Assembly: GCA_016188915.1 (NCBI GenBank)
Contig: JACPGU010000001.1
Coordinates: 34,111-98,110, forward strand
Direction of reading: 5' to 3'
Length of the DNA stretch: 64,000 bases
Source: Candidatus Microgenomates bacterium
GTDB lineage: Bacteria; Patescibacteriota; JACPGU01
The notes under the pieces: model-generated
Database searches by the model: none
Told to the model about the DNA's origin: nothing
The model's input: only the letters and a program-made list of their open reading frames with translations
Translations under genes and position numbers: made by a program
Shown here: piece after piece, positions 1-64,000 of the stretch
Layout of the letters: every line of letters starts with the position of its first letter
How positions within the stretch are numbered: the first letter of the stretch is position 1

Positions 1-10
1 CTTATCCTCC

Positions 11-2767
11 GTGGACATCGCCTCTATTATCTTTGACATTGTGCGTCTATTGCTTTATGCCCTGATTATCGCTGGGTGGTTTTGGGGTTTTTTGCTATTG
101 GCTAATGCTTACAAAAAAAGACGCAAAAGATTTTGGTTAGTCAAACAAGAATATACTACTTTGTTGGTCCAAGTACCGCGCAATAATGAAAAAGGCCCAT
201 TGTCTGCTCAATTGATGTTTGCTTCTATTCACGGTATTTATAAATCGGCCAAAGAGAGACTATCCGAAGGATCTTTTCAAGAGCACATCAGCTTTGAGAT
301 AGTTTCAATGAGCAAATATATTAAATTTTATGTCTATGTGCCGACCCATCTGAAAGATTTCATAGAGGGCCAGATTTACTCTCAATACCCGACCGTGGAA
401 ATGCGCGAAGTAGATGATTATACCTTGGCTAGGAGATCAGAGGGAATGCATTTTGTCGGCACCGAATTGGCTCTGGTCAAAAATGATTACTATCCTATCA
501 AGACCTTTGTTAATTTTGAAGTAGATCCGCTAGCTGGGATTACCGGCGTTTTGTCGCAAGTAGAAGAAGATGAGCAGATTTGGGCGCAATTTTTGGTAAG
601 ACCATTGGATGATAGTTGGCAGAGGAAGGCGATCTCTTATGTTTCAGATTTGAGAGCAGGTAAAAAATCTTCTTTCGCCGGCAAAGGAGTAGGGGGAATT
701 TTTAGTTTTTTGGGTTTGGTTTTAAAGGCTTTGAGCGCGCCACCAGAACAGGGGACAGCGGCCAAACCAGTCAAATTAGCCGGACCGGTAGAGCAGGCCG
801 TCAAGGCGATTGAGGACAAATCCACCAAACTGGGCTATGAAGTAAAAATCCGTCTAGCTTTTTTGTCGGACAAAGATCCAGAATCGATGAAGATCAAAAT
901 TCAATCTATCGTGGGCGCTTTCAAACAATACAATTCTTCCAATCTTAATGGTTTTGCTCACAAGAGTACCCATATGGACGATTTTGATTTTATGAACAAA
1001 TTACAGACACGCAGTTTTGAGGAGCCAGGCTTTGTTTTGAATATTGAAGAATTAGCTTCTTTGTACCATTTGCCAACGGCAACCGTTGAGACACCGAGTA
1101 TCGTCTGGGCGGGAGCTAAAAAAGGCGAACCACCGGCAATTTTGCCACTAGAAGGAGTAGTGCCGTCAGATCAATTAACTGCCTTTGCTCAAACTAATTT
1201 TCGCAATAAGGTGGCTAATTTTGGTATCAAATTAGACGATCGTCGCCGTCATATGTATATCATTGGACAAACCGGTACAGGTAAATCCAATATGATGAAA
1301 AGCATGGTCTTGGACGACATCAGAGAGGGGAGGGGATTGGCGGTTATTGATCCGCATGGCGAATTCATTGATACGGCGTTAGACTATATTCCGGAAAATC
1401 GTATTAAAGACGTAGTGGTGATTAACCCGGGCGATAGAGAATACAGCGTTGGTTTTAATTTGTTGGAAAATATCGATCCGGACAGAAGGGAGATTTTAGC
1501 GTCCGGAATGATGTCTATTTTTAAAAAAATCTGGGAAAATGTCTGGTCGGCCAGGATGGAATATATTATGAAAAATATCCTCCTCGCGCTTTTGGAAACG
1601 CCGGGTTCTACTTTGCTTGGCGCGACTAAAATGTTGGTCAATGCCGAATATCGCAGAATGATCGTGGACAATATCACCGACCCTGTAGTGAAAGAATTTT
1701 GGATCGCCGAATTTGAGAATCAGCTGAAAACCAATCCCAAATTTGCCACTGAGGCGGTGGCGCCGATCCAGAACAAAATCGGTCAATTCATCGCCGTACC
1801 CTCTATCCGCAATATCATTGGTCAGCCCAAAAGCACGATTGATATTAAAGAGATTATGGATAACAAAAAAATCCTTTTGGTCAAAATTTCCAAAGGCGAG
1901 ATCGGCGATGACAATATGGCGCTTTTGGGAGCAATGTTGATCACCAAAATACAGCTAACAGCGATGGAAAGATCAGGGACGAGAGAAGAAGAGATGCAAG
2001 ATTTTTATCTCTATGTTGATGAATTCCAAAATTTTGCCACCAGCTCTTTCGCCACTATTTTGTCTGAAGCGAGAAAATACAAATTGAACCTGATTATCGC
2101 CCACCAGTATATCGCTCAAATGACGCAGGAGGTTAGAGACGCGGTGATAGGCAATGCCGGCACAGTGGTGGCTTTTCGTGTCGGTCCGGACGACGCGCCT
2201 ATTTTGAAAAAAGTTTTTGAGCCAGTTTTTGACGAAAACGACCTTTTGAATTTGAGCAATTTTCATATTTATATCAAATTGATGATTGACAATACGGTCA
2301 ATCCGGCTTTTTCAGCTATTACCTTACCCTATACGCGCAATCAAAAGCCCGAGGGTAATCGACAGGCTATTCTAGAGCGCTCCCGCCATAATTTTGCGAT
2401 TAATAGGGGAGTGGTAGAGCAAGCGATTCTGACTTGGAGCCAGCAGATGGCAGAGTTGGAAGAAAGCGCGAAAAAATTAGGTAAAAAAGGTAAAAAAGAA
2501 AATAGGGAAGAGGGAGAAACAAAAATAATCGGCGACATAGCTTATCGTGAGATTAAAGACAAAAAAGGCGGTATCTGGTATGTTAGAAAAGATAAAATTG
2601 GTGATAACGCGAATACGGAAGAGGGGAGTAGGGGGCACGAGGGTATTCGTGATATAAAAATAGCAGAGAATGAAATCGCGGAAGATATGATTTTAACAAA
2701 AAGCGATGGCAGCAATAACAGGGTAGGGGAGGAGGCTTTGACGCCCGGGCAGACGGTGGAATTGTAA
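11..2767 (+). CDS. Membrane-anchored P-loop ATPase of the VirB4/TraG (T4SS) - HerA/DUF87 superfamily, paralog 1. The N-terminus may be truncated by the window edge or start at GTG 11.
   Basis: 918-aa ORF with an N-terminal hydrophobic segment. Walker A is IIGQTGTGKSNMM followed by VIDPHGE; Walker B-like is LYVDEFQNF, then ARKYKLNLIIAHQ. Homologous to ORF 6307..8814 (shared ELAS(L/I)(Y/F)H(L/F)P...TPSIVW block). Confidence 0.6.
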   Translation: MDIASIIFDIVRLLLYALIIAGWFWGFLLLANAYKKRRKRFWLVKQEYTTLLVQVPRNNEKGPLSAQLMFASIHGIYKSAKERLSEGSFQEHISFEIVSMSKYIKFYVYVPTHLKDFIEGQIYSQYPTVEMREVDDYTLARRSEGMHFVGTELALVKNDYYPIKTFVNFEVDPLAGITGVLSQVEEDEQIWAQFLVRPLDDSWQRKAISYVSDLRAGKKSSFAGKGVGGIFSFLGLVLKALSAPPEQGTAAKPVKLAGPVEQAVKAIEDKSTKLGYEVKIRLAFLSDKDPESMKIKIQSIVGAFKQYNSSNLNGFAHKSTHMDDFDFMNKLQTRSFEEPGFVLNIEELASLYHLPTATVETPSIVWAGAKKGEPPAILPLEGVVPSDQLTAFAQTNFRNKVANFGIKLDDRRRHMYIIGQTGTGKSNMMKSMVLDDIREGRGLAVIDPHGEFIDTALDYIPENRIKDVVVINPGDREYSVGFNLLENIDPDRREILASGMMSIFKKIWENVWSARMEYIMKNILLALLETPGSTLLGATKMLVNAEYRRMIVDNITDPVVKEFWIAEFENQLKTNPKFATEAVAPIQNKIGQFIAVPSIRNIIGQPKSTIDIKEIMDNKKILLVKISKGEIGDDNMALLGAMLITKIQLTAMERSGTREEEMQDFYLYVDEFQNFATSSFATILSEARKYKLNLIIAHQYIAQMTQEVRDAVIGNAGTVVAFRVGPDDAPILKKVFEPVFDENDLLNLSNFHIYIKLMIDNTVNPAFSAITLPYTRNQKPEGNRQAILERSRHNFAINRGVVEQAILTWSQQMAELEESAKKLGKKGKKENREEGETKIIGDIAYREIKDKKGGIWYVRKDKIGDNANTEEGSRGHEGIRDIKIAENEIAEDMILTKSDGSNNRVGEEALTPGQTVEL

Positions 2768-2841
2768 GTCTATAAAGTGCTGTAAAGCGTTTGTGTACGC
2801 ACCTAAAAAATTGGTGAAATAAAAAGAAAAGGAGAAGAGTC

Positions 2842-2955
2842 GATGAAATGGATCATTGGAGGAATTATTATTCTTGCAGTGCTTGCAGTGCTTGCAGTGG
2901 GCATTATCTGGGCAATTAGTAAAATAGTCTGCGAAATGGCCGGTTGCAACGACTG
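2842..2955 (+). CDS. Tiny hydrophobic membrane peptide (37 aa) MKWIIGGIIILAVLAVLAVGIIWAISKIVCEMAGCND.
   Basis: Strong RBS (aaaggagaag, 7 nt upstream of ATG). Single TM helix with a (cttgcagtg)x3 tandem nucleotide repeat; C-terminal CxxxxC. Sits immediately 3' of ATPase paralog 1. Confidence 0.35.
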
Positions 2956-2980
2956 AATAAAAAAGGAGGGAGAAGATTGT

Positions 2981-3103
2981 GATGAATATAGTTTTATCGT
3001 CGGTCTTAGTGGTTGTGCTTCTCTTTTTTTCTCTGGAGAATAATGGCGTGATTTTTCGCTTTCCAAAATCTATACGACCTATAAGTCACGGCCGTGAGTT
3101 ATA
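2981..3103 (+). CDS. Tiny hydrophobic peptide (40 aa) MNIVLSSVLVVVLLFFSLENNG...; the 3' end runs into palindrome A.
   Basis: RBS aaaaaggaggga upstream of ATG 2981 (alternative GTG 2978). Hydrophobic N-terminal helix. Confidence 0.3.
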
Positions 3104-3112
3104 GGTCGTATA
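3071..3112. promoter_or_regulatory. 42-bp near-perfect palindrome TATACGACCTATAAGTCACG-GC-CGTGAGTTATAGGTCGTATA (palindrome A), operator-like.
   Basis: Read directly from the sequence. The arm CGTGAGTTATAGGT is shared with the palindrome at 14669..14698. Confidence 0.5.
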
Positions 3113-3282
3113 CAAAAGGAATGCCTGTGTCGATTGACTGGGCATTTTTTGTTTGAGAAAGGTGGTGGTTGTCATGTCGGTTTTTACTTTCGGCAACATT
3201 GTGATATAATTTTGAACAGGTTCTAGGGGAGTCTGCCCCTTAACTTGTTGGAAACCGAAAACGAAAAAAAGGAGAGACAGCC

Positions 3283-3762
3283 GTGGCGAAAATCCTTCGT
3301 GTTACAGGATTCTTTTTTCAGAAAGGAATAAGGCTTGGCTTTGGGTTTGACGATGATGGAGAAAGGATCCCAGGTGTGGTGGCGTTGATAACCGCCACGG
3401 AATTTTTAGGCGCAATTTATATTTCCGAAGAGGAAGCAGGAGGAGATTTGTTTGACATCTTGGAGCATGGCAGGGGTCGCAATGAGCCCGGCGTTGATGC
3501 TTCTAGCCTTTCGGAGATTAAACTGACGGACGAGGAGTTCTCCTTCGTCAAGACATATAAAGACGGAAAGCCCCCGGTTCAGTACTCTTACCGCAAACAC
3601 CCAGACAGCAATGACAAGGTCAGTCCCTGGAAAGGGGAGTGGGTGATAGAAGCCGATGACGAGAGCGGAGAAGAGCGAGGCCCCACCAACTGCATGCTCG
3701 TGGAAATGCCGGAGTGGCTCTACGAGGCGCCAAAAGACTACGACTGGCCGGAGGGCGCATAG
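3283..3762 (+). CDS. Hypothetical acidic protein (159 aa).
   Basis: ORF with RBS aaaaaaaggagagacagcc before a GTG start. Upstream TGaTATAAT extended -10 at ~3199-3207. No recognisable domain. Confidence 0.45.
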   Translation: MAKILRVTGFFFQKGIRLGFGFDDDGERIPGVVALITATEFLGAIYISEEEAGGDLFDILEHGRGRNEPGVDASSLSEIKLTDEEFSFVKTYKDGKPPVQYSYRKHPDSNDKVSPWKGEWVIEADDESGEERGPTNCMLVEMPEWLYEAPKDYDWPEGA

Positions 3763-3798
3763 CAGATCTTTCTTGACTAAACTGAAAGGAGAGAGGGC

Positions 3799-4179
3799 AT
3801 GAAAATAGTTAAGTTTTTCTGGGTGCGATCAATGGCGAATGGGAAGGCGAAGGTATACCCCGCCGATCCAAAAGACTATGGCAAGACTTACCCCAGAACG
3901 GCCGTCGAATTCCGGGGCAAAGAGTCTTTTTTGAATGTTGGTTCTGGGATGAGAAGGATTGTGACAATAGATCACCGCGATAGAATATTTGTCGAAAAAG
4001 ATTCCAGTCCAGGGATCTATGGCAGTTTTGGAGTGATACTGCCAATCAAAAGAGGGTTAACTAAAAGGCAGATTGTCAGTAAAATTCTCAAAAAGTGGGA
4101 AGCCGAGGCCAGGGAAGGCATGGAATACAAAGACGGAGTCATGAGGGAAAGAATTTTCAGGGTGGAGGTGACGCTTTAA
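3799..4179 (+). CDS. Hypothetical protein (126 aa).
   Basis: ORF with RBS aaaggagagagggc before ATG. Followed by a double-hairpin terminator. Confidence 0.5.
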   Translation: MKIVKFFWVRSMANGKAKVYPADPKDYGKTYPRTAVEFRGKESFLNVGSGMRRIVTIDHRDRIFVEKDSSPGIYGSFGVILPIKRGLTKRQIVSKILKKWEAEAREGMEYKDGVMRERIFRVEVTL

Positions 4180-4188
4180 TTTTTCCGT

Positions 4189-4233
4189 CCGGGTTTTGCC
4201 CGGATTAACGGGGCCGCAAGGCCCTTTTGTTTT
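4189..4233 (+). terminator. Rho-independent terminator: two GC hairpins (ccgggttttgcccgg; gggccgcaaggccc) followed by a T-run.
   Basis: Stem-loops followed by TTTTGTTTT. Confidence 0.6.
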
Positions 4234-4585
4234 ACCTCTATTTTTTACCATTAAGCCTAAGCCTGCTTTCGCAAATCCCCAAGAGCAAACTTATAGGAAA
4301 TTTATTCGACCGCTAATTCACGATCGTGAGATAGAGGTCGAAAATAGTAAATACCTATCGAGGAAACGAGGAAGGCAGAACGAACATCGTTTGAGCTTAA
4401 TGTTTTAGCCTGGTAAGTGTAGGGAAGGCCGGGGCTTAGTATATTAAAGGATGCCCAAACGTCAGATATCTTTTAAGGGTAATTGTGAAGATTATCTTTC
4501 TAATCTGGTGTATCAGGTTAGGAATAGGGCTATAAGCCCGTAAAAGGGGATATGCCTTTTTATTTTACCCTGTAAAACCTTGACA

Positions 4586-4600
4586 TTATGCTAAAATATG
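4586..4600 (+). promoter_or_regulatory. Candidate extended -10 promoter (aTGcTAAAATat), adjacent to a TTGACA hexamer.
   Basis: TGnTAAAAT motif. The same tatgctaaaatat string occurs upstream of the small gene at 49312. Confidence 0.25.
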
Positions 4601-4893
4601 TTGCAATATGCAAACCTGTCAATGGCAAATAATGGCTAAATAGAGCCAAAGATAGGAGAGGGGAGGGGGGAAATAAGAAAATAAAAAAATAAGAAATTAA
4701 GAAACTAAATGAGTAGGGAATACGAGGCTAGAGATGTCGCACAAGATACCTTTTGCGACATAGGGTGGGGGCTAAACCTGAAACAGAGCCTTTCTCCTTT
4801 GACTATCATCTCGTTTGTTGTTCAGTAGTGTTTTTTATTCAAGCTCCCCTACCCTATGTCGCAAAAGGTCAATCTGATTGGCGATACGGATCC

Positions 4894-4931
4894 GATGTCC
4901 GACATCTGGGCATCCTTTGATGTCGGACATC
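4894..4931. promoter_or_regulatory. Two copies of the 13-bp palindrome GATGTC(C/G)GACATC separated by 12 bp; operator-like tandem site.
   Basis: Read directly from the sequence; center-to-center spacing is 25 bp. Confidence 0.4.
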
Positions 4932-5103
4932 TTTAAATTCGCCAGTCCCCTACTTTTTATTAATTTATTCGCAAAAATTAGCTTAAATCAGGTATAATTT
5001 ACAATTTCCCATTTAAATGCCCCAGGATGTGTTTTTTGTGTCAAAGTGGGGCAAGACTACCTTTTTTACCCAAAAATAACAGTGGTAGTGGCGTAAAGAC
5101 CTC

Positions 5104-5140
5104 AAAAAACCACCCCTAGATATTTCGGAGTGGTTTTTTG
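5104..5140 (-). terminator. Bidirectional rho-independent terminator (aaaaaaccac...gtggtttttt) ending the minus-strand operon 8814->5193.
   Basis: 9-bp stem with a 17-nt loop, flanked by an A-run and a T-run. Confidence 0.6.
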
Positions 5141-5192
5141 ATACATATCCTTACTTTTTTAATTTTTTACTTTCTTATTTTCTTAGCCAGGG

Positions 5193-5735
5193 CTATTCTT
5201 CAATCGCGGCGCTTTCAATAGCGGCCCAAGAAGATTCTTCGTCGGCGGGAATGGCAATAGTGACGGAATCGCCTGGTTTCAAACGATAATAAGTGACCGA
5301 AGCCAACAGAACCTTGTAGGATTTACTGCCGGCTAATACTTTGTATTGATTGTCTTCAAAAAGCAGTGAGCCAACTAATCTTTTTCTTTCTATGGGTTTG
5401 ATTTGTTTGTAGACGAAAGATCCATCATCTTCAATGGTCAATTTCAAGATGTCTCCTGGAACAAATTTGGATTTACTGGCGTAATTGGCCGGCACGGGAT
5501 ATTTCTTTTTGTCTGGGCCCATCATCATTTCACCGTCAAAAACACCTTCTATCATTTTGCCCTCCGACAAGATATTCAAATCAGCGGCTTTCTGGGCTAG
5601 ATTAATGCTTTTTAGCTTTTTTGTTTTTCCGCCAGATTCGCTGTTCAAAAGTTGCATCGCTGAACGGATTTGCGCTTCAGCCGATTCTAGCAGATGTCGC
5701 ACAATATCGAGATTGTTTTGTTCTTCTTTTGACAT
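5193..5735 (-). CDS. Hypothetical protein (180 aa), last gene of the ATPase-pilin operon.
   Basis: Long ORF co-directional with and closely spaced to the pilin-like gene. No recognisable domain. Confidence 0.5.
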   Translation of the reverse strand: MSKEEQNNLDIVRHLLESAEAQIRSAMQLLNSESGGKTKKLKSINLAQKAADLNILSEGKMIEGVFDGEMMMGPDKKKYPVPANYASKSKFVPGDILKLTIEDDGSFVYKQIKPIERKRLVGSLLFEDNQYKVLAGSKSYKVLLASVTYYRLKPGDSVTIAIPADEESSWAAIESAAIEE

Positions 5736-5842
5736 GGCTTTGTCTGTTTTTATGGTATTTTTTTGAAATATGTGGCTATACTAACACAAAATATAAAACA
5801 AGGCAAGAGTTTTATCCTGCTCTCCCCTACCCTGTTTGAGAA

Positions 5843-6226
5843 TTAGGGCGCTGAAGAAAGAATTTTTTTTATAAAACTCATCAAGGCCCAAGAAAAAAAC
5901 GTAAAAAGCCCGCCGACTATGGCTGCGGTCAGGGCTTTTTTGGCTGTTTCTACTTTTTTAGGATCACCGCCAGAAGTAGTGTAAAGAAAACCAGCCACAA
6001 TAATCATTATAGTCATAATAAGGCCGGTTGCCCAAGCGATATAATTGATGCCACGCCGCAAAAAACAGAAGACAAGAGAACGCCCATCAATATTTGGGTC
6101 GGAACAGATATTAGTAATAGTATCCAAATTGTTAGGGTCTGCCTCTTGTGCCAGAACTACCAATGGCAGACTCCAGGTTAGCCAGCCGGCAATTATTGTC
6201 CAAAAATGAGAAATATTTTTTAGCAT
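5843..6226 (-). CDS. VirB2/TrbC-like pilin candidate (signal peptide plus two hydrophobic helices).
   Basis: 127 aa. N-terminal signal-like segment ending ...VVLAQEA. Two TM helices separated by a short GGDPKK loop. Immediately downstream of the VirB4-like ATPase on the same strand. Confidence 0.45.
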   Translation of the reverse strand: MLKNISHFWTIIAGWLTWSLPLVVLAQEADPNNLDTITNICSDPNIDGRSLVFCFLRRGINYIAWATGLIMTIMIIVAGFLYTTSGGDPKKVETAKKALTAAIVGGLFTFFSWALMSFIKKILSSAP

Positions 6227-6306
6227 ATAATCTTTAACTATTAATTTTTATCCGCTCTAACCTTCTCCAATTCCCCACTCTTCACTTTCCACTTTCCACT
6301 AATATA

Positions 6307-8814
6307 TTACGCTCTATCCCGAATCTCTTCTTCCACGATATTACGATCTCGGCCATATTGCAAGCGCGATAAACCGATGATAGCTTCGGCTATTTTGGGA
6401 TTTTTTTCTATTTTAGAAAAATCCAAAAAAGTGTTCAAGGAAAAAGGTCGCAAATTGGTATTGTCTACCAAAAGGCTCAAATAAGCATTACCACTTTCCA
6501 GATTGGCGATGTCATAAGCATTGAAAACAGGTTCGTATTTTTTTTGTAAAAATTCGGCATCTTCTTCTCCTACTCGAAAAGTGATGAAGGTGCCAACGTT
6601 GCCAAAGACAGCGTCTTTTATCTTGGTATCCCCTCCTTTGCTTATCAGTTGATTGATAAATTGATGGCCGATAGTAAGAGCTAGCTGATATTTTCTGGCT
6701 TCAGATAAAATAGAAGCCACGGAATCAGTCGTAAAGTTTTGAAATTCGTCAATATAGAGGTAAAATGGTTTGCGGTTTTGCTCCGGCATATCTACTCTGC
6801 TCATAGCGGCCAGATATATTTTGCTGACCATAATCAGACCCAGAAGATAGGCGTTCATCTCCCCTATTTGGCCTTTGGCGAGTCGTAAAATTAATATTTT
6901 TTGATTATCCATCACCTCGCGCAAATTAAAAGCGCTTTTTTGTTGGGCGATCATCGGACGCATAATATCATTGGCGATAAATTGTGTGAGCTTGGAAGTA
7001 ATATAGGGCACAATATTAGCCAGGGCCGCTTCTCCACCAGCTTTTTCTGCTTCTTTAAGCCAATAATTTTTTATTATTGGATTGGCACAATGCGACAATT
7101 TCATCATCCGAAAATCTTCATCAGACAAAACACGAGGGATCTCCATAATAGTCGAGCCACTTTCGGGGTGCTCCATCACCAGCAAGGCCGCGTTCCTGAA
7201 ATATTGCTCAAACATTGGTCCACCCGTGGAACGCAAATCGTATAATTTATCAAAAACATTCATCAATTCATTCAAGACCAAAGTTTTCTCTTCTGGTCTG
7301 GTATATTCCAGTAAATTTATGCCGATTGGCCTCTCAAAATCGGCTGGATTAAAAAGAATAACATCCCCTACCCTTTCTTTCGGTATGCGTAAAAGAATGT
7401 CATCGGCATCAGTGCCGTGTGGATCTATGTAGCATAGCCCCTGGCCATTTTTTATATCTTGAATGATCATTTCTTTCATCAGAGTTGATTTGCCGCTACC
7501 AGTTTTGCCCACGATATAGGTATGGCGAACACGATCTTTGGGGCGCATATAGACGGGCGTCCTCAATCCGCGATAAATATTGACACCCAGATAAAGACCT
7601 TCTTTCGGTGTCTCCGGCGGAGCCGCTGCTCTTTTGGACAAAAGCCAAACGATAGAGGGTGTATCTGTATAGCGGTTGGGAAAATGGAAAATAGAGGCTA
7701 ATTCTTCGGTATTTAGAATATTTTTCTCCGCCGAATATGGAAAGGCGCGAAAAACGAAATTTTCAGCCACTATTTTGCTAGTTTGTTTTTTATTAGGTGT
7801 AAAAAAATTACCCGAAGGATGGCGGAAAACAGAAAAAGCGCTGACGATATTATTCAAATGCATTTTGGCCAAAGCTTCTTGGTCGGAAGAGACGACAACG
7901 CGGACTAAAGCCTCAAAACCGACAAAGGCGGCTTTTTCGCCAATCATTTTTATTTTTTGTTCAGTAATAGGGGTAATGGTTTTGGTTTTTTCCGCTTCTT
8001 TTTTGGCCACTTCTTCTGTTTTGAAAGGAGCAGCAGCCAATTCACCTCCTAGTTTGCTGGTAGATTCAGCGATTTTAACCCAATCAATTTTTCCTCCGGG
8101 TCCTCCCCTGCCTTCTTGCAGAGAGTGAATATAATGCTCAGAAATCTTCTGCCATTTTGTTTTCGTGGGACGAATCAATATTTGAACGGCTGCCGCTTCT
8201 TCTGGGCCTAGCTTGAACAAAGTATTGGTGATGGTGTTGAGCGGATCGGTCTCAAATTCTTTGTAGGTTTTGATAGGCATAGCTACTGACTGGCCAAGAG
8301 TTAATTCACTGGCGGCATATTTATCGTCATCTTGAAAGATATTATGGCGTTCTGTTTCTTCCAAAACAGCATCAGGGTAAAAGCTATGGATTTGTTTTTC
8401 TACCAAGGTCAATAATTCTTTTGGTAAAGCGATATAGAAAAATATCTCGCCTTTTTGTGAAACTATTTCAAAAGAAATGTGTGGAGATTTTTCGTGCCAC
8501 CAATTTTTTATTTTGGTATCGCAAACGCTGTATAGCGAAGAAAACATTTGACTAGCGCGGGAGAGCAATTCTTTGTGGTCTTTTTTGGATTCTTCTTCCT
8601 CGCGGGAAGATTTTTTAGGTAACATTATTTTAAGCAAAACCATGTCCAGAGCGCGTGGGATTTTTTTGCTTTGATAGCGTAAATAACGATAAGTATTGAT
8701 TAGCAAGATGGCTGTCAGAATTACAATAGTAATAACGACTAGCCAATACAAAAAATAAAGCAAATTGGTGGCAAGATCTGCTCCTTGGTAGATTGAATTG
8801 TCGACGTATTCCAT
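6307..8814 (-). CDS. Membrane-anchored P-loop ATPase of the VirB4/TraG (T4SS) - HerA/DUF87 superfamily, paralog 2.
   Basis: 835 aa. N-terminal TM segment. Walker A is IVGKTGSGKSTLM followed by YIDPHGT; Walker B-like is LYIDEFQNF, then ARKYQLALTIGHQ. Collinear homology to ORF 11..2767. Confidence 0.65.
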   Translation of the reverse strand: MEYVDNSIYQGADLATNLLYFLYWLVVITIVILTAILLINTYRYLRYQSKKIPRALDMVLLKIMLPKKSSREEEESKKDHKELLSRASQMFSSLYSVCDTKIKNWWHEKSPHISFEIVSQKGEIFFYIALPKELLTLVEKQIHSFYPDAVLEETERHNIFQDDDKYAASELTLGQSVAMPIKTYKEFETDPLNTITNTLFKLGPEEAAAVQILIRPTKTKWQKISEHYIHSLQEGRGGPGGKIDWVKIAESTSKLGGELAAAPFKTEEVAKKEAEKTKTITPITEQKIKMIGEKAAFVGFEALVRVVVSSDQEALAKMHLNNIVSAFSVFRHPSGNFFTPNKKQTSKIVAENFVFRAFPYSAEKNILNTEELASIFHFPNRYTDTPSIVWLLSKRAAAPPETPKEGLYLGVNIYRGLRTPVYMRPKDRVRHTYIVGKTGSGKSTLMKEMIIQDIKNGQGLCYIDPHGTDADDILLRIPKERVGDVILFNPADFERPIGINLLEYTRPEEKTLVLNELMNVFDKLYDLRSTGGPMFEQYFRNAALLVMEHPESGSTIMEIPRVLSDEDFRMMKLSHCANPIIKNYWLKEAEKAGGEAALANIVPYITSKLTQFIANDIMRPMIAQQKSAFNLREVMDNQKILILRLAKGQIGEMNAYLLGLIMVSKIYLAAMSRVDMPEQNRKPFYLYIDEFQNFTTDSVASILSEARKYQLALTIGHQFINQLISKGGDTKIKDAVFGNVGTFITFRVGEEDAEFLQKKYEPVFNAYDIANLESGNAYLSLLVDNTNLRPFSLNTFLDFSKIEKNPKIAEAIIGLSRLQYGRDRNIVEEEIRDRA

Positions 8815-9073
8815 TTTGTTTTTTGTTTTGCAATCTTTGTTTTACTTTATCATAATTTGTTTTGTCAGGCAAACAAAATACCCCGGCCTCTTTTAAGGGA
8901 CCAGGGCGGAAATAGGCGCTTTTTGTTATTGTCGATTGCGCCGATCAATCGCTTCCAGGCGAGTCGCTGTCTTCCTGAAATTAAATCCAGAAAGGCAAAA
9001 CTGAACCAAGAAGCGAAAGAGGAAATTAGCAATTTTCATAATTTGGCCACCTTCCTTGGCGTAAAGATTACTT

Positions 9074-9940
9074 TTAGAGTTCTCCTTCAGAAAAAGCGCG
9101 GAGGAGATCAAATTGCTCCAAGACGATCTCTTCCATCAAGGCCTGCTCTGCGTCGCTCAAAAAATACGGCAGAAAGGGGCGACTTTCCAGGAAATTAAAT
9201 CGCAGGCTCATCGTTCTTATGTCCATTCCTCTGGCCCAAGGAAAGGAGGGTCTCTCGCGAAAAGACTGCATTCGTCGTCGGTACCATGGTTCGGAATGAC
9301 GATCCTGCTTTTTTTCTTCAAATAACGGGATGACTTCGCCTCTTTCCTTGGCTTTTTCCCTGATGGCCCAGAGAACGCCACGCGCTTTTTCCACTGAATC
9401 GCCCAAGGAGTATTCGGGCTCAAAATTGGGCATAACCGGAATAATATGTTCGGCGAAATCAGCCGCTTCGTACGAATTGTAAAAAGGAATGCTGTCGTAA
9501 TATTCGGCTGAAAAATCCTCGGTGCCGTCAAAAAAATTATGAATGGCCGCTTCGAAAATTTCAGCTTGCGGGATATTTTCGCCGAAGGCAAACGAGCGAT
9601 GCAGGGCGAAGGGTTCGTCGTTGGTGCCGGCGCCGAGCAAGACCAAATGGGCGTGACGATCGACCTCTCCGGAATCGTTTTTCTGTAGCTCGCTTCTCTG
9701 ATAGACATAGATGATGCTGTACTTGGTATGATCCAAGGTGCGACGGGCGATATTGCAGAAAAAGCGCACTGTTTCCACGGGGAGGGCGGTATTCTTCTCG
9801 TTCTCTTTGACCTGGCAGGAACGATCATGAGGGATTGTGACGATCATCTCCATGTCAAAAACGCGATCTTCAGCTTTGGCCGGGCTTGCTCCGACCAAAA
9901 TCAGCAGAAACAGAAGCGACAACCATTTGGGGGTTTTCAT
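9074..9940 (-). CDS. Secreted hypothetical protein (signal peptide MKTPKWLSLLFLLILVGASPAKA); locally GC-rich.
   Basis: 288-aa ORF with a signal peptide. The internally overlapping same-strand ORF 9217..9828 is judged spurious. Confidence 0.5.
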   Translation of the reverse strand: MKTPKWLSLLFLLILVGASPAKAEDRVFDMEMIVTIPHDRSCQVKENEKNTALPVETVRFFCNIARRTLDHTKYSIIYVYQRSELQKNDSGEVDRHAHLVLLGAGTNDEPFALHRSFAFGENIPQAEIFEAAIHNFFDGTEDFSAEYYDSIPFYNSYEAADFAEHIIPVMPNFEPEYSLGDSVEKARGVLWAIREKAKERGEVIPLFEEKKQDRHSEPWYRRRMQSFRERPSFPWARGMDIRTMSLRFNFLESRPFLPYFLSDAEQALMEEIVLEQFDLLRAFSEGEL

Positions 9941-10074
9941 GGCTTACCATCCTTTTTTGGATTTATTTGACTGTTAAAGACCACTTCAGCCTTCCTCATT
10001 ATAGCATTTTAAAAAAACGAAAGCAAAAAATATCCAGCTGGAGATTTTTCTGATTTCTTGCTACAATCTCCTCT

Positions 10075-11381
10075 ATGGTTACTAGAAAAAATAAAATCGA
10101 ACTCCTCTCCCCCGCTGGAGATTTGCCGCGACTGAAAACCGCGGTGGCTTTCGGTGCCGATGCGGTTTATTGCGGCTTGCCCCAATGGAGTCTGCGCAAT
10201 ATCCGCGAGATTCAATTCAACGAGGAAACTATCCGCGAAGGTGTCACCTTCGCGCACGAGCGTGGAGTGAAAGTCTATGTTACCTGCAATATCTTTCCGC
10301 ACGAAAGCCATATCAAATTGCTAAAAAAAGATCTGGCAAAATTGAACAAGATCGGTTTTGACGGGATTATTCTCTCTGATATCGGTATGCTTTCTTTGGC
10401 AAAAGAATTTGCTCCGGATATTCCGATTCATCTCTCAACTCAAGCCAATACGACGAATTCCGAAGCGATAAAAATGTGGCAAGTTTTGGGCGTGAAAAGA
10501 GTAATTTTGGCGCGGGAGCTATCTCTCTTAGAAATCAAAAAAATCCACGAAGCCGTGCCGGACATAGAGCTGGAAATCTTTGTCCATGGTGCGATGTGTA
10601 TGGCGTATTCCGGGCGTTGTTTGCTATCCAAACATTATACCGGTCGCGATGCCAATCTGGGCGATTGCGCGAATTCCTGTCGATGGAAATATCAAGTAAA
10701 GAACAAGGCACCGGAAAAAGTTTTCGTGCAAGAAGAAAGTCGGCCGGATGACGCGCTGGAAATTTCGGAAGATGAGCACGGGACTTATTTTATGAATGCC
10801 AAAGACCTTTCCGCCTTGGATATTTTAGACCAAGTGCTGGATAGTGGCGTGGTCTCGGTGAAAATTGAAGGGCGGGCCAAAAGCATTTATTATGTCGGTA
10901 TGATTACGCGCCTTTACCGGCAAGCGTTAGATAGCCTTTACGCCGGTAAAAAAGTGGATGAGAAACTTTTTGCGGAATTGGATATGGTGGCCAATCGTGG
11001 TTACAACCACGGCTTTTTACTCGGTCGCGATGGCTATGAGCAAGAATACGATGTGGCGGCGATCAAACCAAATCTTGATTTCTTGGGACAAGTGTCGGAA
11101 GTTCAAGATTCAAAGTTTAAAAATTATGATATTAAAAATTCTTTAAAAATTACAAAATTAAAAATTAAAAATTACGTTCTTGTCGAGGTAAAAAATAAAT
11201 TTGCCGTGGGTGATGAGGTGGAAATAGTGACGCCGGACCAAATCGTTAAAACAAAAATTACCGAGATTTTTGATAATGGCAGTTTGGTTTCCGAGATCAA
11301 AAAACCCGGTGAAATGGTGGAAGTTTCCTTTGCTATAGGCGAAGGCGTTCCCCCCTACTCTCTAATCAGAAGGAAGAAAAA

Positions 11382-11385
<4 letters not shown>
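10075..11385 (+). CDS. Peptidase U32 family protein (collagenase-like; YhbU/RlhA family).
   Basis: ELLSPAGD...GADAVYCG...AHERGVKVYVT...FVHGAMC motifs typical of U32. Carries an in-frame KFKNYDIKNSLKITKLKIKNY insert from an AAAATT array. A TACAAT -10 lies 7 nt upstream of the ATG (possibly leaderless). Confidence 0.8.
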
Positions 11386-12780
<1,395 letters not shown>

Positions 12781-13596
12781 TTATTTTGGCAAATAAATAA
12801 CAGATAAATATAAAACGAATAATGATATCACCAGAACCATCAGATCTTTCCAGTCCCAAAATTTCTTTTTCTTCTCTTGCTCTAGTAGCTCCAAAGCATT
12901 CTTCATGGCAATTCTTGGAATAGGGAATCTTTTGTCGTTATTATAATATTCTTGTTTTGTGCCAATTCCGATTCCGCTCATATGAGCACTCTCTTTTATG
13001 GAATACAATAACCCAATAAAGTTGACTACCTCCACTTCTTTGTCTTCTTTTTTGTCTTCTTTTCTTTTAGACAAAGCATCCTTTATCTCCGCGAAGCTTT
13101 TTGAGTCATTATTTAGACCTAACTCTGTAATTATCTCAGATGCTCTATACGCTAAAGAGGCATTAGAAGAAATACAATTTTCGTATCTTTGAACATGTTG
13201 ATTGAAGCGCGAAATACCGACGCTAAGAGATATTAGAGACTCTATAAGCTCTTTGCTTATATAGCTTGCGTATGGACTAGCGATAGCACCTTGAATGCCG
13301 TGATTAGCCGTTATCTCGAATATATACACAAGGATACCATACCAACTTTTATATGTATTAGATTGCTCTGATAGCGGTAACTCAAAAAAATATTTTTTGT
13401 TTAACCATTCTCCAACCCACTCTAGCTCTTTTCCTAACGATACAAGAAAGCTATCGCGTATTTTTTTGTTAGCGGATCTAAAAGTAAACCATGCGACCAA
13501 AAGTGTCATAATAGTAGCCAGCGTTGCTGGATCAATGATTTTGGCCATCTCCCAAAAAGACATTATAAGTTTTATTTCTGTTAGTATTGATATCAT
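12781..13596 (-). CDS. Hypothetical membrane protein (N- and C-terminal TM helices).
   Basis: 271-aa ORF; the start is possibly internal. No recognisable domain. Confidence 0.4.
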   Translation of the reverse strand: MISILTEIKLIMSFWEMAKIIDPATLATIMTLLVAWFTFRSANKKIRDSFLVSLGKELEWVGEWLNKKYFFELPLSEQSNTYKSWYGILVYIFEITANHGIQGAIASPYASYISKELIESLISLSVGISRFNQHVQRYENCISSNASLAYRASEIITELGLNNDSKSFAEIKDALSKRKEDKKEDKEVEVVNFIGLLYSIKESAHMSGIGIGTKQEYYNNDKRFPIPRIAMKNALELLEQEKKKKFWDWKDLMVLVISLFVLYLSVIYLPK

Positions 13597-13661
13597 TAGC
13601 TGTCGTTATTGTTATCTTTACATTCTATCAAAAAAGCGGGTTTTTGTCCCGCTTTTTTGAA

Positions 13662-14162
13662 TCACACTAGTTCTTCGGATGTAAGTATATGTGTCAGCGG
13701 GCACGAGATGTCTCCATCTCCTCTTTTTACCACCACATAGCAACCAACAATCTCTGCTCCAGTGGGCTCGACGATTTCAATCATTTTTTTAAGACTACCG
13801 CCTGTAGTGAAAACATCATCGACAATCGCGACTTTATCTTTTTCGTTGGGGATATACCCGTCAATCCAATTATTTTTACCATGCTCCTTTGGTTTATCGC
13901 GAACCAAGGTCAGATGGATTTTGTGTTTAAAAGACAATGTTGTGGCGAGTGGCAGACCGCCATAGCCTCCAGCTACGATGCTTGTGATGCTTTGATCTAT
14001 TCTTTTCCACACTTCATCAGCCATCATATTTAGCGCGCCGGGATCACCGTAGGCCTTCTTGATGTCCACATAAAAATCTGCCATTCCGGCATTCTTCAAA
14101 TTCACTGGATTTTGATAAATAATATCCAGCTCTTGCAATTTTTTTATCAATTCATCGCGCAT
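13662..14162 (-). CDS. Phosphoribosyltransferase, orotate phosphoribosyltransferase-like.
   Basis: PRPP-binding motif VAIVDDVFTTGGS; size ~166 aa. Confidence 0.6.
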   Translation of the reverse strand: MRDELIKKLQELDIIYQNPVNLKNAGMADFYVDIKKAYGDPGALNMMADEVWKRIDQSITSIVAGGYGGLPLATTLSFKHKIHLTLVRDKPKEHGKNNWIDGYIPNEKDKVAIVDDVFTTGGSLKKMIEIVEPTGAEIVGCYVVVKRGDGDISCPLTHILTSEELV

Positions 14163-14190
14163 ATACTCGATCTAAAATCTAAAACTCCTA

Positions 14191-14586
14191 TTATTCCGTC
14201 GTTTTGCCATCAAAATGTTCTTCATTGGTCATCGCGTCTACTTTGGTCGGGTGGATAGTGCCGTCTTTATGCTCGGCGGGAGAATAAATGGTGTAGAGCT
14301 TCAATTCCACATCATTTGAGGTATTGACGATATTGTGTTTGACGCCTTCGGGGATAACGACCGCCGAGCCGTCGGTCAGCGGATGTTCCACATCGTTTAG
14401 CACCGCCTTCCCCTCCCCCGCTTCCACGCGGATGAATTGGTCGAGCGTATGTACCTCCTCCCCGATCTCCTCCCCCACTTTGAGCGACATCACGACCAGC
14501 TGACTATGGGGCGCGGTGTATAGCACTTTCCGAAAATTCTCATTGGCCAACGACTCTTTTTCAATATTGACTACATATCCTTTCAT
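14191..14586 (-). CDS. Cupin domain protein.
   Basis: Cupin_2-like G(x)5HxH...E...H pattern (GEEIGEEVHTLDQFIRVEAGEG...VVIPEGVKHNI). Confidence 0.65.
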   Translation of the reverse strand: MKGYVVNIEKESLANENFRKVLYTAPHSQLVVMSLKVGEEIGEEVHTLDQFIRVEAGEGKAVLNDVEHPLTDGSAVVIPEGVKHNIVNTSNDVELKLYTIYSPAEHKDGTIHPTKVDAMTNEEHFDGKTTE

Positions 14587-14668
14587 AATGAATTTTTAAT
14601 GATAAACATAATCCAATTATAGCATATACTTTTCTAATTTCTAAGACGATGTCATCTTAAGACACATG

Positions 14669-14698
14669 ACCTATAACTCACGACCGTGAGTTATAGGT
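14669..14698. promoter_or_regulatory. Palindrome B: ACCTATAACTCACG-AC-CGTGAGTTATAGGT, about 80 nt upstream of the cupin gene start. Same family as palindrome A.
   Basis: Perfect 14-bp arms; shares CGTGAGTTATAGGT with 3071..3112. Confidence 0.5.
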
Positions 14699-14756
14699 TA
14701 TGTGAGATGCTAAGAGCAGCTAGTTTGAGCAAGGAACTCCTTTTCGCCAAACAAAA

Positions 14757-14790
14757 AACCGCCCGAATGGGACGGTTTGGGTTGACGAGA
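14757..14790 (-). terminator. Rho-independent terminator (minus strand) after the tandem-repeat protein gene.
   Basis: On the minus strand ccgtcccattcgggcgg is followed by TTTTTTGTTT. Confidence 0.45.
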
Positions 14791-14805
14791 AGTTTTCTGG
14801 AGAGA

Positions 14806-15393
14806 TCAACTCTCCAATGCTTCCTCCCACCCTTTGATGATTTCTTCCAAGAGAGGCCTCACTTTCTCGCATTTCAGAGCTTCTTGGAATATCTTGATGG
14901 CGTCAGAGTCTCCCTCACGCACCAGATCCTTCAGGATATCAATGGCGTGGCGGTTCCCCTCTCTCACCAGATCCTTCAAGATCTTGATGGCATCATGGTC
15001 TCCCTCACGCATCAGATCCTTCAGGATATCAATGGCGTGGCGGTTCCCCTCTCTCACCAGATCCTGCAAGACCTTAGCGGCGATGAAGTTCCCCTCATTC
15101 ACCAGATCCTTCAAGATCTTGATGGCATCATGGTCTCCCTCACGCACCAGATCCTTCAGGATCTCGATGGCGCTGGAGTATCCATCATGCACCAGATCCT
15201 TCAGGTTATCAATGGCGTGAGGGTCTCCTGTCCGCACCAAGCTCTTCAAGACCCCGGTGGCGCGGAGGTCTTCTTTGCGCACTTGTTTTACCAGGTCCGC
15301 TATTTCTATTTCTTCTTCCCTCCTCTTGGATGCAAAACGTTCGAGAAGGGCATCAAGCCGTTCTTGTAAAGCCACCAGCAGTTCATTTGACAT
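14806..15393 (-). CDS. Tandem-repeat alpha-helical protein: about 8 copies of the 15-aa unit AI(D/K)ILKDLVREG(D/N)(H/R)(H/D), giving a 45/90-nt DNA period.
   Basis: G-rich RBS (aagggggggggaaagactg) before ATG 15393; terminator downstream. The antisense ORF 14686..15369 is also open but lacks start signals. Confidence 0.55.
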   Translation of the reverse strand: MSNELLVALQERLDALLERFASKRREEEIEIADLVKQVRKEDLRATGVLKSLVRTGDPHAIDNLKDLVHDGYSSAIEILKDLVREGDHDAIKILKDLVNEGNFIAAKVLQDLVREGNRHAIDILKDLMREGDHDAIKILKDLVREGNRHAIDILKDLVREGDSDAIKIFQEALKCEKVRPLLEEIIKGWEEALES

Positions 15394-15528
15394 CAGTCTT
15401 TCCCCCCCCCTTAGCCCTTTTATCAAGGAACAGTATTTCCCGATAATATATCGAGATATTGGCATTATGCTAAAAAACCCTAATATTAGCAAATAGTTAT
15501 GTTGTTTCTTGACCTATAGAAACTACTC

Positions 15529-15559
15529 AAAAGGGGCGGGTTAGAAACCCGCCCCTTTT
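15529..15559. terminator. Bidirectional terminator (aaaaggggcgggtt agaa acccgcccctttt) 3' of rplL.
   Basis: Perfect 13-bp stem with an A-run and a T-run. Confidence 0.7.
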
Positions 15560-15607
15560 GAGCTACTAAATTCTAAATCCTAAACACTAAATTCTAACCC
15601 CTAAACG

Positions 15608-15988
15608 CTATTTCAAAGCCACTTTCCCTCCTGCCGCTTCGATCTTCGCTTTCATATTTTCGGCGTCTTCTTTTTTCACATTTTCTTTGAGCATCTTCGG
15701 CGCGCCGTCAACCAAGTCCTTGGCTTCTTTGAGTCCCAATTCCGGCAAAACTTCACGGATCGCCTTGATGACATTGATCTTGGCTTCGCCCGAGGCGGTT
15801 AGCTCGACATTGAAAGCGGACTTTTCTTCAGCAGGTGCGGCTGCTTCTCCCCCGCCGGCTGGCATGGCTCCCATCATCATTGGGGCGGCCGCAGTCACAC
15901 CGAATTTTTCTTCCAAAGCCTTCACTAATTCAGCGACCTCGGTTAGCTTCAACTTTTCTATTTCCTCTACGATTTTGTCTATTGCCAT
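15608..15988 (-). CDS. rplL: 50S ribosomal protein L7/L12.
   Basis: [31 protein letters not shown]...[12 protein letters not shown] aggaaggag before ATG 15988. The ORF track extends to GTG 16036 through an AAAATT array. Confidence 0.9.
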
Positions 15989-16031
15989 GATAATCTCCTT
16001 CCTACAAATAATTTTGTAATTTTTAATTTTG

Positions 16032-16096
16032 CCCACGCCTTTGGCGGGGTCCCGCCTACTATTTTATTCTCAAAAAGATGTGGCGGGATAATTTTG
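16032..16096 (-). repeat. Copy 1 of the ~65-nt conserved core element, located in the rplJ-rplL spacer and flanked by AAAATT arrays.
   Basis: About 85-98% identical to 34252..34316 (same strand) and to 51235..51298 (reverse complement). Contains mutually exclusive GC stems: ggcggg/cccgcc/ggcggg. Confidence 0.8.
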
Positions 16097-16173
16097 TAAA
16101 TAAATCTTAATTTTTAAAAATTGAAAATTTAAACATTATTTAAAAATTCAAAAATTAAAAATTGAAAAATTTC

Positions 16174-16692
16174 TCAAACCTGTTTTTCCGAAACTGCCTT
16201 CAAAACATACACCAGTCTTTGGGCAAAATTGTTCATTGCGCCAGCGAAATTATTCCCCGGAGCTTTGACGACCCACAAGAGCTTGGTAAGCAATTCTTCT
16301 TTGTTTGGCAGGTCAGCCAAGGCCTCCATTTCTTCACGATTCAAGAATCGACCTTCATAAAATCCACCGAGGATTTTGATGTTTTCATTTTTCTTGCCGG
16401 CTTTCTTGACTTCTTTCGCGACCGAGACTTCGTCTTGATTGGAATACGCCAAGGCTAGAGACTCTCCACCGACGATTTCTTGGAGTTTTTCTTTGTCGCC
16501 AAAAGCCAATCCCGCCAGAGAAACTTTGGTGACAGTGAATTTCCCGCCTTTGCTTCTCAAAGTTTTTCTCAAGGAATCCAAATCTTCCATCTTCATTCCT
16601 CGATAATCGGTGAAAGTGATGGCTTTGGCGCCGGCAATCTGCTCTTTGATTTTCTCCAGATCTGATTGTTTTTGGAGTTTACTTTTCGGCAT
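16174..16692 (-). CDS. rplJ: 50S ribosomal protein L10.
   Basis: L10 family sequence; start MPKSKL with RBS aaaggaaaaag (ORF track start 16743). Confidence 0.85.
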   Translation of the reverse strand: MPKSKLQKQSDLEKIKEQIAGAKAITFTDYRGMKMEDLDSLRKTLRSKGGKFTVTKVSLAGLAFGDKEKLQEIVGGESLALAYSNQDEVSVAKEVKKAGKKNENIKILGGFYEGRFLNREEMEALADLPNKEELLTKLLWVVKAPGNNFAGAMNNFAQRLVYVLKAVSEKQV

Positions 16693-16847
16693 CGAAGCTT
16701 TTTCCTTTAAATAGATAATAAAAAAGGCCTTTTCCAAGACCAAATATGCATCGAAACGATGCTATTCCTGCGCGGGTCTTCTGTCTTGCGACTGCCTGCG
16801 GTCTTTGGAACTTTTTTCATTTTATCTCAAAAAATATCTCTCGTCAA
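16693..16847 (-). promoter_or_regulatory. Sigma70-like promoter (TTGACG-17-TAAAAT at ~16847-16819) plus ~120-nt structured leader upstream of rplJ; candidate L10 autoregulatory leader.
   Basis: Hexamers with 17-bp spacing on the minus strand; the GC-rich leader gcaggcagtcgcaagacagaagacccgcgcagg is atypical for this AT-rich genome. Confidence 0.4.
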
Positions 16848-16876
16848 GACAAAAAACATAACCCCCTTTTAGGAGG

Positions 16877-17470
16877 TTATTTGCCCAAGATGCGAAGCAA
16901 CTGGGCTGAAAAAGGTAAGGCCTGATGGCCATGAGTAGTCCAGGGAATATTCTGAACTAATTTCTTTGCATCATCAGGAGTAAGGGTGATGTTGCTTTGA
17001 GCAAGGCGCTGGAAGAAATCCGAGAGTTCTCTTTTGGCATTTTCCAAGATGCCCTCTTCCATCTGGATTCTTTCAGCTGCCAACCTCTCCCTGCCTCCTT
17101 TGATGTGAAGGAGAATTTGCTCAAGATTGAGCAAGATTTCTGGTCGATCCGAGCCTTCTTTTGATGACCCGAAAGATGATGGGAAAAGTTTTTCTATTTT
17201 TTCCAAAATATCACCTATGGCTCGGCCAACTTTCGTTCCGTCTCCCATGGCCATAATGTGAAAATCCTCACCCAATTCATCAGATACTTCTTTTTTGGCC
17301 ACATCAACCAAATGCTTAATGTCGCTCAAAAGTTTTTCGCCTTCCAGGATTGATCTCTTTGTTAAAAGAGCCTGGATATCGGTGAAAAGTTTGGTCAAGT
17401 GCCGATCTACCATCTGATACGCCAACTCCCATCCATCGGAGGAGCCGGTCCTTTCTTCTCTGGCGTTCAT
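16877..17470 (-). CDS. Hypothetical protein (197 aa).
   Basis: ORF only. Confidence 0.45.
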   Translation of the reverse strand: MNAREERTGSSDGWELAYQMVDRHLTKLFTDIQALLTKRSILEGEKLLSDIKHLVDVAKKEVSDELGEDFHIMAMGDGTKVGRAIGDILEKIEKLFPSSFGSSKEGSDRPEILLNLEQILLHIKGGRERLAAERIQMEEGILENAKRELSDFFQRLAQSNITLTPDDAKKLVQNIPWTTHGHQALPFSAQLLRILGK

Positions 17471-17613
17471 AGCGCTCTCCTTCTAGATTTTGGGATTTTA
17501 AGGCGGCATTCTTTCTCGTATGCTTATTATAGCGCTAATTAGTCTTCCTAGCAATGATTCCATTATCAAAAAAAGCGATTCCTATCTTTTGTGGATAGGA
17601 ATCGCTTGGCTTG

Positions 17614-19416
17614 TTAGCGCATAAGAATATGCGTTTTGAGTTTGGTGTTAAATTGATCTATTTTGGTGGCATTACCCTTGGTCGTCATCGTGCAATTGCC
17701 AAGTTTCGTTTTGCCGGTACATTCTGCTTCGCCAATTTTCTCACAATCAGTGATTCTACCATCAGAATCAAAAGACAAAGGTCCCTCCTGGTCGCAGATG
17801 GTAAAGATATCGCCTATCTCAATCGCGTCCTTGTCTCCAGTCGCAAGATAGCACCCCAGGGACATAGTGTCGTTGTTGAAGCAAAAGAAATCGTTCGGCG
17901 TAATCTCTAAAACATACGACTTGGTATTGATGGTGAATTTGTAATCGCAAGGATCACTCATGGCGAACAAATCATCGTTACTGCCGGAACAACCAGAAAT
18001 TTCAGCTGGCAAAGGATGAAAATGCAAAAGACTTCTATCCTTCATAAGCATATTGGGATGACGGCAGCCAGCAATAACAGAGCCTTTTTTCAAAAGGAGC
18101 TCCGATCGGCATAAAAAATAAAAAGACATTCTCTCCTCTACTTTGTCCGCGGTCTCAAAATTGTAGCTCTGACCTTCTGTTGATGCCTTGACTATTCGCG
18201 CGACGATTCTGCCGGATGAAGAGATTTTGTTTTCTTCATCTTTTAAAATCACCGGTCCATTAGTGCGAGGAGTTTCTTCTCCAGCTTTGGGCAGACGAGG
18301 CATTTCGCCAGTCAGCAAAAATGCCGAAGTGATCATTACATAGGGAATCTCCAGAACATAATTGGTAGTCTCACGCAGAATTTCTCTGTCAGTGAAAGAA
18401 AAATCATACCAACCATTGCGGTTTTTGATGATATCCAGCTCTTCGTATTTTTCTCCGTTTTTATAGATGATAAGGCTGGACATAGGATTGAGCAAAGAAT
18501 TTTCACGAGTCTTGAAGCGACCAAATATCTTTGCTTTTCCCTCCTTTACTTCAGAGACTATTTTGCTGGGAGCAGGATCTATCTCCAATTGAGTGATCCC
18601 GCGAGTAGCAATAGTAGAGTGCTCAGACAGAGCCGCCAAGATAGATTCTTGGCTTTTGGTGGCAGCTACAAAAGTTGCCACGCTCTCCCCTGTCGGCAAA
18701 TTAAAAGTGGAGCCAGCTAGTTTACTGTGATAGTCAGCTCCGCCGATGGCGGCTGGCCCGCTATCTTTATTCTGCGCGGACAAAAAAGCCCGGAGATGAT
18801 AGTCGTAATTGTCCACATAGCCAGTAGCGCTAACATCATTCATTAGCTCAAAGCCATCAAAAAGCCGTAAATTATCTTCCCATTTTCGGCAATCTTTCAG
18901 GTGGTTTAAGATGGTAAAAGATTTTTCGCCCTGTAAAATAGCTAAAACTTTTTCCAAATCTTCTTCTCTGTAGGCCGGGTCATAGAGATAGAGATTGGCC
19001 GTTTTGGAGATAGCGTTCAGATGACAATAGCTTTCAGCGGGAACTTTTGCCACCACTATTTCGCGGCCAGCGATAGCGACAAAATCAGAATCGTTCAATC
19101 TTTTTACTGCCTCTAGATAATCCCCAAAAGAATTCACCTCTGGATGCTCATGCGGATAAGGCAGAATATTGGCGAGCCGAATATCTTTATGTCCAGAGGC
19201 GTAGTCGGTCAAAAAACAATCCGCGTGGTCGGTGAAAATAATAGCTTCATAGCCTAATTTCTGCGCTATTTCTTTGACTTTTCGCGGGCAATTGGTGCCA
19301 TCGGAATAACAAGTGTGAACATGCACCCATATTGGCAACATTTCCGACGAATAAATCGCACCTGAAAAAATCAAAAAAAATAGAATCCCCCATATACCAA
19401 CAGCCGTTTTTTTCAT
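17614..19416 (-). CDS. Secreted/membrane-anchored PHP-domain metallophosphoesterase with a Cys-rich C-terminal domain.
   Basis: N-terminal TM segment/signal peptide. PHP motif IWVHVHTCYSDG...IIFTDHAD. The C-terminal ~150 aa carry >12 Cys. Confidence 0.6.
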   Translation of the reverse strand: MKKTAVGIWGILFFLIFSGAIYSSEMLPIWVHVHTCYSDGTNCPRKVKEIAQKLGYEAIIFTDHADCFLTDYASGHKDIRLANILPYPHEHPEVNSFGDYLEAVKRLNDSDFVAIAGREIVVAKVPAESYCHLNAISKTANLYLYDPAYREEDLEKVLAILQGEKSFTILNHLKDCRKWEDNLRLFDGFELMNDVSATGYVDNYDYHLRAFLSAQNKDSGPAAIGGADYHSKLAGSTFNLPTGESVATFVAATKSQESILAALSEHSTIATRGITQLEIDPAPSKIVSEVKEGKAKIFGRFKTRENSLLNPMSSLIIYKNGEKYEELDIIKNRNGWYDFSFTDREILRETTNYVLEIPYVMITSAFLLTGEMPRLPKAGEETPRTNGPVILKDEENKISSSGRIVARIVKASTEGQSYNFETADKVEERMSFYFLCRSELLLKKGSVIAGCRHPNMLMKDRSLLHFHPLPAEISGCSGSNDDLFAMSDPCDYKFTINTKSYVLEITPNDFFCFNNDTMSLGCYLATGDKDAIEIGDIFTICDQEGPLSFDSDGRITDCEKIGEAECTGKTKLGNCTMTTKGNATKIDQFNTKLKTHILMR

Positions 19417-19437
19417 TGCTCTCTCCTTGTCAGATTG

Positions 19438-19944
19438 TTAAGGAATTTTCAAAGAATCTAAAATTTTTTGAAAAACTTTTTCTCCATCAGGGTAGGTATT
19501 TGGATTATATCCAAAACCGATGCTATACAAATATTGATTAGAGATAAACTTTATGTCGAAAAGTCGGCCAGCAGTCACGTCTGGTTTCTCAAAAGTTCTC
19601 AAAAAAGCCTTTTTGCCGGAAATATTAATCTCTTCGCTTTTTATTTCATTACTTTTAGTATCGGCTAGTTCTTTTTCTTTCTCCACGTGGATAGTGATCT
19701 CTGCCCCCTGGCGATATTCCAGTGTTGTATCAGTCAGCAAACCATTAAAATCAGGCGTGGCAGCGCTCCAAGCATAAATAAAATCCCCTCCTCTATTTTC
19801 GTTCTCCTGCCAAGCGCCTGGCAAACTCAAAGAAAAATACTCATTTTTTATTATAGAATTGGCCTTAAAGGTTTGGGAGATCAAAAAACCCGCTAAAATA
19901 GCAATGGCGACAAAAATAATTAATTGAAAAATTATTTTTTTCAT
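19438..19944 (-). CDS. Membrane-anchored hypothetical protein.
   Basis: N-terminal TM helix; ORF only. Confidence 0.45.
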   Translation of the reverse strand: MKKIIFQLIIFVAIAILAGFLISQTFKANSIIKNEYFSLSLPGAWQENENRGGDFIYAWSAATPDFNGLLTDTTLEYRQGAEITIHVEKEKELADTKSNEIKSEEINISGKKAFLRTFEKPDVTAGRLFDIKFISNQYLYSIGFGYNPNTYPDGEKVFQKILDSLKIP

Positions 19945-19971
19945 TGCTAAAATTTTGTTTTGGCGAAAGTT

Positions 19972-20661
19972 TTATATTTTGCTCAATTCTACTTTTACTC
20001 CCGGTCCCATAGTGGAAGAAAGGTAAATTGATTTTACAAGATTGCCTTTGACAGCATTAGGTTTGGCGGCGTTAAGAGCATTGTAGAATTTTTTGAAATT
20101 TTCCAGTAAATCTTCATCCGGGAAAGATACTTTACCGATGCCGATGTGGATTCCTCCAAGCGAGTCGGAACGAAATTCAATTTTACCTTTTTTGAATTCC
20201 TCCACGGTTTTGCTGATATCATTGGTGACTGTGCCGGCTTTTGGATTGGGCATCAGACCTTTTGAACCTAGTATTTTTGCGATTTTTGCTATTTTAGGCA
20301 TTGCTTCAATGGTAGCAACAGCAATGTCAAAACCAGTCCAGCCCTTGGTTATTTTTTCTGTCATATTCTCCAATCCGATGAAATCGGCTCCGGCTGTTTT
20401 GGCGGCTTTTTCATCTTTTTCTCCAACTAGAGCCAGTATTTTTAATGTTTTGCCGGTACCCTTGGGTAGGACAACAGTAGAACGAACGTTTTGTTCCGGT
20501 TTGGCTAGATCAATATTTAGCTTCAAATGCGCTTCAATCGTAGCATCAAATTTAGCTGAGTTGGTTTTTTTGACCAACGCAATCGCCTCTCCCGCGGTGT
20601 AGGTCTTTTTCAAATCCAAATCTTTGATAGCTTCGCGATATTTTTTGCCGTGAGTTTTCAT
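19972..20661 (-). CDS. rplA: 50S ribosomal protein L1.
   Basis: L1 family sequence (MKTHGKKYREA...VVLPKGTGK...). Confidence 0.9.
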   Translation of the reverse strand: MKTHGKKYREAIKDLDLKKTYTAGEAIALVKKTNSAKFDATIEAHLKLNIDLAKPEQNVRSTVVLPKGTGKTLKILALVGEKDEKAAKTAGADFIGLENMTEKITKGWTGFDIAVATIEAMPKIAKIAKILGSKGLMPNPKAGTVTNDISKTVEEFKKGKIEFRSDSLGGIHIGIGKVSFPDEDLLENFKKFYNALNAAKPNAVKGNLVKSIYLSSTMGPGVKVELSKI

Positions 20662-20700
20662 ATAAGATAGGTCTTATTGGTCGTATAGGACTTATTTTTA

Positions 20701-21126
20701 TTATTTTTCTACTTCTACTCCCATTTGGCGAGCACTGCCTGCTATTATTTTTACCGCCCGATCAATATCTTCAGTGTTAAGATCCGACATTTTGGCGCGA
20801 GCTATTTCTTCTGCTTGCGCGCGAGATAATTTGCCTACCTTTTGTTTGTTGGGCGTACCAGAACCCTTCTCCAATTTTAGCGCTTTTTTAATCATATCCG
20901 TTACCGGAGGCTGTTTGGTAATGAAGGTAAATGATCTATCCTCAAAAATAGTAATAACAGCCGGGATTACGGCATCGCCCATTTCTTTAGTGCGTTCGTT
21001 AAATTCTTTGCAAAAATCCATAATATTGACGCCATTTTGCCCCAATACTGAACCCACCGGAGGAGCAGGGTTGGCCTTGCCGGCAGGAATTTGCAATTTG
21101 ACGATAGATTTGATTTTTTTAGCCAT
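20701..21126 (-). CDS. rplK: 50S ribosomal protein L11.
   Basis: [25 protein letters not shown]... Confidence 0.9.
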
Positions 21127-21276
21127 AATGTTGTATAATTTTTAATTCTTAATTTTTTAATTTTTAAATAATGTCCTAAATCTTAATTTTTAAACTCAAA
21201 CGCTTTTGTATTCGTTTAGAAATTAGAAAATTGAGATTTATTTAAAAATTAAAAATTACAAAATTTAAAAATTTGA

Positions 21277-22017
21277 TTATATTTTTTTCACCTGCAAGAA
21301 ATCCAGCTCTACCGGGGTCTCGCGACCGAAGATGGAAACCAGCGCCTTGACCTTGCCTTTCTCTTGATCAACTTCACGGACGATAGCCTCCATATCTTTG
21401 AATGGTCCATCGGTGATTTTGACCGGATCGCCTTCCTCCAGATCAATCTTGTATTTTGGTTCCTCCACGCCCATTCTTTTTAAGATAATATCTACCTCAT
21501 CTTCATCGATGGGCACAGGATCGGAGCCAGTACCGATAAAGCCAGTCACATTGGGCGTATTGCGAACAACATACCAGCTATTTTTGGTCATAATCATATT
21601 AACCAAAATATATCCTGGAAAAATCTTTTTTTCTACTTTACGTCTTTTGCCTCCGCGAATTTCTATCTGTTTTTCTTTGGGAACGATTATATCAAAAATT
21701 TTGTCTTTCATATCCAAAGTTTCAATCCTGTGGCGCATAGCTTCAGCGACTTGATCCTCGTAGCCGGAATAAGTATGAACGACATACCATTGGCGGTGAG
21801 TATTGCGATCTTTATCTTTTTCTAGGATTTTACCAAAAGATTTTTTTTCTTTTTCTTCATCGCTTTCTTCTTCCCCCTCCCCTTCCATCATTATCTCTGC
21901 TGCCTTCTCTTCAGATTTCGGCATTTGATCTTCTTTGGGCAAATCAGAAGACAGGTCATCTATGACTACCTGATTGCTCTCTGGCTCATTTTTATTGCTA
22001 GTGATGTCGTCTGACAT
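21277..22017 (-). CDS. nusG: Transcription termination/antitermination factor NusG with an acidic N-terminal extension.
   Basis: NGN and KOW motifs (WYVVHTYSGYE...; GDPVKITDGPFKDMEAIV). Confidence 0.85.
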   Translation of the reverse strand: MSDDITSNKNEPESNQVVIDDLSSDLPKEDQMPKSEEKAAEIMMEGEGEEESDEEKEKKSFGKILEKDKDRNTHRQWYVVHTYSGYEDQVAEAMRHRIETLDMKDKIFDIIVPKEKQIEIRGGKRRKVEKKIFPGYILVNMIMTKNSWYVVRNTPNVTGFIGTGSDPVPIDEDEVDIILKRMGVEEPKYKIDLEEGDPVKITDGPFKDMEAIVREVDQEKGKVKALVSIFGRETPVELDFLQVKKI

Positions 22018-22220
22018 TAGCGAGCGATTATTTTTTTAATTACTGCCAAAAGACCAAAATCTAAAGCTCCGACTAAAATCGCGCCAATAAGCATGGTGAG
22101 AACTACGATAATGGTCATATTGGCGACATCTTTTCTTTTTGGCCAGGCTATCTTTTTTAATTCCTGATAAGACTCTTGGAAAAAAATAGCGATAGGCGTG
22201 ATAACAGGGATTTTTTTCAT
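22017..22220 (-). CDS. secE: Preprotein translocase subunit SecE.
   Basis: 67 aa with a single C-terminal TM helix; canonical position upstream of nusG. Confidence 0.75.
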   Translation of the reverse strand: MKKIPVITPIAIFFQESYQELKKIAWPKRKDVANMTIIVVLTMLIGAILVGALDFGLLAVIKKIIAR

Positions 22221-22226
22221 AAAATT

Positions 22227-22538
22227 TTAGGCGATTATTTTGCCTATTTTGATTTTCGTTAATGTTTGCCTATGGCCGATACGGCGACGGTAGCCGGTTT
22301 TTCTTTTGAATCTTTGGATTTCTACTTTTTTGTCCTTGAATTGCTTCTCGATAATAGCCTCCACTTTGGCGCCACTGACAAAAGGCGCGCCGACATCTGT
22401 TTTCTTGTCATCGGCAACTAAAAGAACGCTTTCGAAAGTGGTGGTGCTTCCCTCTTCTCCCGTGATTTTCTCGACATCAAGAGATTGACCTTCTCGGACA
22501 ATATACTGTTTCCCGCCGGTTTTGATGATAGCTAGCAT
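22227..22538 (-). CDS. rplU: 50S ribosomal protein L21.
   Basis: MLAIIKTGGKQY... L21 signature. The start is likely ATG 22538, since a TTGCGC-17-TATAAT promoter abuts the ORF-track start at 22583. Confidence 0.8.
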   Translation of the reverse strand: MLAIIKTGGKQYIVREGQSLDVEKITGEEGSTTTFESVLLVADDKKTDVGAPFVSGAKVEAIIEKQFKDKKVEIQRFKRKTGYRRRIGHRQTLTKIKIGKIIA

Positions 22539-22585
22539 TTTCGTTTTAACTAAAAATAAGGTTTCGCACCTCGGATGATTCATAT

Positions 22586-22614
22586 TATAAAGCAGTTTTG
22601 CTATCGGCGCAAGA
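22586..22614 (-). promoter_or_regulatory. Sigma70-like promoter for rplU-secE-nusG (TTGCGC-17-TATAAT on the minus strand).
   Basis: Hexamers read on the minus strand. Confidence 0.45.
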
Positions 22615-22734
22615 GGGAATTATCAAGATGGCCAATTCATTGATTCCGGCAATGTCCGACTTCGCCTAAATATTATTTTCCGATAAAAAGAATGGTATAA
22701 TTGACTCAATTATCCGTAGATAATTAAAAAAAAT

Positions 22735-23013
22735 ATGATTGGCAAAACAATAATTGGGGGCGTAACGCACAAAGTGCCAGTAGACCTAAAGGAAATACTA
22801 ATTTCCAAGCCGGATGTGCTTGAAAAATGGAAAGGCCTCACATCCCTTGCGCGCAATGAGTGGATTTGTTGGGTGACTATTGTCAAAAGACAAGAAACAA
22901 GAAAAGAGCATCTGGTTCGTTTATGCGAGGACCTTCTCAAAGGAAAGCGCCGACCTTGCTGTTGGCCGGGCTGTCCGCACCGAAGAGAAAGCGCAAAAAA
23001 GTGGTTTAAGTAA
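22735..23013 (+). CDS. YdeI/OmpD-associated (OmdA) family protein.
   Basis: C-terminal KRQETRKEHLVRLCEDLLKGKR matches the OmdA signature. TATAAT at 22697. Confidence 0.55.
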   Translation: MIGKTIIGGVTHKVPVDLKEILISKPDVLEKWKGLTSLARNEWICWVTIVKRQETRKEHLVRLCEDLLKGKRRPCCWPGCPHRRESAKKWFK

Positions 23014-23018
23014 ATTAT

Positions 23019-23080
23019 ACTTCACCAAGGTGGCACTTTAGGAAGATCTACTTCACCAAGGTGGCACTTTAGGAAGATCT
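23019..23080. repeat. Perfect tandem duplication of the 31-bp unit ACTTCACCAAGGTGGCACTTTAGGAAGATCT.
   Basis: Two identical adjacent copies between the OmdA stop codon and the convergent terminator. Confidence 0.8.
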
Positions 23081-23091
23081 AATGGAGCAAA

Positions 23092-23119
23092 AACAAAAAA
23101 CCCGCCACTGTGTGGCGGG
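23092..23119 (-). terminator. Rho-independent terminator (cccgccac tgt gtggcggg + T-run) for gene 23146..23598.
   Basis: Stem-loop followed by a T-run on the minus strand. Confidence 0.6.
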
Positions 23120-23145
23120 CAGATAGCGCCGAGCCACGATTTGGC

Positions 23146-23598
23146 TCAGTGCGTTTTGGGTTCGGTTTGGAACAGCTCTTCCGGGGAGATTTTTCTCAAT
23201 CTTTCTTCCAGAAAAGCACAGATGATTTTTTTGTCTTGTCCTTCTCGACCTCTTACTGAAAATTCAACATCAATGAGCCGTTTGTTCTTCTCCCTGTCAA
23301 ACATTCTGGCTCCGGTGACCTTGCCGATTATACCGCTAGTTCCTTTGAGGAATGTGACGGTGTCTCCGACCTTGATCTCGCCGTTATTTCCTTCTGTCAA
23401 CTCGAGTGGTTTGCCCAAACGATAGGGCTTGGGATTCTTGTCGCATCCACAGTCTGGCTTATGGTCTTCATGTATGTTTTGACATTTTCCGCCATTACAT
23501 ACGGGTAGCGCGAATTTGATCTCTTTGCGTCCCATGAATAATCCTTTGGGTTCTTCAATCAGTAAAAGTCCTTCCGCACTTTCCAGAACAGTTAGCAT
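23146..23598 (-). CDS. Hypothetical protein with a CxxxxC...CxC metal-binding cluster and a KOW-like segment.
   Basis: ORF with KVGDTVTFLKGTSGIIGKV (KOW-like) and a Cys cluster; the family assignment is uncertain. Confidence 0.4.
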   Translation of the reverse strand: MLTVLESAEGLLLIEEPKGLFMGRKEIKFALPVCNGGKCQNIHEDHKPDCGCDKNPKPYRLGKPLELTEGNNGEIKVGDTVTFLKGTSGIIGKVTGARMFDREKNKRLIDVEFSVRGREGQDKKIICAFLEERLRKISPEELFQTEPKTH

Positions 23599-23823
23599 AG
23601 CTTTTACCTCTCCTTGGAATTTGATTTTTTAAGGTGATTTGTCGCCAAAAAAAAGAAGGCCACGAATGGTCTCTTTCCTGCTTATTCACAGGATGGACTA
23701 GCAACTTGACTATACTAGCACAAAATCAATATTCGCGCAAGAACTTATTTTAAGCCATAGCATATAGCCAATAAAAAACCCGTTTATGGCACGGGTCAGG
23801 CCGAAAAAAATGAATGGATGAAA

Positions 23824-24183
23824 TTATGACGCTCGCGAGGAAAGAATATCTCTCACAAGATCTTTGCCATCAACATCGGTGAGGGTAATATGTTTTTCCA
23901 GTGATTGTATATGGTAAACAAAATGCCCGTTTTCTGTATCGAAATACACTCTTTTCACGCGAAAAGCTTGGTTAAACCACGGACTTTTTCGCAACTCTGG
24001 ATCCAAGGGGCAATAGGTCACCGCATCTCCCTCTTTGTGTTCGGCGAGGGTAAGGGGATCTATTTTTTCGTCTTTATGTTTTGTCCCGAATAATTCTTCT
24101 TCGCTGAACACGATCTTTTCTCCTTTCATGGGGATATGGATAATATTTATCAGACAATAATTATCGCAACGCGAACAAAACAA
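23824..24183 (-). CDS. Hypothetical protein (119 aa).
   Basis: ORF followed by a terminator hairpin at 23774-23797. Confidence 0.4.
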   Translation of the reverse strand: MFCSRCDNYCLINIIHIPMKGEKIVFSEEELFGTKHKDEKIDPLTLAEHKEGDAVTYCPLDPELRKSPWFNQAFRVKRVYFDTENGHFVYHIQSLEKHITLTDVDGKDLVRDILSSRAS

Positions 24184-24193
24184 GCATTAAGCC

Positions 24194-27100
24194 CTATCTT
24201 TTTAAGGCAACAATAATATTCTGACTATCTATTATTTCTTCTTTTTTAATATCAAAATCTTTTACTTTCGTCAAATTGATTTCAGAAAGTTTAGTTTGCT
24301 CTTTTATTTTATCAATAAAGGAATCGAAAACGCCACGAATTTCTTCGCTTTCTGTTTCGATATAGGCCTCCACTTTTTCGTCAAAGTCGTAACGCGCCTC
24401 TTTGCGCGCGTCTTGGATGAGGCGCGTTATTTCGCGCATCAGGCCTTCTTTTTTGAGTTCTGGGGTGATTTCTGTATTTAGGGCGATTGATACTCCCCCA
24501 TCTTCTTTCTCGGCCCAGTTGTCATCGGGGGACAAAGTGTGCTTTGTCTCTAAAGAAACAGATTTGACATTCAATTCATCGCTAATAATGTTTAATAGTT
24601 CAATCTGCAATTTACAATTTACAATTTGCAATTCCCCCAACGGTTGCCTCACCTTAATCCCTTTTTCTTTACGCAAGGCGTGTCCCAACTCCACTATTTT
24701 TTTCACCATTTCCATTTCTTTTCCCAGCTTTTCGTCAATCAATTTTTCATCAAAAGAAGGGAAAGAGGCCAAATGCACCGACTCTTCTCCCATCAGGTTG
24801 CGATAGATTTCTTCGGAGACAAAAGGAGCAAAAGGAGCCAAAAGTTTGGTTATATCGAGCAATGTTTCGTAAAGAACAGCCAAGAAATTGTCGTCCGTCC
24901 TTTTTTTGTTATTGCGCACATACCAAGTGGAAAGTTCTATCGTGAATTCCTCGATGGCGCGAGAAGAAGTGAAAACATCATATTTATCCAAGCTTTCACT
25001 CACTTTTTTGATGAGGCGATTTTTCTTGGAAAGTAGCCAGCGATCAAAAAGAGGTCCCGAGGTCTCGCCTCCGGTGCTCCCGAGGCGAGACCTCGGGGTG
25101 AACTCTCGTGTACTTGCGTAGCCAACAAAGAAAGAGTAAGTGTTCCAGAGGATCAAAAGAAATCTCCTCACTTGATCGCGGACAGAATCTTCGTTCATTA
25201 ATTTGGACTCCCCCGGTTGATTGGCGGTATAGAAAAACCAACGGATAGCGTCGTAGCCATGACTATCACTTAGCTGAACAGGATCTAGAGAATTACCTCG
25301 AGATTTGCTCATCTTTTGCCCCTTGGCATCCAGTACTAGGCCGTTGGAAATGACATTTTTATACGCTGGGCCAAGTTCTAGGATGGTGGAAACAGCCAGC
25401 AGAGTATAGAACCAACCTCGTGTCTGGTCTTGGCCCTCGGCGATGAAATCGGCGGGGAAAAATTTCTTCTCGTCAATTTTTTCCTTATTTTCAAAAGGAT
25501 AATGCCATTGGGCGAAGGGCATACTGCCAGAATCCAACCAGCAGTCAGCGACTTCCGGAGTTCTCGTCATCTCTCCCCCGCATTCGCATTGTAATTTCAG
25601 GCGATCAATAAAAGGTTTGTGGAGATCTATAGATTTTTCATCCGCGAAGACTTCGGAGAAATTGACAGCTTTTTCTTTCAATTCCTCTATACTACCAATA
25701 CAAATAGTCCTTCCGCAACTTTTAGAATTTAGAGTTTCGGATTTAGAGTTTTTAGTTTGGCATTGCCAAAACGGTAACGGCGTTCCCCAATATCTGTCAC
25801 GCGAGATAGCCCAATCCCTGACTCCTTCTAGCCATTCGCCGAAACGACCGTCTTTCATGTGAGCCGGTATCCAATTGACTCGCGCGTTATTTTTTTTCAA
25901 TTTTTCTTTCAATTTACTCATGGCGATAAACCACGAATCTTTAGCGTAGTAGAGCAGAGCCGTGTCGCACCGCCAGCAAAAAGGGTAGTCGTGTTCGTAT
26001 AGTAGTGGCTCGCCAAACAAACCACTAGTTCCAGCGTCACCTTGCTTTTTTAAGTAATCAACGATTATTTTTTCAGTTTCTTTGTCTTTCGCAAGACGGT
26101 TCTCGAGTTCCTCTAAAATTTGATAGCTAGAAGCATAACCGCTTGGAAATGTAAACCTGCCATTCTCGTCTACTGTGTGTACTTTGGGGAGATCAACTAG
26201 TTCTCCCAGAAAATAATCTTCTTCACCATACATAACAGCAGCGTGCACCACTCCTGTACCATCTTCTGCAGTAACAAAGTCTGCTGAGTAAATCCTAAAG
26301 GCATTCTCATATCCTCCTACTTCTGGAGATATCGAGTTGAAGAGCTTTTCATATTCAAGATCTAGATCTTTACCAAGCATTTTAAACGAGAAATTCGTAG
26401 TTTTTAGCACAGCTTCAGCTCTAGAGGCAGCCACAATAAAAGTTTCATCTCCTATCTTTACGGTGCCATATTCTATATTTGAACCAACTGCTAAAGCGAC
26501 ATTACCTGGTAGCGTCCATGGTGTTGTTGTCCATGATAAGATAAAAGTTTTATCGTCTGTGACAGGAGAATCTGTCATTTTAGGATTAAGCAACTGACCT
26601 TTCTTTACCTTAAATTTCACATACACCGAATTTTCCGTCACCTTCTTATACCCCTGCGCTACTTCATGAGAGGAAAGCGCGGTACCGCAACGCGGACAAT
26701 ACGGGACGACTTTGTGTCCTTTGTAAATTAACTCTTTACGGAAGGCCTCCGATAGGATCCACCAGACGGATTCAATATAATTATTATCATAAGTGATGTA
26801 GGGGCGTTCCAAATCCAGCCAAAATCCCATTCTTCGGGTACTTTGTTCCCAGTCCGTTTTGTACTCCCAGACGCTATTTTTGCATTGCTCGTTGAAATCG
26901 GCGATACTTTCTTCGGGGTTCTTTTTCAATGTTTCAATCTGGGGTTTGCCGGAAATATTGAGCTTTTTTTCCACCTCCAGCTCTACCGGCAGACCATGCG
27001 TGTCCCAACCAGCTTTGCGTTCTACTCGGAATCCTTGCATTGTCTTGTAGCGCAAGAAAACGTCTTTCAGCGCGCGAGAGAAAATATGATGAATCCCAGG

Positions 27101-27256
27101 CCTCCCGTTGGCCGTTGGTGGCCCTTCAAAAAAAATAAAATCACCCTTGGGCGACTCTTTGGCCAAAGTTTTTTCAAATATTTTTTCCTTTTCCCAAAAA
27201 GACAGTATCTCTTCTTCTAGTTTGGGAAAAGATTGGCGCGGATCTACTTTTTTCAT
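24194..27256 (-). CDS. ileS: Isoleucyl-tRNA synthetase.
   Basis: PPTANGRPGIHH (HIGH region), KMSKSRGN (KMSKS), editing and zinc-binding regions; 1020 aa. Confidence 0.9.
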   Translation of the reverse strand: MKKVDPRQSFPKLEEEILSFWEKEKIFEKTLAKESPKGDFIFFEGPPTANGRPGIHHIFSRALKDVFLRYKTMQGFRVERKAGWDTHGLPVELEVEKKLNISGKPQIETLKKNPEESIADFNEQCKNSVWEYKTDWEQSTRRMGFWLDLERPYITYDNNYIESVWWILSEAFRKELIYKGHKVVPYCPRCGTALSSHEVAQGYKKVTENSVYVKFKVKKGQLLNPKMTDSPVTDDKTFILSWTTTPWTLPGNVALAVGSNIEYGTVKIGDETFIVAASRAEAVLKTTNFSFKMLGKDLDLEYEKLFNSISPEVGGYENAFRIYSADFVTAEDGTGVVHAAVMYGEEDYFLGELVDLPKVHTVDENGRFTFPSGYASSYQILEELENRLAKDKETEKIIVDYLKKQGDAGTSGLFGEPLLYEHDYPFCWRCDTALLYYAKDSWFIAMSKLKEKLKKNNARVNWIPAHMKDGRFGEWLEGVRDWAISRDRYWGTPLPFWQCQTKNSKSETLNSKSCGRTICIGSIEELKEKAVNFSEVFADEKSIDLHKPFIDRLKLQCECGGEMTRTPEVADCWLDSGSMPFAQWHYPFENKEKIDEKKFFPADFIAEGQDQTRGWFYTLLAVSTILELGPAYKNVISNGLVLDAKGQKMSKSRGNSLDPVQLSDSHGYDAIRWFFYTANQPGESKLMNEDSVRDQVRRFLLILWNTYSFFVGYASTREFTPRSRLGSTGGETSGPLFDRWLLSKKNRLIKKVSESLDKYDVFTSSRAIEEFTIELSTWYVRNNKKRTDDNFLAVLYETLLDITKLLAPFAPFVSEEIYRNLMGEESVHLASFPSFDEKLIDEKLGKEMEMVKKIVELGHALRKEKGIKVRQPLGELQIVNCKLQIELLNIISDELNVKSVSLETKHTLSPDDNWAEKEDGGVSIALNTEITPELKKEGLMREITRLIQDARKEARYDFDEKVEAYIETESEEIRGVFDSFIDKIKEQTKLSEINLTKVKDFDIKKEEIIDSQNIIVALKR
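25056..25097. repeat. Perfect 16-bp inverted repeat (cccgaggtctcgcctc...gaggcgagacctcggg) inserted in frame in ileS (encodes PRSRLGSTGGETSGPL).
   Basis: Read directly from the sequence. GC-rich, in contrast to the surrounding CDS. Confidence 0.6.
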
Positions 27257-27406
27257 AAAATCATCTTACTCTTTTGGCGCGTTTTGTTCAAGATATTCTT
27301 CTGGTTTTCATTTTCCTTGCTTTTTTGAGTGGAATTGCTATATTAGAGTAAATTTCTAGCTCGCGGCTCTACGGGCGGACGTTAAAAACCAGGGGAGGGA
27401 TATCTC

Positions 27407-27823
27407 ATGAATCGGAATGACAAGATGAATCCTTCCTCTGTGGAAGGGATACTTGACCTGAATGCTTTTGACAATGTTTTGGTCGCCACAATCAAGAAGG
27501 GAGCTATAGATGCTCCTGACATGGAAAGTGTTTTTGAGAAAATCAGAGATTCTCTATCTGGAAATCCATCGTCCACGATTTTCGTATTGGATTTGAGAGA
27601 AGTTTCCGAAATCAAAGATGCGGCGATCGGGCAATTGGGCGTGCAGAGTTTTTGCTTCAAGCGTCATAAGCAACTATTGGTCTTGGCTGGCATTAGCGAA
27701 GGTGTCGCGAAAGCCATTGTCGCTCTTGGCCTGGGAGGAGTGCTTGTCTTTCATGCTTCAGTAGAAAGCGCTCTCAATAGCTATCGACGCTCTCTCGTTT
27801 CCTCTTTTCCGTCAGATGAATAA
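27407..27823 (+). CDS. STAS-domain protein (anti-sigma-factor antagonist-like).
   Basis: SpoIIAA-like pattern (...IFVLDLREVSEIKDAAIGQL...LVLAGISEGVAKAI). Confidence 0.55.
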   Translation: MNRNDKMNPSSVEGILDLNAFDNVLVATIKKGAIDAPDMESVFEKIRDSLSGNPSSTIFVLDLREVSEIKDAAIGQLGVQSFCFKRHKQLLVLAGISEGVAKAIVALGLGGVLVFHASVESALNSYRRSLVSSFPSDE

Positions 27824-27824
27824 T

Positions 27825-27852
27825 AGCCCCGCCTCTTACCAGAGGCGGGGCT
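27825..27852. terminator. Bidirectional terminator (agccccgcctct tacc agaggcggggct).
   Basis: Perfect 12-bp stem between convergent genes. Confidence 0.7.
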
Positions 27853-27865
27853 GAAATTTGTCGTC

Positions 27866-28099
27866 CTACTCCACCTCTACCACTTTCAGCCGGCTGTTTG
27901 CGCCCTTTAGTATCCGGATAGAACTTTTAGGTTTTTTCAAGTAATTGCTCAAAAAATTCATCAATTCTTTGTTGGCCTTCCCCTCTGTGGCCGGAGCGGC
28001 TATTTTTATTTTCCAAACTTTATTACCGGCTAGATCAAAAGACTCGCCGATGAATTCGGACCTTTTGGCGTTAGGAGTGATATGGAGAGATATTCTCAT
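27866..28099 (-). CDS. DUF167 (YggU) family protein.
   Basis: 77 aa. ...NAKRSEF...LKIKIAAPATEGKANKEL...LKGANSRLKVVEV is typical of UPF0235. Confidence 0.65.
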   Translation of the reverse strand: MRISLHITPNAKRSEFIGESFDLAGNKVWKIKIAAPATEGKANKELMNFLSNYLKKPKSSIRILKGANSRLKVVEVE

Positions 28100-28216
28100 A
28101 ATTTCTAATTGACCTAATTTCTAATTGATCTAAAAAATATCCAAATTCCAATTAATTCATTCGCTATTATTTAGAAACCTGCTTGCCAGTAGGCAGGTTA
28201 GATCAATTAGAAATTA
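28099..28216. repeat. Heptad-array inverted-repeat element: (TAATTTCTAATTGAYC)x2 ... GC hairpin ... TTAGATCAATTAGAAATTA, with 19-bp perfect IR arms. Abuts the start of 27866..28099 and the stop of 28214..28750.
   Basis: Read directly from the sequence; the central hairpin is aacctgc-ttgccagtag-gcaggtt. Confidence 0.6.
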
Positions 28217-28750
28217 AAAATCTAATCCTTTTTTCGCCCGTATTCCCTTCTGAAAGGGGTGTTTGATTTCTTTCATTTCGGTGACGAGGTCGGCTTTTTT
28301 TATCAGCCACTCGGGGGCGTTACGACCAGTAAGAACTAAATCCAAATCCTGATTCGAATTCATAGCCAAATATATCCTAATAATATCCTCCATATCTTTT
28401 CTTCCAATCAATTCCCCATGCAGGGCGCCCAAGATTTCGTCTAGAATGACGATATTATACTTTTTGCTCTCTATTACTTCCGTCGCGCGTTGCAAGGCTT
28501 TTCGCGCTGATTTTTGATGCTCCTCTTTCGTCTTTTTATCTCCCATAATGCCGACGAAACCAGAACCCAAAGCTTCAATGGTAATATGGGGCAGGTTTTC
28601 TCTAATAGCTTTTCTCGCTCCTTCCGGCCACGATTCTTCTTTGACAAATTGCAGGATAATCACTTTTTTGTCCCAGCCCGAGGCGCGCAAAGCGAGACCC
28701 AAAGTGGCCGTTGTTTTGCCTTTACCATTGCCGGTGAATAGTAGAATCAT
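28214..28750 (-). CDS. Cob(I)yrinic acid a,c-diamide adenosyltransferase (CobA/CobO/BtuR family).
   Basis: P-loop LLFTGNGKGKTTAALG; size 178 aa. Confidence 0.7.
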   Translation of the reverse strand: MILLFTGNGKGKTTATLGLALRASGWDKKVIILQFVKEESWPEGARKAIRENLPHITIEALGSGFVGIMGDKKTKEEHQKSARKALQRATEVIESKKYNIVILDEILGALHGELIGRKDMEDIIRIYLAMNSNQDLDLVLTGRNAPEWLIKKADLVTEMKEIKHPFQKGIRAKKGLDF

Positions 28751-28834
28751 GAGTTATGAATTATGAAGTATGGGTATTTTTAAGATATCAAAAAAACGCA
28801 TCGCTTGGAAGCGGTGCGTTTTTTAATCTGTTTT

Positions 28835-29377
28835 CTATTTCACTAGTGCCGTTAGATAATCCAATTCTTTTTCGTCGGCTAATTTCTTTTTGGCAAAAAT
28901 CTCAACAGTTTTGGCGTGGAAAGCATTGTGGCGCTCTTCCTCGCCACGAATAGCGGAAATAATTTTTTCTTCTGACGCGCTGACTTTGGCATCTATTTTC
29001 TTATCAATGACAGAAATAATCTTTTCTTCTGACGCGCTGACTTTGGCATCTATTTTCTTATCAATGACAGAAATAATTTTCTCTTCCGATGCGCTGATTT
29101 TCTTATCAATGACAGAAATAATTTTCTCTTCCGATGCGCTGACTTTGGCATCTATTTTCCTGTCAATCATGGAAATGATTTCCCCCTCGGCTTTTCCCAC
29201 TCTCCTATCGGTGTAATCTTTGAGCTCGGTTTTTAAGCCTTGGGTTTTTTCATCAACAATTCTCTCGACCATATTTTCTACCGCAGGTAATAAAACATCC
29301 TCAGCAAATTCACCGAGCTTTTCGGTCAAAGTCTCACTCAGTTCTTTCTTGGTGACATATTGGTTTTCTTCTGGCAC
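28835..29377 (-). CDS. Tandem-repeat coiled-coil protein: four near-identical 20-aa units (KIDAKVSASEEKIISVIDK-like; 60-nt DNA period).
   Basis: Near-perfect 60-bp nucleotide repeats at ~28960-29200. Confidence 0.5.
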   Translation of the reverse strand: MPEENQYVTKKELSETLTEKLGEFAEDVLLPAVENMVERIVDEKTQGLKTELKDYTDRRVGKAEGEIISMIDRKIDAKVSASEEKIISVIDKKISASEEKIISVIDKKIDAKVSASEEKIISVIDKKIDAKVSASEEKIISAIRGEEERHNAFHAKTVEIFAKKKLADEKELDYLTALVK

Positions 29378-29436
29378 TTTGCCCTCCCTGTTTATTTTCG
29401 CGAAATTCGTTTTAGAATTAGTGCAATTAGTGTTTT

Positions 29437-30564
29437 CTACTTCATTTTCCTTCTAATAAAGGCCGGGACATCTAGCTCATCTTGATCGCGACGAGCAGGT
29501 TTTTTGTCTTCTTTTTCTTCCTCGTCTAGCGATTCCATTTGGCGCCCTTTTTTCTTTACGCTATCAAAACCCGTAGCTATTACAGTGATTTTCACTTCTG
29601 ATTGCATAGACTCGTCAATCACCGCGCCAAAGATGATATTAGCATCTTTATCGGAAGCTTCAGTAATAATTTTAGCAGCTTCGTCTATCTCATACATAGA
29701 AAGATCGGGCGAGCCAGTGATATTAAACAGAATACCTTTGGCTCCTTCAATAGATAGCTCCAGAAGAGGAGAATCAATGGCGGCACGGGCGGCTTCAATA
29801 GCGCGCGATTCTCCTGTCCCGCGGCCAACGCCCATCAGTGCAGAACCAGAACTTTCCATAATCGCTTTAACGTCAGCAAAGTCCACATTGATCATGCCGT
29901 GATAGGTAATGAGGTCAGAAATGCCCTGGACGGCTTGACGTAAAACATCATCAACAACAGAAAAAGCATCAATCAGAGATGTTTTTTTATCAATTACCTG
30001 CAAAAGCCTATCATTAGGGATAACGATTAGAGTATCCACTTTGTCTTTCATCTCTTCAATACCTAATTCGGCTGATTTTTGACGGCGTAAGCCTTCAAAA
30101 GAAAAAGGTTTGGTGACAACGCCTACCGTCAGAGCGCCTAATTCTTTGGCGATAGCGGCAATGGAGGGAGCAGCGCCTGTGCCAGTACCACCACCCATAC
30201 CACAAGTAACAAAAACCATGTCGGCTCCGCGAAGATATTCGTAAATTTCTTCTTTATTTTCTTCAATAGCGCGTCGTCCCAAATCTGGGTCGGCGCCAGC
30301 GCCTAACCCTCTGGTAGTTTCTTTACCGATTTGGATTTTGGCGGGAGATTCTGAATGATATAGGGCCTGCGCGTCAGTATTGGCCGCGATAAATTCCACG
30401 CCTTTAATTCGGGCGGCAATCATTCTATCAACGGCATTAGTGCCCGATCCTCCAACACCAATGACTTTGATGCGGGCAAAGACATCACCTTCGCTGACAT
30501 AGGGCCTGTTTTCGGTAGAGTGGACAGTGGTTTTTTTCATCTTGATATTGTTCTTAATATTCAT
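29437..30564 (-). CDS. ftsZ: Cell division protein FtsZ.
   Basis: [22 protein letters not shown] tubulin signature; SD aaggagggtgg. Confidence 0.9.
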
Positions 30565-30651
30565 ATAAGCTCTCCCCCACCCTCCTTATAATGAATAATA
30601 TGTGTAGTGTTTAGCCAAAATATAGCATACAGGCAGGTTAAAGTCAAAAAG

Positions 30652-31911
30652 CTATTTTTTACTGAAAAGATTTTTGATTTTGTCTATTACATTGGACGCG
30701 CCACGCAAGCCCTCAAAAACACTTTTTACCAGATTATCGCTTTTTTTCGACTCTAGCCCCCAGACAGAAAGTCCGATAGCAGTAGTAAAAGATGGATCTA
30801 GTAAAATTGCTTTATCAATTGAAGTGATAGGAACAATAATCTCGCCTAATTGCGCGGGCAGACGTAGATTTTCTCTCGCGACATCAACGATGCCGGGAAG
30901 AGACGATCCTCCGCCGGTCAAAATAGCGCCAGCTGGCAACAATCCGTCGCGACCGATACGACGCAATTCATCTTTGACCATGGCAAAAATTTCTTCTAGT
31001 CTGGCGTTTATTATTTCAACAATGTATTTGCGGCTGATATTAGCTTTGTCGGCTGACGAATCTATCAAAGAAAGATCTATAACATCTCTTTCTGAAGCCA
31101 TTTTTGGATGAGCAGCGCCGTATTCTACTTTTACTTTTTCGGCAGATTCTATAGAGGTGCGCAGACCAATAGCAATATCATTAGTGATGTGGCTGGCTCC
31201 AATCGGGATAAAGGCGGTATGAACCACCTCTCCCTCTTCAAAAATGGCAATATTAGTTCCTGCTCCACCGATGTCAACCAAGACCGCTCCGATTTCTTTT
31301 TGCTTGCCGGTTAAAAGTATTTTGGCGGCGGCCAGTGACGATAAAACTATTTCATCTACATCTATTTCAGCTTCATAGGCGCATTTCAGAATATTTTTCA
31401 CGACTGGCGAAGAGGCAGTGATAACATGAGTGTCTACTTCCAAACGAATGCCTTTCATCCCCAGAGGATCTTTTATCCCTTCTTGGCCGTCTACAATGAA
31501 AGAGCGCGAAATAACATGGATTACTTCCCTATTGGCAGGCATAGAAAAAGCTTTAGCTGCTTCTACCGCTCGCTCGATATCGTCTCTCTGAATCTCACTG
31601 CTACTTCTAGAAACAGCGACTACGCCACGACTGTTAGATGAATGAATGTGCTGGCCGGCAATAGAAATTAATGCGTGATCAATGGGAGCGCCGGACATTC
31701 TTTCGGCTTCTTCAAGAGAATTGGAAATAGTAGCAGTTGTTTCTTCCAGATCTATCACCATGCCCTTACGCATACCAGATATGGGTGTCTTTCCATAACC
31801 GATAATAGTCATATCGCCAGTATCCATATCGTAGCTACCGACGACGGTAATTACTTGGGTATTACCAATATCTACCCCTACTGAAATTTGCTTTTTGGGC
31901 GATGATGCCAT
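30652..31911 (-). CDS. ftsA: Cell division protein FtsA.
   Basis: Actin-like ATPase motifs (VGVDIGNT..., DIGGAGTNIAIF); position upstream of ftsZ. Confidence 0.85.
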   Translation of the reverse strand: MASSPKKQISVGVDIGNTQVITVVGSYDMDTGDMTIIGYGKTPISGMRKGMVIDLEETTATISNSLEEAERMSGAPIDHALISIAGQHIHSSNSRGVVAVSRSSSEIQRDDIERAVEAAKAFSMPANREVIHVISRSFIVDGQEGIKDPLGMKGIRLEVDTHVITASSPVVKNILKCAYEAEIDVDEIVLSSLAAAKILLTGKQKEIGAVLVDIGGAGTNIAIFEEGEVVHTAFIPIGASHITNDIAIGLRTSIESAEKVKVEYGAAHPKMASERDVIDLSLIDSSADKANISRKYIVEIINARLEEIFAMVKDELRRIGRDGLLPAGAILTGGGSSLPGIVDVARENLRLPAQLGEIIVPITSIDKAILLDPSFTTAIGLSVWGLESKKSDNLVKSVFEGLRGASNVIDKIKNLFSKK

Positions 31912-31943
31912 ATCTGTCTGTTTTTATTTATAACCTGCCAATT

Positions 31944-32594
31944 CTACAAAGACGGCAGGAGTGGTTTTTCTGGGATAAAACGATTGAAATATAATTTGCC
32001 TCCCCACAGTCCTCTTTGCGCCATACGAGCCTCTTCTTCAAAGATTTGCCAATCATCAAAATTGATAGATGAAGGCAAGACAGGGTAAATATGGGCTAAT
32101 CCGGCGCGTAATATCTCGGTATTGATATTGATATTTTCGCGATAAACTATCCCGCGCAGGCGACCAAACTCGTCTTTGGGCTGATTGGCGTCAGGAGCGA
32201 ATAGTATTTCATTTTTATCAATTAATTTTTGTAAAAAATCATAAGCTTCTATGCCATATTCTTCGTCTTTGTCCGGAGCCTTTATGCCCAAAAGTCTTAT
32301 TCTTTTATCATTATCTACAATAATAGTATTGCCGTCTACTACTTCGGTAACAAAGTAAGATAATAGGCCATAGGGCTGGACAACCGCAGTAGTGTCATTT
32401 TGCTCTTGCTGATCCCAGACAGAAGATTGGCCACTATCTGTCTCCGCTCTTGGCAGATATGGGATGAAAAAAGTTTCAGTTATTTTATCGGCGGCCTTTG
32501 TGACTAGATTGCTTGTCAAAACAGCGTATAGCCCTCCGCCAAAAAACAGCAAAGTGATTATAGCCAGGGTTGTTTGTCTGATATGGTGGTGCAT
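31944..32594 (-). CDS. Membrane-anchored thermonuclease (staphylococcal nuclease-like).
   Basis: VVDGNTIIVD...RIRLLGIKAPDKDEEYG... SNase pattern; N-terminal TM helix. Confidence 0.65.
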   Translation of the reverse strand: MHHHIRQTTLAIITLLFFGGGLYAVLTSNLVTKAADKITETFFIPYLPRAETDSGQSSVWDQQEQNDTTAVVQPYGLLSYFVTEVVDGNTIIVDNDKRIRLLGIKAPDKDEEYGIEAYDFLQKLIDKNEILFAPDANQPKDEFGRLRGIVYRENININTEILRAGLAHIYPVLPSSINFDDWQIFEEEARMAQRGLWGGKLYFNRFIPEKPLLPSL

Positions 32595-32605
32595 TAATAA
32601 TCCGC

Positions 32606-33127
32606 CTATTTTTTTTCCCGTCTGTTGTATTTCATCAAAATCTTTTTTTCCATTTTTCCCAGATCGGTAAAATCGTCAGCGCGAGCGACAAGATTTTGAC
32701 TAGCCGAGCGACCAAAAGCTACTACCTCCACTAATTTGCCATGATTTTGGAGATATTCCACGAGAGGGATATAGTCGCCGTCGCCGGAAACCAAAATAAT
32801 AGAGTCAATCCCCGGCGCCATTTTGATAATATCCATTGCCAAGCCTACATCCCAGTCGGCTTTTTTCGTGCCGTCCACAAAAGTTTGCAAATCTTTAGTT
32901 TTGACCTCAAAACCGCTTTTGTTTAGTGCGTCAAAAAAAGTGCCTTCTTCGGGCATTTGCGCCTTGACCGCGTAAGCAATGGCGCGAATCAGCTTTCTGT
33001 CTCCTACTGCTTCTTTCAAGATAGCGCCGAAATTGACTTTTGAGCCATACAAATGGCGCGCCGTGTAATAAAGATTCTGCACATCAACGAAGACGGCTAC
33101 TCGTTGTTCTTTGTTTTTGATGATCAT
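32606..33127 (-). CDS. NYN domain (LabA-like) protein.
   Basis: VAVFVDVQNLYY...LVSGDGDYIPLV pattern. Confidence 0.7.
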   Translation of the reverse strand: MIIKNKEQRVAVFVDVQNLYYTARHLYGSKVNFGAILKEAVGDRKLIRAIAYAVKAQMPEEGTFFDALNKSGFEVKTKDLQTFVDGTKKADWDVGLAMDIIKMAPGIDSIILVSGDGDYIPLVEYLQNHGKLVEVVAFGRSASQNLVARADDFTDLGKMEKKILMKYNRREKK

Positions 33128-33208
33128 AGTAACAGGTGTTAGGTTATAGTTTTTAGGTTTTAGGTGGGGGTTTCTGGTACATTAAGCCAAAAAATCTAAC
33201 ATCTAAAT

Positions 33209-33248
33209 TTTAGAAATTAGAGTAATTAGAAATTAGGTCAATTTTTTT
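33209..33248. promoter_or_regulatory. TTAGAAA / TTAGRNYAA heptad array (TTAGAAATTAGAGTAATTAGAAATTAGGTCAATTTTTTT) upstream of the NYN gene.
   Basis: Same motif family as 28099..28216 and 47324..47358. Confidence 0.4.
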
Positions 33249-34750
33249 ATGATTTTCTTGGCCACCACTAAACCCTCCTTCTTTTTCTGGAAAGTTCCTT
33301 CTAATTGCTGATTATAAACTTCCTCCAGCACTTTTCCAACTACTTTATTACCACTAGTTATCCCCATGAGCTTCATAATGTCGTGACCGGTAATGATTGG
33401 TTTCGGCAAGGGCTTCTTGTTCTCTTCCTCTTCCAGCCAAGACTTGGTTCTGTTGTAAACCGTTAAGTCTGGCGGGAGGATTTGCCCTCTTTTGTTAGTT
33501 CGCAGAGACGAATTGGCGTCCACCCAGAAAAGTTCCAGCAAGTCCGGGAAATAGGGGTGTTTCAAGTACATTATTTTGCGAGCCTCCCGCATTTTGGCTA
33601 GATTGCCAAAAAGCATATGATATTGGACGAGCCATTGGGCTTTGTCAATCTCTTCCCGAGAATATTTTAGTCGGCGCATGATTACTCCCGTCATCTTCGC
33701 GCCGAGAACGTCGTGCCCCGTGAAACGAACGCGGTCAGTGCCGTCTTTTTCTGGGGTTTGAATAGTGTAGGCTTTGGCTAGGTCGTGAAAAAGCACGCCC
33801 AAAGCATAGATGGGGTCGTCGTGCTTTCTCATATTTTTCAGGCAAAGCAACATATGATTCCAGACCGTGCCTTCGGCGTGATGAGAGGGCGGTTGATCGC
33901 AGGTGTGCGACTTGTCTATTTCCGGGATGATGAAATGGAGCAGACCAAGGTCGTCGAGCAATTTTAGCCCATGGCTGGGATTGGGCGAGGTCAAGATCTT
34001 GTTCAGCTCGTCGCGAAGGCGTTCGCCGGAAATTTTCGTAATATCGGCAGAGTGTTTTCTGATCGCGTCAAAGGACTTTTCTTCAATGACGAAATCCAGT
34101 TGCGCGGCAAATCTTGTTGCCCTCATCATTCGCAGAGCGTCTTCTTTGATCCTCTCCTCTGGTTCTCCGATGAATCTGATTGTTTTGGTCTTGATATCGG
34201 CAAAGCCATCAACATAATCAATGATTTCTAAATTTTTAATTTTTAATTTTCCCCACGCCTTTAGCGGGGTCCCGCCTACTATTTTATTCTCAAAAAGATG
34301 TGGCGGGATAATTTTTAAAGAATTTTTGAATTTTGTAATTTTTAATTTTGGATTTTGGATTTTTGCCACCAGTCCATTGATAGTAAAATCACGACGCAAG
34401 ACATCTTCCTCTATCGAAACATTGAATTTTACTTTTTGCGGGTGGCGCTGATCGGCTGTCCCATAATCACTCCTGAAAGTGGCGATTTCAATCAGTTGGT
34501 TGGTTTTTTTCGTCAAAGGCACGATGGCCGCCACCACCCCAAAGCTCTCCCCTATTTCAATATGCTTGACCTTGTTTTTATCCAAAGCTTTGATCGTCTC
34601 TTCCGGTGTGGCGGAGGTAGCGATATCAATATCGTGAATTTTTCGTCCCATAATCTTGTCGCGCACATACCCACCGGCAAACAAGGCAGTGTGACCTGCC
34701 TTTTCTAAAATTTCAATAATTTTTCCAGCGTTTTTTTCTTGGAGAGTCAT
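33233..34750 (-). CDS. cca: CCA-adding tRNA nucleotidyltransferase with an HD domain. Carries an in-frame ~45-aa insert encoded by the repeat element.
   Basis: GGYVRDKIMGRKIHDIDIAT, RRDFTINGL motifs. HD region HHAEG...HDLAK. The insert ...[26 protein letters not shown] lies after the RDFTIN motif. Confidence 0.85.
   Translation of the reverse strand: MTLQEKNAGKIIEILEKAGHTALFAGGYVRDKIMGRKIHDIDIATSATPEETIKALDKNKVKHIEIGESFGVVAAIVPLTKKTNQLIEIATFRSDYGTADQRHPQKVKFNVSIEEDVLRRDFTINGLVAKIQNPKLKITKFKNSLKIIPPHLFENKIVGGTPLKAWGKLKIKNLEIIDYVDGFADIKTKTIRFIGEPEERIKEDALRMMRATRFAAQLDFVIEEKSFDAIRKHSADITKISGERLRDELNKILTSPNPSHGLKLLDDLGLLHFIIPEIDKSHTCDQPPSHHAEGTVWNHMLLCLKNMRKHDDPIYALGVLFHDLAKAYTIQTPEKDGTDRVRFTGHDVLGAKMTGVIMRRLKYSREEIDKAQWLVQYHMLFGNLAKMREARKIMYLKHPYFPDLLELFWVDANSSLRTNKRGQILPPDLTVYNRTKSWLEEEENKKPLPKPIITGHDIMKLMGITSGNKVVGKVLEEVYNQQLEGTFQKKKEGLVVAKKIIKKLT
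34252..34316 (-). repeat. Copy 2 of the ~65-nt conserved core element, in frame within cca and flanked by AAAATT arrays.
   Basis: Differs from 16032..16096 at about one position over 65 nt. Confidence 0.8.
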
Positions 34751-34892
34751 GTGGGATAGTGGATAGTGGATAGTGGATAGTGAATAGACTTACTTTGACA
34801 GAATGATGATATTATACCATTTTTCTCGGGCAAAACAAAAAACCCGCTGGTGAGGCGGGCGAACGCGGAATGAGAACCCGTAAAGGGTGGGT

Positions 34893-35189
34893 CTACTCCT
34901 CTTCCTTCTCTTCGTAGGGCAGGAGCATATCGGCGCAAAACCAGCAGGAAAAGCCCTCTAATTTGATATGTCCCCCAGACGCTACTTCTTCAATGAGGAA
35001 AGGGGTATTCTTATCCTTTTCCTTTCTGCCGAATGTCCTTTTGAAGATGGTGGGGTTGAAACAAAAATTCCCTTTGTAAATATAGGTGTTTCTGCCACCT
35101 TTCTTTTCTCTGATGACCAGATTATAGCCAAGCTTCGCCAATGTTTTGAACACTACTTTATCCCCACGCTTGAAAGTGGTCTTTTCCAC
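34893..35189 (-). CDS. Hypothetical protein (98 aa).
   Basis: ORF only. Confidence 0.35.
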   Translation of the reverse strand: MEKTTFKRGDKVVFKTLAKLGYNLVIREKKGGRNTYIYKGNFCFNPTIFKRTFGRKEKDKNTPFLIEEVASGGHIKLEGFSCWFCADMLLPYEEKEEE

Positions 35190-35265
35190 GGCCTCACCTC
35201 CATTCTTTCGGCTTCGAGTTTTTTCAAAAAAGAACCAATCCTGAATCTGCTTTTTGTGGTACGAG

Positions 35266-35631
35266 CTATTCTTCCGGCCACCAGCCCGGGATTCCTACTT
35301 TATCATCTCCCGGATGAATATGGCTGAGTCGGTAGAGCCTCTTCTCCTCCATTTCAAAATTTTTGCCGTCCCTCTTTCTGAGAGTGAAAAGCTTTACTTC
35401 TACCACTTCCGCCATCTGATTGCAAAAATCCAGCATTATGTCCAGTAGGAAAAGATTAGGATAGAGCCTCCAGGTATAGCCGTCGTTGGTGAGGTTTCTG
35501 ACGAACCCCAGCGTTTTCTGTCGCACCATGTCTTTCAGCGCTTTCTCCCGAGCTATTTTGAGAATATCCCCCACTTCGATTGTCAAAGAACCCACCCCCC
35601 CTTCAATTATAGATTTCAAATCGGAGATCAT
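35266..35631 (-). CDS. Hypothetical protein (121 aa).
   Basis: ORF; downstream hairpin gggcagag-cttg-cctctgccc. Confidence 0.4.
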   Translation of the reverse strand: MISDLKSIIEGGVGSLTIEVGDILKIAREKALKDMVRQKTLGFVRNLTNDGYTWRLYPNLFLLDIMLDFCNQMAEVVEVKLFTLRKRDGKNFEMEEKRLYRLSHIHPGDDKVGIPGWWPEE

Positions 35632-35798
35632 AGTTCGTAGGGGCAGAGCTTGCCTCTGCCCTCTTCGCTAAGCCAAACCCATATCATTATACCACCTTCT
35701 ATCTATTAAAGGCAAAGGAAGGCATAAAAAAACCCGACGCAGTGGCATCGGGTTTTTGGAAAAGCATTTTGACGGTTATGGCCGGTCTTGTGTAGCAA

Positions 35799-36587
35799 TT
35801 ACCCTATTCTCTTCTTCAATTCTCCCTCAAATTTTTTTGTCAAGCGTGGCGAATCGGAGATTTTCAAAACTTCTTTGACCCAGAGGAAGCACTGTTGAGC
35901 CTTCAATTTGTTTTTTAATTTTAATTCCGTATCGCCGGCGAGCAACAAGGCTTCAATCAGCTTGTATTCTTTATCCTGCGCCAGAGCGTCAGTGATAGCG
36001 TATTCCAGCCATTTTTGCGCTTCTCGGTATTTTTTTGTCTGATACAGCAGATTGCAACGATCAATATTACCGATTAATTTCCAGTAATCGTGCTTGGATT
36101 TATTAAGTAGCGGCAAAGCCTTGGCGAAAACCAGCTGCGCTTTGCGGTAGAGCTTCATATCAGTGTAGAGCAGACCCAGCTTGGAATAAGTAATCCCAAG
36201 CGAGGCATTTCCCCCTGCTTGCCCCGACCGAAGCGTCGGGGGTCCCTCATCATTATATTTCCTCACGTATTCTATGGCGGTCAAAAACCATTTTTCCGCC
36301 TGTTGGTATTTTTTTGCGTTTTTGTAAGCTATGGCGATGTCGCGAGCAATACCGGAAAGGCGTTCAAACCAACCACCATCTTCAGCCAGTTTCAGGCCGG
36401 ACTTGAAACATTCCAGCGCCTTGGTGTACTCCTTTTCGTTCATATAGCCCAAGCCCAAAGAATCGTAGGCGTTGACCGCGATGCGGAAATCTTTGGATTT
36501 TAAGAGAGGCAACAAAATCCGGCGGGAAGCCGTCGGCTGTCCGCTATCGCGTAAGATATTAGCTTTAGAGATTAACCCCTGGCTCAT
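35799..36587 (-). CDS. Tetratricopeptide-repeat protein.
   Basis: Repeated W-LG-Y / A-YY-A 34-residue patterns. Confidence 0.6.
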   Translation of the reverse strand: MSQGLISKANILRDSGQPTASRRILLPLLKSKDFRIAVNAYDSLGLGYMNEKEYTKALECFKSGLKLAEDGGWFERLSGIARDIAIAYKNAKKYQQAEKWFLTAIEYVRKYNDEGPPTLRSGQAGGNASLGITYSKLGLLYTDMKLYRKAQLVFAKALPLLNKSKHDYWKLIGNIDRCNLLYQTKKYREAQKWLEYAITDALAQDKEYKLIEALLLAGDTELKLKNKLKAQQCFLWVKEVLKISDSPRLTKKFEGELKKRIG

Positions 36588-36606
36588 AAAATAGACTAAT
36601 CTTGTG

Positions 36607-37344
36607 TTACCTCATCTCTTCATTAATCCTCTGGGCAACGGTTGTAACATTATTTAAGGTTAAAAGACTCGCTTGGGGTAATTGTCCACTTAATCCTTGT
36701 AGATTAACTCCCCAGAAATAAACTTGGATATAAATATTGGGATTTGTGCTAGGGACAAAACGAACGCTCATCTGATCGTAAGATGAAATATCTTTTTGAT
36801 TAATAACAGTGTAATGTGCCGATTTACTACCTATTTGGTCGGTCGTGCCGGTATCATCAACGACGGTGATGCCGCCAGAGCTTTTGGTATTATACAGAGA
36901 GACGGGCCCAATATTTACTCTAGCGAAATCAACATAGGCGCCGTTGGGGTAATTGGGGTTGGGGGTTAGGACTTTGATTATGCACTGATTAGAAGTGGGA
37001 TAGGCGTAGGTGATTTGAAAACTGCCATCAAGATAGGCGTCAAAAATATTTTGCAAATTCACTTTTTCCATCAATTGCGTGCAAGTAGAGATATTGACTG
37101 TTTGAGCTGGCCCAGGATCACTAGATTTACTTTCGGGCGTAGGAGTATTTTTTTCGGGCGTAGGTGTGAAAGTATTTTTTTGCTGATCGGAAATAATTTT
37201 TTGTATTTCCGGTGAAGCATTTTTCAAAATTTCTTTTTGTATTTTTTCTGGTGTTATGGCTTTGTCGCCCAAAGTCAGTCGCACTACCAAAAAAGTAGTC
37301 AAAGACAAAATAATGAAAAAAATACTGATGAAAAAAACTTTCAT
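36607..37344 (-). CDS. Secreted hypothetical protein (N-terminal signal/TM helix).
   Basis: ORF with an N-terminal hydrophobic helix. Confidence 0.45.
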   Translation of the reverse strand: MKVFFISIFFIILSLTTFLVVRLTLGDKAITPEKIQKEILKNASPEIQKIISDQQKNTFTPTPEKNTPTPESKSSDPGPAQTVNISTCTQLMEKVNLQNIFDAYLDGSFQITYAYPTSNQCIIKVLTPNPNYPNGAYVDFARVNIGPVSLYNTKSSGGITVVDDTGTTDQIGSKSAHYTVINQKDISSYDQMSVRFVPSTNPNIYIQVYFWGVNLQGLSGQLPQASLLTLNNVTTVAQRINEEMR

Positions 37345-37385
37345 TTTATTTACTGATGTCGCGTTAATATTGTTCAGATGTTACT

Positions 37386-38237
37386 TTACTCGGCTAATTC
37401 AATTTTTATTGGCTGGCCACTGGTCGTGGTAGCTTCTATGGTTGGATTGCTGATAATATTATTGGCGTCACTAGAGACATCTTCAGTGATAGTCTTTGTG
37501 TCTGTTTTTTCTCCTTCTTTTTCTATGGTTATTTTTTTAATAATATCGTCTTGGCGAATCGCCAAAACTGTCTCCATGCCTTCTATCACTTCACCAAAAA
37601 CAGTATGCTTGCCGTTTAAATGTGGCTGATCTTTTTGGGTGATAATGAAAAATTGGCTATCGTTGGTATTAGGGCCAGAATTAGCCATAGAAACGGCTCC
37701 GACCGTATTTTTACGGGAAGATAGATTGCGATTGTAGACATACCCTTGTTCTTGGAGAGAACGAATGGTGCCAGCATCTAGTTCCAAAGACCAAGGATTG
37801 ATTTCATCGTCAAATTTATTACCCGAACCGCCAGTTCCCCATTGGTCTTTTTTACTTTCATCTCGAGACAGAGGATCTCCGGTTTGAATCATAAAATCTT
37901 CAATAACGCGATGGAACTTCACTCCATCGTAAAAGCCCGATTCAGTCAATTTGACAAAATTGGCTACCGTCTTGGGCGCAGCTGAATCATAAAGACGGAA
38001 ACGAATAGTTCCCTTATCAGTCTCTATAACAGCAATCTGCTTATCTTTATTTTCCATCGCTATTTTTTTACTTTGATAATATTGCCAGCCCTGCCAAGAG
38101 CCTACTCCTATCAGACCCATTAAGATCAATGCCCCGAGCAAAAATTTCCATATTTTTCTATTGCGATACGATCGTACTTTATGTTGATGGGCGGCCTGTT
38201 CTCTATCTATCCATTTTTGTCTAGATTTTTTCCCCAT
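37386..38237 (-). CDS. Membrane-anchored peptidyl-prolyl cis-trans isomerase (cyclophilin type).
   Basis: FHRVIEDFMIQTGDP, KHTVFGEVIEGM cyclophilin signatures; N-terminal TM helix. Confidence 0.8.
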   Translation of the reverse strand: MGKKSRQKWIDREQAAHQHKVRSYRNRKIWKFLLGALILMGLIGVGSWQGWQYYQSKKIAMENKDKQIAVIETDKGTIRFRLYDSAAPKTVANFVKLTESGFYDGVKFHRVIEDFMIQTGDPLSRDESKKDQWGTGGSGNKFDDEINPWSLELDAGTIRSLQEQGYVYNRNLSSRKNTVGAVSMANSGPNTNDSQFFIITQKDQPHLNGKHTVFGEVIEGMETVLAIRQDDIIKKITIEKEGEKTDTKTITEDVSSDANNIISNPTIEATTTSGQPIKIELAE

Positions 38238-38258
38238 AGTTATCTTTAATTGATAAAA

Positions 38259-39716
38259 TTATTTCTTTATCTTTTTATTTTTCCTATAATCTTCTTCTTC
38301 GGCCTTTCTTTCTTCTACCATATTGAAAACTCGTTCTGTTAATTCCTTTAGTTCTACGGTTTCTTGAATGCCATCACGCATATCACGAACCAGAGCTACA
38401 TTTGTCACGGCTTCTCTCTGTCCGATGATAACAGAAAAAAGAGCGTTTACTTTGTCGGCTGCTTTCATTTGCGCCTTGATTGTATCTTTGCCTACAGCCA
38501 TACCGACGGAAATACCTATCTTCCGCAGATTTTTTACTATTTGCAAAGCTATTTTTTTTGATTCTTCTCCCAGGTGAATAACATAGACATTGATTTTGGA
38601 TTTGGGCTTGGGAACTCTGATATTTTCTGTTTTGAGGTGTTCCACAATCCTGTCTATCCCCAGACCAAAACCGATAGCTGGAGTCATCTCGCCGCCCAAT
38701 TCTTCCACGAGACAGTCATAGCGTCCTCCCCCGCCCAAAGCGTTTTGTCTTTTGGTGTCATTCTTGGTGATTATTTCAAAAACTGTGCGATTATAATAAT
38801 CAAATCCACGGACGAGATTGGGAGCCAAATTATATGGCACACCCATCTCGTCTAGATATTCTAAGACAGACATAAAGTGTCCTTTGCAGTCTTCGCAAAT
38901 ATTTTCTATCATCAAAGGTGCGACTGCGATTAGTGCTTGGCATTTTTCATTTTTACAATCCAGAATACGCAAAGGATTTTTTTTCAATCTTTTTTTGCAA
39001 TCATCACAAAGTTTGCTCTCTTTTTTCTTAAAAAAATCTGTCAATATTTTTTTTATTCTTGGCCGACAGACAGAACAACCCATAGAATTAATGTTTATCT
39101 CGGCGCTGGTTATTCTCATATCTGTTAGCATTTGCCACGACACGCCGATAGTGTTGGCATCAATGGTAGGATCTGATTCTCCGAATATTTCTACCGAACA
39201 TTGCGTAAATTCGCGGAAACGTCCAGATTGAGGATTCTCGTGGCGAAAACAACGACCGATAGTGTAGAGAGAAACTGGCTTGGGCCAAACCTGCATGCCA
39301 TTTTCAATATAGGCTCGTACTATGCCAGCGGTTAATTCTGGTCGTAGAGCCAATTGAGACTGCTCTTCTTTGTCTTTTTTTCCACTTGTTCCCTTGTTTT
39401 TGCTACCATCAAAAACATACATTTCCTTGCTGACGACATCGGTTTCTTCGCCAACGCTACGCAGGAAAAGATCGGATTTTTCCAGCATAGGGACCTCTAT
39501 TTTTTCCAGCCCCGCTCCCTGGGCTACTGATTCAATAACGCTTATCGCGAAATCCCAGTAATGACTGTCTTCTGGTAAGATATCGCGAAATCCCTTGAGG
39601 CGGTTTATTGGTTGCATTTTAGGCATAAAAATATAACGGCAAATAGTAAATTTGGAGGCAATAAAAACAAACCTCTTCTTACTATTATACCGCACTCTGT
39701 CAAGAGCGAGTGGCAT
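38259..39716 (-). CDS. hisS: Histidyl-tRNA synthetase with a Cys-rich (zinc-ribbon-like) insertion; the start is probably an internal ATG (~39633).
   Basis: Class II motifs (RPELTAGIVRAY; FRHENPQSGRFREF; GGGRYD); anticodon-binding C-terminal domain. Confidence 0.8.
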   Translation of the reverse strand: MPLALDRVRYNSKKRFVFIASKFTICRYIFMPKMQPINRLKGFRDILPEDSHYWDFAISVIESVAQGAGLEKIEVPMLEKSDLFLRSVGEETDVVSKEMYVFDGSKNKGTSGKKDKEEQSQLALRPELTAGIVRAYIENGMQVWPKPVSLYTIGRCFRHENPQSGRFREFTQCSVEIFGESDPTIDANTIGVSWQMLTDMRITSAEININSMGCSVCRPRIKKILTDFFKKKESKLCDDCKKRLKKNPLRILDCKNEKCQALIAVAPLMIENICEDCKGHFMSVLEYLDEMGVPYNLAPNLVRGFDYYNRTVFEIITKNDTKRQNALGGGGRYDCLVEELGGEMTPAIGFGLGIDRIVEHLKTENIRVPKPKSKINVYVIHLGEESKKIALQIVKNLRKIGISVGMAVGKDTIKAQMKAADKVNALFSVIIGQREAVTNVALVRDMRDGIQETVELKELTERVFNMVEERKAEEEDYRKNKKIKK

Positions 39717-42213
39717 CCATTTTATTTCTGAGAATTTTTTTCTTTTCTAGGTTTAGACTGTCAGTTTTTGCATCTATTATGATATGATCACCAGAAATAA
39801 AGCGATCACCAATCAATTCTTCGGCTAATTTGTTTTCTATCTCTGCTTCTATCAAGCGACGGATCGGACGAGCGCCGTATTCCGGGTCAAATCCCCGATC
39901 AGCCAGCCATTTTTTAGCTTTGGCGGTGAATTCTAGGACAATACCTTTTTCCAGCAGGACTCTTTCCGCTAAAGTTTTCAGATTGATATTAACGATTTTG
40001 CCGATAGCAATACTATCTAATGGGCGAAAAACAACTATTTTGTCTACGCGATTGAGAAACTCCGGACTGAAATATTTTTTACTATCTGTCAAAACTTTGT
40101 TTTTCATTTGCTCGTAATCGCTCTCGGCCAAAGTTTTTTCTCGAGTTGTTTTGGCGGAAAATCCCATTGTAGCGGAACGGGACAAATCGGCCATTCCCAG
40201 GTTAGAAGTCATAATAATAATGGTGTTTTTGAAATCCACCTTGCGTCCTTTGGCATCAGTCAAATACCCATCTTCCAAAACTTGCAAAAGCATATTGAAA
40301 ACTTCGGGATGAGCTTTTTCTATTTCGTCAAACAGAACTACTGAATACGGTTTCTTACGGACTGCTTCGGTCAGTTTGCCCCCGTCGTCATAACCGACGT
40401 AACCTGCCGGTGCGCCGACAAGACGGCTGACATTATGTCGTTCCATGAATTCCGACATATCTATTTTGATTAGAGCATCCTCCCTCTCGTAAACTTCTTG
40501 AGCGAGGACTTTGGCTAATTCTGTTTTTCCCACTCCGGTTGGTCCTAGGAAAATAAAAGAACCGATTGGCCTGACGGGATTGCCCACGCCAGATCTACTT
40601 CTCCTGATAGCTCGGGCGATATTGATAATGGCTTCCTCTTGTCCGACGATTCGGCTCCCAAGAGTTTTTTCCAAAAAACTGAATTTATGGATTTCGGAAG
40701 AGATTAATTTGGTGATAGGGATACTGGTCCAATTACTGACTACGCGAGCGATGTCTTCCGTAGTAACTCGCGCTCTTTTTTCAGTTGGAATATCTTGTTT
40801 TTCCAAACGTAAGCGATCTAGCTCTTCTTTCAAAAATAATTCTTGGTCGCGTAACTGGGCGGCCATTTCAAAGGCTTGATCGGAAATAGCTTTATTTTTG
40901 CCCTTGATAGTTTCGACCAATCTGATCTCTAATTTTTTGACATCTTCGCTCTCCCCTACTTTTTCACGGATAACAACGGCTGAGCAGGCCTCATCCAGCA
41001 AATCAATAGCTTTGTCTGGCAGAAATCTATCGGCGATGTAGCGATGAGCAAGTTTGGCCGCAATCAAAAGAGCCTCTTCCTCTACCTTCACTTGGTGAAA
41101 ATCTTCATAGCGCGGAGCAATGCCTCGTAGAATAGCCACTGTTTCTTCCTGGCTTGGCTCTTCTACCAAAATGGGCTGAAAGCGTCTCTCAAAAGCGGCG
41201 TCTTTTTCAATATATTTACGATATTCATTGATGGTAGTGGCTCCGATACAGGATATTTTGCCACGAGAAAGAGCCGGTTTTAGCATATTACTAGCATCCA
41301 TTGACCCTTCTGCCGCGCCTGCTCCGACGATGGTATGCAATTCGTCAATAAAAAGAATAATGTTTTTGTCTTTTTCTACCTCGGCCAGCAACTTTTTTAT
41401 TCTTTCCTCAAATTCACCCCTAAATTTCGTGCCGGCGACCATGGCGCCCAGGTCGATAGAATAAATTTTTTTACCTTTTAGTTTGATCGGCACCTCCCCG
41501 AAAGCTATTTTGGCGGCCAATCCTTCTACAATGGCGGTTTTGCCTACGCCCGGATCGCCGATTAGAACAGGGTTGTTTTTAGTTTTGCGCGTTAAAATAT
41601 GAGTTAGGCGCGATATTTCTTTTTCACGACCGATGGTGGGATCGAGTTTTGTACCCTCGGCCTCTGCTGTCAAATCAATAGCATAAGCGTTCAACATAGA
41701 ATTAGTTTTATTTTTGACAGTACGGCCGGCAGTTACCTCTTGCTCTTTTGGTTTTTCAGGCATTTGCGCGGTGGACATAACAAAGATATGTTCAATTTGC
41801 TGAATAATGGTGGCTGGATTAACATCAATATTCTGGATTAAAGCGTAGGCTCTGAAATCAGAATTAGACAAAATACCAAAAAGCAGATGTTCACTGCCAA
41901 CATAAAAATGCTCATTTTGTCGCGCTACAACGATGGCTTTTTCTAGAGCTTGCCTCAAATCATGAGAAAGCCCGTTTTTCTGTAAATCCATTGAGCCATG
42001 CCACATCAAATTCATGGCAATTTCTATTCTTTCAAAATCTATTCCAAAACTAGATAATATTTCGTAGGCCACACCAATTTTTTCCGCTAAAATAGCGAGT
42101 AATACATGCTCGGTGCTGACAGCGCCAGAATTCATATCTTGAGCAATAGTCTGCGAAAGACTCAAAATTTTTTTAGCGTTGTAGGTGAAACGGTCAAAGC
42201 CAAATTCATTCAT
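39700..42213 (-). CDS. clpC: ATP-dependent Clp chaperone ClpC (two AAA+ modules, Clp_N repeats).
   Basis: Two Walker A sites ([13 protein letters not shown]; [12 protein letters not shown]); N-terminal Clp repeats; 837 aa. Confidence 0.85.
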
Positions 42214-42216
42214 GGC

Positions 42217-42248
42217 GAGTATTAAGTATTATGTATTAAGTATTGAGC
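42217..42248 (-). promoter_or_regulatory. TTAATAC heptad array immediately 5' of the clpC start codon.
   Basis: Minus strand reads CTCAATACTTAATACATAATACTTAATACTCGCC-ATG. Confidence 0.45.
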
Positions 42249-42450
42249 ATATGGCGATAAAAGTCCATACTCCAAATGTGCATATTGGCACTCTAAATAT
42301 CCGAGTGCTAATATTATTATATTGCTCCCGCAAAAAGCTGTCAAGATGGCGGAGGGTCACCGTAAAATTTCCCAAAAATATAGTCCTTTGGACTGATTCT
42401 CGCCTACTTAATTGATGGGTGGGGGTTTTTATTTTACTATAACAAAAAAA

Positions 42451-42479
42451 TAGTCCGCCTCGTGCTATGAGGCGGACTA
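42451..42479 (-). terminator. Rho-independent terminator (tagtccgcctc gtgctatg aggcggacta) 3' of gene 42512..43414.
   Basis: Perfect 11-bp stem with a T-run on the minus strand. Confidence 0.65.
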
Positions 42480-42511
42480 TCGAGATTCCCTGTAAATGGA
42501 AACCGTTTGGC

Positions 42512-43414
42512 TTACTGTTTTGTTGATGTTAGCCAAAGGGCATCTTTTTGGCTAAAGATTCGCAAGGTCAGGTTCCTTAAGGAGTCAATAAAGTGGTCGC
42601 CGTAAGACAATTCCCAGACGCCAGGGTGGTCAGGGACGTTGGAAAAGGCTCCAAAATCGCTATTCTCCTTTTTTTCATAGCGAAGGTGATGCTTCAAGAA
42701 ATTAGCTTCTTCTGTGGTCAGCGTCTTTTTTTCGTCGTGCCACGCTACCTGTTCTCTCCATGTCCCCACGCCATAGTTAAGAAGGAAAAGAGCGCTGTCC
42801 CCTGAAGAATGGAGATGAACTGTTATCGCGTCACTGTAGCTTTTTTGTGGCGAGCCGATTACTTCTATCGGTTTGTCAAAAGGCTGTCCCCAGAAGGAGG
42901 GAGTATTAGTATCGGCATCTATTGCCAAGAGGCATCCCCTTTTGCCATCCGAGCAACAGACGATAATACGGCGCCATTCCACCCACGCTCCCGTCACCGT
43001 AAACGGACCCTTTTTGCCCTTATGGTCGATCTCTATCGGCCAGGCTTTGAAGGGCAACCTTTCGCGACAAAAGCCATTGTGGATAATGCCATTGACGATG
43101 GCTTCTATTCCCGTCGCTCTTGCCATCGGGTTTTTGTGCCGGATACACATTTCAACAAAAGCCTTGACGAGAAGATGCCTTTTGGCTGCCAGCTTGACGT
43201 AGCGTTCCGCTTTCAGCGTTTTCGGCTCCGGACACTGATGCGTGAAGACTCGAGGAGTATAGGGGAAAGTTGCTTCCGACAAAGCGTCAGTGTTGTCCAA
43301 AAGAAAGTCAACGAAATCCTTCACTTCCTCCCCATAGATGTTGGCTAATGCCCCCATTAGTCTTACCCCATACTTTGCGTCAAAATACAGATACAAATCA
43401 TCAAATGCAGACAT
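42512..43414 (-). CDS. Hypothetical protein (300 aa), Cys/His-rich, in a locally GC-rich island.
   Basis: ORF with its own terminator. GC is visibly higher than in flanking DNA. Confidence 0.45.
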   Translation of the reverse strand: MSAFDDLYLYFDAKYGVRLMGALANIYGEEVKDFVDFLLDNTDALSEATFPYTPRVFTHQCPEPKTLKAERYVKLAAKRHLLVKAFVEMCIRHKNPMARATGIEAIVNGIIHNGFCRERLPFKAWPIEIDHKGKKGPFTVTGAWVEWRRIIVCCSDGKRGCLLAIDADTNTPSFWGQPFDKPIEVIGSPQKSYSDAITVHLHSSGDSALFLLNYGVGTWREQVAWHDEKKTLTTEEANFLKHHLRYEKKENSDFGAFSNVPDHPGVWELSYGDHFIDSLRNLTLRIFSQKDALWLTSTKQ

Positions 43415-43535
43415 CGCTGCACCTCCTGAAGTTTTGTCCGGCTCTCCATGCCGGTCGGGCCGTTTTTAACGTGCTGATAATACTCTAGCATATTGAAAAG
43501 AAAATGACAATTTGACGCATTTTTTTGCGGGAGGG

Positions 43536-44153
43536 TCAATCGTTAATGAGTGTTTTCAATTTTTCAAAATCACGGAAGAGATCTTCTCTGGTAGCGCGGT
43601 TGTAAATAGTGGCGGCGGGGTGGTAGAGGGGGAGGATTTTAATTTTTCCGTAGGGCGCTTCGACTTCAAAAACCTGCCCGTGGATTTTGGAAATAGCGCG
43701 CAGATCAGTGCCACGATTGAATTTTTTCATAATATAATCCATAGAAAACCGTCCCAAAGTAGCGATAACATGGGGTTGGATTATCTCAATTTGCCGGTCA
43801 AGGAAGGGGCTATAAAGCAAGATTTCGTCTAGTTCCGGATCGCGATTGCCCGGCGGTCGGTCTTTGACGATATTGGTGACATAGGCATCGAGGCGAGGCA
43901 TGCCAATATGCGCGAAGCACTCGTCTAATACTCGGCCGGAAGCGCCACAAAAAGGTTTGCCGGTTTTTGCCTCCGTCTCGCCAGGCGCTTCACCGACGAA
44001 CATCACCCGCGCGAAATGACTCCCCTCCCCCACCACGGGGAAATAACCGTTTTTCGTCCGGTATTCAAAAAGCGGCGAAGTGGCAAATCCCACCAGTTCA
44101 TCGCGGATAGCCTTCATCGCCTCAAATCTTTTTTGTTTTTCTTCTTGATCCAT
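43536..44153 (-). CDS. Uracil-DNA glycosylase, family 4.
   Basis: GEAPGETE...GKPFCGASG motif. Confidence 0.8.
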   Translation of the reverse strand: MDQEEKQKRFEAMKAIRDELVGFATSPLFEYRTKNGYFPVVGEGSHFARVMFVGEAPGETEAKTGKPFCGASGRVLDECFAHIGMPRLDAYVTNIVKDRPPGNRDPELDEILLYSPFLDRQIEIIQPHVIATLGRFSMDYIMKKFNRGTDLRAISKIHGQVFEVEAPYGKIKILPLYHPAATIYNRATREDLFRDFEKLKTLIND

Positions 44154-44219
44154 ATGATTATTCTAGCACAAAAAACAAAAATCACCCTAGCTCAAGAGTG
44201 ATTTTTGTTTAAAATATCT

Positions 44220-45437
44220 TTATTCGGTCGGAAGGTTGGTCTCGCTATTCTCCTCACTGGCGTCCTTTTTTTTCTTGGTTTTTTTCTCCTTCGGTTCTTT
44301 TTCGATTTTTTCTTTCTTTGCCTTTTTCACTTTTTTCTTTTCCCCCTCTTCCCCTTCGGTTGCTTCGCCCACCGGATTTTCTTTTTTCTCTACTTTTACC
44401 GGCTTTTGCGCGACATCCAGCACATCTATCTTCCAATCAGAGAGTTTGGCGGCCAGGCGAACATTTTGACCACTTTTACCGATAGCCAAAGACAGTTGGT
44501 CGGATTCCACATAGACAATAGCCTCTTTTCTTTTTTTGTCCAATTTCACTTCTGCGATTTTGGCCGGAGACAAAGCATTCGTGATATAGGCCTCTTCATT
44601 GCCGTCCCAAAGTACAATATCTATTTTCTCATTGTTTAGTTCTCCCAGGACCGCCTGAACACGCGTACCCCTTTGTCCTACGCATGAACCGACGGGGTCT
44701 ACTCCTTCTTGCAAAGCTCTCACAGCTATTTTGGTTCTGATGCCTGCCTCTCTAGCGATGCCCATTATCTCTACCGTGCCGGCCTCTATCTCTGGCACTT
44801 CAACCATAAAAAGATAACGAATCAGATCTGGATGGGCACGAGAGACGACAATCTGTGGACCGCGGTTATTTTTTTCTACCGAGGCAATGATCACTTTTAT
44901 CCTTTGGCCGGTGCGATAATGCTCGCCTACTATTTGATCGGCCGGAAACATAATGCCATTAGCCCGACCCAGATCAACGATGACATTACCCATATCTACT
45001 TGCTGAACTACGCCGTTGACCAATTTTCCTTCCTGTGATTTGAATTCATCAAAAACAATTTCGCGTTCTAGTTCTTTCAGCTTTTGGATAATTACTTGTT
45101 TAGCAGTTTGAGCGGCAATGCGACCAAAATCTTCATGAGATGGCAAATCGTAACTTATCTCTCCTTCTAGCTCTGCTTTTTTATCCATTTTTTTAGCTTC
45201 TTTTAGGGATATCTCGCAATTTTCGTCAGCTACTGCTTCCACTATTTTTTTTACCTGCCAAAATTTCATTAGCCCCTTTTCTGGGTCTATTTTGCAGCGG
45301 ATAATCTGGGTCGGCTTGCCATAATCTTTCCTGTACGCCGCTCCCAGCGCCGCTTCTACGGCCTCCAAGATAGCCTCTTTGCTAATCTTTTTCTCATCGG
45401 CCAGATGTTCGAGAGCCAAGATGAATTCTGCGTTCAT
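44220..45437 (-). CDS. nusA: Transcription termination factor NusA with a Lys/Glu-rich C-terminal tail.
   Basis: S1 and KH domain pattern; N-terminal MNAEFILALEHLADEKKISKEAI. Confidence 0.85.
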   Translation of the reverse strand: MNAEFILALEHLADEKKISKEAILEAVEAALGAAYRKDYGKPTQIIRCKIDPEKGLMKFWQVKKIVEAVADENCEISLKEAKKMDKKAELEGEISYDLPSHEDFGRIAAQTAKQVIIQKLKELEREIVFDEFKSQEGKLVNGVVQQVDMGNVIVDLGRANGIMFPADQIVGEHYRTGQRIKVIIASVEKNNRGPQIVVSRAHPDLIRYLFMVEVPEIEAGTVEIMGIAREAGIRTKIAVRALQEGVDPVGSCVGQRGTRVQAVLGELNNEKIDIVLWDGNEEAYITNALSPAKIAEVKLDKKRKEAIVYVESDQLSLAIGKSGQNVRLAAKLSDWKIDVLDVAQKPVKVEKKENPVGEATEGEEGEKKKVKKAKKEKIEKEPKEKKTKKKKDASEENSETNLPTE

Positions 45438-45450
45438 GGGTTTGGGTTAG

Positions 45451-45472
45451 TATTAAGTATTAAGTATTAAGA
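45451..45472 (-). promoter_or_regulatory. TTAATAC heptad array (x3) 5' of the nusA start codon.
   Basis: Minus strand reads CTTAATACTTAATACTTAATACTAACCCAAACCC-ATG. Confidence 0.45.
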
Positions 45473-45583
45473 AGGTTCGGCAATAAAAAAATAGAGTATA
45501 AATACTCTATTCTTACTTCGAATTATAACAAATCATTTTTTGTTTGTCAAATGAAAATACTCTCCGAGCTAACGAAGAGTATT

Positions 45584-45916
45584 TTAGAGGTCGGGATATT
45601 TGTTGAAAGCGTGGAAAATCACACCCCTGCGCGTTTTTACATCGTATTTGGCGTGGTAGAAATTGTCGTGTCGCCCGCCACAGATGGAAAAGATGATGGT
45701 CCTTGAGGGATTGCTCTTTGGCAACCCCTTTTCCCGTAAGACAGAAGTGAGTATAACTCTTATCTCGCCAATGCCTTCAAGAGCGAAGAAAACTTCTGCA
45801 TCTTCCGCCAGTTCTTCTCCTGGACCATCAGTTATCGCAATACTTTTTTTACGAAGCAATTCGTTAACAGCATCTGGGCTTTCGATTATATGGAGAAAAC
45901 TTTCCGTAGTAGGCAT
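45584..45916 (-). CDS. Hypothetical protein (110 aa) upstream of nusA.
   Basis: ORF only; no RimP signature recognised. Confidence 0.4.
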   Translation of the reverse strand: MPTTESFLHIIESPDAVNELLRKKSIAITDGPGEELAEDAEVFFALEGIGEIRVILTSVLREKGLPKSNPSRTIIFSICGGRHDNFYHAKYDVKTRRGVIFHAFNKYPDL

Positions 45917-45937
45917 TTTAAGGATCTCCTTGAATTT

Positions 45938-46765
45938 TTACCCCTGTCGGAAGACTAGGCAGACGAATTTTACCGTAGCGTTGTAGATTCGTAAAGCTCT
46001 TTTTGGTTCAAGAATCAATCGCCAGAGCCATTCCAGCCCCAATTTTTGGAAAAATTTTGGCGCTCTTTTGGCGCGCCCCGCGATGAAATCAAAGGATCCC
46101 CCGACTCCGATAGCAACAGAAACTTTAAGGTTTCGGAGGTTTTGACTGATAAAAATTTCTTGTCTCGGTGATCCAAAAGCAACAAAAAGTATATCTGGTT
46201 TGGTTTCGGCTATTTTTTTTACCAATCCTTTTTCTTGTGGAAATCCAGCATAGGCTCCAACTATTTTTAAATTCGGATAGGCAGAAATCATTTTTTGCGC
46301 TGTTTTTTTAGCTATTCCCTCGCCCGCTCCCAGTAAATAAATACCCCAGCTTTTTTTTTCTGCTAATTCTGCTATTTTCCATACCAAATCAACTCCCGTC
46401 ACTCGTTCGGGGATTTCTGATAGCAACCATTTTTTAGCAAAAATGATAGATAAAAGGGTGATTTTTAGCCAAAAAACATTGGATAAAAAACGCGAAGCGC
46501 CACTATATTTTTCACTTTTTATTTTTCTACTTAGATACTTTGCCGCCCACGCTATCCCTACTCCATCGGCTGTATTAAGAGCGCTTTCTTGCAGGATTTT
46601 TTTAAACCTTTCATTTTTTTGTGTCTCAATAATAATTTCCGGATTGACCGTGCATATTTGGCGCGGTTTTTTTGATGCCACAAAATCCTCTATCTTTCGC
46701 AGAGTTTGCTCAGTGGTCAAAACGTCAATCGGAATGTCTAAAATGTCTATTTTTTTATAATTCAT
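45938..46765 (-). CDS. WecB/TagA/CpsF family glycosyltransferase.
   Basis: ...ALNTADGVGIAWAAK...GVDLVWKIAE...FVAFGSPRQE pattern. Confidence 0.65.
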   Translation of the reverse strand: MNYKKIDILDIPIDVLTTEQTLRKIEDFVASKKPRQICTVNPEIIIETQKNERFKKILQESALNTADGVGIAWAAKYLSRKIKSEKYSGASRFLSNVFWLKITLLSIIFAKKWLLSEIPERVTGVDLVWKIAELAEKKSWGIYLLGAGEGIAKKTAQKMISAYPNLKIVGAYAGFPQEKGLVKKIAETKPDILFVAFGSPRQEIFISQNLRNLKVSVAIGVGGSFDFIAGRAKRAPKFFQKLGLEWLWRLILEPKRALRIYNATVKFVCLVFRQG

Positions 46766-47310
46766 ATTTTGATCTTAAAATTCCACAGCCATTCAACTGA
46801 CTCTCCGGCATAATTTACTCCTACTCTTCTTGAGGCTATTATATCATTTTTTTTGATTTTTATCCTACCTTCCTCTGCCCAAATCCTTTTGCTGGTTGCT
46901 AGATTTTCTCCATAAAAACTTTTGTCTATTTTTAATTCTCGACAAACCTTCCCCGGCCCGGAAATTGTTTCAGATTTCGCGCTTCGAATTTCTTGTTCGA
47001 GTTTTATCGCTCGAACGAGCACTGCCGCTGGAAAGCCTTCTCTCATCGTTACAAAATTCAGACAATAGTGCATGCCGTAAACCAAGTAAACATAAACTAG
47101 CCCTGGATGGTCGAACATTATTTTGTTGCGTTCGGTCTTTTTGCGCGAAGCGTGCGAGGCACGATCGTTAAGGCCGTGGTAAGCTTCCGTTTCGGTGATG
47201 ATGGCCTCTATCCTCACGCCATTATCAAAAACCCGGACAATTTTTTTGCCGAGAAGATTTTTCGCTACTGCGATAGTATTTTTATCAAAAAAAGACTTCT
47301 TCAGTCTCAT
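46762..47310 (-). CDS. 3-methyladenine DNA glycosylase (Mpg/AAG family).
   Basis: LGKKIV...ETEAYHG...D.ASHA...PG.VYVYLVYGMHYCLN... pattern. Confidence 0.8.
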   Translation of the reverse strand: MRLKKSFFDKNTIAVAKNLLGKKIVRVFDNGVRIEAIITETEAYHGLNDRASHASRKKTERNKIMFDHPGLVYVYLVYGMHYCLNFVTMREGFPAAVLVRAIKLEQEIRSAKSETISGPGKVCRELKIDKSFYGENLATSKRIWAEEGRIKIKKNDIIASRRVGVNYAGESVEWLWNFKIKI

Positions 47311-47323
47311 GGCAACAATTTCG

Positions 47324-47358
47324 TTAGAAATTAGGAATTAGGTCAATTAGAAATTTTT
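47324..47358. promoter_or_regulatory. TTAGAAA/TTAGGTCAA heptad array 14-48 nt upstream of the glycosylase start (contains TTGACC on the minus strand).
   Basis: TTAGAAATTAGGAATTAGGTCAATTAGAAATT; same family as the arrays at 28099 and 33209. Confidence 0.4.
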
Positions 47359-47363
47359 GGAGA

Positions 47364-47708
47364 TTATTTGATCTCCACCTTGTGCCCATCCCAAACACTA
47401 GATCTTTTTTTTCTCAGAAATCGCCATTCTTTAACGATCAAGTTCATTATTGGTCCGCCCTCCCAAATGAAAAATTCTATAAAAACCATCAAAATTATAC
47501 CCAAAACATAGGGGGCGACAACAAGACCAAAATTACCAAACCATGCCGAAAGAGGCCAAGCAATAGATGTCCCCATCAAAAGTCCGGTAAAAATTCCTAT
47601 TATTCCATAAAATAAATACCTCGGCGCAATCTTAAAATACTTGCGAATAAACAAGTACGAGATAACCGTGGTCAGAATTATGATGATAGCGAAACTTCTT
47701 TTGTCCAT
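47364..47708 (-). CDS. Small integral membrane protein (3-4 TM helices).
   Basis: Hydrophobic ORF. Confidence 0.45.
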   Translation of the reverse strand: MDKRSFAIIIILTTVISYLFIRKYFKIAPRYLFYGIIGIFTGLLMGTSIAWPLSAWFGNFGLVVAPYVLGIILMVFIEFFIWEGGPIMNLIVKEWRFLRKKRSSVWDGHKVEIK

Positions 47709-47731
47709 GAAATAACGCTTACCGCTTACCG

Positions 47732-49102
47732 TTAAACGCTTTTACCGACGATCTCTTTCAGTGTTTTTGTCTCAATGACTTTTGCCTTGCTTTTAATACT
47801 GACACTCTTCGCCATTCTTGGCAAGACGATAGTTTGAAATCCCAAACGAGTCGCCTCTTCAATTCTTTTCTCTAGATTTGGCACCGAACGCACTTCGCCA
47901 GACAATCCCAGTTCCCCAAAAATAGCGGTCTTACTGTCCAACGCTTTATTTTTCACTGCTGAAATTATTGCTAGTGCCACCGCCAGATCCACTGCGTTTT
48001 CCCGCACCTTGATCCCGCCAACGATATTCAAATAAACATCATGGGTGGACAAATCTACCCCCGCTCTTTTTTCGATAATCGCGATCAGGAGATTCAAGCG
48101 GTTCAAGTCATATCCCGAGGCTGTTCTTTTGGGATAACCGAAATAACTTTTGGCCGCCAAAGCTTGAATCTCTACGAGAAAAGGTCGATTGCCCTCAACT
48201 ATCGCCGATACCGCTACGCCAGAGGCGCCCTCCAGCCTTTCCTCCAAGAAAACTTTGGAAGGATTGGCCACCTCCACCATTCCCTCTTGCTCCATCTCAA
48301 ATATTCCCACTTCGGAAGTTTTGCCAAATCTATTTTTTATCCCTCGTAAGATGCGAAAAGATTGATAACGGTCGCCTTCCAAATACAAGACAACATCGAC
48401 CAAATGTTCCAAAGTTTTTGGTCCCGCGATTCCCCCGTCTTTGGTTACGTGGCCGATAATAAAAATGGGCGTATTGGTCGTTTTGGCGATTCTCATCAGA
48501 TTTTCTGTCGCATTTTTCACCTGCGCGATAGAACCGGAAGCGGAAGCGATATTGGCCGAATAGACCGTTTGAATAGAATCCACAATGACCAGATTGGGCT
48601 TTTCTGTCTCTATCGTGGCCACAATATTTCCCAAATCGTTTTCAGAAAGCAAGAAAATTTTCTCCTCTTTGATCTTCAATCTTTCCGCTCGCAGTTTTAT
48701 CTGTTGCGCCGATTCTTCCCCGGAAATATAGAGAATTTTTTCAATATCTTTATTTTTGGAAATGCCGACCAAAGATTGTAAGAGTAGGGTTGATTTGCCG
48801 ATCCCCGGATCGCCTCCGAGCAGGACGAGCGATCCTAGCACCACTCCCCCGCCGAGGACGCGATCGAATTCACCGATATTGGTTTTTATCCTCTCAAAAT
48901 TCTTGCTATCTACTTTGTCCAGAGAAATAAGTGGCGAAGCCCTACCTCCACTTTCCACTTTCCACTTTCCACTTTTCCCTGTCGCGACAACAGGAACTTC
49001 CTGCAAGGAATCCCAGTTTTGGCAAGCTCCACATTTCCCCTGCCATCGGACATACTCCGCCCCGCAGGAATTACAGACAAATTTTGAACTAGCCTTTGGC
49101 AT
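47732..49102 (-). CDS. radA: DNA repair protein RadA/Sms.
   Basis: N-terminal CxxC-x-CxxC zinc ribbon, Walker A GDPGIGKSTLLLQ, KNRFG motif, Lon-like C-terminal domain. Confidence 0.9.
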   Translation of the reverse strand: MPKASSKFVCNSCGAEYVRWQGKCGACQNWDSLQEVPVVATGKSGKWKVESGGRASPLISLDKVDSKNFERIKTNIGEFDRVLGGGVVLGSLVLLGGDPGIGKSTLLLQSLVGISKNKDIEKILYISGEESAQQIKLRAERLKIKEEKIFLLSENDLGNIVATIETEKPNLVIVDSIQTVYSANIASASGSIAQVKNATENLMRIAKTTNTPIFIIGHVTKDGGIAGPKTLEHLVDVVLYLEGDRYQSFRILRGIKNRFGKTSEVGIFEMEQEGMVEVANPSKVFLEERLEGASGVAVSAIVEGNRPFLVEIQALAAKSYFGYPKRTASGYDLNRLNLLIAIIEKRAGVDLSTHDVYLNIVGGIKVRENAVDLAVALAIISAVKNKALDSKTAIFGELGLSGEVRSVPNLEKRIEEATRLGFQTIVLPRMAKSVSIKSKAKVIETKTLKEIVGKSV

Positions 49103-49311
49103 TTTAATTTCTTATTTTTCGCACTCCTTAATTTTTCTGCAATAGTTTTGTGCGACCCGCCGTAGCGCAATCTATTTGCAAATTCCTGATATTCAGGATA
49201 TTGCAAGAGATTAAGCGAAGGAGGGCTTAATTTCTTATTTTCTTAGCCTCTATTTTATGCTAAAATATCCCCAGATGAAAGAGCGAGGTTTTGCTCTTTT
49301 AAAATCAAATA

Positions 49312-49533
49312 TTGGAGGTAGCAATTATGGAAGAAGTCGCAGCAGTAGGAGATGTTTCTGGCGATCCGGCAAAAATAGTCGCGATCGCTAACCGCTTGTA
49401 TGGAAAAATTGTACCAAAGGGCAAGATTGGCCCTCAAAAAAAGAAATTGCTGGAACAAGAAGGGTTCCTCGAAGAAGACCCAAATGGCTTAAGGCTCACT
49501 GAAAAAGCTTTGAAAGCAATTCAAAAAAATTAA
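49312..49533 (+). CDS. Small hypothetical protein (73 aa).
   Basis: SD ggagg 8 nt upstream; extended -10 tgctaaaat upstream; terminator downstream. Confidence 0.5.
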   Translation: MEVAIMEEVAAVGDVSGDPAKIVAIANRLYGKIVPKGKIGPQKKKLLEQEGFLEEDPNGLRLTEKALKAIQKN

Positions 49534-49537
49534 AACT

Positions 49538-49652
49538 GTCCCTCGGAAGGGACAATGGATTTTGCCTCCTAGCGCCTCGCATCCCAATTCTCCGCAACAA
49601 AATTTCCTTCCGCTTTCCGTTCAGCCAGGGCCAACACCCTGGCCTTTTTTTG
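49538..49652 (+). terminator. Two terminator hairpins (gtccct-cgga-agggac; gccagggc-caaca-ccctggc + T7) bracketing a ~70-nt pyrimidine-rich segment.
   Basis: Stem-loops read directly from the sequence; the second has a strong T-run. Confidence 0.55.
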
Positions 49653-49690
49653 CCCCAATTTGCCTGGGGAATGTTTCTTGTGTTATATTT

Positions 49691-49722
49691 ATACCTAATA
49701 CCTAATACTTAATACCAACTCC
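49691..49722 (+). promoter_or_regulatory. TTAATAC-type heptad array ending ...TTAATACCAACTCC immediately before ATG 49723.
   Basis: ATACCTAATACCTAATACTTAATACCAACTCC-ATGG; near-identical to the context at rpmF (58252..58284). Confidence 0.45.
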
Positions 49723-50379
49723 ATGGACTGTATTATTCTCGCCGGTGGCAAGGGCACTCGGATGGAAAGTCCCATTCCGAAAGTGCTGACTGAAGTCAAA
49801 GGCAAAGCCATTATCGCCCATCAAATAGATTATTTGAAAGACAAAGTGGACAAGATCGTCTTGGCTTTGGGTTTTCAGGCTGAAAAGGTCGCGCAATATA
49901 TTAAAGAAAAATATCCCGAGAGCTCTATTGAGCTTTCTTTTGAGGACGAACCTTTAGGCACCGGTGGCGCGACCAAAAAGGCGCTAGGACTCACTTCCAG
50001 CAAATTCGTTTTGGTTCTAAATAGTGACGATATCACCGATATTGACCCAAAAGATTTGGAAAAATACGCAGAAAGCGCGATTTGCGTCGCCCATCCCCGA
50101 CTGCCTTTCGGGTTAATTGAAGAAAAAGAAGGCTACGCCCGATTCGTCTTCAATCCTATTCTGGAAGACAGGTTGGTTCATATCGGCTGGCACATGCTCT
50201 CTCGCGAAGAATATCTGGAGGCTCTTCCTGACAAAGGCAGTATCGAATCTGATGTTTTTCCGAAAATGAAGTTACGCCTTCACCTTCACCAAGGATTTTG
50301 GGGAACCCTAAATAGCAAAAAGGATATTAGTAATTTTGAGCAAAGAACAGATTTGCCGGCATCATTAGAAATAAAATAA
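49723..50379 (+). CDS. Sugar-phosphate nucleotidyltransferase family protein.
   Basis: ILAGGKGTRM...P..PKVL N-terminal NTP-transferase signature. Confidence 0.7.
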   Translation: MDCIILAGGKGTRMESPIPKVLTEVKGKAIIAHQIDYLKDKVDKIVLALGFQAEKVAQYIKEKYPESSIELSFEDEPLGTGGATKKALGLTSSKFVLVLNSDDITDIDPKDLEKYAESAICVAHPRLPFGLIEEKEGYARFVFNPILEDRLVHIGWHMLSREEYLEALPDKGSIESDVFPKMKLRLHLHQGFWGTLNSKKDISNFEQRTDLPASLEIK

Positions 50380-50382
50380 AAA

Positions 50383-50931
50383 ATGAAAAATAAAAATAAT
50401 AAAGCCTGGCTTTTTTCGATTTACCTTGCGTTAGCTTTTTTTGTAGCTGTTATTTTTTATTCTAATACTTCTTTTTTTTACAAAAATAATGCCAATATAG
50501 CGGAATGGAAGACCTATATCAATCAAAATTATGGCTTCGGTTTGCGTTATCCAAAAAATTGGGTGTATGAATATGACGATTCGGACGAAAGAGGTTTTGG
50601 CGTAAGCGATGGATTGAGTTTTTATCTTGACTCTTCACTTGCTTCCAATGTCAACCTAGATAGCAATGATTATTATCTTAAGATAAACATCTACAAAAAT
50701 GATCAAAAATATCCCCTGCAAGATTTTGTCGCCAAAGACGCGAAGAGTGAATTGATTGATGCTGGTGAAAAAGGATTAGTTTTGGTCGTTGACGCGGTTG
50801 CTTCTTCGGAAAAAAAGTATTATTTCCAAACCAATTATGGCTTTGTAATCGCTTTTGAATCAGGCAATAATCTGCCTAAAAAAACTTTTGATACTATATT
50901 CAAAAGTATAGAAATTTTAGCGACCAATTGA
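50383..50931 (+). CDS. Membrane-anchored hypothetical protein.
   Basis: N-terminal TM helix; ORF only. Confidence 0.45.
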   Translation: MKNKNNKAWLFSIYLALAFFVAVIFYSNTSFFYKNNANIAEWKTYINQNYGFGLRYPKNWVYEYDDSDERGFGVSDGLSFYLDSSLASNVNLDSNDYYLKINIYKNDQKYPLQDFVAKDAKSELIDAGEKGLVLVVDAVASSEKKYYFQTNYGFVIAFESGNNLPKKTFDTIFKSIEILATN

Positions 50932-52265
50932 TGATAAAGGCAAAAATAGAAAAACTAGTTTTTGGCGGACAAGGTCTTGCGCACATTGATGCCAAGACCT
51001 TTTTGTTATGGAACGCTTTGCCGAGCGAAGTGATGGAGGTGGAAAACTGGAAGAAAAAAGCGGGGATTTTTGATGGTATTGCGAAAAATATCATGGGGCC
51101 TTCTCCTCGCAGAATAGAGCCGAAGGAAAATCATTTCCTCTCCTGTTCTCCGTGGCAAATAATGGACTGGGAATACGAAAACGAACAAAAGATAGAGATT
51201 GCCAAAGAAACCTTTGAAAAAATTACAAAATTAAAAATTGTCCCGCCACATATATCTGAGAATAAAATGGTAGGCGGGATCCCGCTGGAAGCGTGGAAAA
51301 ATTTAAAAATTACGGCTAACAAGTCGTCTTACGGTTATCGCAACAAAATGGAATTTTCTTTTGCGGAAACGGATGGACAGATAACGCTGGCGCTTTTTGG
51401 TCGTGGCTCACACGAGAAAGTGCCTCTCACTGGTTGCGAATTGGCGCATCCGGCTATTAATAGAACTGCGCGAGAAATTTTGGCTTGGATCAATGAAGCG
51501 AAAATTCCTCTCCGCTCACTAAAAACTTTGATTGTTCGTAGTAATCAAAAAGGCGAGACGCTTGCGGGATTGTTTTTGAAAGATCGCCTACCGCAAATTG
51601 TCGCAAATTTAAGCGAATTATCACAAAAAATACAAGGCTTCTGGATCTATTATTCCACGCACCAGTCCCCTGCTTCCGTGCCAACCGAGTTGCTCTATCA
51701 CGAAGGCGCGGATTTTTTGGAAGAAGAAATTTTCGGGAAAAAACTGCGCTATGGACTCTTCAGTTTTTTTCAAGTCAATGTGCCGGTTTTTGCCAAAGCT
51801 CTCGCGGATATGGCGGATTTTGTTAAGGATACCGCGAATATTTTGGACTTATATAGTGGTGTCGGCGCGATAGGGATTTGCTTGGCTGATAAAAATCAGC
51901 GTTTAATTTCGGTTGATAACAATGAGGAGTCTATTAATTTCGCTAAACGAAATACTGGACTTAACGGAATGAAAAATTGCGAGGCCATTATCGCTTCCAC
52001 AGAAAAAGCGCTAGATCTGATAATGCCAGATCAAATATTGATTTTGGATCCTCCCCGTTCTGGCTTGCACAAAAAAGTGATTGAAAAAATCCTGGAAATT
52101 CAGCCCAAAAAAATAGTTTATTTATCATGTAATCTCTCAACCCAAGCCAGAGATGTGTCTATGCTTAATACTAATTACTTAATACTTGATACTAGTTTGT
52201 ACAATTTCTTCCCCCGCACTCCACATATTGAGGGACTAGTAATTTTGGAGAAAAAAGAGACCTAG
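50928..52265 (+). CDS. RumA/TrmA-family 23S rRNA (uracil-5-)-methyltransferase. Carries an in-frame insert encoded by the repeat element.
   Basis: TRAM-like N-terminus; SAM motifs LDLYSGVGAIG, DPPRSG. Insert ...KITKLKIVPPHISENKMVGGIPLEAWKNLKIT. Confidence 0.8.
   Translation: MMIKAKIEKLVFGGQGLAHIDAKTFLLWNALPSEVMEVENWKKKAGIFDGIAKNIMGPSPRRIEPKENHFLSCSPWQIMDWEYENEQKIEIAKETFEKITKLKIVPPHISENKMVGGIPLEAWKNLKITANKSSYGYRNKMEFSFAETDGQITLALFGRGSHEKVPLTGCELAHPAINRTAREILAWINEAKIPLRSLKTLIVRSNQKGETLAGLFLKDRLPQIVANLSELSQKIQGFWIYYSTHQSPASVPTELLYHEGADFLEEEIFGKKLRYGLFSFFQVNVPVFAKALADMADFVKDTANILDLYSGVGAIGICLADKNQRLISVDNNEESINFAKRNTGLNGMKNCEAIIASTEKALDLIMPDQILILDPPRSGLHKKVIEKILEIQPKKIVYLSCNLSTQARDVSMLNTNYLILDTSLYNFFPRTPHIEGLVILEKKET
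51235..51298 (+). repeat. Copy 3 of the ~65-nt conserved core element (reverse complement relative to copies 1 and 2 on + coordinates, so the same orientation relative to its host gene).
   Basis: aaaattgtcccgccacatatatctgagaataaaatggtaggcgggatcccgctggaagcgtgga is about 85% identical to the reverse complement of 16032..16096. Confidence 0.8.
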
Positions 52266-52266
52266 A

Positions 52267-53046
52267 TTACCTTATCTCATAGGTTAGATTAACTGTAATA
52301 GCCACCTCTGTTGAGCCGGGCTCTATTGAGGACGATGGAGATGTCGCATCGGTTTCTACCCCATCTCCTCCCCTGCCCAATCCTTCAGCAGCATACATAG
52401 GCACAGGATAATTATCTTCATAGACAGAAACCAGCTTTCCCAGACGAAATCCGCCAGATTTTGCCATAAAAAGAGCTTTTTCACGGGCTGACTCCATCGC
52501 TTTTCCGCGAGCTTCATTTTCTACTTTTTCCTTATCTTCAATAGTAAAGTATAGTCCAGAGACAGAATTTGCTCCATTTTTTACAACGCCATTCAGTATC
52601 TCTCCTACTTTGCTAAAATCGCGTATCTTTACCTCTACTGTCTGTTCTATCCTGTACCCAGTAATGGCGGGCGGAGGGCAAACACCGTTTTCGCTACAAT
52701 CGTAGTATTCGTATTCTGGATTGAGATTGTATCCAGAGGTTTTGATATCTTTGCTGTCTACCCCATTTTTCTTTATATAATCTATCGCTCTATTTATTTT
52801 TTCAGCGTTGTCTTTTTGCAGTTTGGCTACATCTTTATTTTGGTCTCCCGAGCTAATAACGGAAAAATTAAATTGTGCTATATCGGGAGTAAAAACAGAT
52901 TTTCCAACGCCCGAAACGGAAAAAGAAGGCAGGTTGTTTCTTTGTGTGGAAACATAATAAGCAAAACTAGCTACCGCTATCGAAAGAGTAATTATACCAA
53001 TGACAATTATCGCGATGGCGCTATAATATTTTTTTAACATTTTCAC
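52267..53046 (-). CDS. SIMPL/DUF541 domain protein, membrane-anchored.
   Basis: N-terminal TM helix; the C-terminus is typical of the 26-kDa periplasmic immunogenic protein family. Confidence 0.55.
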   Translation of the reverse strand: MKMLKKYYSAIAIIVIGIITLSIAVASFAYYVSTQRNNLPSFSVSGVGKSVFTPDIAQFNFSVISSGDQNKDVAKLQKDNAEKINRAIDYIKKNGVDSKDIKTSGYNLNPEYEYYDCSENGVCPPPAITGYRIEQTVEVKIRDFSKVGEILNGVVKNGANSVSGLYFTIEDKEKVENEARGKAMESAREKALFMAKSGGFRLGKLVSVYEDNYPVPMYAAEGLGRGGDGVETDATSPSSSIEPGSTEVAITVNLTYEIR

Positions 53047-53115
53047 CTCCTTTTAGATTTGCTTTTTTTATAATTACAATTTAGAATAATTTTATCAGAA
53101 TCAATAATTTTTTCT

Positions 53116-53880
53116 ATGGCAATATACATTGCTGGGAGTTTTGTTGTTTTGGCAGGTTTGTGGTTTTGGTACTCTTGGCGCTATCAAGTTCTTCCTCAAT
53201 CAGCCATCTATCTTTTGGACGATATCCCCGAGCCCAAAAAAAACGAGAGGATAATTGTTTTTTCTCCCCATCCAGACGATGAGACAATAGCTGCTGGTGG
53301 CTATATCGCCGCCGCCGCCCACAATGGTGCTGAAGTCTGGATGGTTTTGGTTACCGATGGTAATAGGCACGGTCTGGAACAAAAAAGATATGATGAATTC
53401 CGCAGGTCCGCGGATATTTTGGGAGTCAAAAGACGCAATCTTTTTTTTCTTAATTATGCCGATGGCACTTTGTCCAAACAAAATACAACCATGCTAGAAT
53501 CACGGTTTTCCAGAATCGTTGCCAAAATAAAACCCGATATTATTATCGCGCCACACAAAAATGACCACCATGCCGATCACGCCATCATCGGCAAGGCTAT
53601 CAGTAATATCGCAACCAAAAAAATCGTTGTCTATTACTATTTGGTGCATCACGCGAGATTTCCTCTACCTAGAAAATTTGATCCAGAATTCTATCTTCTG
53701 CCGCCCATAAAAATGATTAGTTTTGATCAAAAATGGTACCGTTTTATGATTGCCAGAGTTAACGAAGATATTAAGCACGAGGCTGTTTTACAATACAAGA
53801 CGCAACTGCGCTTTCCTCCGCTGCGCAATCTTTTGCTCGGACTGATCAGAAGAAATGAATTATTTGTTAAAGACGAATAA
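53116..53880 (+). CDS. PIG-L/LmbE family deacetylase, membrane-anchored.
   Basis: IIVFSPHPDDETIAAGG...HNGAEVWMVLVTDGN...HADH motifs. Confidence 0.75.
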   Translation: MAIYIAGSFVVLAGLWFWYSWRYQVLPQSAIYLLDDIPEPKKNERIIVFSPHPDDETIAAGGYIAAAAHNGAEVWMVLVTDGNRHGLEQKRYDEFRRSADILGVKRRNLFFLNYADGTLSKQNTTMLESRFSRIVAKIKPDIIIAPHKNDHHADHAIIGKAISNIATKKIVVYYYLVHHARFPLPRKFDPEFYLLPPIKMISFDQKWYRFMIARVNEDIKHEAVLQYKTQLRFPPLRNLLLGLIRRNELFVKDE

Positions 53881-53888
53881 ATATACCT

Positions 53889-54812
53889 ATGCCAAAAATA
53901 GCCGATTACGACAAAAACAATTACGATTACGAGACCTATTGGAGCGACAAAAATGTGCGTCGAGACTATGAAGATCAGGCCGAAAGGATAGCCATAGGTA
54001 GACTACTACCTCGTCATGGCAGCTGGTTCTGTGATTTAGGAGCGGGTTTTGGCCGGCTTTTTGATACTTATGAGAATCGCTTTGATCATATTATTCTAGC
54101 TGATTATTCGCTAGAGAATATGAAAAAAGCTAAAAAAAGAATTAACCCTGACGGTAAAAAACCGGGAATTTATTTTTTTGCTCTCAACGCCTACCATCTA
54201 CCTTTTTCTAATGATTCTTTAGACAATATTATGTCAGTCAGAATGCTTCACCACATAGAAGATCCCCAGACCGTCATCCGTGAGATTAAAAGAGTTCTTT
54301 CTGTCAACGGAATATTTTTATTAGAATACGCCAATAAAAAACATTTTTGGGCAGTAATCAAATATTTTTTAGGCAAGGGAAAAATAAATCCTTTCAAAAA
54401 AATACCGGAAGCGCAAGGAGATCTTTTCTACAATTTTCATCCTCATCACATTCATTCGCTTTTCCATATTGAGTCTTTGGCTATCAACAAGGTGCTTTCC
54501 GTTTCTAATCTCCGCCACAAAATTTTTAAAAAAATATTGCCCAGAACAATTCTTTTGGCTTTAGAAAGTATTTTTCAAGTCTCTCTGTCCCCTATTACTT
54601 TTGGTCCCAGTATTTTTATCAAAACACAAAAATCCGGTAGAGTCAGCGACAACAGAAAGCCAGCCATCCAATTAAAAGATATTGTGATTTGTCCTCTTTG
54701 TTTAGAATCTCTGGCGCAATGTTTGCCAAAAACTGATAACGGCGAAGTCAAATGTGGCAAATGTCAATCTATCTACCCAATAATTGACGGCATTTACGAT
54801 TTTCGCGTATAA
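53889..54812 (+). CDS. Class I SAM-dependent methyltransferase with a C-terminal Trm112-like zinc ribbon.
   Basis: DLGAGFGRL glycine motif; C-terminal CPLC...CGKCQSIYPIIDGIYDF. Confidence 0.65.
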   Translation: MPKIADYDKNNYDYETYWSDKNVRRDYEDQAERIAIGRLLPRHGSWFCDLGAGFGRLFDTYENRFDHIILADYSLENMKKAKKRINPDGKKPGIYFFALNAYHLPFSNDSLDNIMSVRMLHHIEDPQTVIREIKRVLSVNGIFLLEYANKKHFWAVIKYFLGKGKINPFKKIPEAQGDLFYNFHPHHIHSLFHIESLAINKVLSVSNLRHKIFKKILPRTILLALESIFQVSLSPITFGPSIFIKTQKSGRVSDNRKPAIQLKDIVICPLCLESLAQCLPKTDNGEVKCGKCQSIYPIIDGIYDFRV

Positions 54813-54922
54813 TAGTACTACAAATATACGAATACCGACCAATGGGCTTGAAGGATTACGAGAAAATAGAGCCATTCTAGATCAGCATTTGTATATTTGT
54901 ACTTAATTTGTAAATTAGTAGT

Positions 54923-55117
54923 ATGCTTGAAGATCAAAAAGAAGATTATGACAAGCCAGATATCGTGGGCGAGATTGATACCGTTCACGAAGAGATAGAG
55001 TATCTGGAAAAAAAGAAAAAAATTCCTGTCTGGATTTGGTTAGGGTTGATTATTGTTGTTTCTATTTTGACTCTGATGATCACCGCCAATCAAAGTCCGA
55101 CTTTGATTGTGCAGTAA
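54923..55117 (+). CDS. Small membrane protein candidate (64 aa).
   Basis: ORF with one TM helix and no clear RBS. Confidence 0.25.
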   Translation: MLEDQKEDYDKPDIVGEIDTVHEEIEYLEKKKKIPVWIWLGLIIVVSILTLMITANQSPTLIVQ

Positions 55118-55567
55118 AGCTCTTTAACTTCGCGCTATTTTCAGTTCCGATGATATCGGGGCTAGACCAATCATGGAGGAAACGATGGGGAAAAAAGTTC
55201 CAGAAGAAGAAAGAGAAAGGAAGAAGGATGAAAAAAGAAGGATTTTCCCTCCGCCCGACGATGGCAATGAGCAAAGACTAGTGGAGTCACCGGTGCCACC
55301 CAGTGTTCCAATCTTTTTCGGTTCCTCACCGGCAACTTCCGGAGTAATCGTCGTCGGAGGTCCAGCCAATGGGTGAAAAAAATACTCCCACTCGCGGACA
55401 GACATTGAAATCACAGAAAAGGAAGGAACGCTTTAGGCGCATAAGAGAATTAATGGCCAAATTTTATTCTCGGCGCCAGCCCTCTCCCTCTCCAACACCT
55501 TCTCGCGCCAAAATTTGACTTTTCGGAGGCTTCCGCCTGGAAGATTTCTGTAACCTCCTTAAATATC

Positions 55568-55599
55568 GCCCTCTGGTTTTCGTGGAGGGCACTTTTTTT
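55568..55599 (+). terminator. Rho-independent terminator (gccctc...gagggc + T7).
   Basis: Stem-loop followed by a T-run. Confidence 0.55.
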
Positions 55600-55706
55600 A
55601 CTCAAAATACTAATTGCGCGAATTGCATTTTGTTCTTTCCGATGTTAATATACGAATTGATGCGAATCTACAAATGAAATACGAATAATTTTTTTTAACA
55701 CAAAAC

Positions 55707-58214
55707 ATGAAGGCATATAGTCCTCAAAAAATAGAACCTAAATGGCAAAAGATTTGGGAAGAGAAAGGTATCTTCTCCGCTCTTGATTTTGACCAGAAGC
55801 CGAAGAAATACCTGCTTTTTGAATTCCCCTATCCTTCGGGCGACAGGCTCCATGTCGGTCACGCTCGTTCTTACACGGCTCTGGACGCGATGGCAAGAAA
55901 AGCTAGAATGGAAGGCTACAATGTGCTCCTGCCAATGGGTTGGGACGCCTTTGGCTTGCCGACCGAAAATTACGCGATCAAGAATAAAATCAGCCCGCAG
56001 AAAGTGACAGTCGAAAATATCGCCAATTCTAAAAAACAGGCGCAATCTTGGGGGTTATCGATTGACTGGAATCGAGAAATCAATACTACTGATCCGGATT
56101 ATTATAAATGGACGCAATGGATTTTCATTCAATTGTTCAAGCATGGCCTCGCCTATCGCGCTAAAACACAAGTGAACTGGTGCCCATCGTGCAAGACCAC
56201 TCTGGCCAACGAAGAAGTGCTCTCCGATGGCACGCATGAAAGATGCGGTTTTGCGACTGAAAAAAGAGAGCAAGAGCAATGGGTGATAAAAATCACGGCT
56301 TACGCCGACCGCTTGATTGATGACTTGGCGGAAGTAGATTTCTTGGAAAAGATCAAAACCCAGCAAATCAACTGGATCGGAAGAAGTTTAGGCATCAATA
56401 TTTCTTATAATATTGAGGGGCTAGATGGCCAAATAGCCGTCTATACTACTCGCCCCGACACAAATTTCGGAGCAACCTTTATCGTTGTCGCCCCCGAAAG
56501 TGACTTCGTCAAAGAACATTTAAAAGATTTTTCCAATCAAGACGAGATATCTAAATATATTGAAGCCTCGAAGAAAAAAACTGACATAGAGCGTATTGCC
56601 GAGGGCAGAAAAAAAACTGGTGTCAACACGGGGTTGGTCGCCATCAACCACTTAACTGATAAGAAAATGCCTATTTATGTCAGCGATTTCGTTCTGGCCA
56701 CAGTAGGAACGGGTTGCGTGATTGGTGTGCCAGGACACGACATCAGAGATTTTGAATTTGCCACCGAAAAAGGCCTGGAAATTATTCGTGTTGTTGTGGG
56801 TAGTGATGGTGATACTTCCCCTATTACGAAACCAGAACAAGTTCAAGAGGAAAAAGGCAAAATGATTAACAGCGGATTCCTGGACGGCATGGATATTCAT
56901 GAGGCAACTACAAAGATTATGGATTATATAGAGGAAAAAGGTTGGGGCAAAAAAATAAAAAGGTATCATCTTCGCGATTGGATTTTTTCAAGGCAACATT
57001 ATTGGGGAGAACCTATTCCATTGATTTTTTGCAATTTTTGCAAAAAATCAATGGAAGCTCAAAACTCAAAACTCAAAGCTCAAAATAAAGGCGAATCATT
57101 AAATCCCGGTTGGTTTGTCGTGCCGGAGGAAGAGCTACCGGTAAAACTTCCGGAACTGGAACATTATGAACCGTCCGGCACTGGTGAGTCGCCTCTGGCA
57201 AAGATTGCCAACTGGGTTAATGTGAAATGTCCAAGGTGTGGCGGAGAAGCCAAAAGAGAGACCGACACTATGCCCAATTGGGCCGGATCTAATTGGTATT
57301 ATCTAGGCTACCTGCTAAAATCACAAATAACAAATAGCAAATCACAAACATTTTTTAACGAAGAAACAACGAAAATCCTTAAATATTGGATGCCGGTGGA
57401 TTTGTATAATGGCGGAATGGAGCACACCACCCTGCACTTGCTCTATTCGCGTTTTATCTATAAATTCCTTTACGACATCGGTGTGGTGCCGACGAAAGAG
57501 CCCTACGCGCAGAGAAGATCGCACGGAATGATCTTGGGTCCTGATCGGCAAAAAATGAGCAAATCTCGAGGCAATGTCGTCAATCCGGACGAGATTGTGG
57601 CCAAACATGGAGCCGATGCCTTTCGCCTCTACGAAGCCTTCATCGGGCCTTTCGACCAGACTGTTTCTTGGAGCGATGAGTCGCTGGCCGGTTGCTCGCG
57701 TTTTCTTTCTCGCGTCTGGAGCATCAGTCAAGAAAAAGTTTCTGATTCCCCTACCCCACCAGAACTGCTAAAAAAGTTGCACAAAACCATCAAAAAAGTC
57801 GGCGCCGATATTGACGAGATGAAATTCAATACAGCCGTGGCCGCCATGATGGAATTCGTCAACGATTGGCAAAAAGAAAGTTTTTTGAACAAAAAAGACG
57901 CGCAAGATTTCTTGAAGATTCTCTCCCCTTTCGCGCCGCATATCACCGAGGAGCTTTGGGAAATACTGGAGGGCAAGGGTCTGATCGCCGAAAATTCTTG
58001 GCCAAAATATGACGAATCGCTCATCAAAGATACTGTCGTTACCATTGTTATCCAGGAGAATGGCAAACTACGAGGCGATATTGAGGCTCCCTTTGATTCT
58101 AGCGAAGAAGAGATATCGGCTATTTGCCAAAACTCGCCAAAATTTACGCATCTTGTCGAAAATACTAAAAAAGTTATTTACGTAAAAAACAAATTGATTA
58201 ATTTTGTGAAATAG
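55707..58214 (+). CDS. leuS: Leucyl-tRNA synthetase.
   Basis: HVGHARSY (HIGH), KMSKSRGN (KMSKS), CP1 editing domain; 835 aa. Confidence 0.9.
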   Translation: MKAYSPQKIEPKWQKIWEEKGIFSALDFDQKPKKYLLFEFPYPSGDRLHVGHARSYTALDAMARKARMEGYNVLLPMGWDAFGLPTENYAIKNKISPQKVTVENIANSKKQAQSWGLSIDWNREINTTDPDYYKWTQWIFIQLFKHGLAYRAKTQVNWCPSCKTTLANEEVLSDGTHERCGFATEKREQEQWVIKITAYADRLIDDLAEVDFLEKIKTQQINWIGRSLGINISYNIEGLDGQIAVYTTRPDTNFGATFIVVAPESDFVKEHLKDFSNQDEISKYIEASKKKTDIERIAEGRKKTGVNTGLVAINHLTDKKMPIYVSDFVLATVGTGCVIGVPGHDIRDFEFATEKGLEIIRVVVGSDGDTSPITKPEQVQEEKGKMINSGFLDGMDIHEATTKIMDYIEEKGWGKKIKRYHLRDWIFSRQHYWGEPIPLIFCNFCKKSMEAQNSKLKAQNKGESLNPGWFVVPEEELPVKLPELEHYEPSGTGESPLAKIANWVNVKCPRCGGEAKRETDTMPNWAGSNWYYLGYLLKSQITNSKSQTFFNEETTKILKYWMPVDLYNGGMEHTTLHLLYSRFIYKFLYDIGVVPTKEPYAQRRSHGMILGPDRQKMSKSRGNVVNPDEIVAKHGADAFRLYEAFIGPFDQTVSWSDESLAGCSRFLSRVWSISQEKVSDSPTPPELLKKLHKTIKKVGADIDEMKFNTAVAAMMEFVNDWQKESFLNKKDAQDFLKILSPFAPHITEELWEILEGKGLIAENSWPKYDESLIKDTVVTIVIQENGKLRGDIEAPFDSSEEEISAICQNSPKFTHLVENTKKVIYVKNKLINFVK

Positions 58215-58251
58215 TTTACAAAAATAGCTTTTTGTTCTATACTCAATACGT

Positions 58252-58284
58252 TATACTTAATACTTAATACTTAATACCAATTCA
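58252..58284 (+). promoter_or_regulatory. TTAATAC heptad array (x4) ending ...TTAATACCAATTCA immediately before the rpmF ATG.
   Basis: TTATACTTAATACTTAATACTTAATACCAATTCA-ATGG. Confidence 0.45.
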
Positions 58285-58473
58285 ATGGCCGAGCCGAAAA
58301 AACGTAAAAGCAAGGCGGCGACTAGACTGCGCCGTCGTAAAAACCAAGAAATTACTCTTTCTGGTGTTTCCCTGTGCCCGCAATGCAAATCTCCCTTTAC
58401 CCCTCATCGAGCATGCGGAGTTTGTGGCACATACAGGGGAAGACAAGTGGTCAAGGCTAAAACTAAGAAGTAA
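58285..58473 (+). CDS. rpmF: 50S ribosomal protein L32.
   Basis: MAEPKKRKSKAATRLRRR...CPQC...C..CG.Y zinc-ribbon L32. Confidence 0.85.
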   Translation: MAEPKKRKSKAATRLRRRKNQEITLSGVSLCPQCKSPFTPHRACGVCGTYRGRQVVKAKTKK

Positions 58474-58566
58474 TTTTTATAATTTTTAATTTTGTAATTT
58501 TTGAAATAATTCCTTAATTTCTAATGTTTAAAAATTAGGATTTAAGGCTTATTTAAAAATTAAAAA

Positions 58567-59433
58567 TTGGAAATTAAAAATTTCAAATCTATGCCGTACC
58601 TTTCTATTCGCCATCAATCAAGAATTATTGTTCTCCAGTCTCTCTACGAGTGGGATTTTGATGAAACTAAAAATCCTCTAGATATTTTGAATCGCAACGT
58701 TAACACTTCTGGCTACAAAGTAGATGATGAGTTTTGTCAAAAATTGCTGTCTGGCGTGACTGATAAAATGAAAGATATAGATGAATTGATTAAAAAAACC
58801 GCTCCTGAATGGCCGCTAGAACAAGTAGCTGTTATTGACCGATCGGTTTTGCGGATCGGTATTTTTGAATTACTTTTTGACAATGAGGTGCCTCCCAAGG
58901 CCGTTATTAATGAAGCAGTAGAATTGGGTAAATCATTTGGTGGAGAAAATAGCGGTAAATTTGTTAATGGAGTTTTGGGCACAATTTATAGAAATAGCGC
59001 CAAATATGCCGAGGAAGAAATGGTGACTTCATCCGGCGGAATAGTTTATCGCCTAGACGAAAACAAAACTATTTATTTTTTGGCTATTAAAAATATTTAT
59101 AATAAATGGACATTCCCAAAGGGAAAGGTAGAAGAAGGTGAAACCTGGCAAGAAGCCGCTATTAGAGAAGTAAAAGAAGAGACAGGGATAGAATCGGTGG
59201 ATATCCAGGGAGAAATCGGCGACATCAAATTCACTGATAAATCTGACACAGAACCGATTAAAAAAACTGTTCATTTTTTCTTAATGCGAACGGAACAGAG
59301 AGAAACTAAAAAAAATGATGTCAAAGAGCATATCAATGATGTCGCTTGGATGACGGAAGAAAAATTGCGTCAAAATTTAGATTATCCGAATTTGGTTGAG
59401 CTTTTAGACAAAGCGAAAGAAATGATGGAATAA
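58567..59433 (+). CDS. nusB: NusB domain fused to a C-terminal NUDIX hydrolase domain. The probable start is ATG 58591; the first 8 codons of the ORF-track start derive from an AAAATT array.
   Basis: NusB region (QSRIIVLQSLYEWDF...) of about 150 aa, then the NUDIX box GKVEEGETWQEAAIREVKEETGI within one 288-aa ORF. Confidence 0.65.
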   Translation: MEIKNFKSMPYLSIRHQSRIIVLQSLYEWDFDETKNPLDILNRNVNTSGYKVDDEFCQKLLSGVTDKMKDIDELIKKTAPEWPLEQVAVIDRSVLRIGIFELLFDNEVPPKAVINEAVELGKSFGGENSGKFVNGVLGTIYRNSAKYAEEEMVTSSGGIVYRLDENKTIYFLAIKNIYNKWTFPKGKVEEGETWQEAAIREVKEETGIESVDIQGEIGDIKFTDKSDTEPIKKTVHFFLMRTEQRETKKNDVKEHINDVAWMTEEKLRQNLDYPNLVELLDKAKEMME

Positions 59434-59604
59434 GCGATGGCATAATTTTTGAATTTTGTAATTTTTAATTTTTAAACAAATTTTTAATTTCTTAATTTTT
59501 AAACATTAAAAATTGAAACATTATTTACAAAATTACAAAATTAAAAATTTTAAAAATTAATAACATGCGCTGTTCAATGTAGCTGTTTTGACAAAACAGC
59601 AATA

Positions 59605-60327
59605 ATGATTAGCGAAGAAAGGATTATTATGGAAGCAAAATTATCGAATATTGAGAAAAAAATAGGCGTTACTTTCAAGAATAAAGATCTGCTACAGCAA
59701 GCTTTTGTCCATAGATCGTATCTCAATGAAAACAAAGATTTTCGTCTAGACCATAATGAGAGGCTAGAATTCCTCGGCGATGCTTGTCTGGAATTGATCG
59801 TGACGGACTATTTGTATAATAATTTTCCCAATCCAGAAGGCGAGCTGACGAACTGGCGCGCGGCTCTGGTGCGGGGTGCGATGATCTCGCAAATCGCGAA
59901 GAAATTAGGCTACGAAGACTATCTCCTGCTCTCTCGTGGTGAAGCGAAATCTACTGGCAGAGCGAGAGAACTCATTTTGGCCAATACTTTTGAGGCGGTA
60001 CTGGGCGCTGTCTATCTGGACAAGGGCTACAAAGCGGCGGACAAATTGGTCAAAAAGCATCTCCTCCCCCGCTTGCCCGAGATTTTGGACAAAAAGCTCT
60101 ATAACGATCCGAAATCGATGTTCCAAGAAGTGGTGCAAGAAAAAACCGGCATCACGCCAGTTTATAAATTGGAACACGAAGAAGGCCCCGATCACGCCAA
60201 GGTTTTCACCATGGCGGTCTTCGTGGGCGAGAAAAGGATAACCGAAGGTAAGGGCTATTCCAAGCAAATAGCCGAGCAAGAAGCGGCTCAAAAAGCGATA
60301 GAAATCTGGGCCGAAACGCTGGAATGA
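59605..60327 (+). CDS. rnc: Ribonuclease III.
   Basis: ERLEFLGDACLEL RNase III signature; C-terminal dsRBD. Confidence 0.9.
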   Translation: MISEERIIMEAKLSNIEKKIGVTFKNKDLLQQAFVHRSYLNENKDFRLDHNERLEFLGDACLELIVTDYLYNNFPNPEGELTNWRAALVRGAMISQIAKKLGYEDYLLLSRGEAKSTGRARELILANTFEAVLGAVYLDKGYKAADKLVKKHLLPRLPEILDKKLYNDPKSMFQEVVQEKTGITPVYKLEHEEGPDHAKVFTMAVFVGEKRITEGKGYSKQIAEQEAAQKAIEIWAETLE

Positions 60328-60339
60328 AGCCAAAGATGT

Positions 60340-60379
60340 TATAAAAAACCGCCCCTAGAGACGGTTTTTTTACTTCCAC
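60340..60379. terminator. Bidirectional terminator (aaaaaaccgcccctagagacggtttttttac) between the convergent rnc and dacA-like genes.
   Basis: Stem with A/T-runs on both sides. Confidence 0.55.
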
Positions 60380-61314
60380 TCAATATTCCCCCAAACCCAT
60401 TGAATCAGCTTCTTGGTATCAGTAAAGCGATCGGACGAACCTAGGATAACCGTTATTATTTCATGGCCATCTTTTTCCGTCAAAGTTATCAGGCACTCCC
60501 CTGCCCCTGGCGTAGAGCCAGTTTTTAACCCTAAAATATTTAGCTCCCCATCTTTCAATAATTGGTTGGTAGTAGTCAAAGTATGCGTCGTTTTCCCATC
60601 TATTGAATAAACTGTTTTTTCTGGCATTTTCACCACTTCAGCAATGAAATCATTTTTTTCAGCAAAATTGGCTAAATAAGCCAAATCCTTTACCGTTGAA
60701 TAGTTTTCCGCGTTATCCAACCCGATAACATTAGAAAAATTAGTCTGAAGCATACCTAATTCTTTTGCTTTTTGATTCATAAGAGAGACAAAAGAATTGT
60801 TTGTCTGTTCTTCCACAAAATCAGCCAAGGCTAAAGCCGCGTCATTGGCCGAACTGATCAAAACGCCATTCAGTAAATCTTCTACTTTTATTTTTTCTCC
60901 GATAAAAAGCCCCATTTTACCAGGAGAAACATTAGCGTAGTCGTTATTTATTGTTACTATTTCCCCTGTCTTGATCTGTTCCAACGCGACAGTAGCTGTC
61001 ATTATTTTCGTAAGGCTTGCGATGAAAAGTTTTTGATCTGTATTTTTTTCCAAAAGAGGAGACAAAGTTTCTCTGTCCAAAATGATATAGGAGAAGGCAT
61101 CGATTGCCAAAGCTTCTTTCCCTGTGATCTGCGGGATGGAGATATTCTTTTTGGGTGGGGCAAAATATCTGCTCCAAGACAGAGATTTTTTATTCAAAAA
61201 GCTATCTGATGGAATGTAGTTTTTTTGACCAAAGCTATAAGCTGTCAGCGTTGTTATGCCAGCCGTAAAAATCAGCAATATGAAAATATAGTATTTATAG
61301 CTTTTTTTAAACAT
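60370..61314 (-). CDS. D-alanyl-D-alanine carboxypeptidase (peptidase S11, PBP5-like), membrane-anchored.
   Basis: SLTK (SxxK), SSAND (SxN), KTG motifs; N-terminal TM helix. Confidence 0.75.
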   Translation of the reverse strand: MFKKSYKYYIFILLIFTAGITTLTAYSFGQKNYIPSDSFLNKKSLSWSRYFAPPKKNISIPQITGKEALAIDAFSYIILDRETLSPLLEKNTDQKLFIASLTKIMTATVALEQIKTGEIVTINNDYANVSPGKMGLFIGEKIKVEDLLNGVLISSANDAALALADFVEEQTNNSFVSLMNQKAKELGMLQTNFSNVIGLDNAENYSTVKDLAYLANFAEKNDFIAEVVKMPEKTVYSIDGKTTHTLTTTNQLLKDGELNILGLKTGSTPGAGECLITLTEKDGHEIITVILGSSDRFTDTKKLIQWVWGNIEWK

Positions 61315-62042
61315 TATTTTTTCAAAATATCTATTTCTTTTTTAGTTAATTTCTTATATCGGCCTTTGCCTAAGTCTCCCAAAGATAAATGCCCGAATCT
61401 TATTCTTTTTAGAGACAGAACCTCCAAGCCTAAGACTTCACACATTCGTCTGATTTGCCTATTCCATCCTTGATGTAAAACTATTTTTAATTCTACCCTA
61501 TCCCCGCTCTCTTTAACAATCTCCACTTTGTCCGCCTTGGCTAGACCCTCTTTAAGCTCAACTCCCTTTATGAACTCGTTCCGAATGGAGCCGATATTCT
61601 TGAATCTTGAATCTTGAATCTTGAATCTGCCACTTACTAGATACTCTTTCTCCTTCTCATACCGCGGGTGCGTCAATTTATTGGCCAAATCGCCATCATT
61701 GGTAAAAAGGAGCGCTCCGGAAGTATCGTGATCGAGCCTACCGACCGAAAAAACTCTAGGGTTTTTTGGCACCAAATCTACCGCCTTTTTCCGTCCAAAA
61801 GGATCGAGAGAAGTAGTAATATAGCCGACCGGTTTATTGAGTAAATAATAAACCTTCTCCCCTTCCATCTGCACTTGTTTGCCACCGACAAAAATTCGGT
61901 CTTGTTCCGTATCCACTTGGAAGCCCATTTCTGTCACCACCACCCCATTCACGGACACTTGACTATTTTTCATTAGTTCTTCTGCTCCTCTGCGAGAAGA
62001 AACGCCACTTGACGCCAAGAATTTATTGAGACGCACCTGCAT
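61314..62042 (-). CDS. Pseudouridine synthase, RsuA/RluB family, with an in-frame (cttgaatc)n microsatellite insert.
   Basis: S4 domain N-terminus; VGRLDHDTSGALLFTNDG catalytic motif. Tandem 8-mer at 61597-61627 encodes RFKIQDSRFKN. Confidence 0.8.
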   Translation of the reverse strand: MQVRLNKFLASSGVSSRRGAEELMKNSQVSVNGVVVTEMGFQVDTEQDRIFVGGKQVQMEGEKVYYLLNKPVGYITTSLDPFGRKKAVDLVPKNPRVFSVGRLDHDTSGALLFTNDGDLANKLTHPRYEKEKEYLVSGRFKIQDSRFKNIGSIRNEFIKGVELKEGLAKADKVEIVKESGDRVELKIVLHQGWNRQIRRMCEVLGLEVLSLKRIRFGHLSLGDLGKGRYKKLTKKEIDILKK

Positions 62043-62043
62043 A

Positions 62044-62556
62044 TTACTCCCACACTACATACACGTACTTCTGTCCGCGACCGAATTTGTAAGAAGTCTT
62101 ACTCTGGTATTGTTTTTCCAAATGCTCGCCAATCATTCGCGCCAGGAAAACACTGGCGGTGAAAACCTTCCACATATTTTTGAATTTTTGGATTTTGACC
62201 ACACGGTTACGACAATCATCATCTAGGGCCTTTTTTTCTTGATTTTTGATCATATTTTCTATTTGTTGAGGCACCAGAAAGGTAATCCTATTTTTCAAAA
62301 CCACCTCTCCTTCCACCCAGCCATTTTTGACAGCTTCGCATCCCGGACATAATTTTTCCAGGTATTCTTTTTTCTTACTCTCCAAAATCTCCGCATCGTG
62401 AAACCAACGTTTTTTTGTCTGTATTATGCCACATTCTGGACAAACCAAAATAGCCGGAGAGCTTTTCCTCTTCGGGTCTTTGGTCGTTGGTGCCGCCTGT
62501 CCATAGGCAGTTTTTTCCGGCGACTGGCTGTGATCGCGAGAATCTCGTATAGACAT
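62044..62556 (-). CDS. Hypothetical zinc-ribbon protein (170 aa).
   Basis: CPEC...CPGC pair; no recognised family. Confidence 0.4.
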   Translation of the reverse strand: MSIRDSRDHSQSPEKTAYGQAAPTTKDPKRKSSPAILVCPECGIIQTKKRWFHDAEILESKKKEYLEKLCPGCEAVKNGWVEGEVVLKNRITFLVPQQIENMIKNQEKKALDDDCRNRVVKIQKFKNMWKVFTASVFLARMIGEHLEKQYQSKTSYKFGRGQKYVYVVWE

Positions 62557-62599
62557 GAAAAATTATGGGTAAATAAAAACCTTTTTTGTTTCTAGTTAT

Positions 62600-62881
62600 C
62601 TAGCAACACTCACATTTGCCACCGTTATCATGAGAACATTTTTTTGCCTTGACTACCAAAAGATAGATGATTTCCAAAATACCCAAAGTATTGATAAAAA
62701 CAAATACCCAGAACCAAACCTTTTGTCCGTTGCGCGCGCTACGCCAGAGTGCCGCGCCTTTGAGCAAAATCAATAGCAACAAAGCCGCAACCAAAAGACC
62801 GGCAAACAAAGACAAATAACTAGCCGGCACATTCAAATAATTAGCTAGTTCCGCTATTGGATCTATCCCTAAATTCTGCAT
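62600..62881 (-). CDS. Small membrane protein with a C-terminal Cys cluster (CSHDNGGKCECC).
   Basis: Two TM helices; 93 aa. Confidence 0.4.
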   Translation of the reverse strand: MQNLGIDPIAELANYLNVPASYLSLFAGLLVAALLLLILLKGAALWRSARNGQKVWFWVFVFINTLGILEIIYLLVVKAKKCSHDNGGKCECC

Positions 62882-62906
62882 AAAACTCCTTCCTTTATTA
62901 AAATTA

Positions 62907-64000
62907 CTATTTTTTTGTTTCTATGTGAACTTCTTTAAGCGCTTTTTTGTCTACCTCTGAAGGCGCCCCCATCATCGGATCTCGCGCATCGCCAGTTTTT
63001 GGGAAAGCCATTACTTCGCGAATATTCGGCTCATTTTGTAAAATAGCCATCAACCTGTCTAGCCCGCCGGCAATGCCTCCATGCGGCGGCGCGCCGTATT
63101 CAAAAGCCTCTAGCATATGGCCAAAACGCAAGGATATTTCTTTGTCGCCAATACCCAAAATCTGAAAAATCTTATTTTGCAAATCTTTTTTGTGTATTCT
63201 GACGGATCCGCCGGCTATTTCAAATCCGTTTAGTGCCAAATCGTAAGCCTGTGCCTTGACCTTTTCCGGACTACTGTCTAGTAGATCCATATCTTCTTCC
63301 TTGGGTGCGGTAAACGGATGGTGGGAAGACACTAATTTTTTCTCTGTTTCTGATTTCTCAAACAAAGGAAAGTCCACTATCCAGCAAAAAGCTAGCTCAT
63401 TTGGATTACTTTTATCCTCTCTTAAATCTGGTTTGTCTGTACTATATTTTTTCATAACTTCATCATAGGTGATTACTGGAAAAGGTGTTTTGGTGATAGT
63501 TTTTTCCGGATAAAATTCCTTGATCAGGCCGATCAAACAATTTTCTAAAAGTTTTCTTATTTCAGATTCGTCGGCAAAGCTCATCTCAATATCCAATTGC
63601 GTGAATTCCGGCTGTCTGTCTCCTCTTTGATCTTCATCGCGGAAACATTTGACTATCTGAAAATACCTTTCCAATCCTGCTACCATCAAGAGTTGCTTGA
63701 ATTGCTGAGGGCTTTGGGGCAAAACAAAAAATTCTCCAGGATAAAGTCTTGACGGAACGATATATTCGCGGGCGCCTTCGGGCGTGCCCTTGGTGAGAGT
63801 CGGTGTTTCTATTTCTACGAAATCGTTTTTTGAGTAAAAATCACGGATATAATTAACTGTTTTGGCTCTTTGGACCAGATTGGTTCGCATCCTTTCTGAG
63901 CGGAGGTCTAGATAGCGATATTTTAGGCGTAATTCCTCATTTATCCCTAGGGTATCTTTGTCTATTTCGAAAGGCGGGGTCTTGGCTTCGTTTAATATCG
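62907..64000 (-). CDS. aspS: Aspartyl-tRNA synthetase; the 3' ~365 codons lie in the window (5' end beyond it).
   Basis: Class II motifs ([13 protein letters not shown]; [10 protein letters not shown]; [10 protein letters not shown]). The reading frame stays open to position 64000 (…[16 protein letters not shown]...). Confidence 0.85.

Follow-up and report, generated by a model that had tools for sequence, protein, structure and literature searches.

Palindromic repeats of 7-nt period in the spacers and conserved enzyme genes of a CPR bacterium

The AAAATT-rich tracts of this genome are copies or half-copies of a dispersed palindromic element of ~80–150 nt. They were analysed in a single stretch of DNA of 64,000 nucleotides (the window) from the genome of an uncultured, ultra-small CPR/Patescibacteria bacterium labelled Microgenomates, where they form part of a larger population of short tandem arrays with a period of 7 nt. 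The tracts are probably lineage-specific, non-autonomous repeat elements of very small size, built from short arrays of 7-nt units, which have been dispersed and are tolerated in genes. Selfish or neutral DNA that the host tolerates describes them better than switches do. An earlier, sequence-only reading of the window had described arrays of an AAAATT family; all of the tracts it named, in spacers and in frame, were recovered at or near the positions it gave, and their period is 7 nt, not 6, with some 7/8 irregularity.

Period-7 arrays in the window

The 64-kb window contains 39 period-7 TRF rows, compared with 2.8 expected from third-order Markov shuffles. No other period has a comparable excess (period 8, 14 versus 3.1 expected). 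Near-exact runs of period 7 number 13 against 0 expected, and essentially none occur elsewhere among periods 3–12. Coding periodicity was rejected as a source of this signal, since it would yield a period of 3, 6 or 9, not 7. An assembly or sequencing artefact was also rejected: similar arrays are present in independent NCBI, JGI, ENA and Logan assemblies, and the conserved domains downstream of them stay in frame.

The arrays are short and mostly imperfect. A typical one has ~4.4 copies spanning ~30 nt, the usual range being 3–5 copies at 70–100% identity; about five are perfect, the longest of these with 4.4 copies. At least 15 heptamer unit sequences occur in the window, AAAATTA being just one of them (others include TTCTAAA, AATACTT and AAGTGGA), and there are single-locus units and perfect arrays (TCTTGAA, GGATAGT, CTCAAAA and CGCTTAC). 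Identical-unit pairs number 55; random heptamers give 1 such pair and AT-matched ones 11. At up to one mismatch the excess is not significant (132 pairs versus 103 ± 15, AT-matched), and recurrence of units is significant for identical units only. Arrays are predominantly intergenic, covering 10.6% of intergenic bases versus 1.2% of coding bases. About 19 of ~45 loci (~40%) nevertheless lie in coding sequences, in frame inside conserved enzymes.

Some arrays are paired in inverted orientation at a distance, as in the following case, where the pair brackets an ORF-poor segment of ~440 nt.

4671–4708, + strand: (AAATAAGA)x4.8 array, with an inverted partner, (CTTACTTT)x4.5, at 5150–5185

Rfam returned no known RNA family in the whole window or in the ORF-free region 4150–5250, and a tRNA search of the window found none.

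The same periodicity is seen in relatives. Period-7 TRF rows in syntenic loci number 22 in L010 (1.4 expected), 15 in L011 (0.6 expected) and 10 in L012 (0.2 expected), and L001, L007 and L008 have 7–13 such rows per 10 kb. Most other sampled phyla have 0.

Palindromic elements in spacers and in frame within genes

In the spacers the AAAATTA tracts are more than simple arrays: each pairs a T-rich arm, (TAATTTT)n, with an inverted, A-rich one, (AAAATTA)n, across a centre that is not periodic, and the two fold into a hairpin whose arms are ~25–57 nt long. For the terminal inverted repeats used as a criterion for MITEs, the entire AT element is itself an inverted repeat. Four spacer copies were delimited, none of them assigned to a strand:

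16096–16176: short copy of the AT element in the rplJ–rplL spacer, from inverted repeats and family alignment
21128–21278: AT element in the nusG–rplK spacer, fold z = −5.0, arms of 57 nt
58462–58592: AT element in the rpmF–nusB spacer, fold z = −5.1 and family alignment
59436–59568: AT element in the nusB–rnc spacer, fold z = −3.2, inverted repeats and family alignment

These copies align end to end, non-periodic centre included. Fold z-scores of the AT spacer elements range from −3.2 to −5.1 (for 16037–16173, which includes an adjacent GC-core hairpin, z = −3.5), and the copy at 21128–21278 has an additional 26-nt loop hairpin. An interrupted 22-mer, AAAAATTACAAAATTAAAAATT, occurs three times exactly and 11 times with at most two mismatches, versus 0 expected. 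The copy at 58462–58592 is 84% identical over 100 nt to that at 59460–59559. Relative L010 carries the AAAATTA family at non-orthologous spacers, its copies being ~81–82% identical over 120–130 nt to the element at 21128–21278. Since non-periodic sequence and particular interruptions recur from locus to locus and from genome to genome, the tracts are copies of a dispersed element and not independent products of slippage. The slippage-prone microsatellites of the sequence-only reading are therefore a poor description of arrays that are, moreover, short and imperfect.

That reading had also held that the tracts serve both as spacer filler and as in-frame sequence. This is borne out in genuine housekeeping genes, but two of its four in-frame examples, NusB and L12, fall away. 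The 3' arm of the copy at 58462–58592 produces a spurious extension of the NusB ORF; this N terminus is almost certainly untranslated, an in-frame ATG at 58591 lying 7 residues before the Pfam NusB domain. The extended part of the L12 ORF is almost certainly untranslated as well, since rplL has an ATG at 15991 behind a GGAGG SD and the Pfam L12_N domain begins at residue 19 of the extended ORF.

A second element, GC-rich and ~65–87 nt long, comprises two hairpins. Its three copies in the window (versus 0 expected) are 85–95% identical, and all three are nested in heptamer arrays:

16009–16095, no strand assigned: GC-core copy 1, in the rplL 5' UTR outside the coding sequence, with AATTTTN arrays on its flanks
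34229–34365, − strand: composite insert, in frame in the CCA-adding enzyme, with AAAATTN arrays around GC-core copy 2
51218–51312, + strand: GC-core copy 3 with an AAAAATT array, in frame in a tRNA/rRNA U5-methyltransferase, encoding EKITKLKIVPPHISENKMVGGIPLEAWKNLKI

Copy 1 is 95% identical to 34229–34315 and folds with z = −3.1 and −3.9. Copies 2 and 3 have identical orientation and reading frame, and the CCA-adding enzyme and the U5-methyltransferase have in common the peptide KLKI(I/V)PPH..ENK(I/M)VGG.PL.AW..LKI. In the CCA-adding enzyme the composite is a clean insertion of 43 aa between the equivalents of residues 158 and 161 of PDB 6ibp. The same gene of the sister genome holds the array only, with a gap of 79 nt at the GC core, and so has an empty site. 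A metagenome scan gave 0 matches to the GC-core element outside the window genome and a profile search with its encoded peptide gave no candidates; the element appears to be confined to the window genome.

The AT element enters genes as A-rich half-copies. Peptidase U32 contains one, and TGT another among four insert sites:

11102–11176, + strand: A-rich AT half-copy, in frame in peptidase U32, encoding DSKFKNYDIKNSLKITKLKIKNY
11692–11722, − strand: TGT insert site 4, (TTCTAAA)x4.4 array, pLDDT below 50 at residues 353–361
11866–11926, − strand: TGT insert site 3, A-rich AT half-copy in frame, a gap versus PDB TGT
12101–12182, − strand: TGT insert site 2, inverted arrays (CAGATTn)x4 and (ATCTGAA)x4 forming a palindrome within the coding sequence
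12434–12463, − strand: TGT insert site 1, (TTTCTAA)x4.3 array, pLDDT below 50 at residues 96–124

The U32 insert is 85% identical over 76 nt to the spacer copy at 59443–59517 and is missing at the same site in the L007 and L008 orthologs; it has 0 in-frame stops, versus 2–4 in each of the other frames. TGT site 3 is 87.5% identical over 56 nt to 59447–59502 and includes a low-pLDDT tail (residues 297–302). KIKNY-type peptides are common to the U32 and TGT inserts. The arms of TGT site 2 are 83% complementary, with pLDDT below 50 at residues 212–225, and at site 4 the in-frame TAA of the unit is now CAA. The same four TGT sites are filled in many relatives, and P0017, P0134 and P0137 are relatives without inserts altogether.

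Arrays of other units occupy further conserved enzymes:

24608–24633, − strand: (TAAATTG)x3.7 array in an ortholog-variable stretch of the IleRS C-terminal region
25721–25751, − strand: (TTCTAAA)x4.4 array in IleRS, encoding KNSKSETLNSK
48947–48975, − strand: perfect (AAGTGGA)x4.1 array in RadA, encoding KSGKWKVESG
52164–52193, + strand: (CTTAATA)x4.3 array near the C terminus of the U5-methyltransferase
57058–57085, + strand: (CTCAAAA)x4 array in LeuRS, within an insertion of ~22 aa versus T. thermophilus LeuRS
57318–57348, + strand: (AAATAAC)x4.4 array in LeuRS, encoding KSQITNSKSQT, in a region ~8 aa longer than the solved structure
61598–61628, − strand: perfect (TTCAAGA)x4.4 array in an RluB/F-like pseudouridine synthase, encoding RFKIQDSRFKN

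The first of these is the caattt(a/g) array that had been noticed in ileS. The last had been noticed as (cttgaatc)n; the array is present, but its unit is a perfect 7-mer, (TCTTGAA)x4.4. It is an ortholog-variable insertion with a net gain of 7 aa (21 nt, or 3 units), and ortholog-variable insertions also hold the arrays of U32, LeuRS and the CCA-adding enzyme. The RadA array lies in the linker from the Zn ribbon to the ATPase domain, where the net change is only ~+2 aa. Mapping on structures, which the sequence-only reading had proposed, places the inserts in loops: all four TGT sites are gaps versus solved structures of TGT, where the AF2 model also gives low pLDDT, and those of the CCA-adding enzyme and LeuRS are insertions versus solved structures. 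In the comparison of tract lengths that it had also proposed, about 26 arrays showed no change in three pairs of near-identical assemblies of relatives, a weak test. Its suggestion of tolerated K/I/N-rich loops holds up well, the inserts behaving as K/N/S/I/L-rich loops at ortholog-variable or low-pLDDT sites.

The reading frames of the inserts are consistent with read-through. Among 237 in-frame codons there are 0 stops, versus 15–28 stops in each of the other five frames, and TAT or TAC stands in place of in-frame TAA, a change that gives rise to KNY and RNY motifs. The coding strand is rich in A (A:T = 299:149) and the encoded peptides are 23% Lys. The in-CDS inserts are probably translated, to judge from this pattern of codons. 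Their removal from the RNA or the protein was considered and is unlikely, since they are open in the host frame only.

Probable dispersal and turnover, and possible function

The origin that we favour has two components. Copy-paste transposition, templated insertion or gene conversion would carry preformed elements to new sites, and local changes in the 7-nt register would add or remove units and drive their concerted turnover. The AT element would have been copied to several spacers, and into coding sequences as A-rich half-elements, and the GC-rich two-hairpin core element would insert into heptamer arrays. Selection would then filter the copies. Spacers may accept anything, and the copies that survive in genes would be those with a length that is a multiple of 3 nt, no stop in the host frame, the A-rich, hydrophilic strand as sense and a position in a permissive surface loop or linker, to be translated as K/N/S/Q-rich peptides. 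It is from the features described above that we infer both this mode of mobility and the elements' lack of function.

Several observations count against dispersal. One is that low-complexity AT sequence inflates the apparent similarity among copies. A Pfam scan of all 65 ORFs of the 64-kb window found no transposase, RAYT, reverse transcriptase or other mobilising enzyme; the GC core was found only in the window genome; and the elements have no definable target-site duplication, because the insertions lie within arrays and their flanks are themselves arrays. Relative L012 encodes a Y1_Tnp gene of 179 aa, the sole occurrence noted.

Other arrays are placed at the edges of genes. About 13 end 0–13 nt 5' of a start codon and others overlap stop codons:

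15565–15610, − strand: (AATTTAG)x4.6, across the rplL stop codon, with a GC-rich, terminator-like hairpin after it
33134–33165, − strand: (AAAACCT)x4.6, 6 nt upstream of the start of an NYN-domain gene
33210–33236, − strand: (TTTCTAA)x3.6, across the stop codon of the gene for the CCA-adding enzyme
34754–34787, − strand: (CACTATC)x4.9, 3 nt upstream of the CCA-enzyme ATG
42218–42244, − strand: (AATACTT)x3.9, 4 nt upstream of the clpB start
45449–45471, − strand: (AATACTT)x3.3, 11 nt upstream of the nusA start
47324–47355, − strand: (TTTCTAA-type)x4.3, 13 nt upstream of the methylpurine glycosylase start
49691–49716, + strand: (ATACCTA)x3.7, 6 nt upstream of the NTP-transferase start
58239–58277, + strand: (ATACTTA)x5.6, 7 nt upstream of the rpmF start

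The arrays at 58239 and 49691 have a common 3' flank, CCAAYTCMATGG. The NYN-upstream array is identical to that of the sister genome at 32 of 32 nt, despite divergence of the spacer farther upstream, and the sister genome holds one extra unit. At the CCA-enzyme ATG the sister genome has (CATAATT)x4.3 in the same position and in register, so that position, register and length are retained while the unit changes. Start-proximal arrays are also poor in G (4% on the sense strand versus 18% in other upstream regions). Some arrays thus look constrained, not neutral, and the identity of the NYN array, the keeping of position while units turn over and the scarcity of G near starts together suggest a cis-regulatory role for part of the population.

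It is possible, if doubtful, that the intergenic subset as a whole consists of functional cis-elements. Arrays abutting starts would then be unstructured, G-poor, SD-independent leaders or protein-binding sites, the long A·U hairpins would punctuate operons (as terminators, RNA-processing or RNase III sites) and the in-CDS copies would be spill-over. An SD site is present in 0 of 11 annotated genes behind start-proximal arrays, versus about 15 of the 54 remaining genes, but ~75% of genes have no SD site anyway, and the spacers are so short that any 30-nt array falls near a start codon. The heptamer repeats found just 5' of start codons in Beggiatoaceae (PMC4679880) provide a precedent, and hairpin pairs of differing sequence are borne by the orthologous spacers of all relatives; the hairpins of the window, however, lack the GC stem and U-run of intrinsic terminators. 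The many distinct units speak against one binding protein, the same elements are tolerated within ORFs, and counted by array the sense-strand excess of C over G holds in only 9 of 13 start-proximal arrays (p = 0.27, not significant).

A related proposal, which we consider rather unlikely, is that a clade of CPR bacteria keeps a heptamer-repeat system active, which would go on renewing arrays in 7-nt register at fixed sites (5' of starts and as hairpin pairs between genes), where they would serve as SD-independent leaders and operon punctuation, and the same putative 7-nt-step enzyme would seed new disordered loops in core enzymes. If so, the repeats would be a functional, lineage-defining feature of the genome, not junk.

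We think it very improbable that the tracts are ordinary local microsatellites, produced by slippage in place with a 7-nt bias (Mrazek's polymerase-footprint suggestion), never dispersed and alike between loci by convergence of composition. The units confined to single loci and the perfect arrays would fit this origin, as would the pseudouridine synthase array, at exactly three units, and the NYN-upstream array, one unit off the sister genome; the over-representation of heptamer SSRs in bacteria is already known, at least as cited in PMC4692102. Slippage in place would nevertheless leave unexplained the interruptions and non-periodic centre common to different loci and genomes, the three GC-rich cores with an empty site in the sister genome and the fivefold count of identical-unit pairs over AT-matched heptamers (55 versus 11). 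Composites of 74–128 nt have moreover been duplicated between insert sites of one gene (74 nt at 94.6% identity in L008; 128 nt at 79% in L001), and stepwise growth by 7 nt is impossible within essential ORFs.

Adaptive value of the in-CDS inserts, as disordered Lys-rich loops that would aid RNA binding or interactions of tRNA and rRNA enzymes, is highly improbable. Many hosts do act on RNA (TGT, IleRS, LeuRS, the CCA-adding enzyme, the U5-methyltransferase and the pseudouridine synthase), the peptides are rich in Lys, the same TGT sites are filled in many relatives and disorder derived from repeats has a precedent in Borgs (PMC9879509). Most large genes of the window are RNA enzymes regardless, however, and the composition of the inserts just mirrors the A-rich strand of elements that abound in the spacers. 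Insert sequence and length vary between orthologs, and some relatives do without inserts.

Lengths of tracts were compared among the assemblies of relatives, which include three same-species pairs. These (L008/L009, L011/L013 and L014/L015/L016) have 0 indels in about 26 arrays over ~22 kb, a weak test given a background of only 2 SNPs. Between sister species one array, that upstream of the NYN gene, differs by a single unit. An exact look-up of the U32 protein for strain variants of the window genome gave no match, the TGT and CCA-adding proteins occur once each, on one 199-kb NCBI contig, and a metagenome scan with the flanks of a long L011 TGT array found one contig, which at 100% identity over 8.2 kb gives no information on variation. 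Phase variation, raised in the sequence-only reading, is extremely improbable. Since 7 nt is not divisible by 3, a change of unit number would shift the frame and could toggle a gene, and heptanucleotide phase variation exists in Haemophilus (PMC2651432, PMC8262952). The arrays here, however, have only ~3–5, mostly imperfect copies, were unchanged in the same-species pairs, have stayed in frame and been cleared of stops as species diverged, and sit at internal loops of single-copy housekeeping or essential genes (TGT, U32, IleRS, LeuRS, CCA-adding enzyme, RadA, RluB-like, U5-methyltransferase), not at promoters or 5' ends of surface, virulence or restriction-modification genes; a change of one unit in ileS or leuS would be a lethal frameshift.

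Comparison with known repeat systems

Roughly a tenth of the spacer DNA, along with loops of essential enzymes, is held by tiny palindromic repeats with a 7-base period. Genomes of CPR/Patescibacteria are tiny and are usually called streamlined. The repeats matter for annotation, where they cause spurious N-terminal extensions of ORFs, inflated protein lengths and fragmented HMM matches, and they may account for some 'CPR-specific insertions' in conserved proteins. They also offer a natural experiment in which new protein loops are born from non-coding repeats.

Heptanucleotide repeats of cyanobacteria, the STRRs, reportedly have small dispersed repeats (SDRs) nested within them. The canonical STRR units, from heterocystous cyanobacteria, are CCCCAGT, TTGGTCA and CAACAGT; none of these is among the units of the window, whose host belongs to CPR/Patescibacteria. 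As that system is usually recounted, the two are alike in their scattered, mostly intergenic 7-nt arrays, in the tiny hairpin elements nested within them and in families restricted to lineages. The CPR units, in contrast, are AT-rich and far more diverse, the arrays are characteristically short and in many cases inverted pairs, about 19 of ~45 loci are in frame in conserved enzymes, and the phylum is another.

TAACTGA heptamers occur as direct repeats in marine Beggiatoaceae, cyanobacteria and Bacteroidetes (MacGregor 2015, PMC4679880). Like the CPR arrays they have 2–6 copies, are mostly intergenic and often lie a few nt upstream of SD-less starts, ribosomal-protein operons included, with occasional copies in ORFs. 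They differ in having one dominant unit, in-ORF copies at protein ends or in hypotheticals and no palindromic composites. The GGGNATC heptamers of Xanthomonas and Nostoc (Rehm et al. 2015, PMC4692102) are likewise a lineage-specific intergenic excess of heptamer SSRs, with some inverted pairs and with length and sequence varying between related species, but they are G-rich, capable of forming G-quadruplexes and solely intergenic.

REP/REPIN elements are mobilised by RAYT (Y1) transposases (Bertels & Rainey 2011, PMC3116915). They too are short, non-autonomous palindromic doublets that form hairpins, are scattered through the spacers and are homogeneous in any one genome. REPINs are, however, extragenic, GC-rich and linked to a RAYT, whereas the CPR elements also enter ORFs, with no RAYT in the window. 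In Borgs, tandem repeats create disordered protein regions (PMC9879509), and there as here the repeats are pervasive and fast-evolving, in spacers and ORFs, and add low-complexity or disordered segments. The in-ORF units of Borgs are multiples of 3 nt in long perfect arrays, whereas the CPR arrays are short, with a 7-nt unit, and keep the frame via total length only.

Together with the STRR/SDR repeats, the nearest analogues of the CPR elements are the selfish RPEs of Rickettsia, which they resemble more than on/off switches. RPEs (Ogata et al. 2000, Science 290:347, as summarised in PMC10969869) are short, non-autonomous palindromes that occur in spacers and, in frame, in unrelated housekeeping genes. 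Both systems combine spacer copies with in-frame housekeeping copies that have the same orientation and frame and a conserved peptide, and both place inserts in surface loops, compatible with the fold, in a host of reduced genome. The CPR elements differ from the RPEs in being shorter (~65–87 nt for the GC core, ~80–150 nt for the AT element), in being built from or embedded in 7-nt arrays, with in-CDS AT copies that are half-elements, and in their CPR host, with only a handful of copies countable in 64 kb. With their AT-heptamer composition and a CPR host, the elements are very unlikely to be homologous to any of the Rickettsia RPE families. Selfish DNA inside protein genes, known mainly from Rickettsia, would thus be present in a very different lineage of reduced genome, and the heptamer-repeat phenomenon of cyanobacteria, Beggiatoaceae and Xanthomonas extends to CPR bacteria.

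Heptamer arrays in the window and its relatives

Tandem arrays in the window have a period of seven nucleotides. All the tracts named in a sequence-only reading were found, and their unit is seven nucleotides long, not six as in the AAAATT type that it had proposed: TRF returned 39 period-7 rows against 2.8 expected from third-order Markov shuffles, and near-exact period-7 runs numbered 13 against none expected, with essentially none at the other periods from 3 to 12. Period-8 rows (14 against 3.1 expected) fall mostly on the same AT-rich loci. An artefact of codon periodicity was rejected since coding periodicity is unable to yield a 7-nt period. AAAATTA is the commonest unit, but one of at least 15 spread over ~45 loci (others include TTCTAAA, AATACTT, AAGTGGA, TTCAAGA, GGATAGT, CTCAAAA and AAAACCT). 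The usual array has 4.3–4.4 copies (~30 nt), and arrays make up ~10.6% of the intergenic and 1.2% of the coding bases.

The window has a GC content of ~42% and an ORF cover of ~88%. A Pfam scan of the ORFs identified housekeeping genes, among them secE-region/nusG, rplK, rplA, rplJ, rplL, tgt, peptidase U32, ileS, leuS, hisS, the CCA-adding enzyme, ftsA, ftsZ, clpB, nusA, radA, rpmF, a nusB–NUDIX fusion and rnc; VirD4-like proteins and a T4SS pilin are encoded as well. No tRNA gene and no match to an Rfam family was found in the window. A recognizable Shine–Dalgarno (SD) motif precedes only ~15 of the 65 genes; several genes for ribosomal proteins, rplK and rpmF among them, have none. The closest relative, hereafter the sister genome, is a MAG labelled Saccharibacteria (TGT, the product of tgt, 65–72% identical; CCA-adding enzyme 76–82%). 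Farther relatives are labelled CPR3 or Patescibacteria, and all, near and far, show synteny with the window.

The excess of period-7 arrays is clade-wide. Among comparison loci from relatives, L010, L011 and L012 gave 22, 15 and 10 TRF rows against 1.4, 0.6 and 0.2 expected, and L001, L007 and L008 gave 7–13 per 10 kb. Loci sampled from other phyla had none, one Omnitrophota locus excepted. In 13 kb, that locus (L002, MAG JAGVGJ010000009) has 6 rows, against 0 in the remaining non-CPR controls; several uncultured lineages may have come to host heptamer arrays independently.

We think it rather probable that these arrays are parts of very small palindromic elements, non-autonomous and built on heptamers, that form a population. 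Such elements would spread via a copy mechanism, together with slippage in the 7-nt register, and selection inside genes would let just the stop-free, in-frame, hydrophilic copies in loops last. A serious rival, partly compatible with this dispersed-element reading, holds that the arrays in spacers, as one subset, are functional, which we regard as a real if doubtful possibility. In its favour, 13 arrays end 0–13 nt 5' of start codons without an SD site (11 annotated genes), are G-poor on the sense strand and are sometimes conserved in position between window and sister genome. One such array is 32/32 identical in the two, the sister having exactly one additional unit; in a second, the unit is CACTATC in the window and CATAATT in the sister, with no change of position, register or length, which is concerted turnover.

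(AATACTT)n arrays lie directly 5' of four unrelated genes, clpB (42218–42244), nusA (45449–45471), an NTP-transferase gene (49691–49716) and rpmF (58239–58277). Two of the four have in common a 3' flank, CCAAYTCMATGG, that runs through the start codon, and they also resemble each other upstream (TTTnTTGTnnTAT); arrays and flanks together suggest a leader or promoter module that is portable.

Palindromic elements and their nesting

The spacer tracts that had been described as arrays are arrays, but really inverted pairs that fold as long A·U hairpins (z-scores −3.2 to −5.1). Four are copies of an AT palindromic element, in which a T-rich (TAATTTT)n arm, a non-periodic centre and an A-rich (AAAATTA)n arm follow one another:

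16096–16176, spacer copy
21128–21278, spacer copy
58462–58592, spacer copy (rpmF–nusB)
59436–59568, spacer copy

These copies align over their full length, non-periodic centre included. The interrupted 22-mer AAAAATTACAAAATTAAAAATT has three exact occurrences, one each in the U32 CDS, a methyltransferase CDS and the rpmF–nusB spacer, and 11 with up to two mismatches, against none expected. Inserts in U32 and TGT are homologous to the A-rich arm (85–88% over 56–76 nt). Local slippage is disfavoured for these tracts because independent slippage at separate loci would not yield identical interruptions; as the sole explanation it fits less well, and we consider it improbable. Judged by these alignments, the AAAATT tracts represent a dispersed palindromic element. 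The family recurs in L010 (TGT ~62% identical) in other spacers, rplL–tgt and rplK–rplA, with ~81–82% identity to the window's 21128 copy over 120–130 nt and a mean column identity of 76% in a four-way alignment. It is essentially missing from the ~19 kb sampled of the sister genome.

A second repeat, the GC-core element CCCACGCCTTTGGCGGGGTCCCGCCTACTATTTTATTCTCAAAAAGATGTGGCGGGA, lies in three places in the window, each within AATTTTN arrays, and folds into two hairpins (z −3.1 as RNA, −3.9 as DNA):

rplL 5'UTR, GC-core copy
CCA-adding enzyme CDS, GC-core copy
U5-methyltransferase CDS, GC-core copy

Both CDS copies have the same orientation and frame, encoding KLKI(I/V)PPH..ENK(I/M)VGG.PL.AW..LKI. 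Aligned with 6ibp, a solved homolog, the composite in the CCA-adding enzyme adds 43 aa cleanly between residues 158 and 161. Orthologs present this site without an insert (non-CPR and some CPR proteins), with a heptamer-array insert of ~20 aa (many relatives, the sister included) or, in the window only, with array plus GC core. The sister's DNA has a 79-nt gap precisely matching the core, an empty site. L008 and L001 each have a composite element of their own with copies at different insert sites in a single gene (74-nt repeat, 94.6% identity, and 128-nt repeat, 79% identity, respectively).

No transposase was found among window genes by a Pfam scan of 65 ORFs. L012, which also has heptamer arrays, encodes a 179-aa IS200-like Y1 transposase (18565–19104; PF01797, Y1_Tnp) that could be a RAYT-type mobilizer, a candidate that is only a lead.

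The window holds other repeats. A ~1-kb stretch without a convincing ORF (4180–5190) lies between (AAATAAGA)n and (CTTACTTT)n arrays in inverted orientation, contains a hairpin with 24-nt arms of 96% complementarity (4748–4771/4846–4869) and matches no Rfam family; it may represent an ncRNA not described before, or else a decayed element. GACCTATAAGTCACGGCCGTGAGTTATAGGT, a 31-nt sequence of perfect-palindrome type at 3076–3106 and 14668–14698 (93.5% identity), is a further small dispersed palindromic repeat, without relation to the heptamer families. The GC-rich palindrome aggacacgacgttcgacgtcgtgtcc (11386–11427; 15-nt unit ×2.1), located between two convergent genes, U32 and tgt, is probably a bidirectional terminator, and TACTTCACCAAGGTGGCACTTTAGGAAGATC at 23018–23081 is a perfect 31-nt direct repeat (×2.1). 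A 228-aa minus-strand ORF (14806–15492) with a weak HEAT-repeat match contains 45-, 90- and 135-nt tandem repeats, ~7 times (14891–15267), which are 15-aa repeats at the protein level and distinct from heptamer arrays. A 180-aa ORF between ftsZ and cobA (28835–29377), without a Pfam match, consists largely of 45/57/102-nt tandem repeats (28956–29181); the sister genome has just a ~125-nt spacer there (L014 9312–9437), making this a lineage-specific repeat ORF.

Copies inside coding sequences

In-frame coding tracts are genuine and internal in U32, TGT, IleRS and the pseudouridine synthase, but those also proposed for NusB and L12 are almost certainly not coding. The start of rplL is the ATG at 15991, with a GGAGG site upstream; in the extended ORF, residue 19 is the first of the Pfam L12 domain. 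NusB starts at the in-frame ATG at 58591, and codons upstream of both starts belong to repeat elements. In a single 280-aa ORF (58591–59433), NusB is joined to a NUDIX hydrolase domain.

Against solved TGTs and those of other phyla, TGT shows four inserts, with heptamer arrays at all four, one (12101–12182) being an inverted pair. Confidence in an AF2 model (pLDDT 77, pTM 0.81) is lowest at the insert segments (residues 96–124, 212–225, 297–302 and 353–361), and relatives have differing sequences and lengths, or no insert, at the same sites. Beside insert 4, a perfect 10-bp-stem hairpin, ctctctgggtttacccagagag (11723–11744), encodes a W.YP motif confined to relatives with that insert. Other proteins are as follows:

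Peptidase U32, 5–6 hypervariable sites; window insert missing from two orthologs
LeuRS, two arrays, both within insertions
Pseudouridine synthase, perfect array adding 7 aa (21 nt, 3 units)
RadA, array in a variable linker; small net length change
IleRS, array in a variable stretch; small net length change

The in-CDS copies occupy permissive sites and remain open in the host frame. Comparison with solved structures and orthologs places them where orthologs vary, and the TGT model has its lowest confidence there, in keeping with the earlier suggestion of tolerated loops. Their 237 in-frame codons include no stop, against 15–28 in each of the other five frames; TAT, TAC or CAA replaces the in-frame TAA expected from the consensus unit, which accounts for KNY and RNY as recurring motifs. 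A outnumbers T on the sense strand (A:T = 299:149), and enrichment in the insert peptides concerns K (23%), S, N and Q. That the inserts are adaptive fits less well, and we hold it to be highly improbable. Phase variation, also raised by the sequence-only reading, is scarcely credible beside the dispersed-element reading. The comparison of tract lengths between strains that it called for, run in relatives, gave no indel at ~26 arrays in three same-species assembly pairs; it is a weak test, as the background divergence of those pairs is just 2 SNPs in ~22 kb.

Relation to known repeat systems

Full-text literature searches returned no account of heptamer arrays, or of palindromic elements read in frame, for CPR/Patescibacteria. 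The window elements resemble the STRR/SDR repeats of cyanobacteria and are not sequence members of that family. Start-proximal arrays echo the TAACTGA repeats of Beggiatoaceae (PMC4679880). An excess of heptamer SSRs is already known in other phyla (PMC4692102), and Rickettsia is known to carry selfish palindromes in frame. On the dispersed-element reading, the window elements work in like manner to the Rickettsia RPEs (PMC10969869); that they belong to RPE families by sequence is very unlikely. What is new is that heptamer excess and in-frame palindromes occur together, that the units are so diverse and that one element is nested in another, and also the host lineage.

What the first reader, a model, noticed from the sequence alone, without database searches (positions are those of the whole stretch)
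14806..15393. Tandem-repeat protein built from ~8 copies of a 15-aa helix unit (90-nt DNA period) in a GC-rich island
The minus-strand ORF has a G-rich RBS and its own terminator. It encodes AI(D/K)ILKDLVREG(D/N)(H/R)(H/D) repeated with alternating variants. The nucleotide repeats are near-perfect, suggesting recent expansion. The antisense frame is also open across the repeats (SLTHQILQDINGVAV...). Local GC is clearly above the genome background, and the gene sits next to palindrome B. It could be a variable surface/adaptor protein or a repeat-scaffold. Half-length HEAT/armadillo-like repeats of this regularity are unusual.
Basis: seen in the sequence. Interest (0 to 1): 0.6.

Follow-up and report, generated by a model that had tools for sequence, protein, structure and literature searches.

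The report
Orphan HEAT-like helical repeat protein gene
A small species-specific gene in an uncultured groundwater bacterium (Patescibacteria) encodes a protein built from nine copies of a 15-residue helix-turn unit; it is predicted to stack into an ordinary HEAT-like helical solenoid, so it is real but not extraordinary.

Summary
Window 14806..15393 (-) is a 195-aa ORF with 8 good copies and 1 degenerate copy of a 15-aa unit, A-I-x-I-L-K-D-L-V-R-E-G-D/N-x-x. It has a G-rich ribosome-binding site, a promoter-like site and its own terminator. The minus strand is the coding one: codon usage and a confident AlphaFold model support it, and the antisense ORF fails both tests. The antisense frame is open only because codons TTA, CTA and TCA are absent after codon 9.

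The model is a plain alpha-alpha solenoid of 12-residue helices and 3-residue turns. The unit resembles the second helix of PBS-lyase-type HEAT repeats. Pfam HEAT_2 and HEAT_PBS both score just below their cut-offs.

No orthologue was found. The nearest relative carries three other genes at this spot, and more distant relatives go straight from rplL to tgt, so the gene sits in a variable accessory slot. Distant database proteins, mostly unannotated, carry arrays of the same 15-aa motif.

"Near-perfect repeats" is overstated. "Surface protein" is unsupported: there is no signal peptide. The most likely role is a cytoplasmic protein-binding scaffold, which is an inference. I rate it a new variant of a known kind, of modest interest.

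The parts
14806..15393 (-). Coding sequence of the 195-aa repeat protein (ATG 15393, stop 14806-14808)
   Evidence: ORF list. Codon-usage score is +0.34 bit/codon, against 0.24+-0.08 for the window's long genes; the other five frames are negative. AlphaFold mean pLDDT is 83.6 and pTM 0.72. An independent gene call on L003/L004 uses the same start.
15262..15393 (-). N-terminal non-repeat part (residues 1-44): one long charged helix, modelled with low confidence
   Evidence: AlphaFold helix 3-39 with pLDDT 50-58. The sequence shows no hydrophobic signal or membrane segment on direct reading.
14857..15261 (-). Array of nine 15-aa (45-nt) helix-turn units (residues 45-179). Units 1-7 are well conserved; units 0 and 8 are degenerate.
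   Evidence: Tandem Repeats Finder; unit table and identity matrix. AlphaFold gives 12-residue helices separated by 3-residue turns, with pLDDT 89-97.
14806..14856 (-). C-terminal capping helix (residues 180-195, PLLEEIIKGWEEALES) and stop codon
   Evidence: AlphaFold helix 179-194; sequence.
15402..15410 (-). G9 tract serving as the G-rich ribosome-binding site, ending 8 nt before the ATG
   Evidence: Sequence. It is the only run of 8 or more G in the window. It is identical in L003 and L004.
15445..15492 (-). Two overlapping sigma-70-like promoter matches (TTGCTA-17-CATAAT and TTAGCA-17-TATATT), between the rplL terminator and the start codon
   Evidence: Consensus scan, 9 of 12 positions each. 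These are consensus matches only and have not been shown to function.
14756..14778 (-). Terminator-like hairpin (AAACCGTCCC-ATTC-GGGCGGTTT) followed by TTTTGTTT, 28 nt after the stop codon
   Evidence: Terminator scan; sequence.
15525..15563 (-). Strong hairpin (17-18 bp stem) ending the upstream rplJ-rplL unit. It insulates the repeat gene and is the last base-level homology with the nearest relative L005.
14663..14704 (.). 20-nt-arm palindrome ('palindrome B') at the downstream edge of the genome-specific segment, with a second copy at 3078-3105
14625..15526 (-). Segment of about 900 bp with no counterpart in the closest genome. It holds the promoter, gene, terminator and palindrome.
   Evidence: blastn of window 11000-20000 against L005-L008; ORFs of L005.
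14686..15369 (+). Antisense ORF (227 aa), judged non-coding
   Evidence: Codon score is -0.03 bit/codon. There are no family hits. AlphaFold gives pLDDT 43 and pTM 0.25. The frame is open only because the sense gene has no TTA, CTA or TCA codon after codon 9.

Best explanation
This is a real, separately transcribed minus-strand gene in a Patescibacteria (CPR) chromosome. It encodes a soluble, mildly acidic 22-kDa alpha-solenoid. The protein has a long N-terminal helix, then nine 15-residue helix-turn units, then a capping helix. In each unit the helix is xxA(I)x(I)LKDLVR and the turn is EG(D/N).

Each unit corresponds to the second ('B') helix of PBS-lyase-type HEAT repeats. Both layers of the solenoid are therefore built from the same interchangeable unit. 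The array grew by duplication or unequal recombination of blocks of two and three units.

The gene is a lineage-specific accessory gene in a variable slot between rplL and tgt.

Shown here: the coding strand, the repeat anatomy, the predicted fold, the absence of orthologues and the variable locus.

Inferred: like other stand-alone HEAT-type solenoids, it works as a cytoplasmic protein-binding scaffold or adaptor. The binding surface would be formed by the positions that vary between units (3, 10, 13-15), which sit at the helix ends and turns.
For: - Coding strand: codon usage; sense model pLDDT 83.6 against 43 for the antisense; ribosome-binding site, promoter-like site and terminator; same orientation as all neighbouring genes.
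- Repeat anatomy and duplication history. The A and B unit types are marked by synonymous codons. Exact 53-nt and 48-nt repeats lie at offsets of 90 and 135 nt.
- Family signal: HEAT_2 scores 27.1 bits (cut-off 27.7) and HEAT_PBS 17.9 (cut-off 20.9). An exhaustive HMMER search gave 120 hits at E<=1e-3. Of 45 scanned, 16 match HEAT_2, 8 HEAT_PBS and 6 Sel1. hhalign places the unit on the 'GDERAVDALINALQDAD' half of canonical repeats.
- Accessory status: no relative in the genome, metagenome, phage or plasmid collections. There is no paralogue in the window. The synteny break is shown.
Against: - No orthologue, no expression data and no partner are known, so the binding function is inference only.
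- Synonymous versus non-synonymous counts between units do not distinguish the sense from the antisense frame, so selection on the protein is not demonstrated.
- Both Pfam HEAT models fall just short of their thresholds.
- Structural matches are generic, with TM <= 0.44.
- The AlphaFold model was made from a single sequence.
- Copy number in the window is not independently verified, because the Logan contigs break inside the array.
Confidence: 0.6

Rival explanations
1. Young proto-gene or by-product ORF. A 45/90-nt DNA tandem repeat expanded in a variable intergenic slot and happens to be open. Any protein made has no selected function.
For: - No orthologue even in a genome whose rplL is 90% identical.
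- Synonymous versus non-synonymous counts do not favour the sense frame.
- The antisense frame is also open.
- The NCBIfam model 'translation of Lactobacillus palindromic repeat' reaches 26.1 bits, above its cut-off of 24.
- Each unit has a small palindromic core, and the RNA folds well below shuffled controls, z = -5.1.
Against: - The gene has a complete expression signal set and codon usage typical of the genome.
- It has non-repeat N- and C-terminal caps, as real solenoids do.
- The hydrophobic pattern is kept across units despite synonymous codon changes.
- The AlphaFold model is very confident.
- The same motif is arrayed in unrelated organisms' proteins.
- The NCBIfam score is a sum with no single significant stretch.
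- The unit as a whole is no more self-complementary than shuffles.
Confidence: 0.15
2. Variable host-interaction or surface protein of an episymbiotic CPR cell. Repeat number, and possibly the G9 tract, would vary to switch or tune it, as in a contingency locus.
For: - The organism is a CPR bacterium.
- The repeats are recombination-prone, with exact 48-53-nt blocks.
- A G9 tract lies in the ribosome-binding site.
- The gene sits in a variable genomic slot.
Against: - There is no signal peptide, lipobox or membrane segment at the favoured start, from direct reading of the sequence.
- The G9 tract and both flanks are identical in all three assemblies available.
- A G run of this length is not rarer than in shuffles.
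- No copy-number data exist.
Confidence: 0.1
3. Defence-related or anti-defence solenoid, for example an immunity protein, a decoy or the sensor module of a defence system.
For: - The gene is accessory and lies in a variable slot.
- Some distant hits join the same repeats to TIR/LRR/TPR architectures (P0004).
- The protein is mildly acidic, pI 5.1.
Against: - There is no PADLOC hit, and only weak PHROG hits (E >= 2e-4) to families of unknown function with no significant stretch, for the gene; its neighbours hit nothing in either library.
- No toxin, nuclease or NTPase gene is adjacent; the neighbours are rplL and a cupin.
- There is no phage or plasmid relative.
Confidence: 0.08
4. The plus-strand ORF 14686..15369 is the real gene.
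For: It is open for 227 codons, and its synonymous/non-synonymous pattern is as good as that of the sense frame.
Against: - Codon score is -0.03 bit/codon.
- There is no family hit.
- AlphaFold gives pLDDT 43 and pTM 0.25.
- It starts at a GTG inside the palindrome and runs against all neighbouring genes.
- Its openness follows from the sense gene's lack of TTA, CTA and TCA codons.
Confidence: 0.02

Closest known systems
PBS-lyase-type HEAT-like repeats (Pfam HEAT_PBS PF03130 and HEAT_2 PF13646; the natural family behind the artificial alphaRep proteins)
   Same: - Short antiparallel helices are joined by G-D/N turns and stack into a solenoid.
- The unit motif (G)(D/N)xxA(I/V)xxLxxL...(D/G) matches the second helix 'DERAVDALIKALQDAD' of canonical repeats.
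- These are the best Pfam models for the query and for its database hits.
- alphaRep structures are among the best Foldseek matches.
   Different: - Canonical repeats are 31-32 aa long, with two different helices: A is 'VRxxAAxALGxIG' and B is 'AVxxLIxALxDxD'.
- Here both helices are B-like and the period is 15 aa.
- The two unit types occur in either layer, in the order A A B B A B A B.
- Pfam scores are just below threshold.
Uncharacterised database proteins with arrays of the same 15-aa motif (P0005 'HEAT repeat protein', P0003, P0016, P0017, P0038, P0060, P0001 of Magnetospirillum moscoviense)
   Same: They share the 15-aa period and the motif A-x3-L-x2-L-(A/V)-x2-G-(N/D)-x2. E-values reach 1e-29.
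   Different: - Identity is only 23-37% over the arrays, and the scores are inflated by repetition.
- Most are large multidomain proteins from unrelated bacteria or eukaryote-like sources.
- None is a full-length orthologue, and none has a known function.
Sel1-like repeats (Pfam PF08238)
   Same: Both are alpha-alpha solenoids with a '(A)xxG(N/D)xxA' turn motif. Sel1 proteins appear among the structural matches, and 6 of 45 sequence hits match Sel1.
   Different: Sel1 units are 36-44 aa. The Sel1 model itself gives no hit on the query; only the Wolframin Sel1-like repeat model hits, at E = 0.11.
De novo designed helical repeat proteins (DHR and similar)
   Same: These are idealised, near-identical short helix-turn units. 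They are the best sequence matches in the PDB (8f6r, 5cwp) and high among the fold matches.
   Different: They are artificial. The similarity is compositional and architectural, not evolutionary (E >= 2e-4, TM about 0.2).

Membership tests
Pfam HEAT_2 (PF13646) | Whole-protein score at or above the gathering cut-off of 27.7 bits | tested here: not met
   27.1 bits, E = 5.3e-6. This is a marginal miss. 16 of 45 distant hits do match the model.
Pfam HEAT_PBS (PF03130) | Whole-protein score at or above 20.9 bits | tested here: not met
   17.9 bits, E = 0.0043.
HEAT / PBS-lyase-type repeat (structural definition) | Repeat of about 30-40 aa made of two distinct antiparallel helices (A and B) that form separate layers | tested here: not met
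   The period is 15 aa. Both helices have the same motif. The unit types A A B B A B A B do not map consistently to layers.
HEAT / PBS-lyase-type repeat (structural definition) | Stacked antiparallel helix pairs that form an alpha-alpha solenoid | tested here: met
   The AlphaFold model has ten 11-12-residue helices joined by 3-residue turns, with pLDDT 89-97 over the array. It matches alphaRep, API5, karyopherin and TOG-type solenoids. This rests on a prediction, not an experiment.
HEAT / PBS-lyase-type repeat (sequence homology) | Profile-profile match of the unit to canonical repeats | tested here: inconclusive
   hhalign of a 30-column unit profile against canonical 31-aa repeats gave E = 9e-4 but probability 23%, over 20 columns, on the B-helix half.
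Sel1 repeat (PF08238) | Match to the Sel1 model; unit of 36-44 aa | tested here: not met
   No Sel1 hit at E <= 10; only WSLR at E = 0.11. The unit is 15 aa.
NCBIfam NF040509 'translation of Lactobacillus palindromic repeat' | Score at or above the cut-off of 24 bits; the ORF is a by-product of a palindromic DNA repeat | tested here: inconclusive
   Whole-protein score is 26.1 bits, but no single stretch is significant. The antisense ORF does not hit the model. The unit is not self-complementary beyond chance, 22 of 45 nt against a null of 20.2+-2.1. Other coding evidence is strong.
Phase-variable contingency gene | Length variation of a homopolymer or repeat tract among cells or strains | tested here: not met
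   The G9 tract and both flanks are identical in the window, L003 and L004. This covers only three assemblies and no read-level data. Repeat number is not testable because the contigs break in the array.
Secreted or surface protein | N-terminal signal peptide, lipobox or membrane anchor | tested here: not met
   Judged by direct reading of residues 1-44: a charged helix with no hydrophobic segment. No signal-peptide predictor was available. The upstream in-frame TTG at 15492 would add a hydrophobic 33-aa extension. However, it lies in the promoter-like region, has no Shine-Dalgarno sequence, and was not chosen by the independent gene call.
Known anti-phage defence systems (PADLOC) | Match to a PADLOC model, in the gene or its neighbours | tested here: not met
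   No hit.

The most novel reading that the evidence does not exclude
The 15-residue helix-turn unit may be a distinct natural repeat class, a 'single-helix' HEAT derivative. One interchangeable unit would build both layers of the solenoid, so arrays could gain or lose odd numbers of helices; the 135-nt duplication here fits this. In this CPR bacterium the gene would be a fast-evolving, recently expanded binding module for a host, phage or ribosome-associated partner.
Probability: 0.2. Interest if true: 0.5.

Novelty: new variant of a known kind. Interest (0 to 1): 0.28.

Why it matters
If the reading is right, it gives a natural example of an idealised alpha-solenoid whose two helices are the same unit. 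Nature would then have reached something close to what protein designers build. Arrays of this 15-aa motif currently escape Pfam thresholds, so a dedicated profile would annotate a scattered set of 'hypothetical' proteins.

For CPR biology it adds one more lineage-specific accessory gene, and it marks the rplL-tgt junction as a variable slot. It does not open a long-standing question, and no function can be assigned without experiments.

Tried and rejected
- Word-indexed protein search with the protein and with a seven-sequence profile of 15-aa arrays (A6). Both returned nothing, even though members of A6 come from that collection. The second search was wasted.
- Exact look-up of the protein in public assemblies: not on record.
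- Scans of genome and metagenome contigs with the protein: no relative. tblastn against 164 fetched loci found only the same organism's fragments. Phages and plasmids gave none.
- Synonymous versus non-synonymous counting between units, to decide the coding strand: not discriminating, 42/111 for the sense frame against 49/104 for the antisense.
- PDB sequence search with the protein and with a unit profile. It found only designed repeat proteins and a weak ClpC N-domain motif (LVREGEGIAAKAL, E about 0.02), judged convergent.
- The afdb50 fold library was unavailable. The viral library gave only weak Sel1-type matches from giant viruses.
- Rfam and tRNA scans of the window: nothing, so no known RNA explains the repeat.
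- CRISPR-like array: rejected, because the units are contiguous with no spacers and keep the reading frame.
- Global self-complementarity of the unit: not above chance.
- Several top 'hits' with a 15-aa period (P0014, P0018, P0020, P0026, P0050, P0059, P0068, P0095) are unrelated repeats whose scores are inflated by the shared period. They were discarded.
- Foreign origin inferred from GC content: weakened, because the conserved neighbours cupin and rplL have the same GC and GC3.

Full report
**Observation**

The minus strand of window 14806..15393 carries an ORF of 195 codons from ATG 15393. Tandem Repeats Finder reports overlapping arrays with periods of 45, 90 and 135 nt over 14891-15267, with scores of 310-414 and 72-77% matches.

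In protein register, residues 45-164 form eight 15-aa units. A ninth, degenerate unit follows at 165-179. The core sequence is AI(D/E/K)ILKDLVREG(D/N)xx. A1, L5, L8 and G12 are invariant; V9 is M in one unit. Positions 3, 10 and 13-15 vary.

Synonymous codons mark two unit types. Type A uses CTG at L5, CGT at R10 and GGA-GAC at G12-D13. Type B uses TTG, AGA and GGG-AAC. Their order is A A B B A B A B rather than strict alternation. Exact repeats of 53 nt (offset 90) and 48 nt (offset 135) show recent duplication or conversion of two-unit and three-unit blocks. Overall unit identity ranges from 24 to 42 of 45 nt, so 'near-perfect' applies only to sub-blocks.

**Expression signals**

- A G9 tract (15402-15410) ends 8 nt before the ATG.
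- Two promoter-like matches lie at 15445-15492, and a hairpin with a T-run at 14778-14756.
- Upstream, a 17-18-bp hairpin (15525-15563) closes the rplJ-rplL unit.

The gene therefore looks monocistronic and insulated.

**Which strand codes**

A codon-usage log-odds model was trained on 27 long ORFs of the window.

| Frame | Score (bit/codon) |
|---|---|
| Sense frame | +0.34 |
| Training genes | 0.24 ± 0.08 |
| Antisense ORF 14686..15369 | -0.03 |
| Remaining frames (over the gene span) | -0.08 to -0.82 |

AlphaFold2 from the single sequence gives the sense protein a mean pLDDT of 83.6 and pTM of 0.72, with 89-97 across the array. The antisense product gets 43 and 0.25. The antisense product also matches no Pfam or NCBIfam family meaningfully.

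The antisense frame is the codon-aligned one. It is open only because the sense gene has no TTA, CTA or TCA codon after codon 9. That in turn follows from copying a unit that uses CTG and TTG for leucine.

Synonymous versus non-synonymous counts between units do not separate the two strands, so I do not use them as evidence.

**Composition**

The gene has a GC content of 0.514, against a window mean of 0.419 (sd 0.036). That places it in the top 0.4% of 588-bp windows. GC3 is 0.63 against 0.43.

The adjacent conserved genes are alike: cupin 0.50 GC and 0.62 GC3; rplL 0.50 and 0.56. GC content is therefore weak evidence for foreign origin.

**Fold and family**

The model consists of a long N-terminal helix (low confidence), ten helices of 11-12 residues joined by 3-residue turns (E-G-D/N), and a C-terminal helix.

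Structural searches gave only generic solenoid matches:

- Foldseek against the PDB finds alphaRep HEAT-like proteins (probability 0.99, TM 0.35-0.42), Sel1 proteins, API5 and designed repeat proteins. None is better than E = 0.01.
- The viral library gives weak Sel1-type matches.

Sequence models point the same way but fall short:

- Pfam HEAT_2 scores 27.1 bits against a cut-off of 27.7, and HEAT_PBS 17.9 against 20.9.
- The exhaustive HMMER search of 1.84 billion representatives finds 120 proteins at E <= 1e-3. The best is 1.2e-29, at 27-35% identity, and none is a full-length orthologue.
- Of 45 hits scanned, 16 match HEAT_2, 8 HEAT_PBS and 6 Sel1.

By internal periodicity, about a third of the top 60 hits have a 15-aa period. 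The rest have 28-32 or 34-39 aa. The hits sort into three groups:

- True motif-sharing arrays, for example P0005 'DGNDSAIEALRDLAK DGNKDAMDKLIELAK', along with P0003, P0016, P0017, P0038 and P0060.
- Canonical 31-aa PBS-type repeats: P0041, P0033 and P0057.
- Unrelated 15-aa repeats whose scores are period artefacts.

hhalign places the unit on the 'GDERAVDALINALQDAD' (second-helix) half of the canonical repeat, though weakly: E = 9e-4 and probability 23%.

My reading is that this is a HEAT-PBS-like solenoid in which both helices are of the B type. That would explain why a three-unit (odd-numbered) duplication is tolerated.

**Genomic context and origin**

The neighbours are rplJ and rplL upstream, and cupin, a phosphoribosyltransferase, an orphan gene and tgt downstream.

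Relatives found through rplL are all Patescibacteria or CPR metagenome-assembled genomes.

- The closest, L005 (rplL 90% identical), shares DNA up to the rplL terminator (window 15527) and again from 14624. Between those points it has 2.66 kb with three other genes, one of them a TrmB-type regulator.
- L006 and L007 go from rplL straight to tgt.

The 902-bp segment 14625-15526, holding the promoter, gene, terminator and palindrome, is thus specific to this genome and occupies a variable slot.

The same organism occurs in Logan assemblies of SRR12113420 and SRR12113422. There the contigs stop inside the array on both sides and the flanks are 100% identical. Copy number could therefore be neither verified nor compared. 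A neighbouring run in that series, SRR12113421, is cited as the source of 'Ca. Azoamicus agrarius'. This suggests an agricultural groundwater source, but that is an inference.

**Function**

No signal peptide or membrane segment is visible on direct reading of the sequence. The pI is 5.1. There is no PADLOC hit, and PHROG gives only weak matches to families of unknown function. No phage or plasmid relative was found, and there is no paralogue in the window.

The best-supported mechanism is therefore a cytoplasmic alpha-solenoid scaffold or adaptor. Its variable positions (3, 10, 13-15) lie at helix ends and turns and could form a binding surface. This is inferred from the general behaviour of stand-alone HEAT-type proteins and is not shown here.

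The rivals are:

- a functionless young ORF produced by repeat expansion;
- a variable host-interaction protein;
- a defence-related module;
- antisense coding.

I rank them at 0.15, 0.10, 0.08 and 0.02.

The NCBIfam hit 'translation of Lactobacillus palindromic repeat' scores 26.1 bits against a cut-off of 24. It is a sum of weak partial matches with no significant stretch. Because the unit is not self-complementary beyond chance, I treat this hit as a caveat and not as a classification.

**Verdict**

The gene is an orphan HEAT-like helical-repeat protein with a half-length unit in which both helices are alike. It is a new variant of a known kind. It is of modest interest, mainly for repeat-protein evolution and for annotating similar unrecognised arrays.

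Noticed in passing
window 14663-14704 and 3078-3105: A long palindrome (core CCTATAACTCACG-NN-CGTGAGTTATAGG) occurs twice in the window. No matches are expected by chance, and apart from contigs of this same organism (L001, L002) it is absent from the related loci fetched. One copy lies at the edge of the genome-specific segment upstream of the cupin promoter. The other lies downstream of a TraG/VirD4-like gene. It could be an operator, a recombination site or a small mobile palindromic element.
   Followed up: partly
window 15402-15410: This G9 homopolymer is the only run of 8 or more G in 64 kb, and it sits in the ribosome-binding site of the repeat gene. It is identical in two other assemblies of the same organism, so no phase variation is seen. 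Read-level data were not available.
   Followed up: partly
window 11428-16036 compared with L005, L006, L007: The rplL-tgt junction is a variable slot in this CPR lineage. L006 and L007 have rplL followed directly by tgt. L005 has three other genes plus the cupin. The window has the repeat gene, the cupin, a phosphoribosyltransferase and a 271-aa orphan. The 197-aa orphan at 16877-17470 is also missing from L005.
   Followed up: partly
window 15565-15610: A short 21-nt tandem repeat (TTTAGGATTTAGAATTTAGTG-like, 2.2 copies) lies between the rplL stop codon and its terminator hairpin.
   Followed up: no
window 11-2767 and 3283-4179: A 918-aa type IV secretion coupling protein (TrwB/TraG/VirD4-like) is followed by two orphan ORFs. 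This may be part of an integrated conjugative or DNA-uptake element.
   Followed up: partly
window 14925-15195: The repeat gene holds 10 GATC sites, the densest cluster in the window (mean 2.2 per 588 bp). It is a by-product of the AAG-GAT-CTG and AAG-ATC-TTG codons. It would be relevant only if the organism has Dam-type methylation or a GATC restriction system.
   Followed up: partly
window 14890-15265 (-): The mRNA of the array is predicted to fold much more stably than shuffles (-159 against -129 kcal/mol, z = -5.1). Each unit has a 5-6-bp hairpin core (AGATCC-TGAA-GGATCT). This might affect translation or mRNA stability.
   Followed up: partly
window 16102-16163: AT-rich inverted repeats with 25-nt arms, 76-80% complementary, lie in the rplJ-rplL intergenic region.
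   Followed up: no
repeat unit, residues 78-96 and equivalents: The motif ILKDLVREGDHDAIKIL weakly resembles the ClpC/Clp_N repeat motif ILLGLVREGEGIAAKAL (E about 0.02 against the PDB). This is probably convergent.
   Followed up: partly
tool behaviour: The word-indexed protein search returned no hit for a profile built partly from proteins that belong to that collection. Its negative results for repeat proteins should not be over-interpreted.
   Followed up: no

Follow-up and report, generated by a model that had tools for sequence, protein, structure and literature searches.

A 57-Nucleotide Double-Hairpin Repeat in Conserved Genes and a Ribosomal Protein Operon Spacer of a Microgenomates Bacterium

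Introduction

Among the closest described systems are the Rickettsia palindromic elements (RPEs), repeats of about 150 bp, confined to Rickettsia, which occur in unrelated housekeeping genes, where they encode in frame a conserved peptide that is compatible with the fold of the host protein; they are also found in non-coding DNA, and no transposase has been recognised for them (PMC10969869). The repeat described here lies in a 64-kb stretch of DNA from a Candidatus Microgenomates bacterium (the window, meaning the whole stretch analysed). It was likened to the RPEs in the original prediction, and the comparison is fair as a functional analogy.

Other short palindromic elements are relevant for comparison. 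REP elements are short GC-rich palindromes preceded by GTAG, arranged as paired adjacent hairpins; they lack target-site duplications, form sibling families with co-varying stems and are extragenic by definition. Enzymes of the Y1/HUH type move REPs and the ends of IS200/IS605 elements; those of the REPs are the RAYT transposases, whose genes usually have REPs on their flanks. MITEs are typically 100–400 bp long. The GC clusters of yeast mitochondria are short GC-rich palindromes in AT-rich DNA, occasionally located in coding genes, and the 'byp' elements of Magnusiomyces are translationally bypassed. Bacteria of the candidate phyla radiation have tiny, gene-dense genomes; even so, lineage-specific insertions that lack an explanation abound in their rRNAs and conserved proteins.

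Results

Copies of the Core in the Window

The core of the repeat is present in three copies, named c1, c2 and c3. Their positions and those of their host genes, the latter assigned with Pfam, are as follows.

16032..16088, minus strand: c1 core (57 nt, TCCCGCC...GGCGTGGG), non-coding, in the rplJ-rplL spacer; 82.2 bits with the covariance model
34252..34308, minus strand: c2 core, in frame in cca, encoding a 19-residue stretch that follows RDFTINGL; 78.4 bits with the covariance model
51241..51297, plus strand: c3 core, in frame in the RlmD-like methyltransferase gene, encoding VPPHISENKMVGGIPLEAW; 75.9 bits with the covariance model
15608..16692, minus strand: rplJ-rplL operon segment, with a spacer of 185 nt (15989-16173)
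15608-15988, minus strand: rplL
16174-16692, minus strand: rplJ
33233..34750, minus strand: cca (CCA tRNA nucleotidyltransferase), with PolyA_pol head, RNA-binding and HD domains
50928..52265, plus strand: RlmD/TrmA-family RNA uracil-C5 methyltransferase (tRNA_U5-meth_tr)

The conserved unit is 57 nt long and GC-rich, and contains two hairpins; its ends are fixed only to within 1 nt. The copies are solitary, 17–18 kb apart, and a covariance model built from the family did not find a fourth one in the 64-kb window. Positions 16046-16095 of c1 and 34266-34315 of c2 are identical over 50 nt, for which there were no matches in 100 dinucleotide-preserving shuffles. BLASTN aligns c1 with c2 at 97.5% identity over 79 nt and c2 with c3 at 85.4% over 82 nt, in inverted orientation, c3 being the most diverged window copy (about 85%). 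An independent repeat search of the window recovers the same pairs (D9, I1 and I2). BLASTN, repeat search and shuffles thus bear out a repeat that was originally predicted, at these places, to be present three times. Its predicted core length of about 65 nt has to be revised to 57 nt, the extra bases belonging to the adjacent AT array.

The two intragenic copies are translated without stops, the cca copy as a 23-residue stretch and the methyltransferase copy as KIVPPHISENKMVGGIPLEAWKN; the translations of both open reading frames confirm what had been proposed in this respect. All three copies have a common orientation relative to the host transcript, c1 being in the sense orientation relative to the rplJ-rplL operon. 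A shared orientation had likewise been proposed; it holds for the window copies but fails as a rule for the family, since copies from other genomes (L013, L015 and L016, described below) are antisense.

The context of c1 is independently confirmed by two Logan assemblies that reproduce it: contigs L006 and L007 (SRR12113420 and SRR12113422) both encode an identical RplL. Both contigs start inside the core, at the first 31-mer telling c1 from c2, which is a branch point for k = 31. The exact cca protein is absent from the records of these assemblies because the core breaks de Bruijn assembly, splitting the gene.

Regarding the neighbourhood of c1, the usual nusG-rplK-rplA-rplJ-rplL cluster is not continuous: rplA and rplJ are separated by the gene for a PHP-domain protein of 600 residues (17614-19416) and by two open reading frames without a Pfam match (16877-17470 and 19438-19944). 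A replication origin, considered in connection with strand bias versus transcript bias, was discarded as an idea, as the gene at the strand switch is RadA and not DnaA.

Architecture and Folding

Four copies of one 6–7-nt GC half-site, in the order a-loop-a'-a-loop-a', make up two adjacent hairpins, giving the layout TCCCGCC-loop-GGCGGGA-YCCCGCC-loop-GGCGG(T)GG. In full, this reads TCCCGCC ACAT-(15-18 nt AT-rich loop)-GTA GGCGGGA YCCCGCC NNN GGCG(G)TGG. Hairpin 1, TCCCGCC(AC)...(GU)A GGCGGGA, has a variable AT-rich loop, and hairpin 2, YCCCGCC-NNN-GGCG(G)UGG, contains a bulged U. The GC stems that had been anticipated are recovered by RNA folding: every window copy is predicted to form the two GC hairpins, with energies of −21 to −26 kcal/mol and z-scores of −2.4 to −3.3 relative to shuffled sequences.

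In an alignment of eight sequences, pairing is satisfied in 97.7% of cells, versus 34–56% when the partners are slid. Hairpin 2 shows covariation: pair 42-59 is CG four times, UA three times and UG once, and pair 48-52 is CG six times and UA and UG once each. Five of the eight aligned copies were retrieved with hairpin 1 and GTAG fixed in the search pattern, and the invariance of hairpin 1 is partly due to this ascertainment. An alternative outer pairing, GCCAC/GUGGC, is not preserved in either L013 or L015. Conservation tracks the DNA half-sites and not the amino acids; although divergence among the three window copies reaches about 15%, each of them retains the TCCCGCCACAT and GTAGGCGGGA motifs.

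The antisense strand of the core reads GGCGGGGUCCCGCC and then UACUAUUUUA and came out as terminator-like in a terminator scan. Its central feature, for c1, is the following.

16043..16056, plus strand: palindrome in the middle of the core as it reads in antisense, GGCGGGGTCCCGCC then TACTATTTTA, terminator-like

Elsewhere in the window, hairpins resembling intrinsic terminators (13636-13652, 15525-15563, 23101-23119, 27828-27849 and 34843-34859) use GGCGGG/CCCGCC stems with A and T tracts, that is, the half-site of the core; the one at 23101, CCCGCCACTGTGTGGCGGG, has the CCCGCCAC start of the core.

The AT-Rich Arrays

AT-rich arrays of the AAAATT type, with a periodicity of 7–8 nt (AAAATTNN), flank all three core copies.

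16089..16178, no strand assigned: AT array beside c1; repeat families D2, D4 and D7, inverted pairs I7, I9 and I10
16002..16031, no strand assigned: second AT array flanking c1, directly before the ribosome-binding site of rplL
34309..34364, minus strand: AT array read in frame in cca, upstream of c2 (KIQNPKLKITKFKNSLK); related species also have an array here
34214..34251, minus strand: AT array read in frame in cca, downstream of c2 (KLKIKNLEII)
51212..51240, plus strand: A-rich flank upstream of c3 (EKITKLKI)
11108..11176, plus strand: 'empty' array, without core, in frame in the U32 peptidase gene

The array in the U32 peptidase gene corresponds to the flanks of c2 at 39 of 40 bases (11134-11173), with exactly the 57 nt of the core missing (alignment A9). 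A further in-frame, core-less array lies in tgt (11861-11930) and was confirmed at the DNA level; three other stretches of the tgt protein look array-encoded. Between genes, four palindromic array blocks of about 130 nt are found, at 16002-16178 (the one holding c1), 21124-21291, 58458-58588 and 59441-59568. The arrays in the U32 peptidase, tgt and cca genes translate as loops rich in K, I, N and L. At the cca site, related species have arrays of their own made of different units (e.g., AAATTAC repeats in L017), and more distant relatives have none. As the arrays of the related species are without core, the cca array predates the core.

The repeat had been described as a composite element. Arrays do flank each copy, but they are separable, occurring core-less in the U32 peptidase gene, in tgt and in the intergenic blocks. 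These sequence comparisons put the AT arrays in a repeat class distinct from the core, of greater age and wider occurrence, into which the core is inserted as a 57-nt unit. Because the array flanks are of low complexity, short apparent direct repeats (AAAATTA) are uninterpretable.

Several other repeats were observed in the window. Heptamer arrays, (TTAATAC)n, are present at 42218-42258, 45447-45470, 49689-49722 and 58237-58285, and also at 52158-52197; such an array precedes the start codon in at least three genes, and an ATG at 58286, by 8–12 nt, examples being TACCTAATACCTAATACTTAATACCAACTCCATGG (49723) and TATACTTAATACTTAATACTTAATACCAATTCAATGG (58286). Their role may be that of tandem −10-like boxes, serving transcripts with a short leader or none. 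The open reading frame 14806-15492 (minus strand) has seven tandem 45-nt (15-residue) repeats at 14792-15286, LKDLVREGD.HAI.I, with a long overlapping open reading frame on the opposite strand, and the open reading frame 28835-29377 (minus strand), which has no Pfam match, contains a 102-nt direct repeat three times (28938-29198), with spacings of 57 and 102 nt.

Orthologous Sites and Structure Predictions

The core peptide is absent from all of the 26 closest cca homologues aligned, and the insert is absent from all 18 aligned RlmD homologues; in the segment bounded by ETF and YGYRNK, the RlmD-like protein of the window exceeds typical orthologues by 19 amino acids (57 nt). In the nearest species, from Hainich groundwater (GCA_964355795.1; 76% and 62% protein identity for cca and rlmD, respectively), the core is also absent at the DNA level, and the cca site has only an AT-rich array. 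These alignments support the view, already taken in the original prediction, that the core is a repeated element inserted into its hosts rather than an ancestral domain.

At the rlmD site of the sister species (L008, around 10290-10340), AAAATTG arrays surround a short GC hairpin, CCTGCCTCGCCGGCAGGCGGG, which may be either what remains of a decayed copy of the element or the product of a separate insertion at a hot spot. Given this hairpin, c3 could be old and decaying, not recently mobile. The same species contains two copies of another palindromic repeat (GGTTCGACCT ... AGGTCGAACC; L008 5198-5248 and 13315-13352), which suggests that each lineage has its own hairpin families.

AlphaFold predicts both host proteins confidently, with a mean pLDDT of 88.2 and pTM values of 0.83 and 0.87. 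In the cca protein, pLDDT falls below 50 only at residues 135-164, and in the RlmD-like protein it is about 60 at the insert (residues 101-120, approximately). The confinement of low values to the inserts in otherwise confident folds indicates that the inserts are loop excursions, in agreement with the surface-loop placement first proposed.

When 1.84 billion representative proteins were searched exhaustively with a profile of the peptide, no convincing full-length copy of it came up; the best weak multi-stretch matches were translated CRISPR arrays and leucine-rich-type repeat proteins. The profile had no match in an index of 5.8 billion proteins, but there the cca protein of the window itself (P0001) was likewise missed, which makes this negative uninformative. 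A relationship with CRISPR was rejected, since the core copies are solitary and do not form a regular array; the likeness is limited to a CCCCGC...GCGTGGGGAAA-type hairpin (P0241 and P0243). These two sequences have the motifs GTPPRAWGK, VHPHGRGEN and RYTPTGVGKT, which would be three frames of one CRISPR-type repeat translated through the array.

Copies in Other Genomes and a Sibling Element

JGI metagenomes were searched with a relaxed pattern fixing hairpin 1 only, TCCCGCCACAT N10-25 GTAGGCGGGA. Seven loci were obtained, six of them true (five distinct sequences, as L010 and L011 are the same); L014, in a ThiF/MoeB gene, is a chance pattern match. YCCCGCC-NNN-GGCGGTGRYA, which lies outside the search pattern, is kept in six of the seven loci. 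The exact pattern GAGAATAAAATNGTAGGCGGGA had no match in JGI metagenomes, and in species-representative genomes gave only a chance match, in the EF-G gene of a Nitrospiraceae genome; it missed the family because the loop is too variable, and the stem-only pattern worked. No match was obtained in viral contigs. At gathering thresholds, Rfam has no match in the window; run in E-value mode, it yields nothing better than noise near c1 (E > 1). A literature search by sequence and topic found no report of such an element in Patescibacteria, in line with the initial impression that it was undescribed.

The L012 copy is in frame in valS (LPPHLSNSIVGGTPPEAVAY), in a segment, corresponding to the stretch from residue 656 to residue 671 of PDB entry 1GAX, where the protein exceeds Thermus ValRS by around 27 residues. 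The L013 copy falls inside a 23S rRNA gene span and runs antisense to the rRNA; those of L015 and L016 are intergenic and antisense to the neighbouring genes. Across copies the element is 54–57 nt long, the version of other genomes amounting to 18 codons. The reading frame is identical in all three coding copies (cca, rlmD and valS), and non-coding family copies carry stops in it, suggesting that the open frames reflect selection after insertion. The L012, L015 and L016 copies have no AT arrays in their flanks, and no flanking direct repeats were found at copies outside arrays (L012 and L016).

L013 contains two copies of one composite, consisting of a sibling element and an array, which are identical over about 100 nt on the left. 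They form a filled/empty pair with identical flanks (22 nt before and 19 nt after) and a difference of 53 nt; a single C is ambiguous at the junction, with no target duplication. The corresponding difference in the window is 57 nt, its loop being 3 nt longer than that of L013. Both differences imply precise insertion or excision without target-site duplication.

In the sibling family, represented by two copies in L013, all four half-sites are TCCCGAC/GTCGGGA and the layout is unchanged.

L013 3667-3733 and 4584-4650: sibling double-hairpin copies, one within the 23S span and one just upstream

Such a concerted change of four half-sites points to mutual complementarity or to a co-evolving recognition factor. 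A group I intron (583-855) is likewise present in the 23S gene of L013, together with over 1.2 kb of additional sequence.

The distribution of the family is patchy: the covariance model found no copy of the core in about 96 kb of four related genomes (about 32 kb of the sister and 64 kb of three others). A scan for GC islands inside AT runs was crude and too noisy for use. Small GIY-YIG proteins are encoded in L016 (122-391), where the family copy directly precedes the gene, and near cca in a relative (L017 20621-20920); this proximity is probably coincidental.

Discussion

Taken as a whole, the core is probably a small, non-autonomous, structure-defined selfish DNA repeat of an RPE/REP-like kind. 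It would enter AT-rich DNA without target-site duplication, and the latest copying would have been between the cca array and the rplJ-rplL spacer. In essential genes it would be tolerated because 57 nt correspond to 19 codons, with one stop-free sense frame, placed in a disordered surface loop; the encoded peptide would then be neutral. Within transcription units only the observed orientation would be tolerated, the opposite strand presenting a GC hairpin and a U-tract, like a terminator, and the sense orientation of the three window copies would be explained in this way. Spread could be mediated by a trans-acting, hairpin-recognising enzyme of the Y1/HUH type, or could occur by copying between dispersed AT arrays acting as homology arms. 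No transposase or HUH domain was found among the 34 open reading frames of the window scanned with Pfam, which says little about the rest of the genome. This negative counts against the selfish-element reading, as do the low number of three copies in 64 kb and the lack of any in about 96 kb of related genomes. In a wider proposal, which we consider rather unlikely, the double hairpin would serve as the recognition module in a mobilisation system for single-stranded DNA that is specific for hairpins, REP/RAYT-like or entirely new. This system would be native to Patescibacteria, would have co-diversified (CCCGCC versus CCCGAC), and would colonise open reading frames, rRNA genes and AT arrays as a source of the lineage-specific insertions for which the group is known.

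The GC hairpin module may instead have arisen only once and been spread by ectopic recombination or gene conversion via the AT arrays, with no dedicated machinery. The near-identical flanks (20–40 nt) of c1, c2 and the empty U32 array fit such a history, as do the location of the L013 filled/empty pair within two copies of one duplicated composite, the lack of target-site duplication and the lack of a transposase among the 34 open reading frames. However, the copies of L012 (valS), L015 and L016 are without such arrays, and one core occurs with quite different arrays in different genomes, so array-independent insertion is needed at least sometimes; the retention of TCCCGCCACAT and GTAGGCGGGA at about 15% divergence would also go unexplained without a recognising factor. 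We regard spread through the arrays alone, with no dedicated machinery, as unlikely. A signal kept by the host, be it an RNase III or other processing site, an attenuator working through alternative half-site pairings or a protein-binding site, appears less likely still. The hairpins are predicted to be stable (z about −3), hairpin 2 covaries, the four half-sites permit alternative pairings, copies are present in a ribosomal protein operon spacer and in an rRNA gene span, and the antisense strand is terminator-like, all of which would suit a signal. Against it, orientation to transcription varies across the family, the contexts are unrelated (interiors of open reading frames, a spacer, rRNA), the orthologous sites of relatives are without core, Rfam has no match and the GCCAC/GUGGC outer pairing is broken in L013 and L015.

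It is highly improbable that the 19–20-residue peptide (PPH..ENK.VGG.P..AW) is a functional module gained by the host enzymes: the single frame used by cca, rlmD and valS and the conserved PPH...VGG.P motif are what a module would predict, but the near-identical c1 copy is non-coding, non-coding family members have stops in that frame, the models predict disorder for the peptide, it is the DNA half-sites rather than the amino acids that are conserved, and no homologous peptide was found among the 1.84 billion representatives. An assembly artefact or chimeric join deserves mention because the source is a metagenome-assembled genome and short-read assemblies break at the repeat; with both host reading frames intact through the insert, the c1 context reproduced in two Logan assemblies and related copies in independent metagenomes, we consider its probability very low.

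Read as a selfish repeat, the 57-nt element, together with the AT arrays, offers a concrete, sequence-defined source for some of the lineage-specific insertions of these bacteria (cca, rlmD, valS, tgt and the 23S span), and it extends selfish DNA inside protein genes, classically a Rickettsia peculiarity, to an unrelated phylum. The co-varying half-sites point to a recognising factor that should be findable by phylogenetic profiling. In practical terms, short-read assemblies fragment at the repeat, and marker proteins that carry it seem more divergent than they are.

Among known systems, the yeast GC clusters and byp elements differ from the core in that the core is bacterial and not from an organelle, and its length and frame allow plain read-through, with no bypass needed. 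With the palindrome-associated elements (PATEs) derived from IS200/IS605 and with other MITEs, the core shares its non-autonomous nature, very small size and AT-rich targets and, with the PATEs, hairpins at both ends and the absence of inverted terminal repeats and of duplication. PATEs insert 3' of a fixed tetra- or pentanucleotide; the 5' flanks of the core before T|CCCGCC (TTA, TTG, ATG, TTC and TTT) have no clear consensus. The core is far shorter than described MITEs and, unlike them, shows no target-site duplication, its filled/empty pairs having at most 1 nt of junction redundancy. Its inverted ends are limited to 6–8-nt GC half-sites (CCCGCC ... GGCGG(T)GG), with no long terminal inverted repeats, and no parent insertion sequence was identified.

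Features in common with REP/REPIN elements are the short GC-rich palindrome, the paired adjacent hairpins, the lack of target-site duplication and a sibling family with co-varying stems. GTAG precedes GCGGGA|YCCCGC in all three window copies; the other five aligned copies were pattern-selected for GTAG, and the sibling family has GAAG. In contrast to REPs, two of the three window copies and that of L012 are inside open reading frames, and that of L013 is in a 23S span. No RAYT-type domain was found in the 34 open reading frames scanned.

Like the RPEs (RPE-1 to RPE-10), the core is in frame in unrelated genes (cca, rlmD and valS), encodes a conserved peptide, spares the host fold according to the AlphaFold models, has non-coding copies as well and has no recognised transposase. 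Unlike them, it measures 57 nt instead of around 150 bp, about a third, belongs to Patescibacteria/Microgenomates, is built from four identical GC half-sites, is nested in AT arrays and has a family copy within a 23S rRNA gene span. Judged by size and phylum, it would fall outside the RPE families; we read it as a compact variant of the phenomenon of in-frame palindromic selfish elements, in a phylum for which we found no earlier report.
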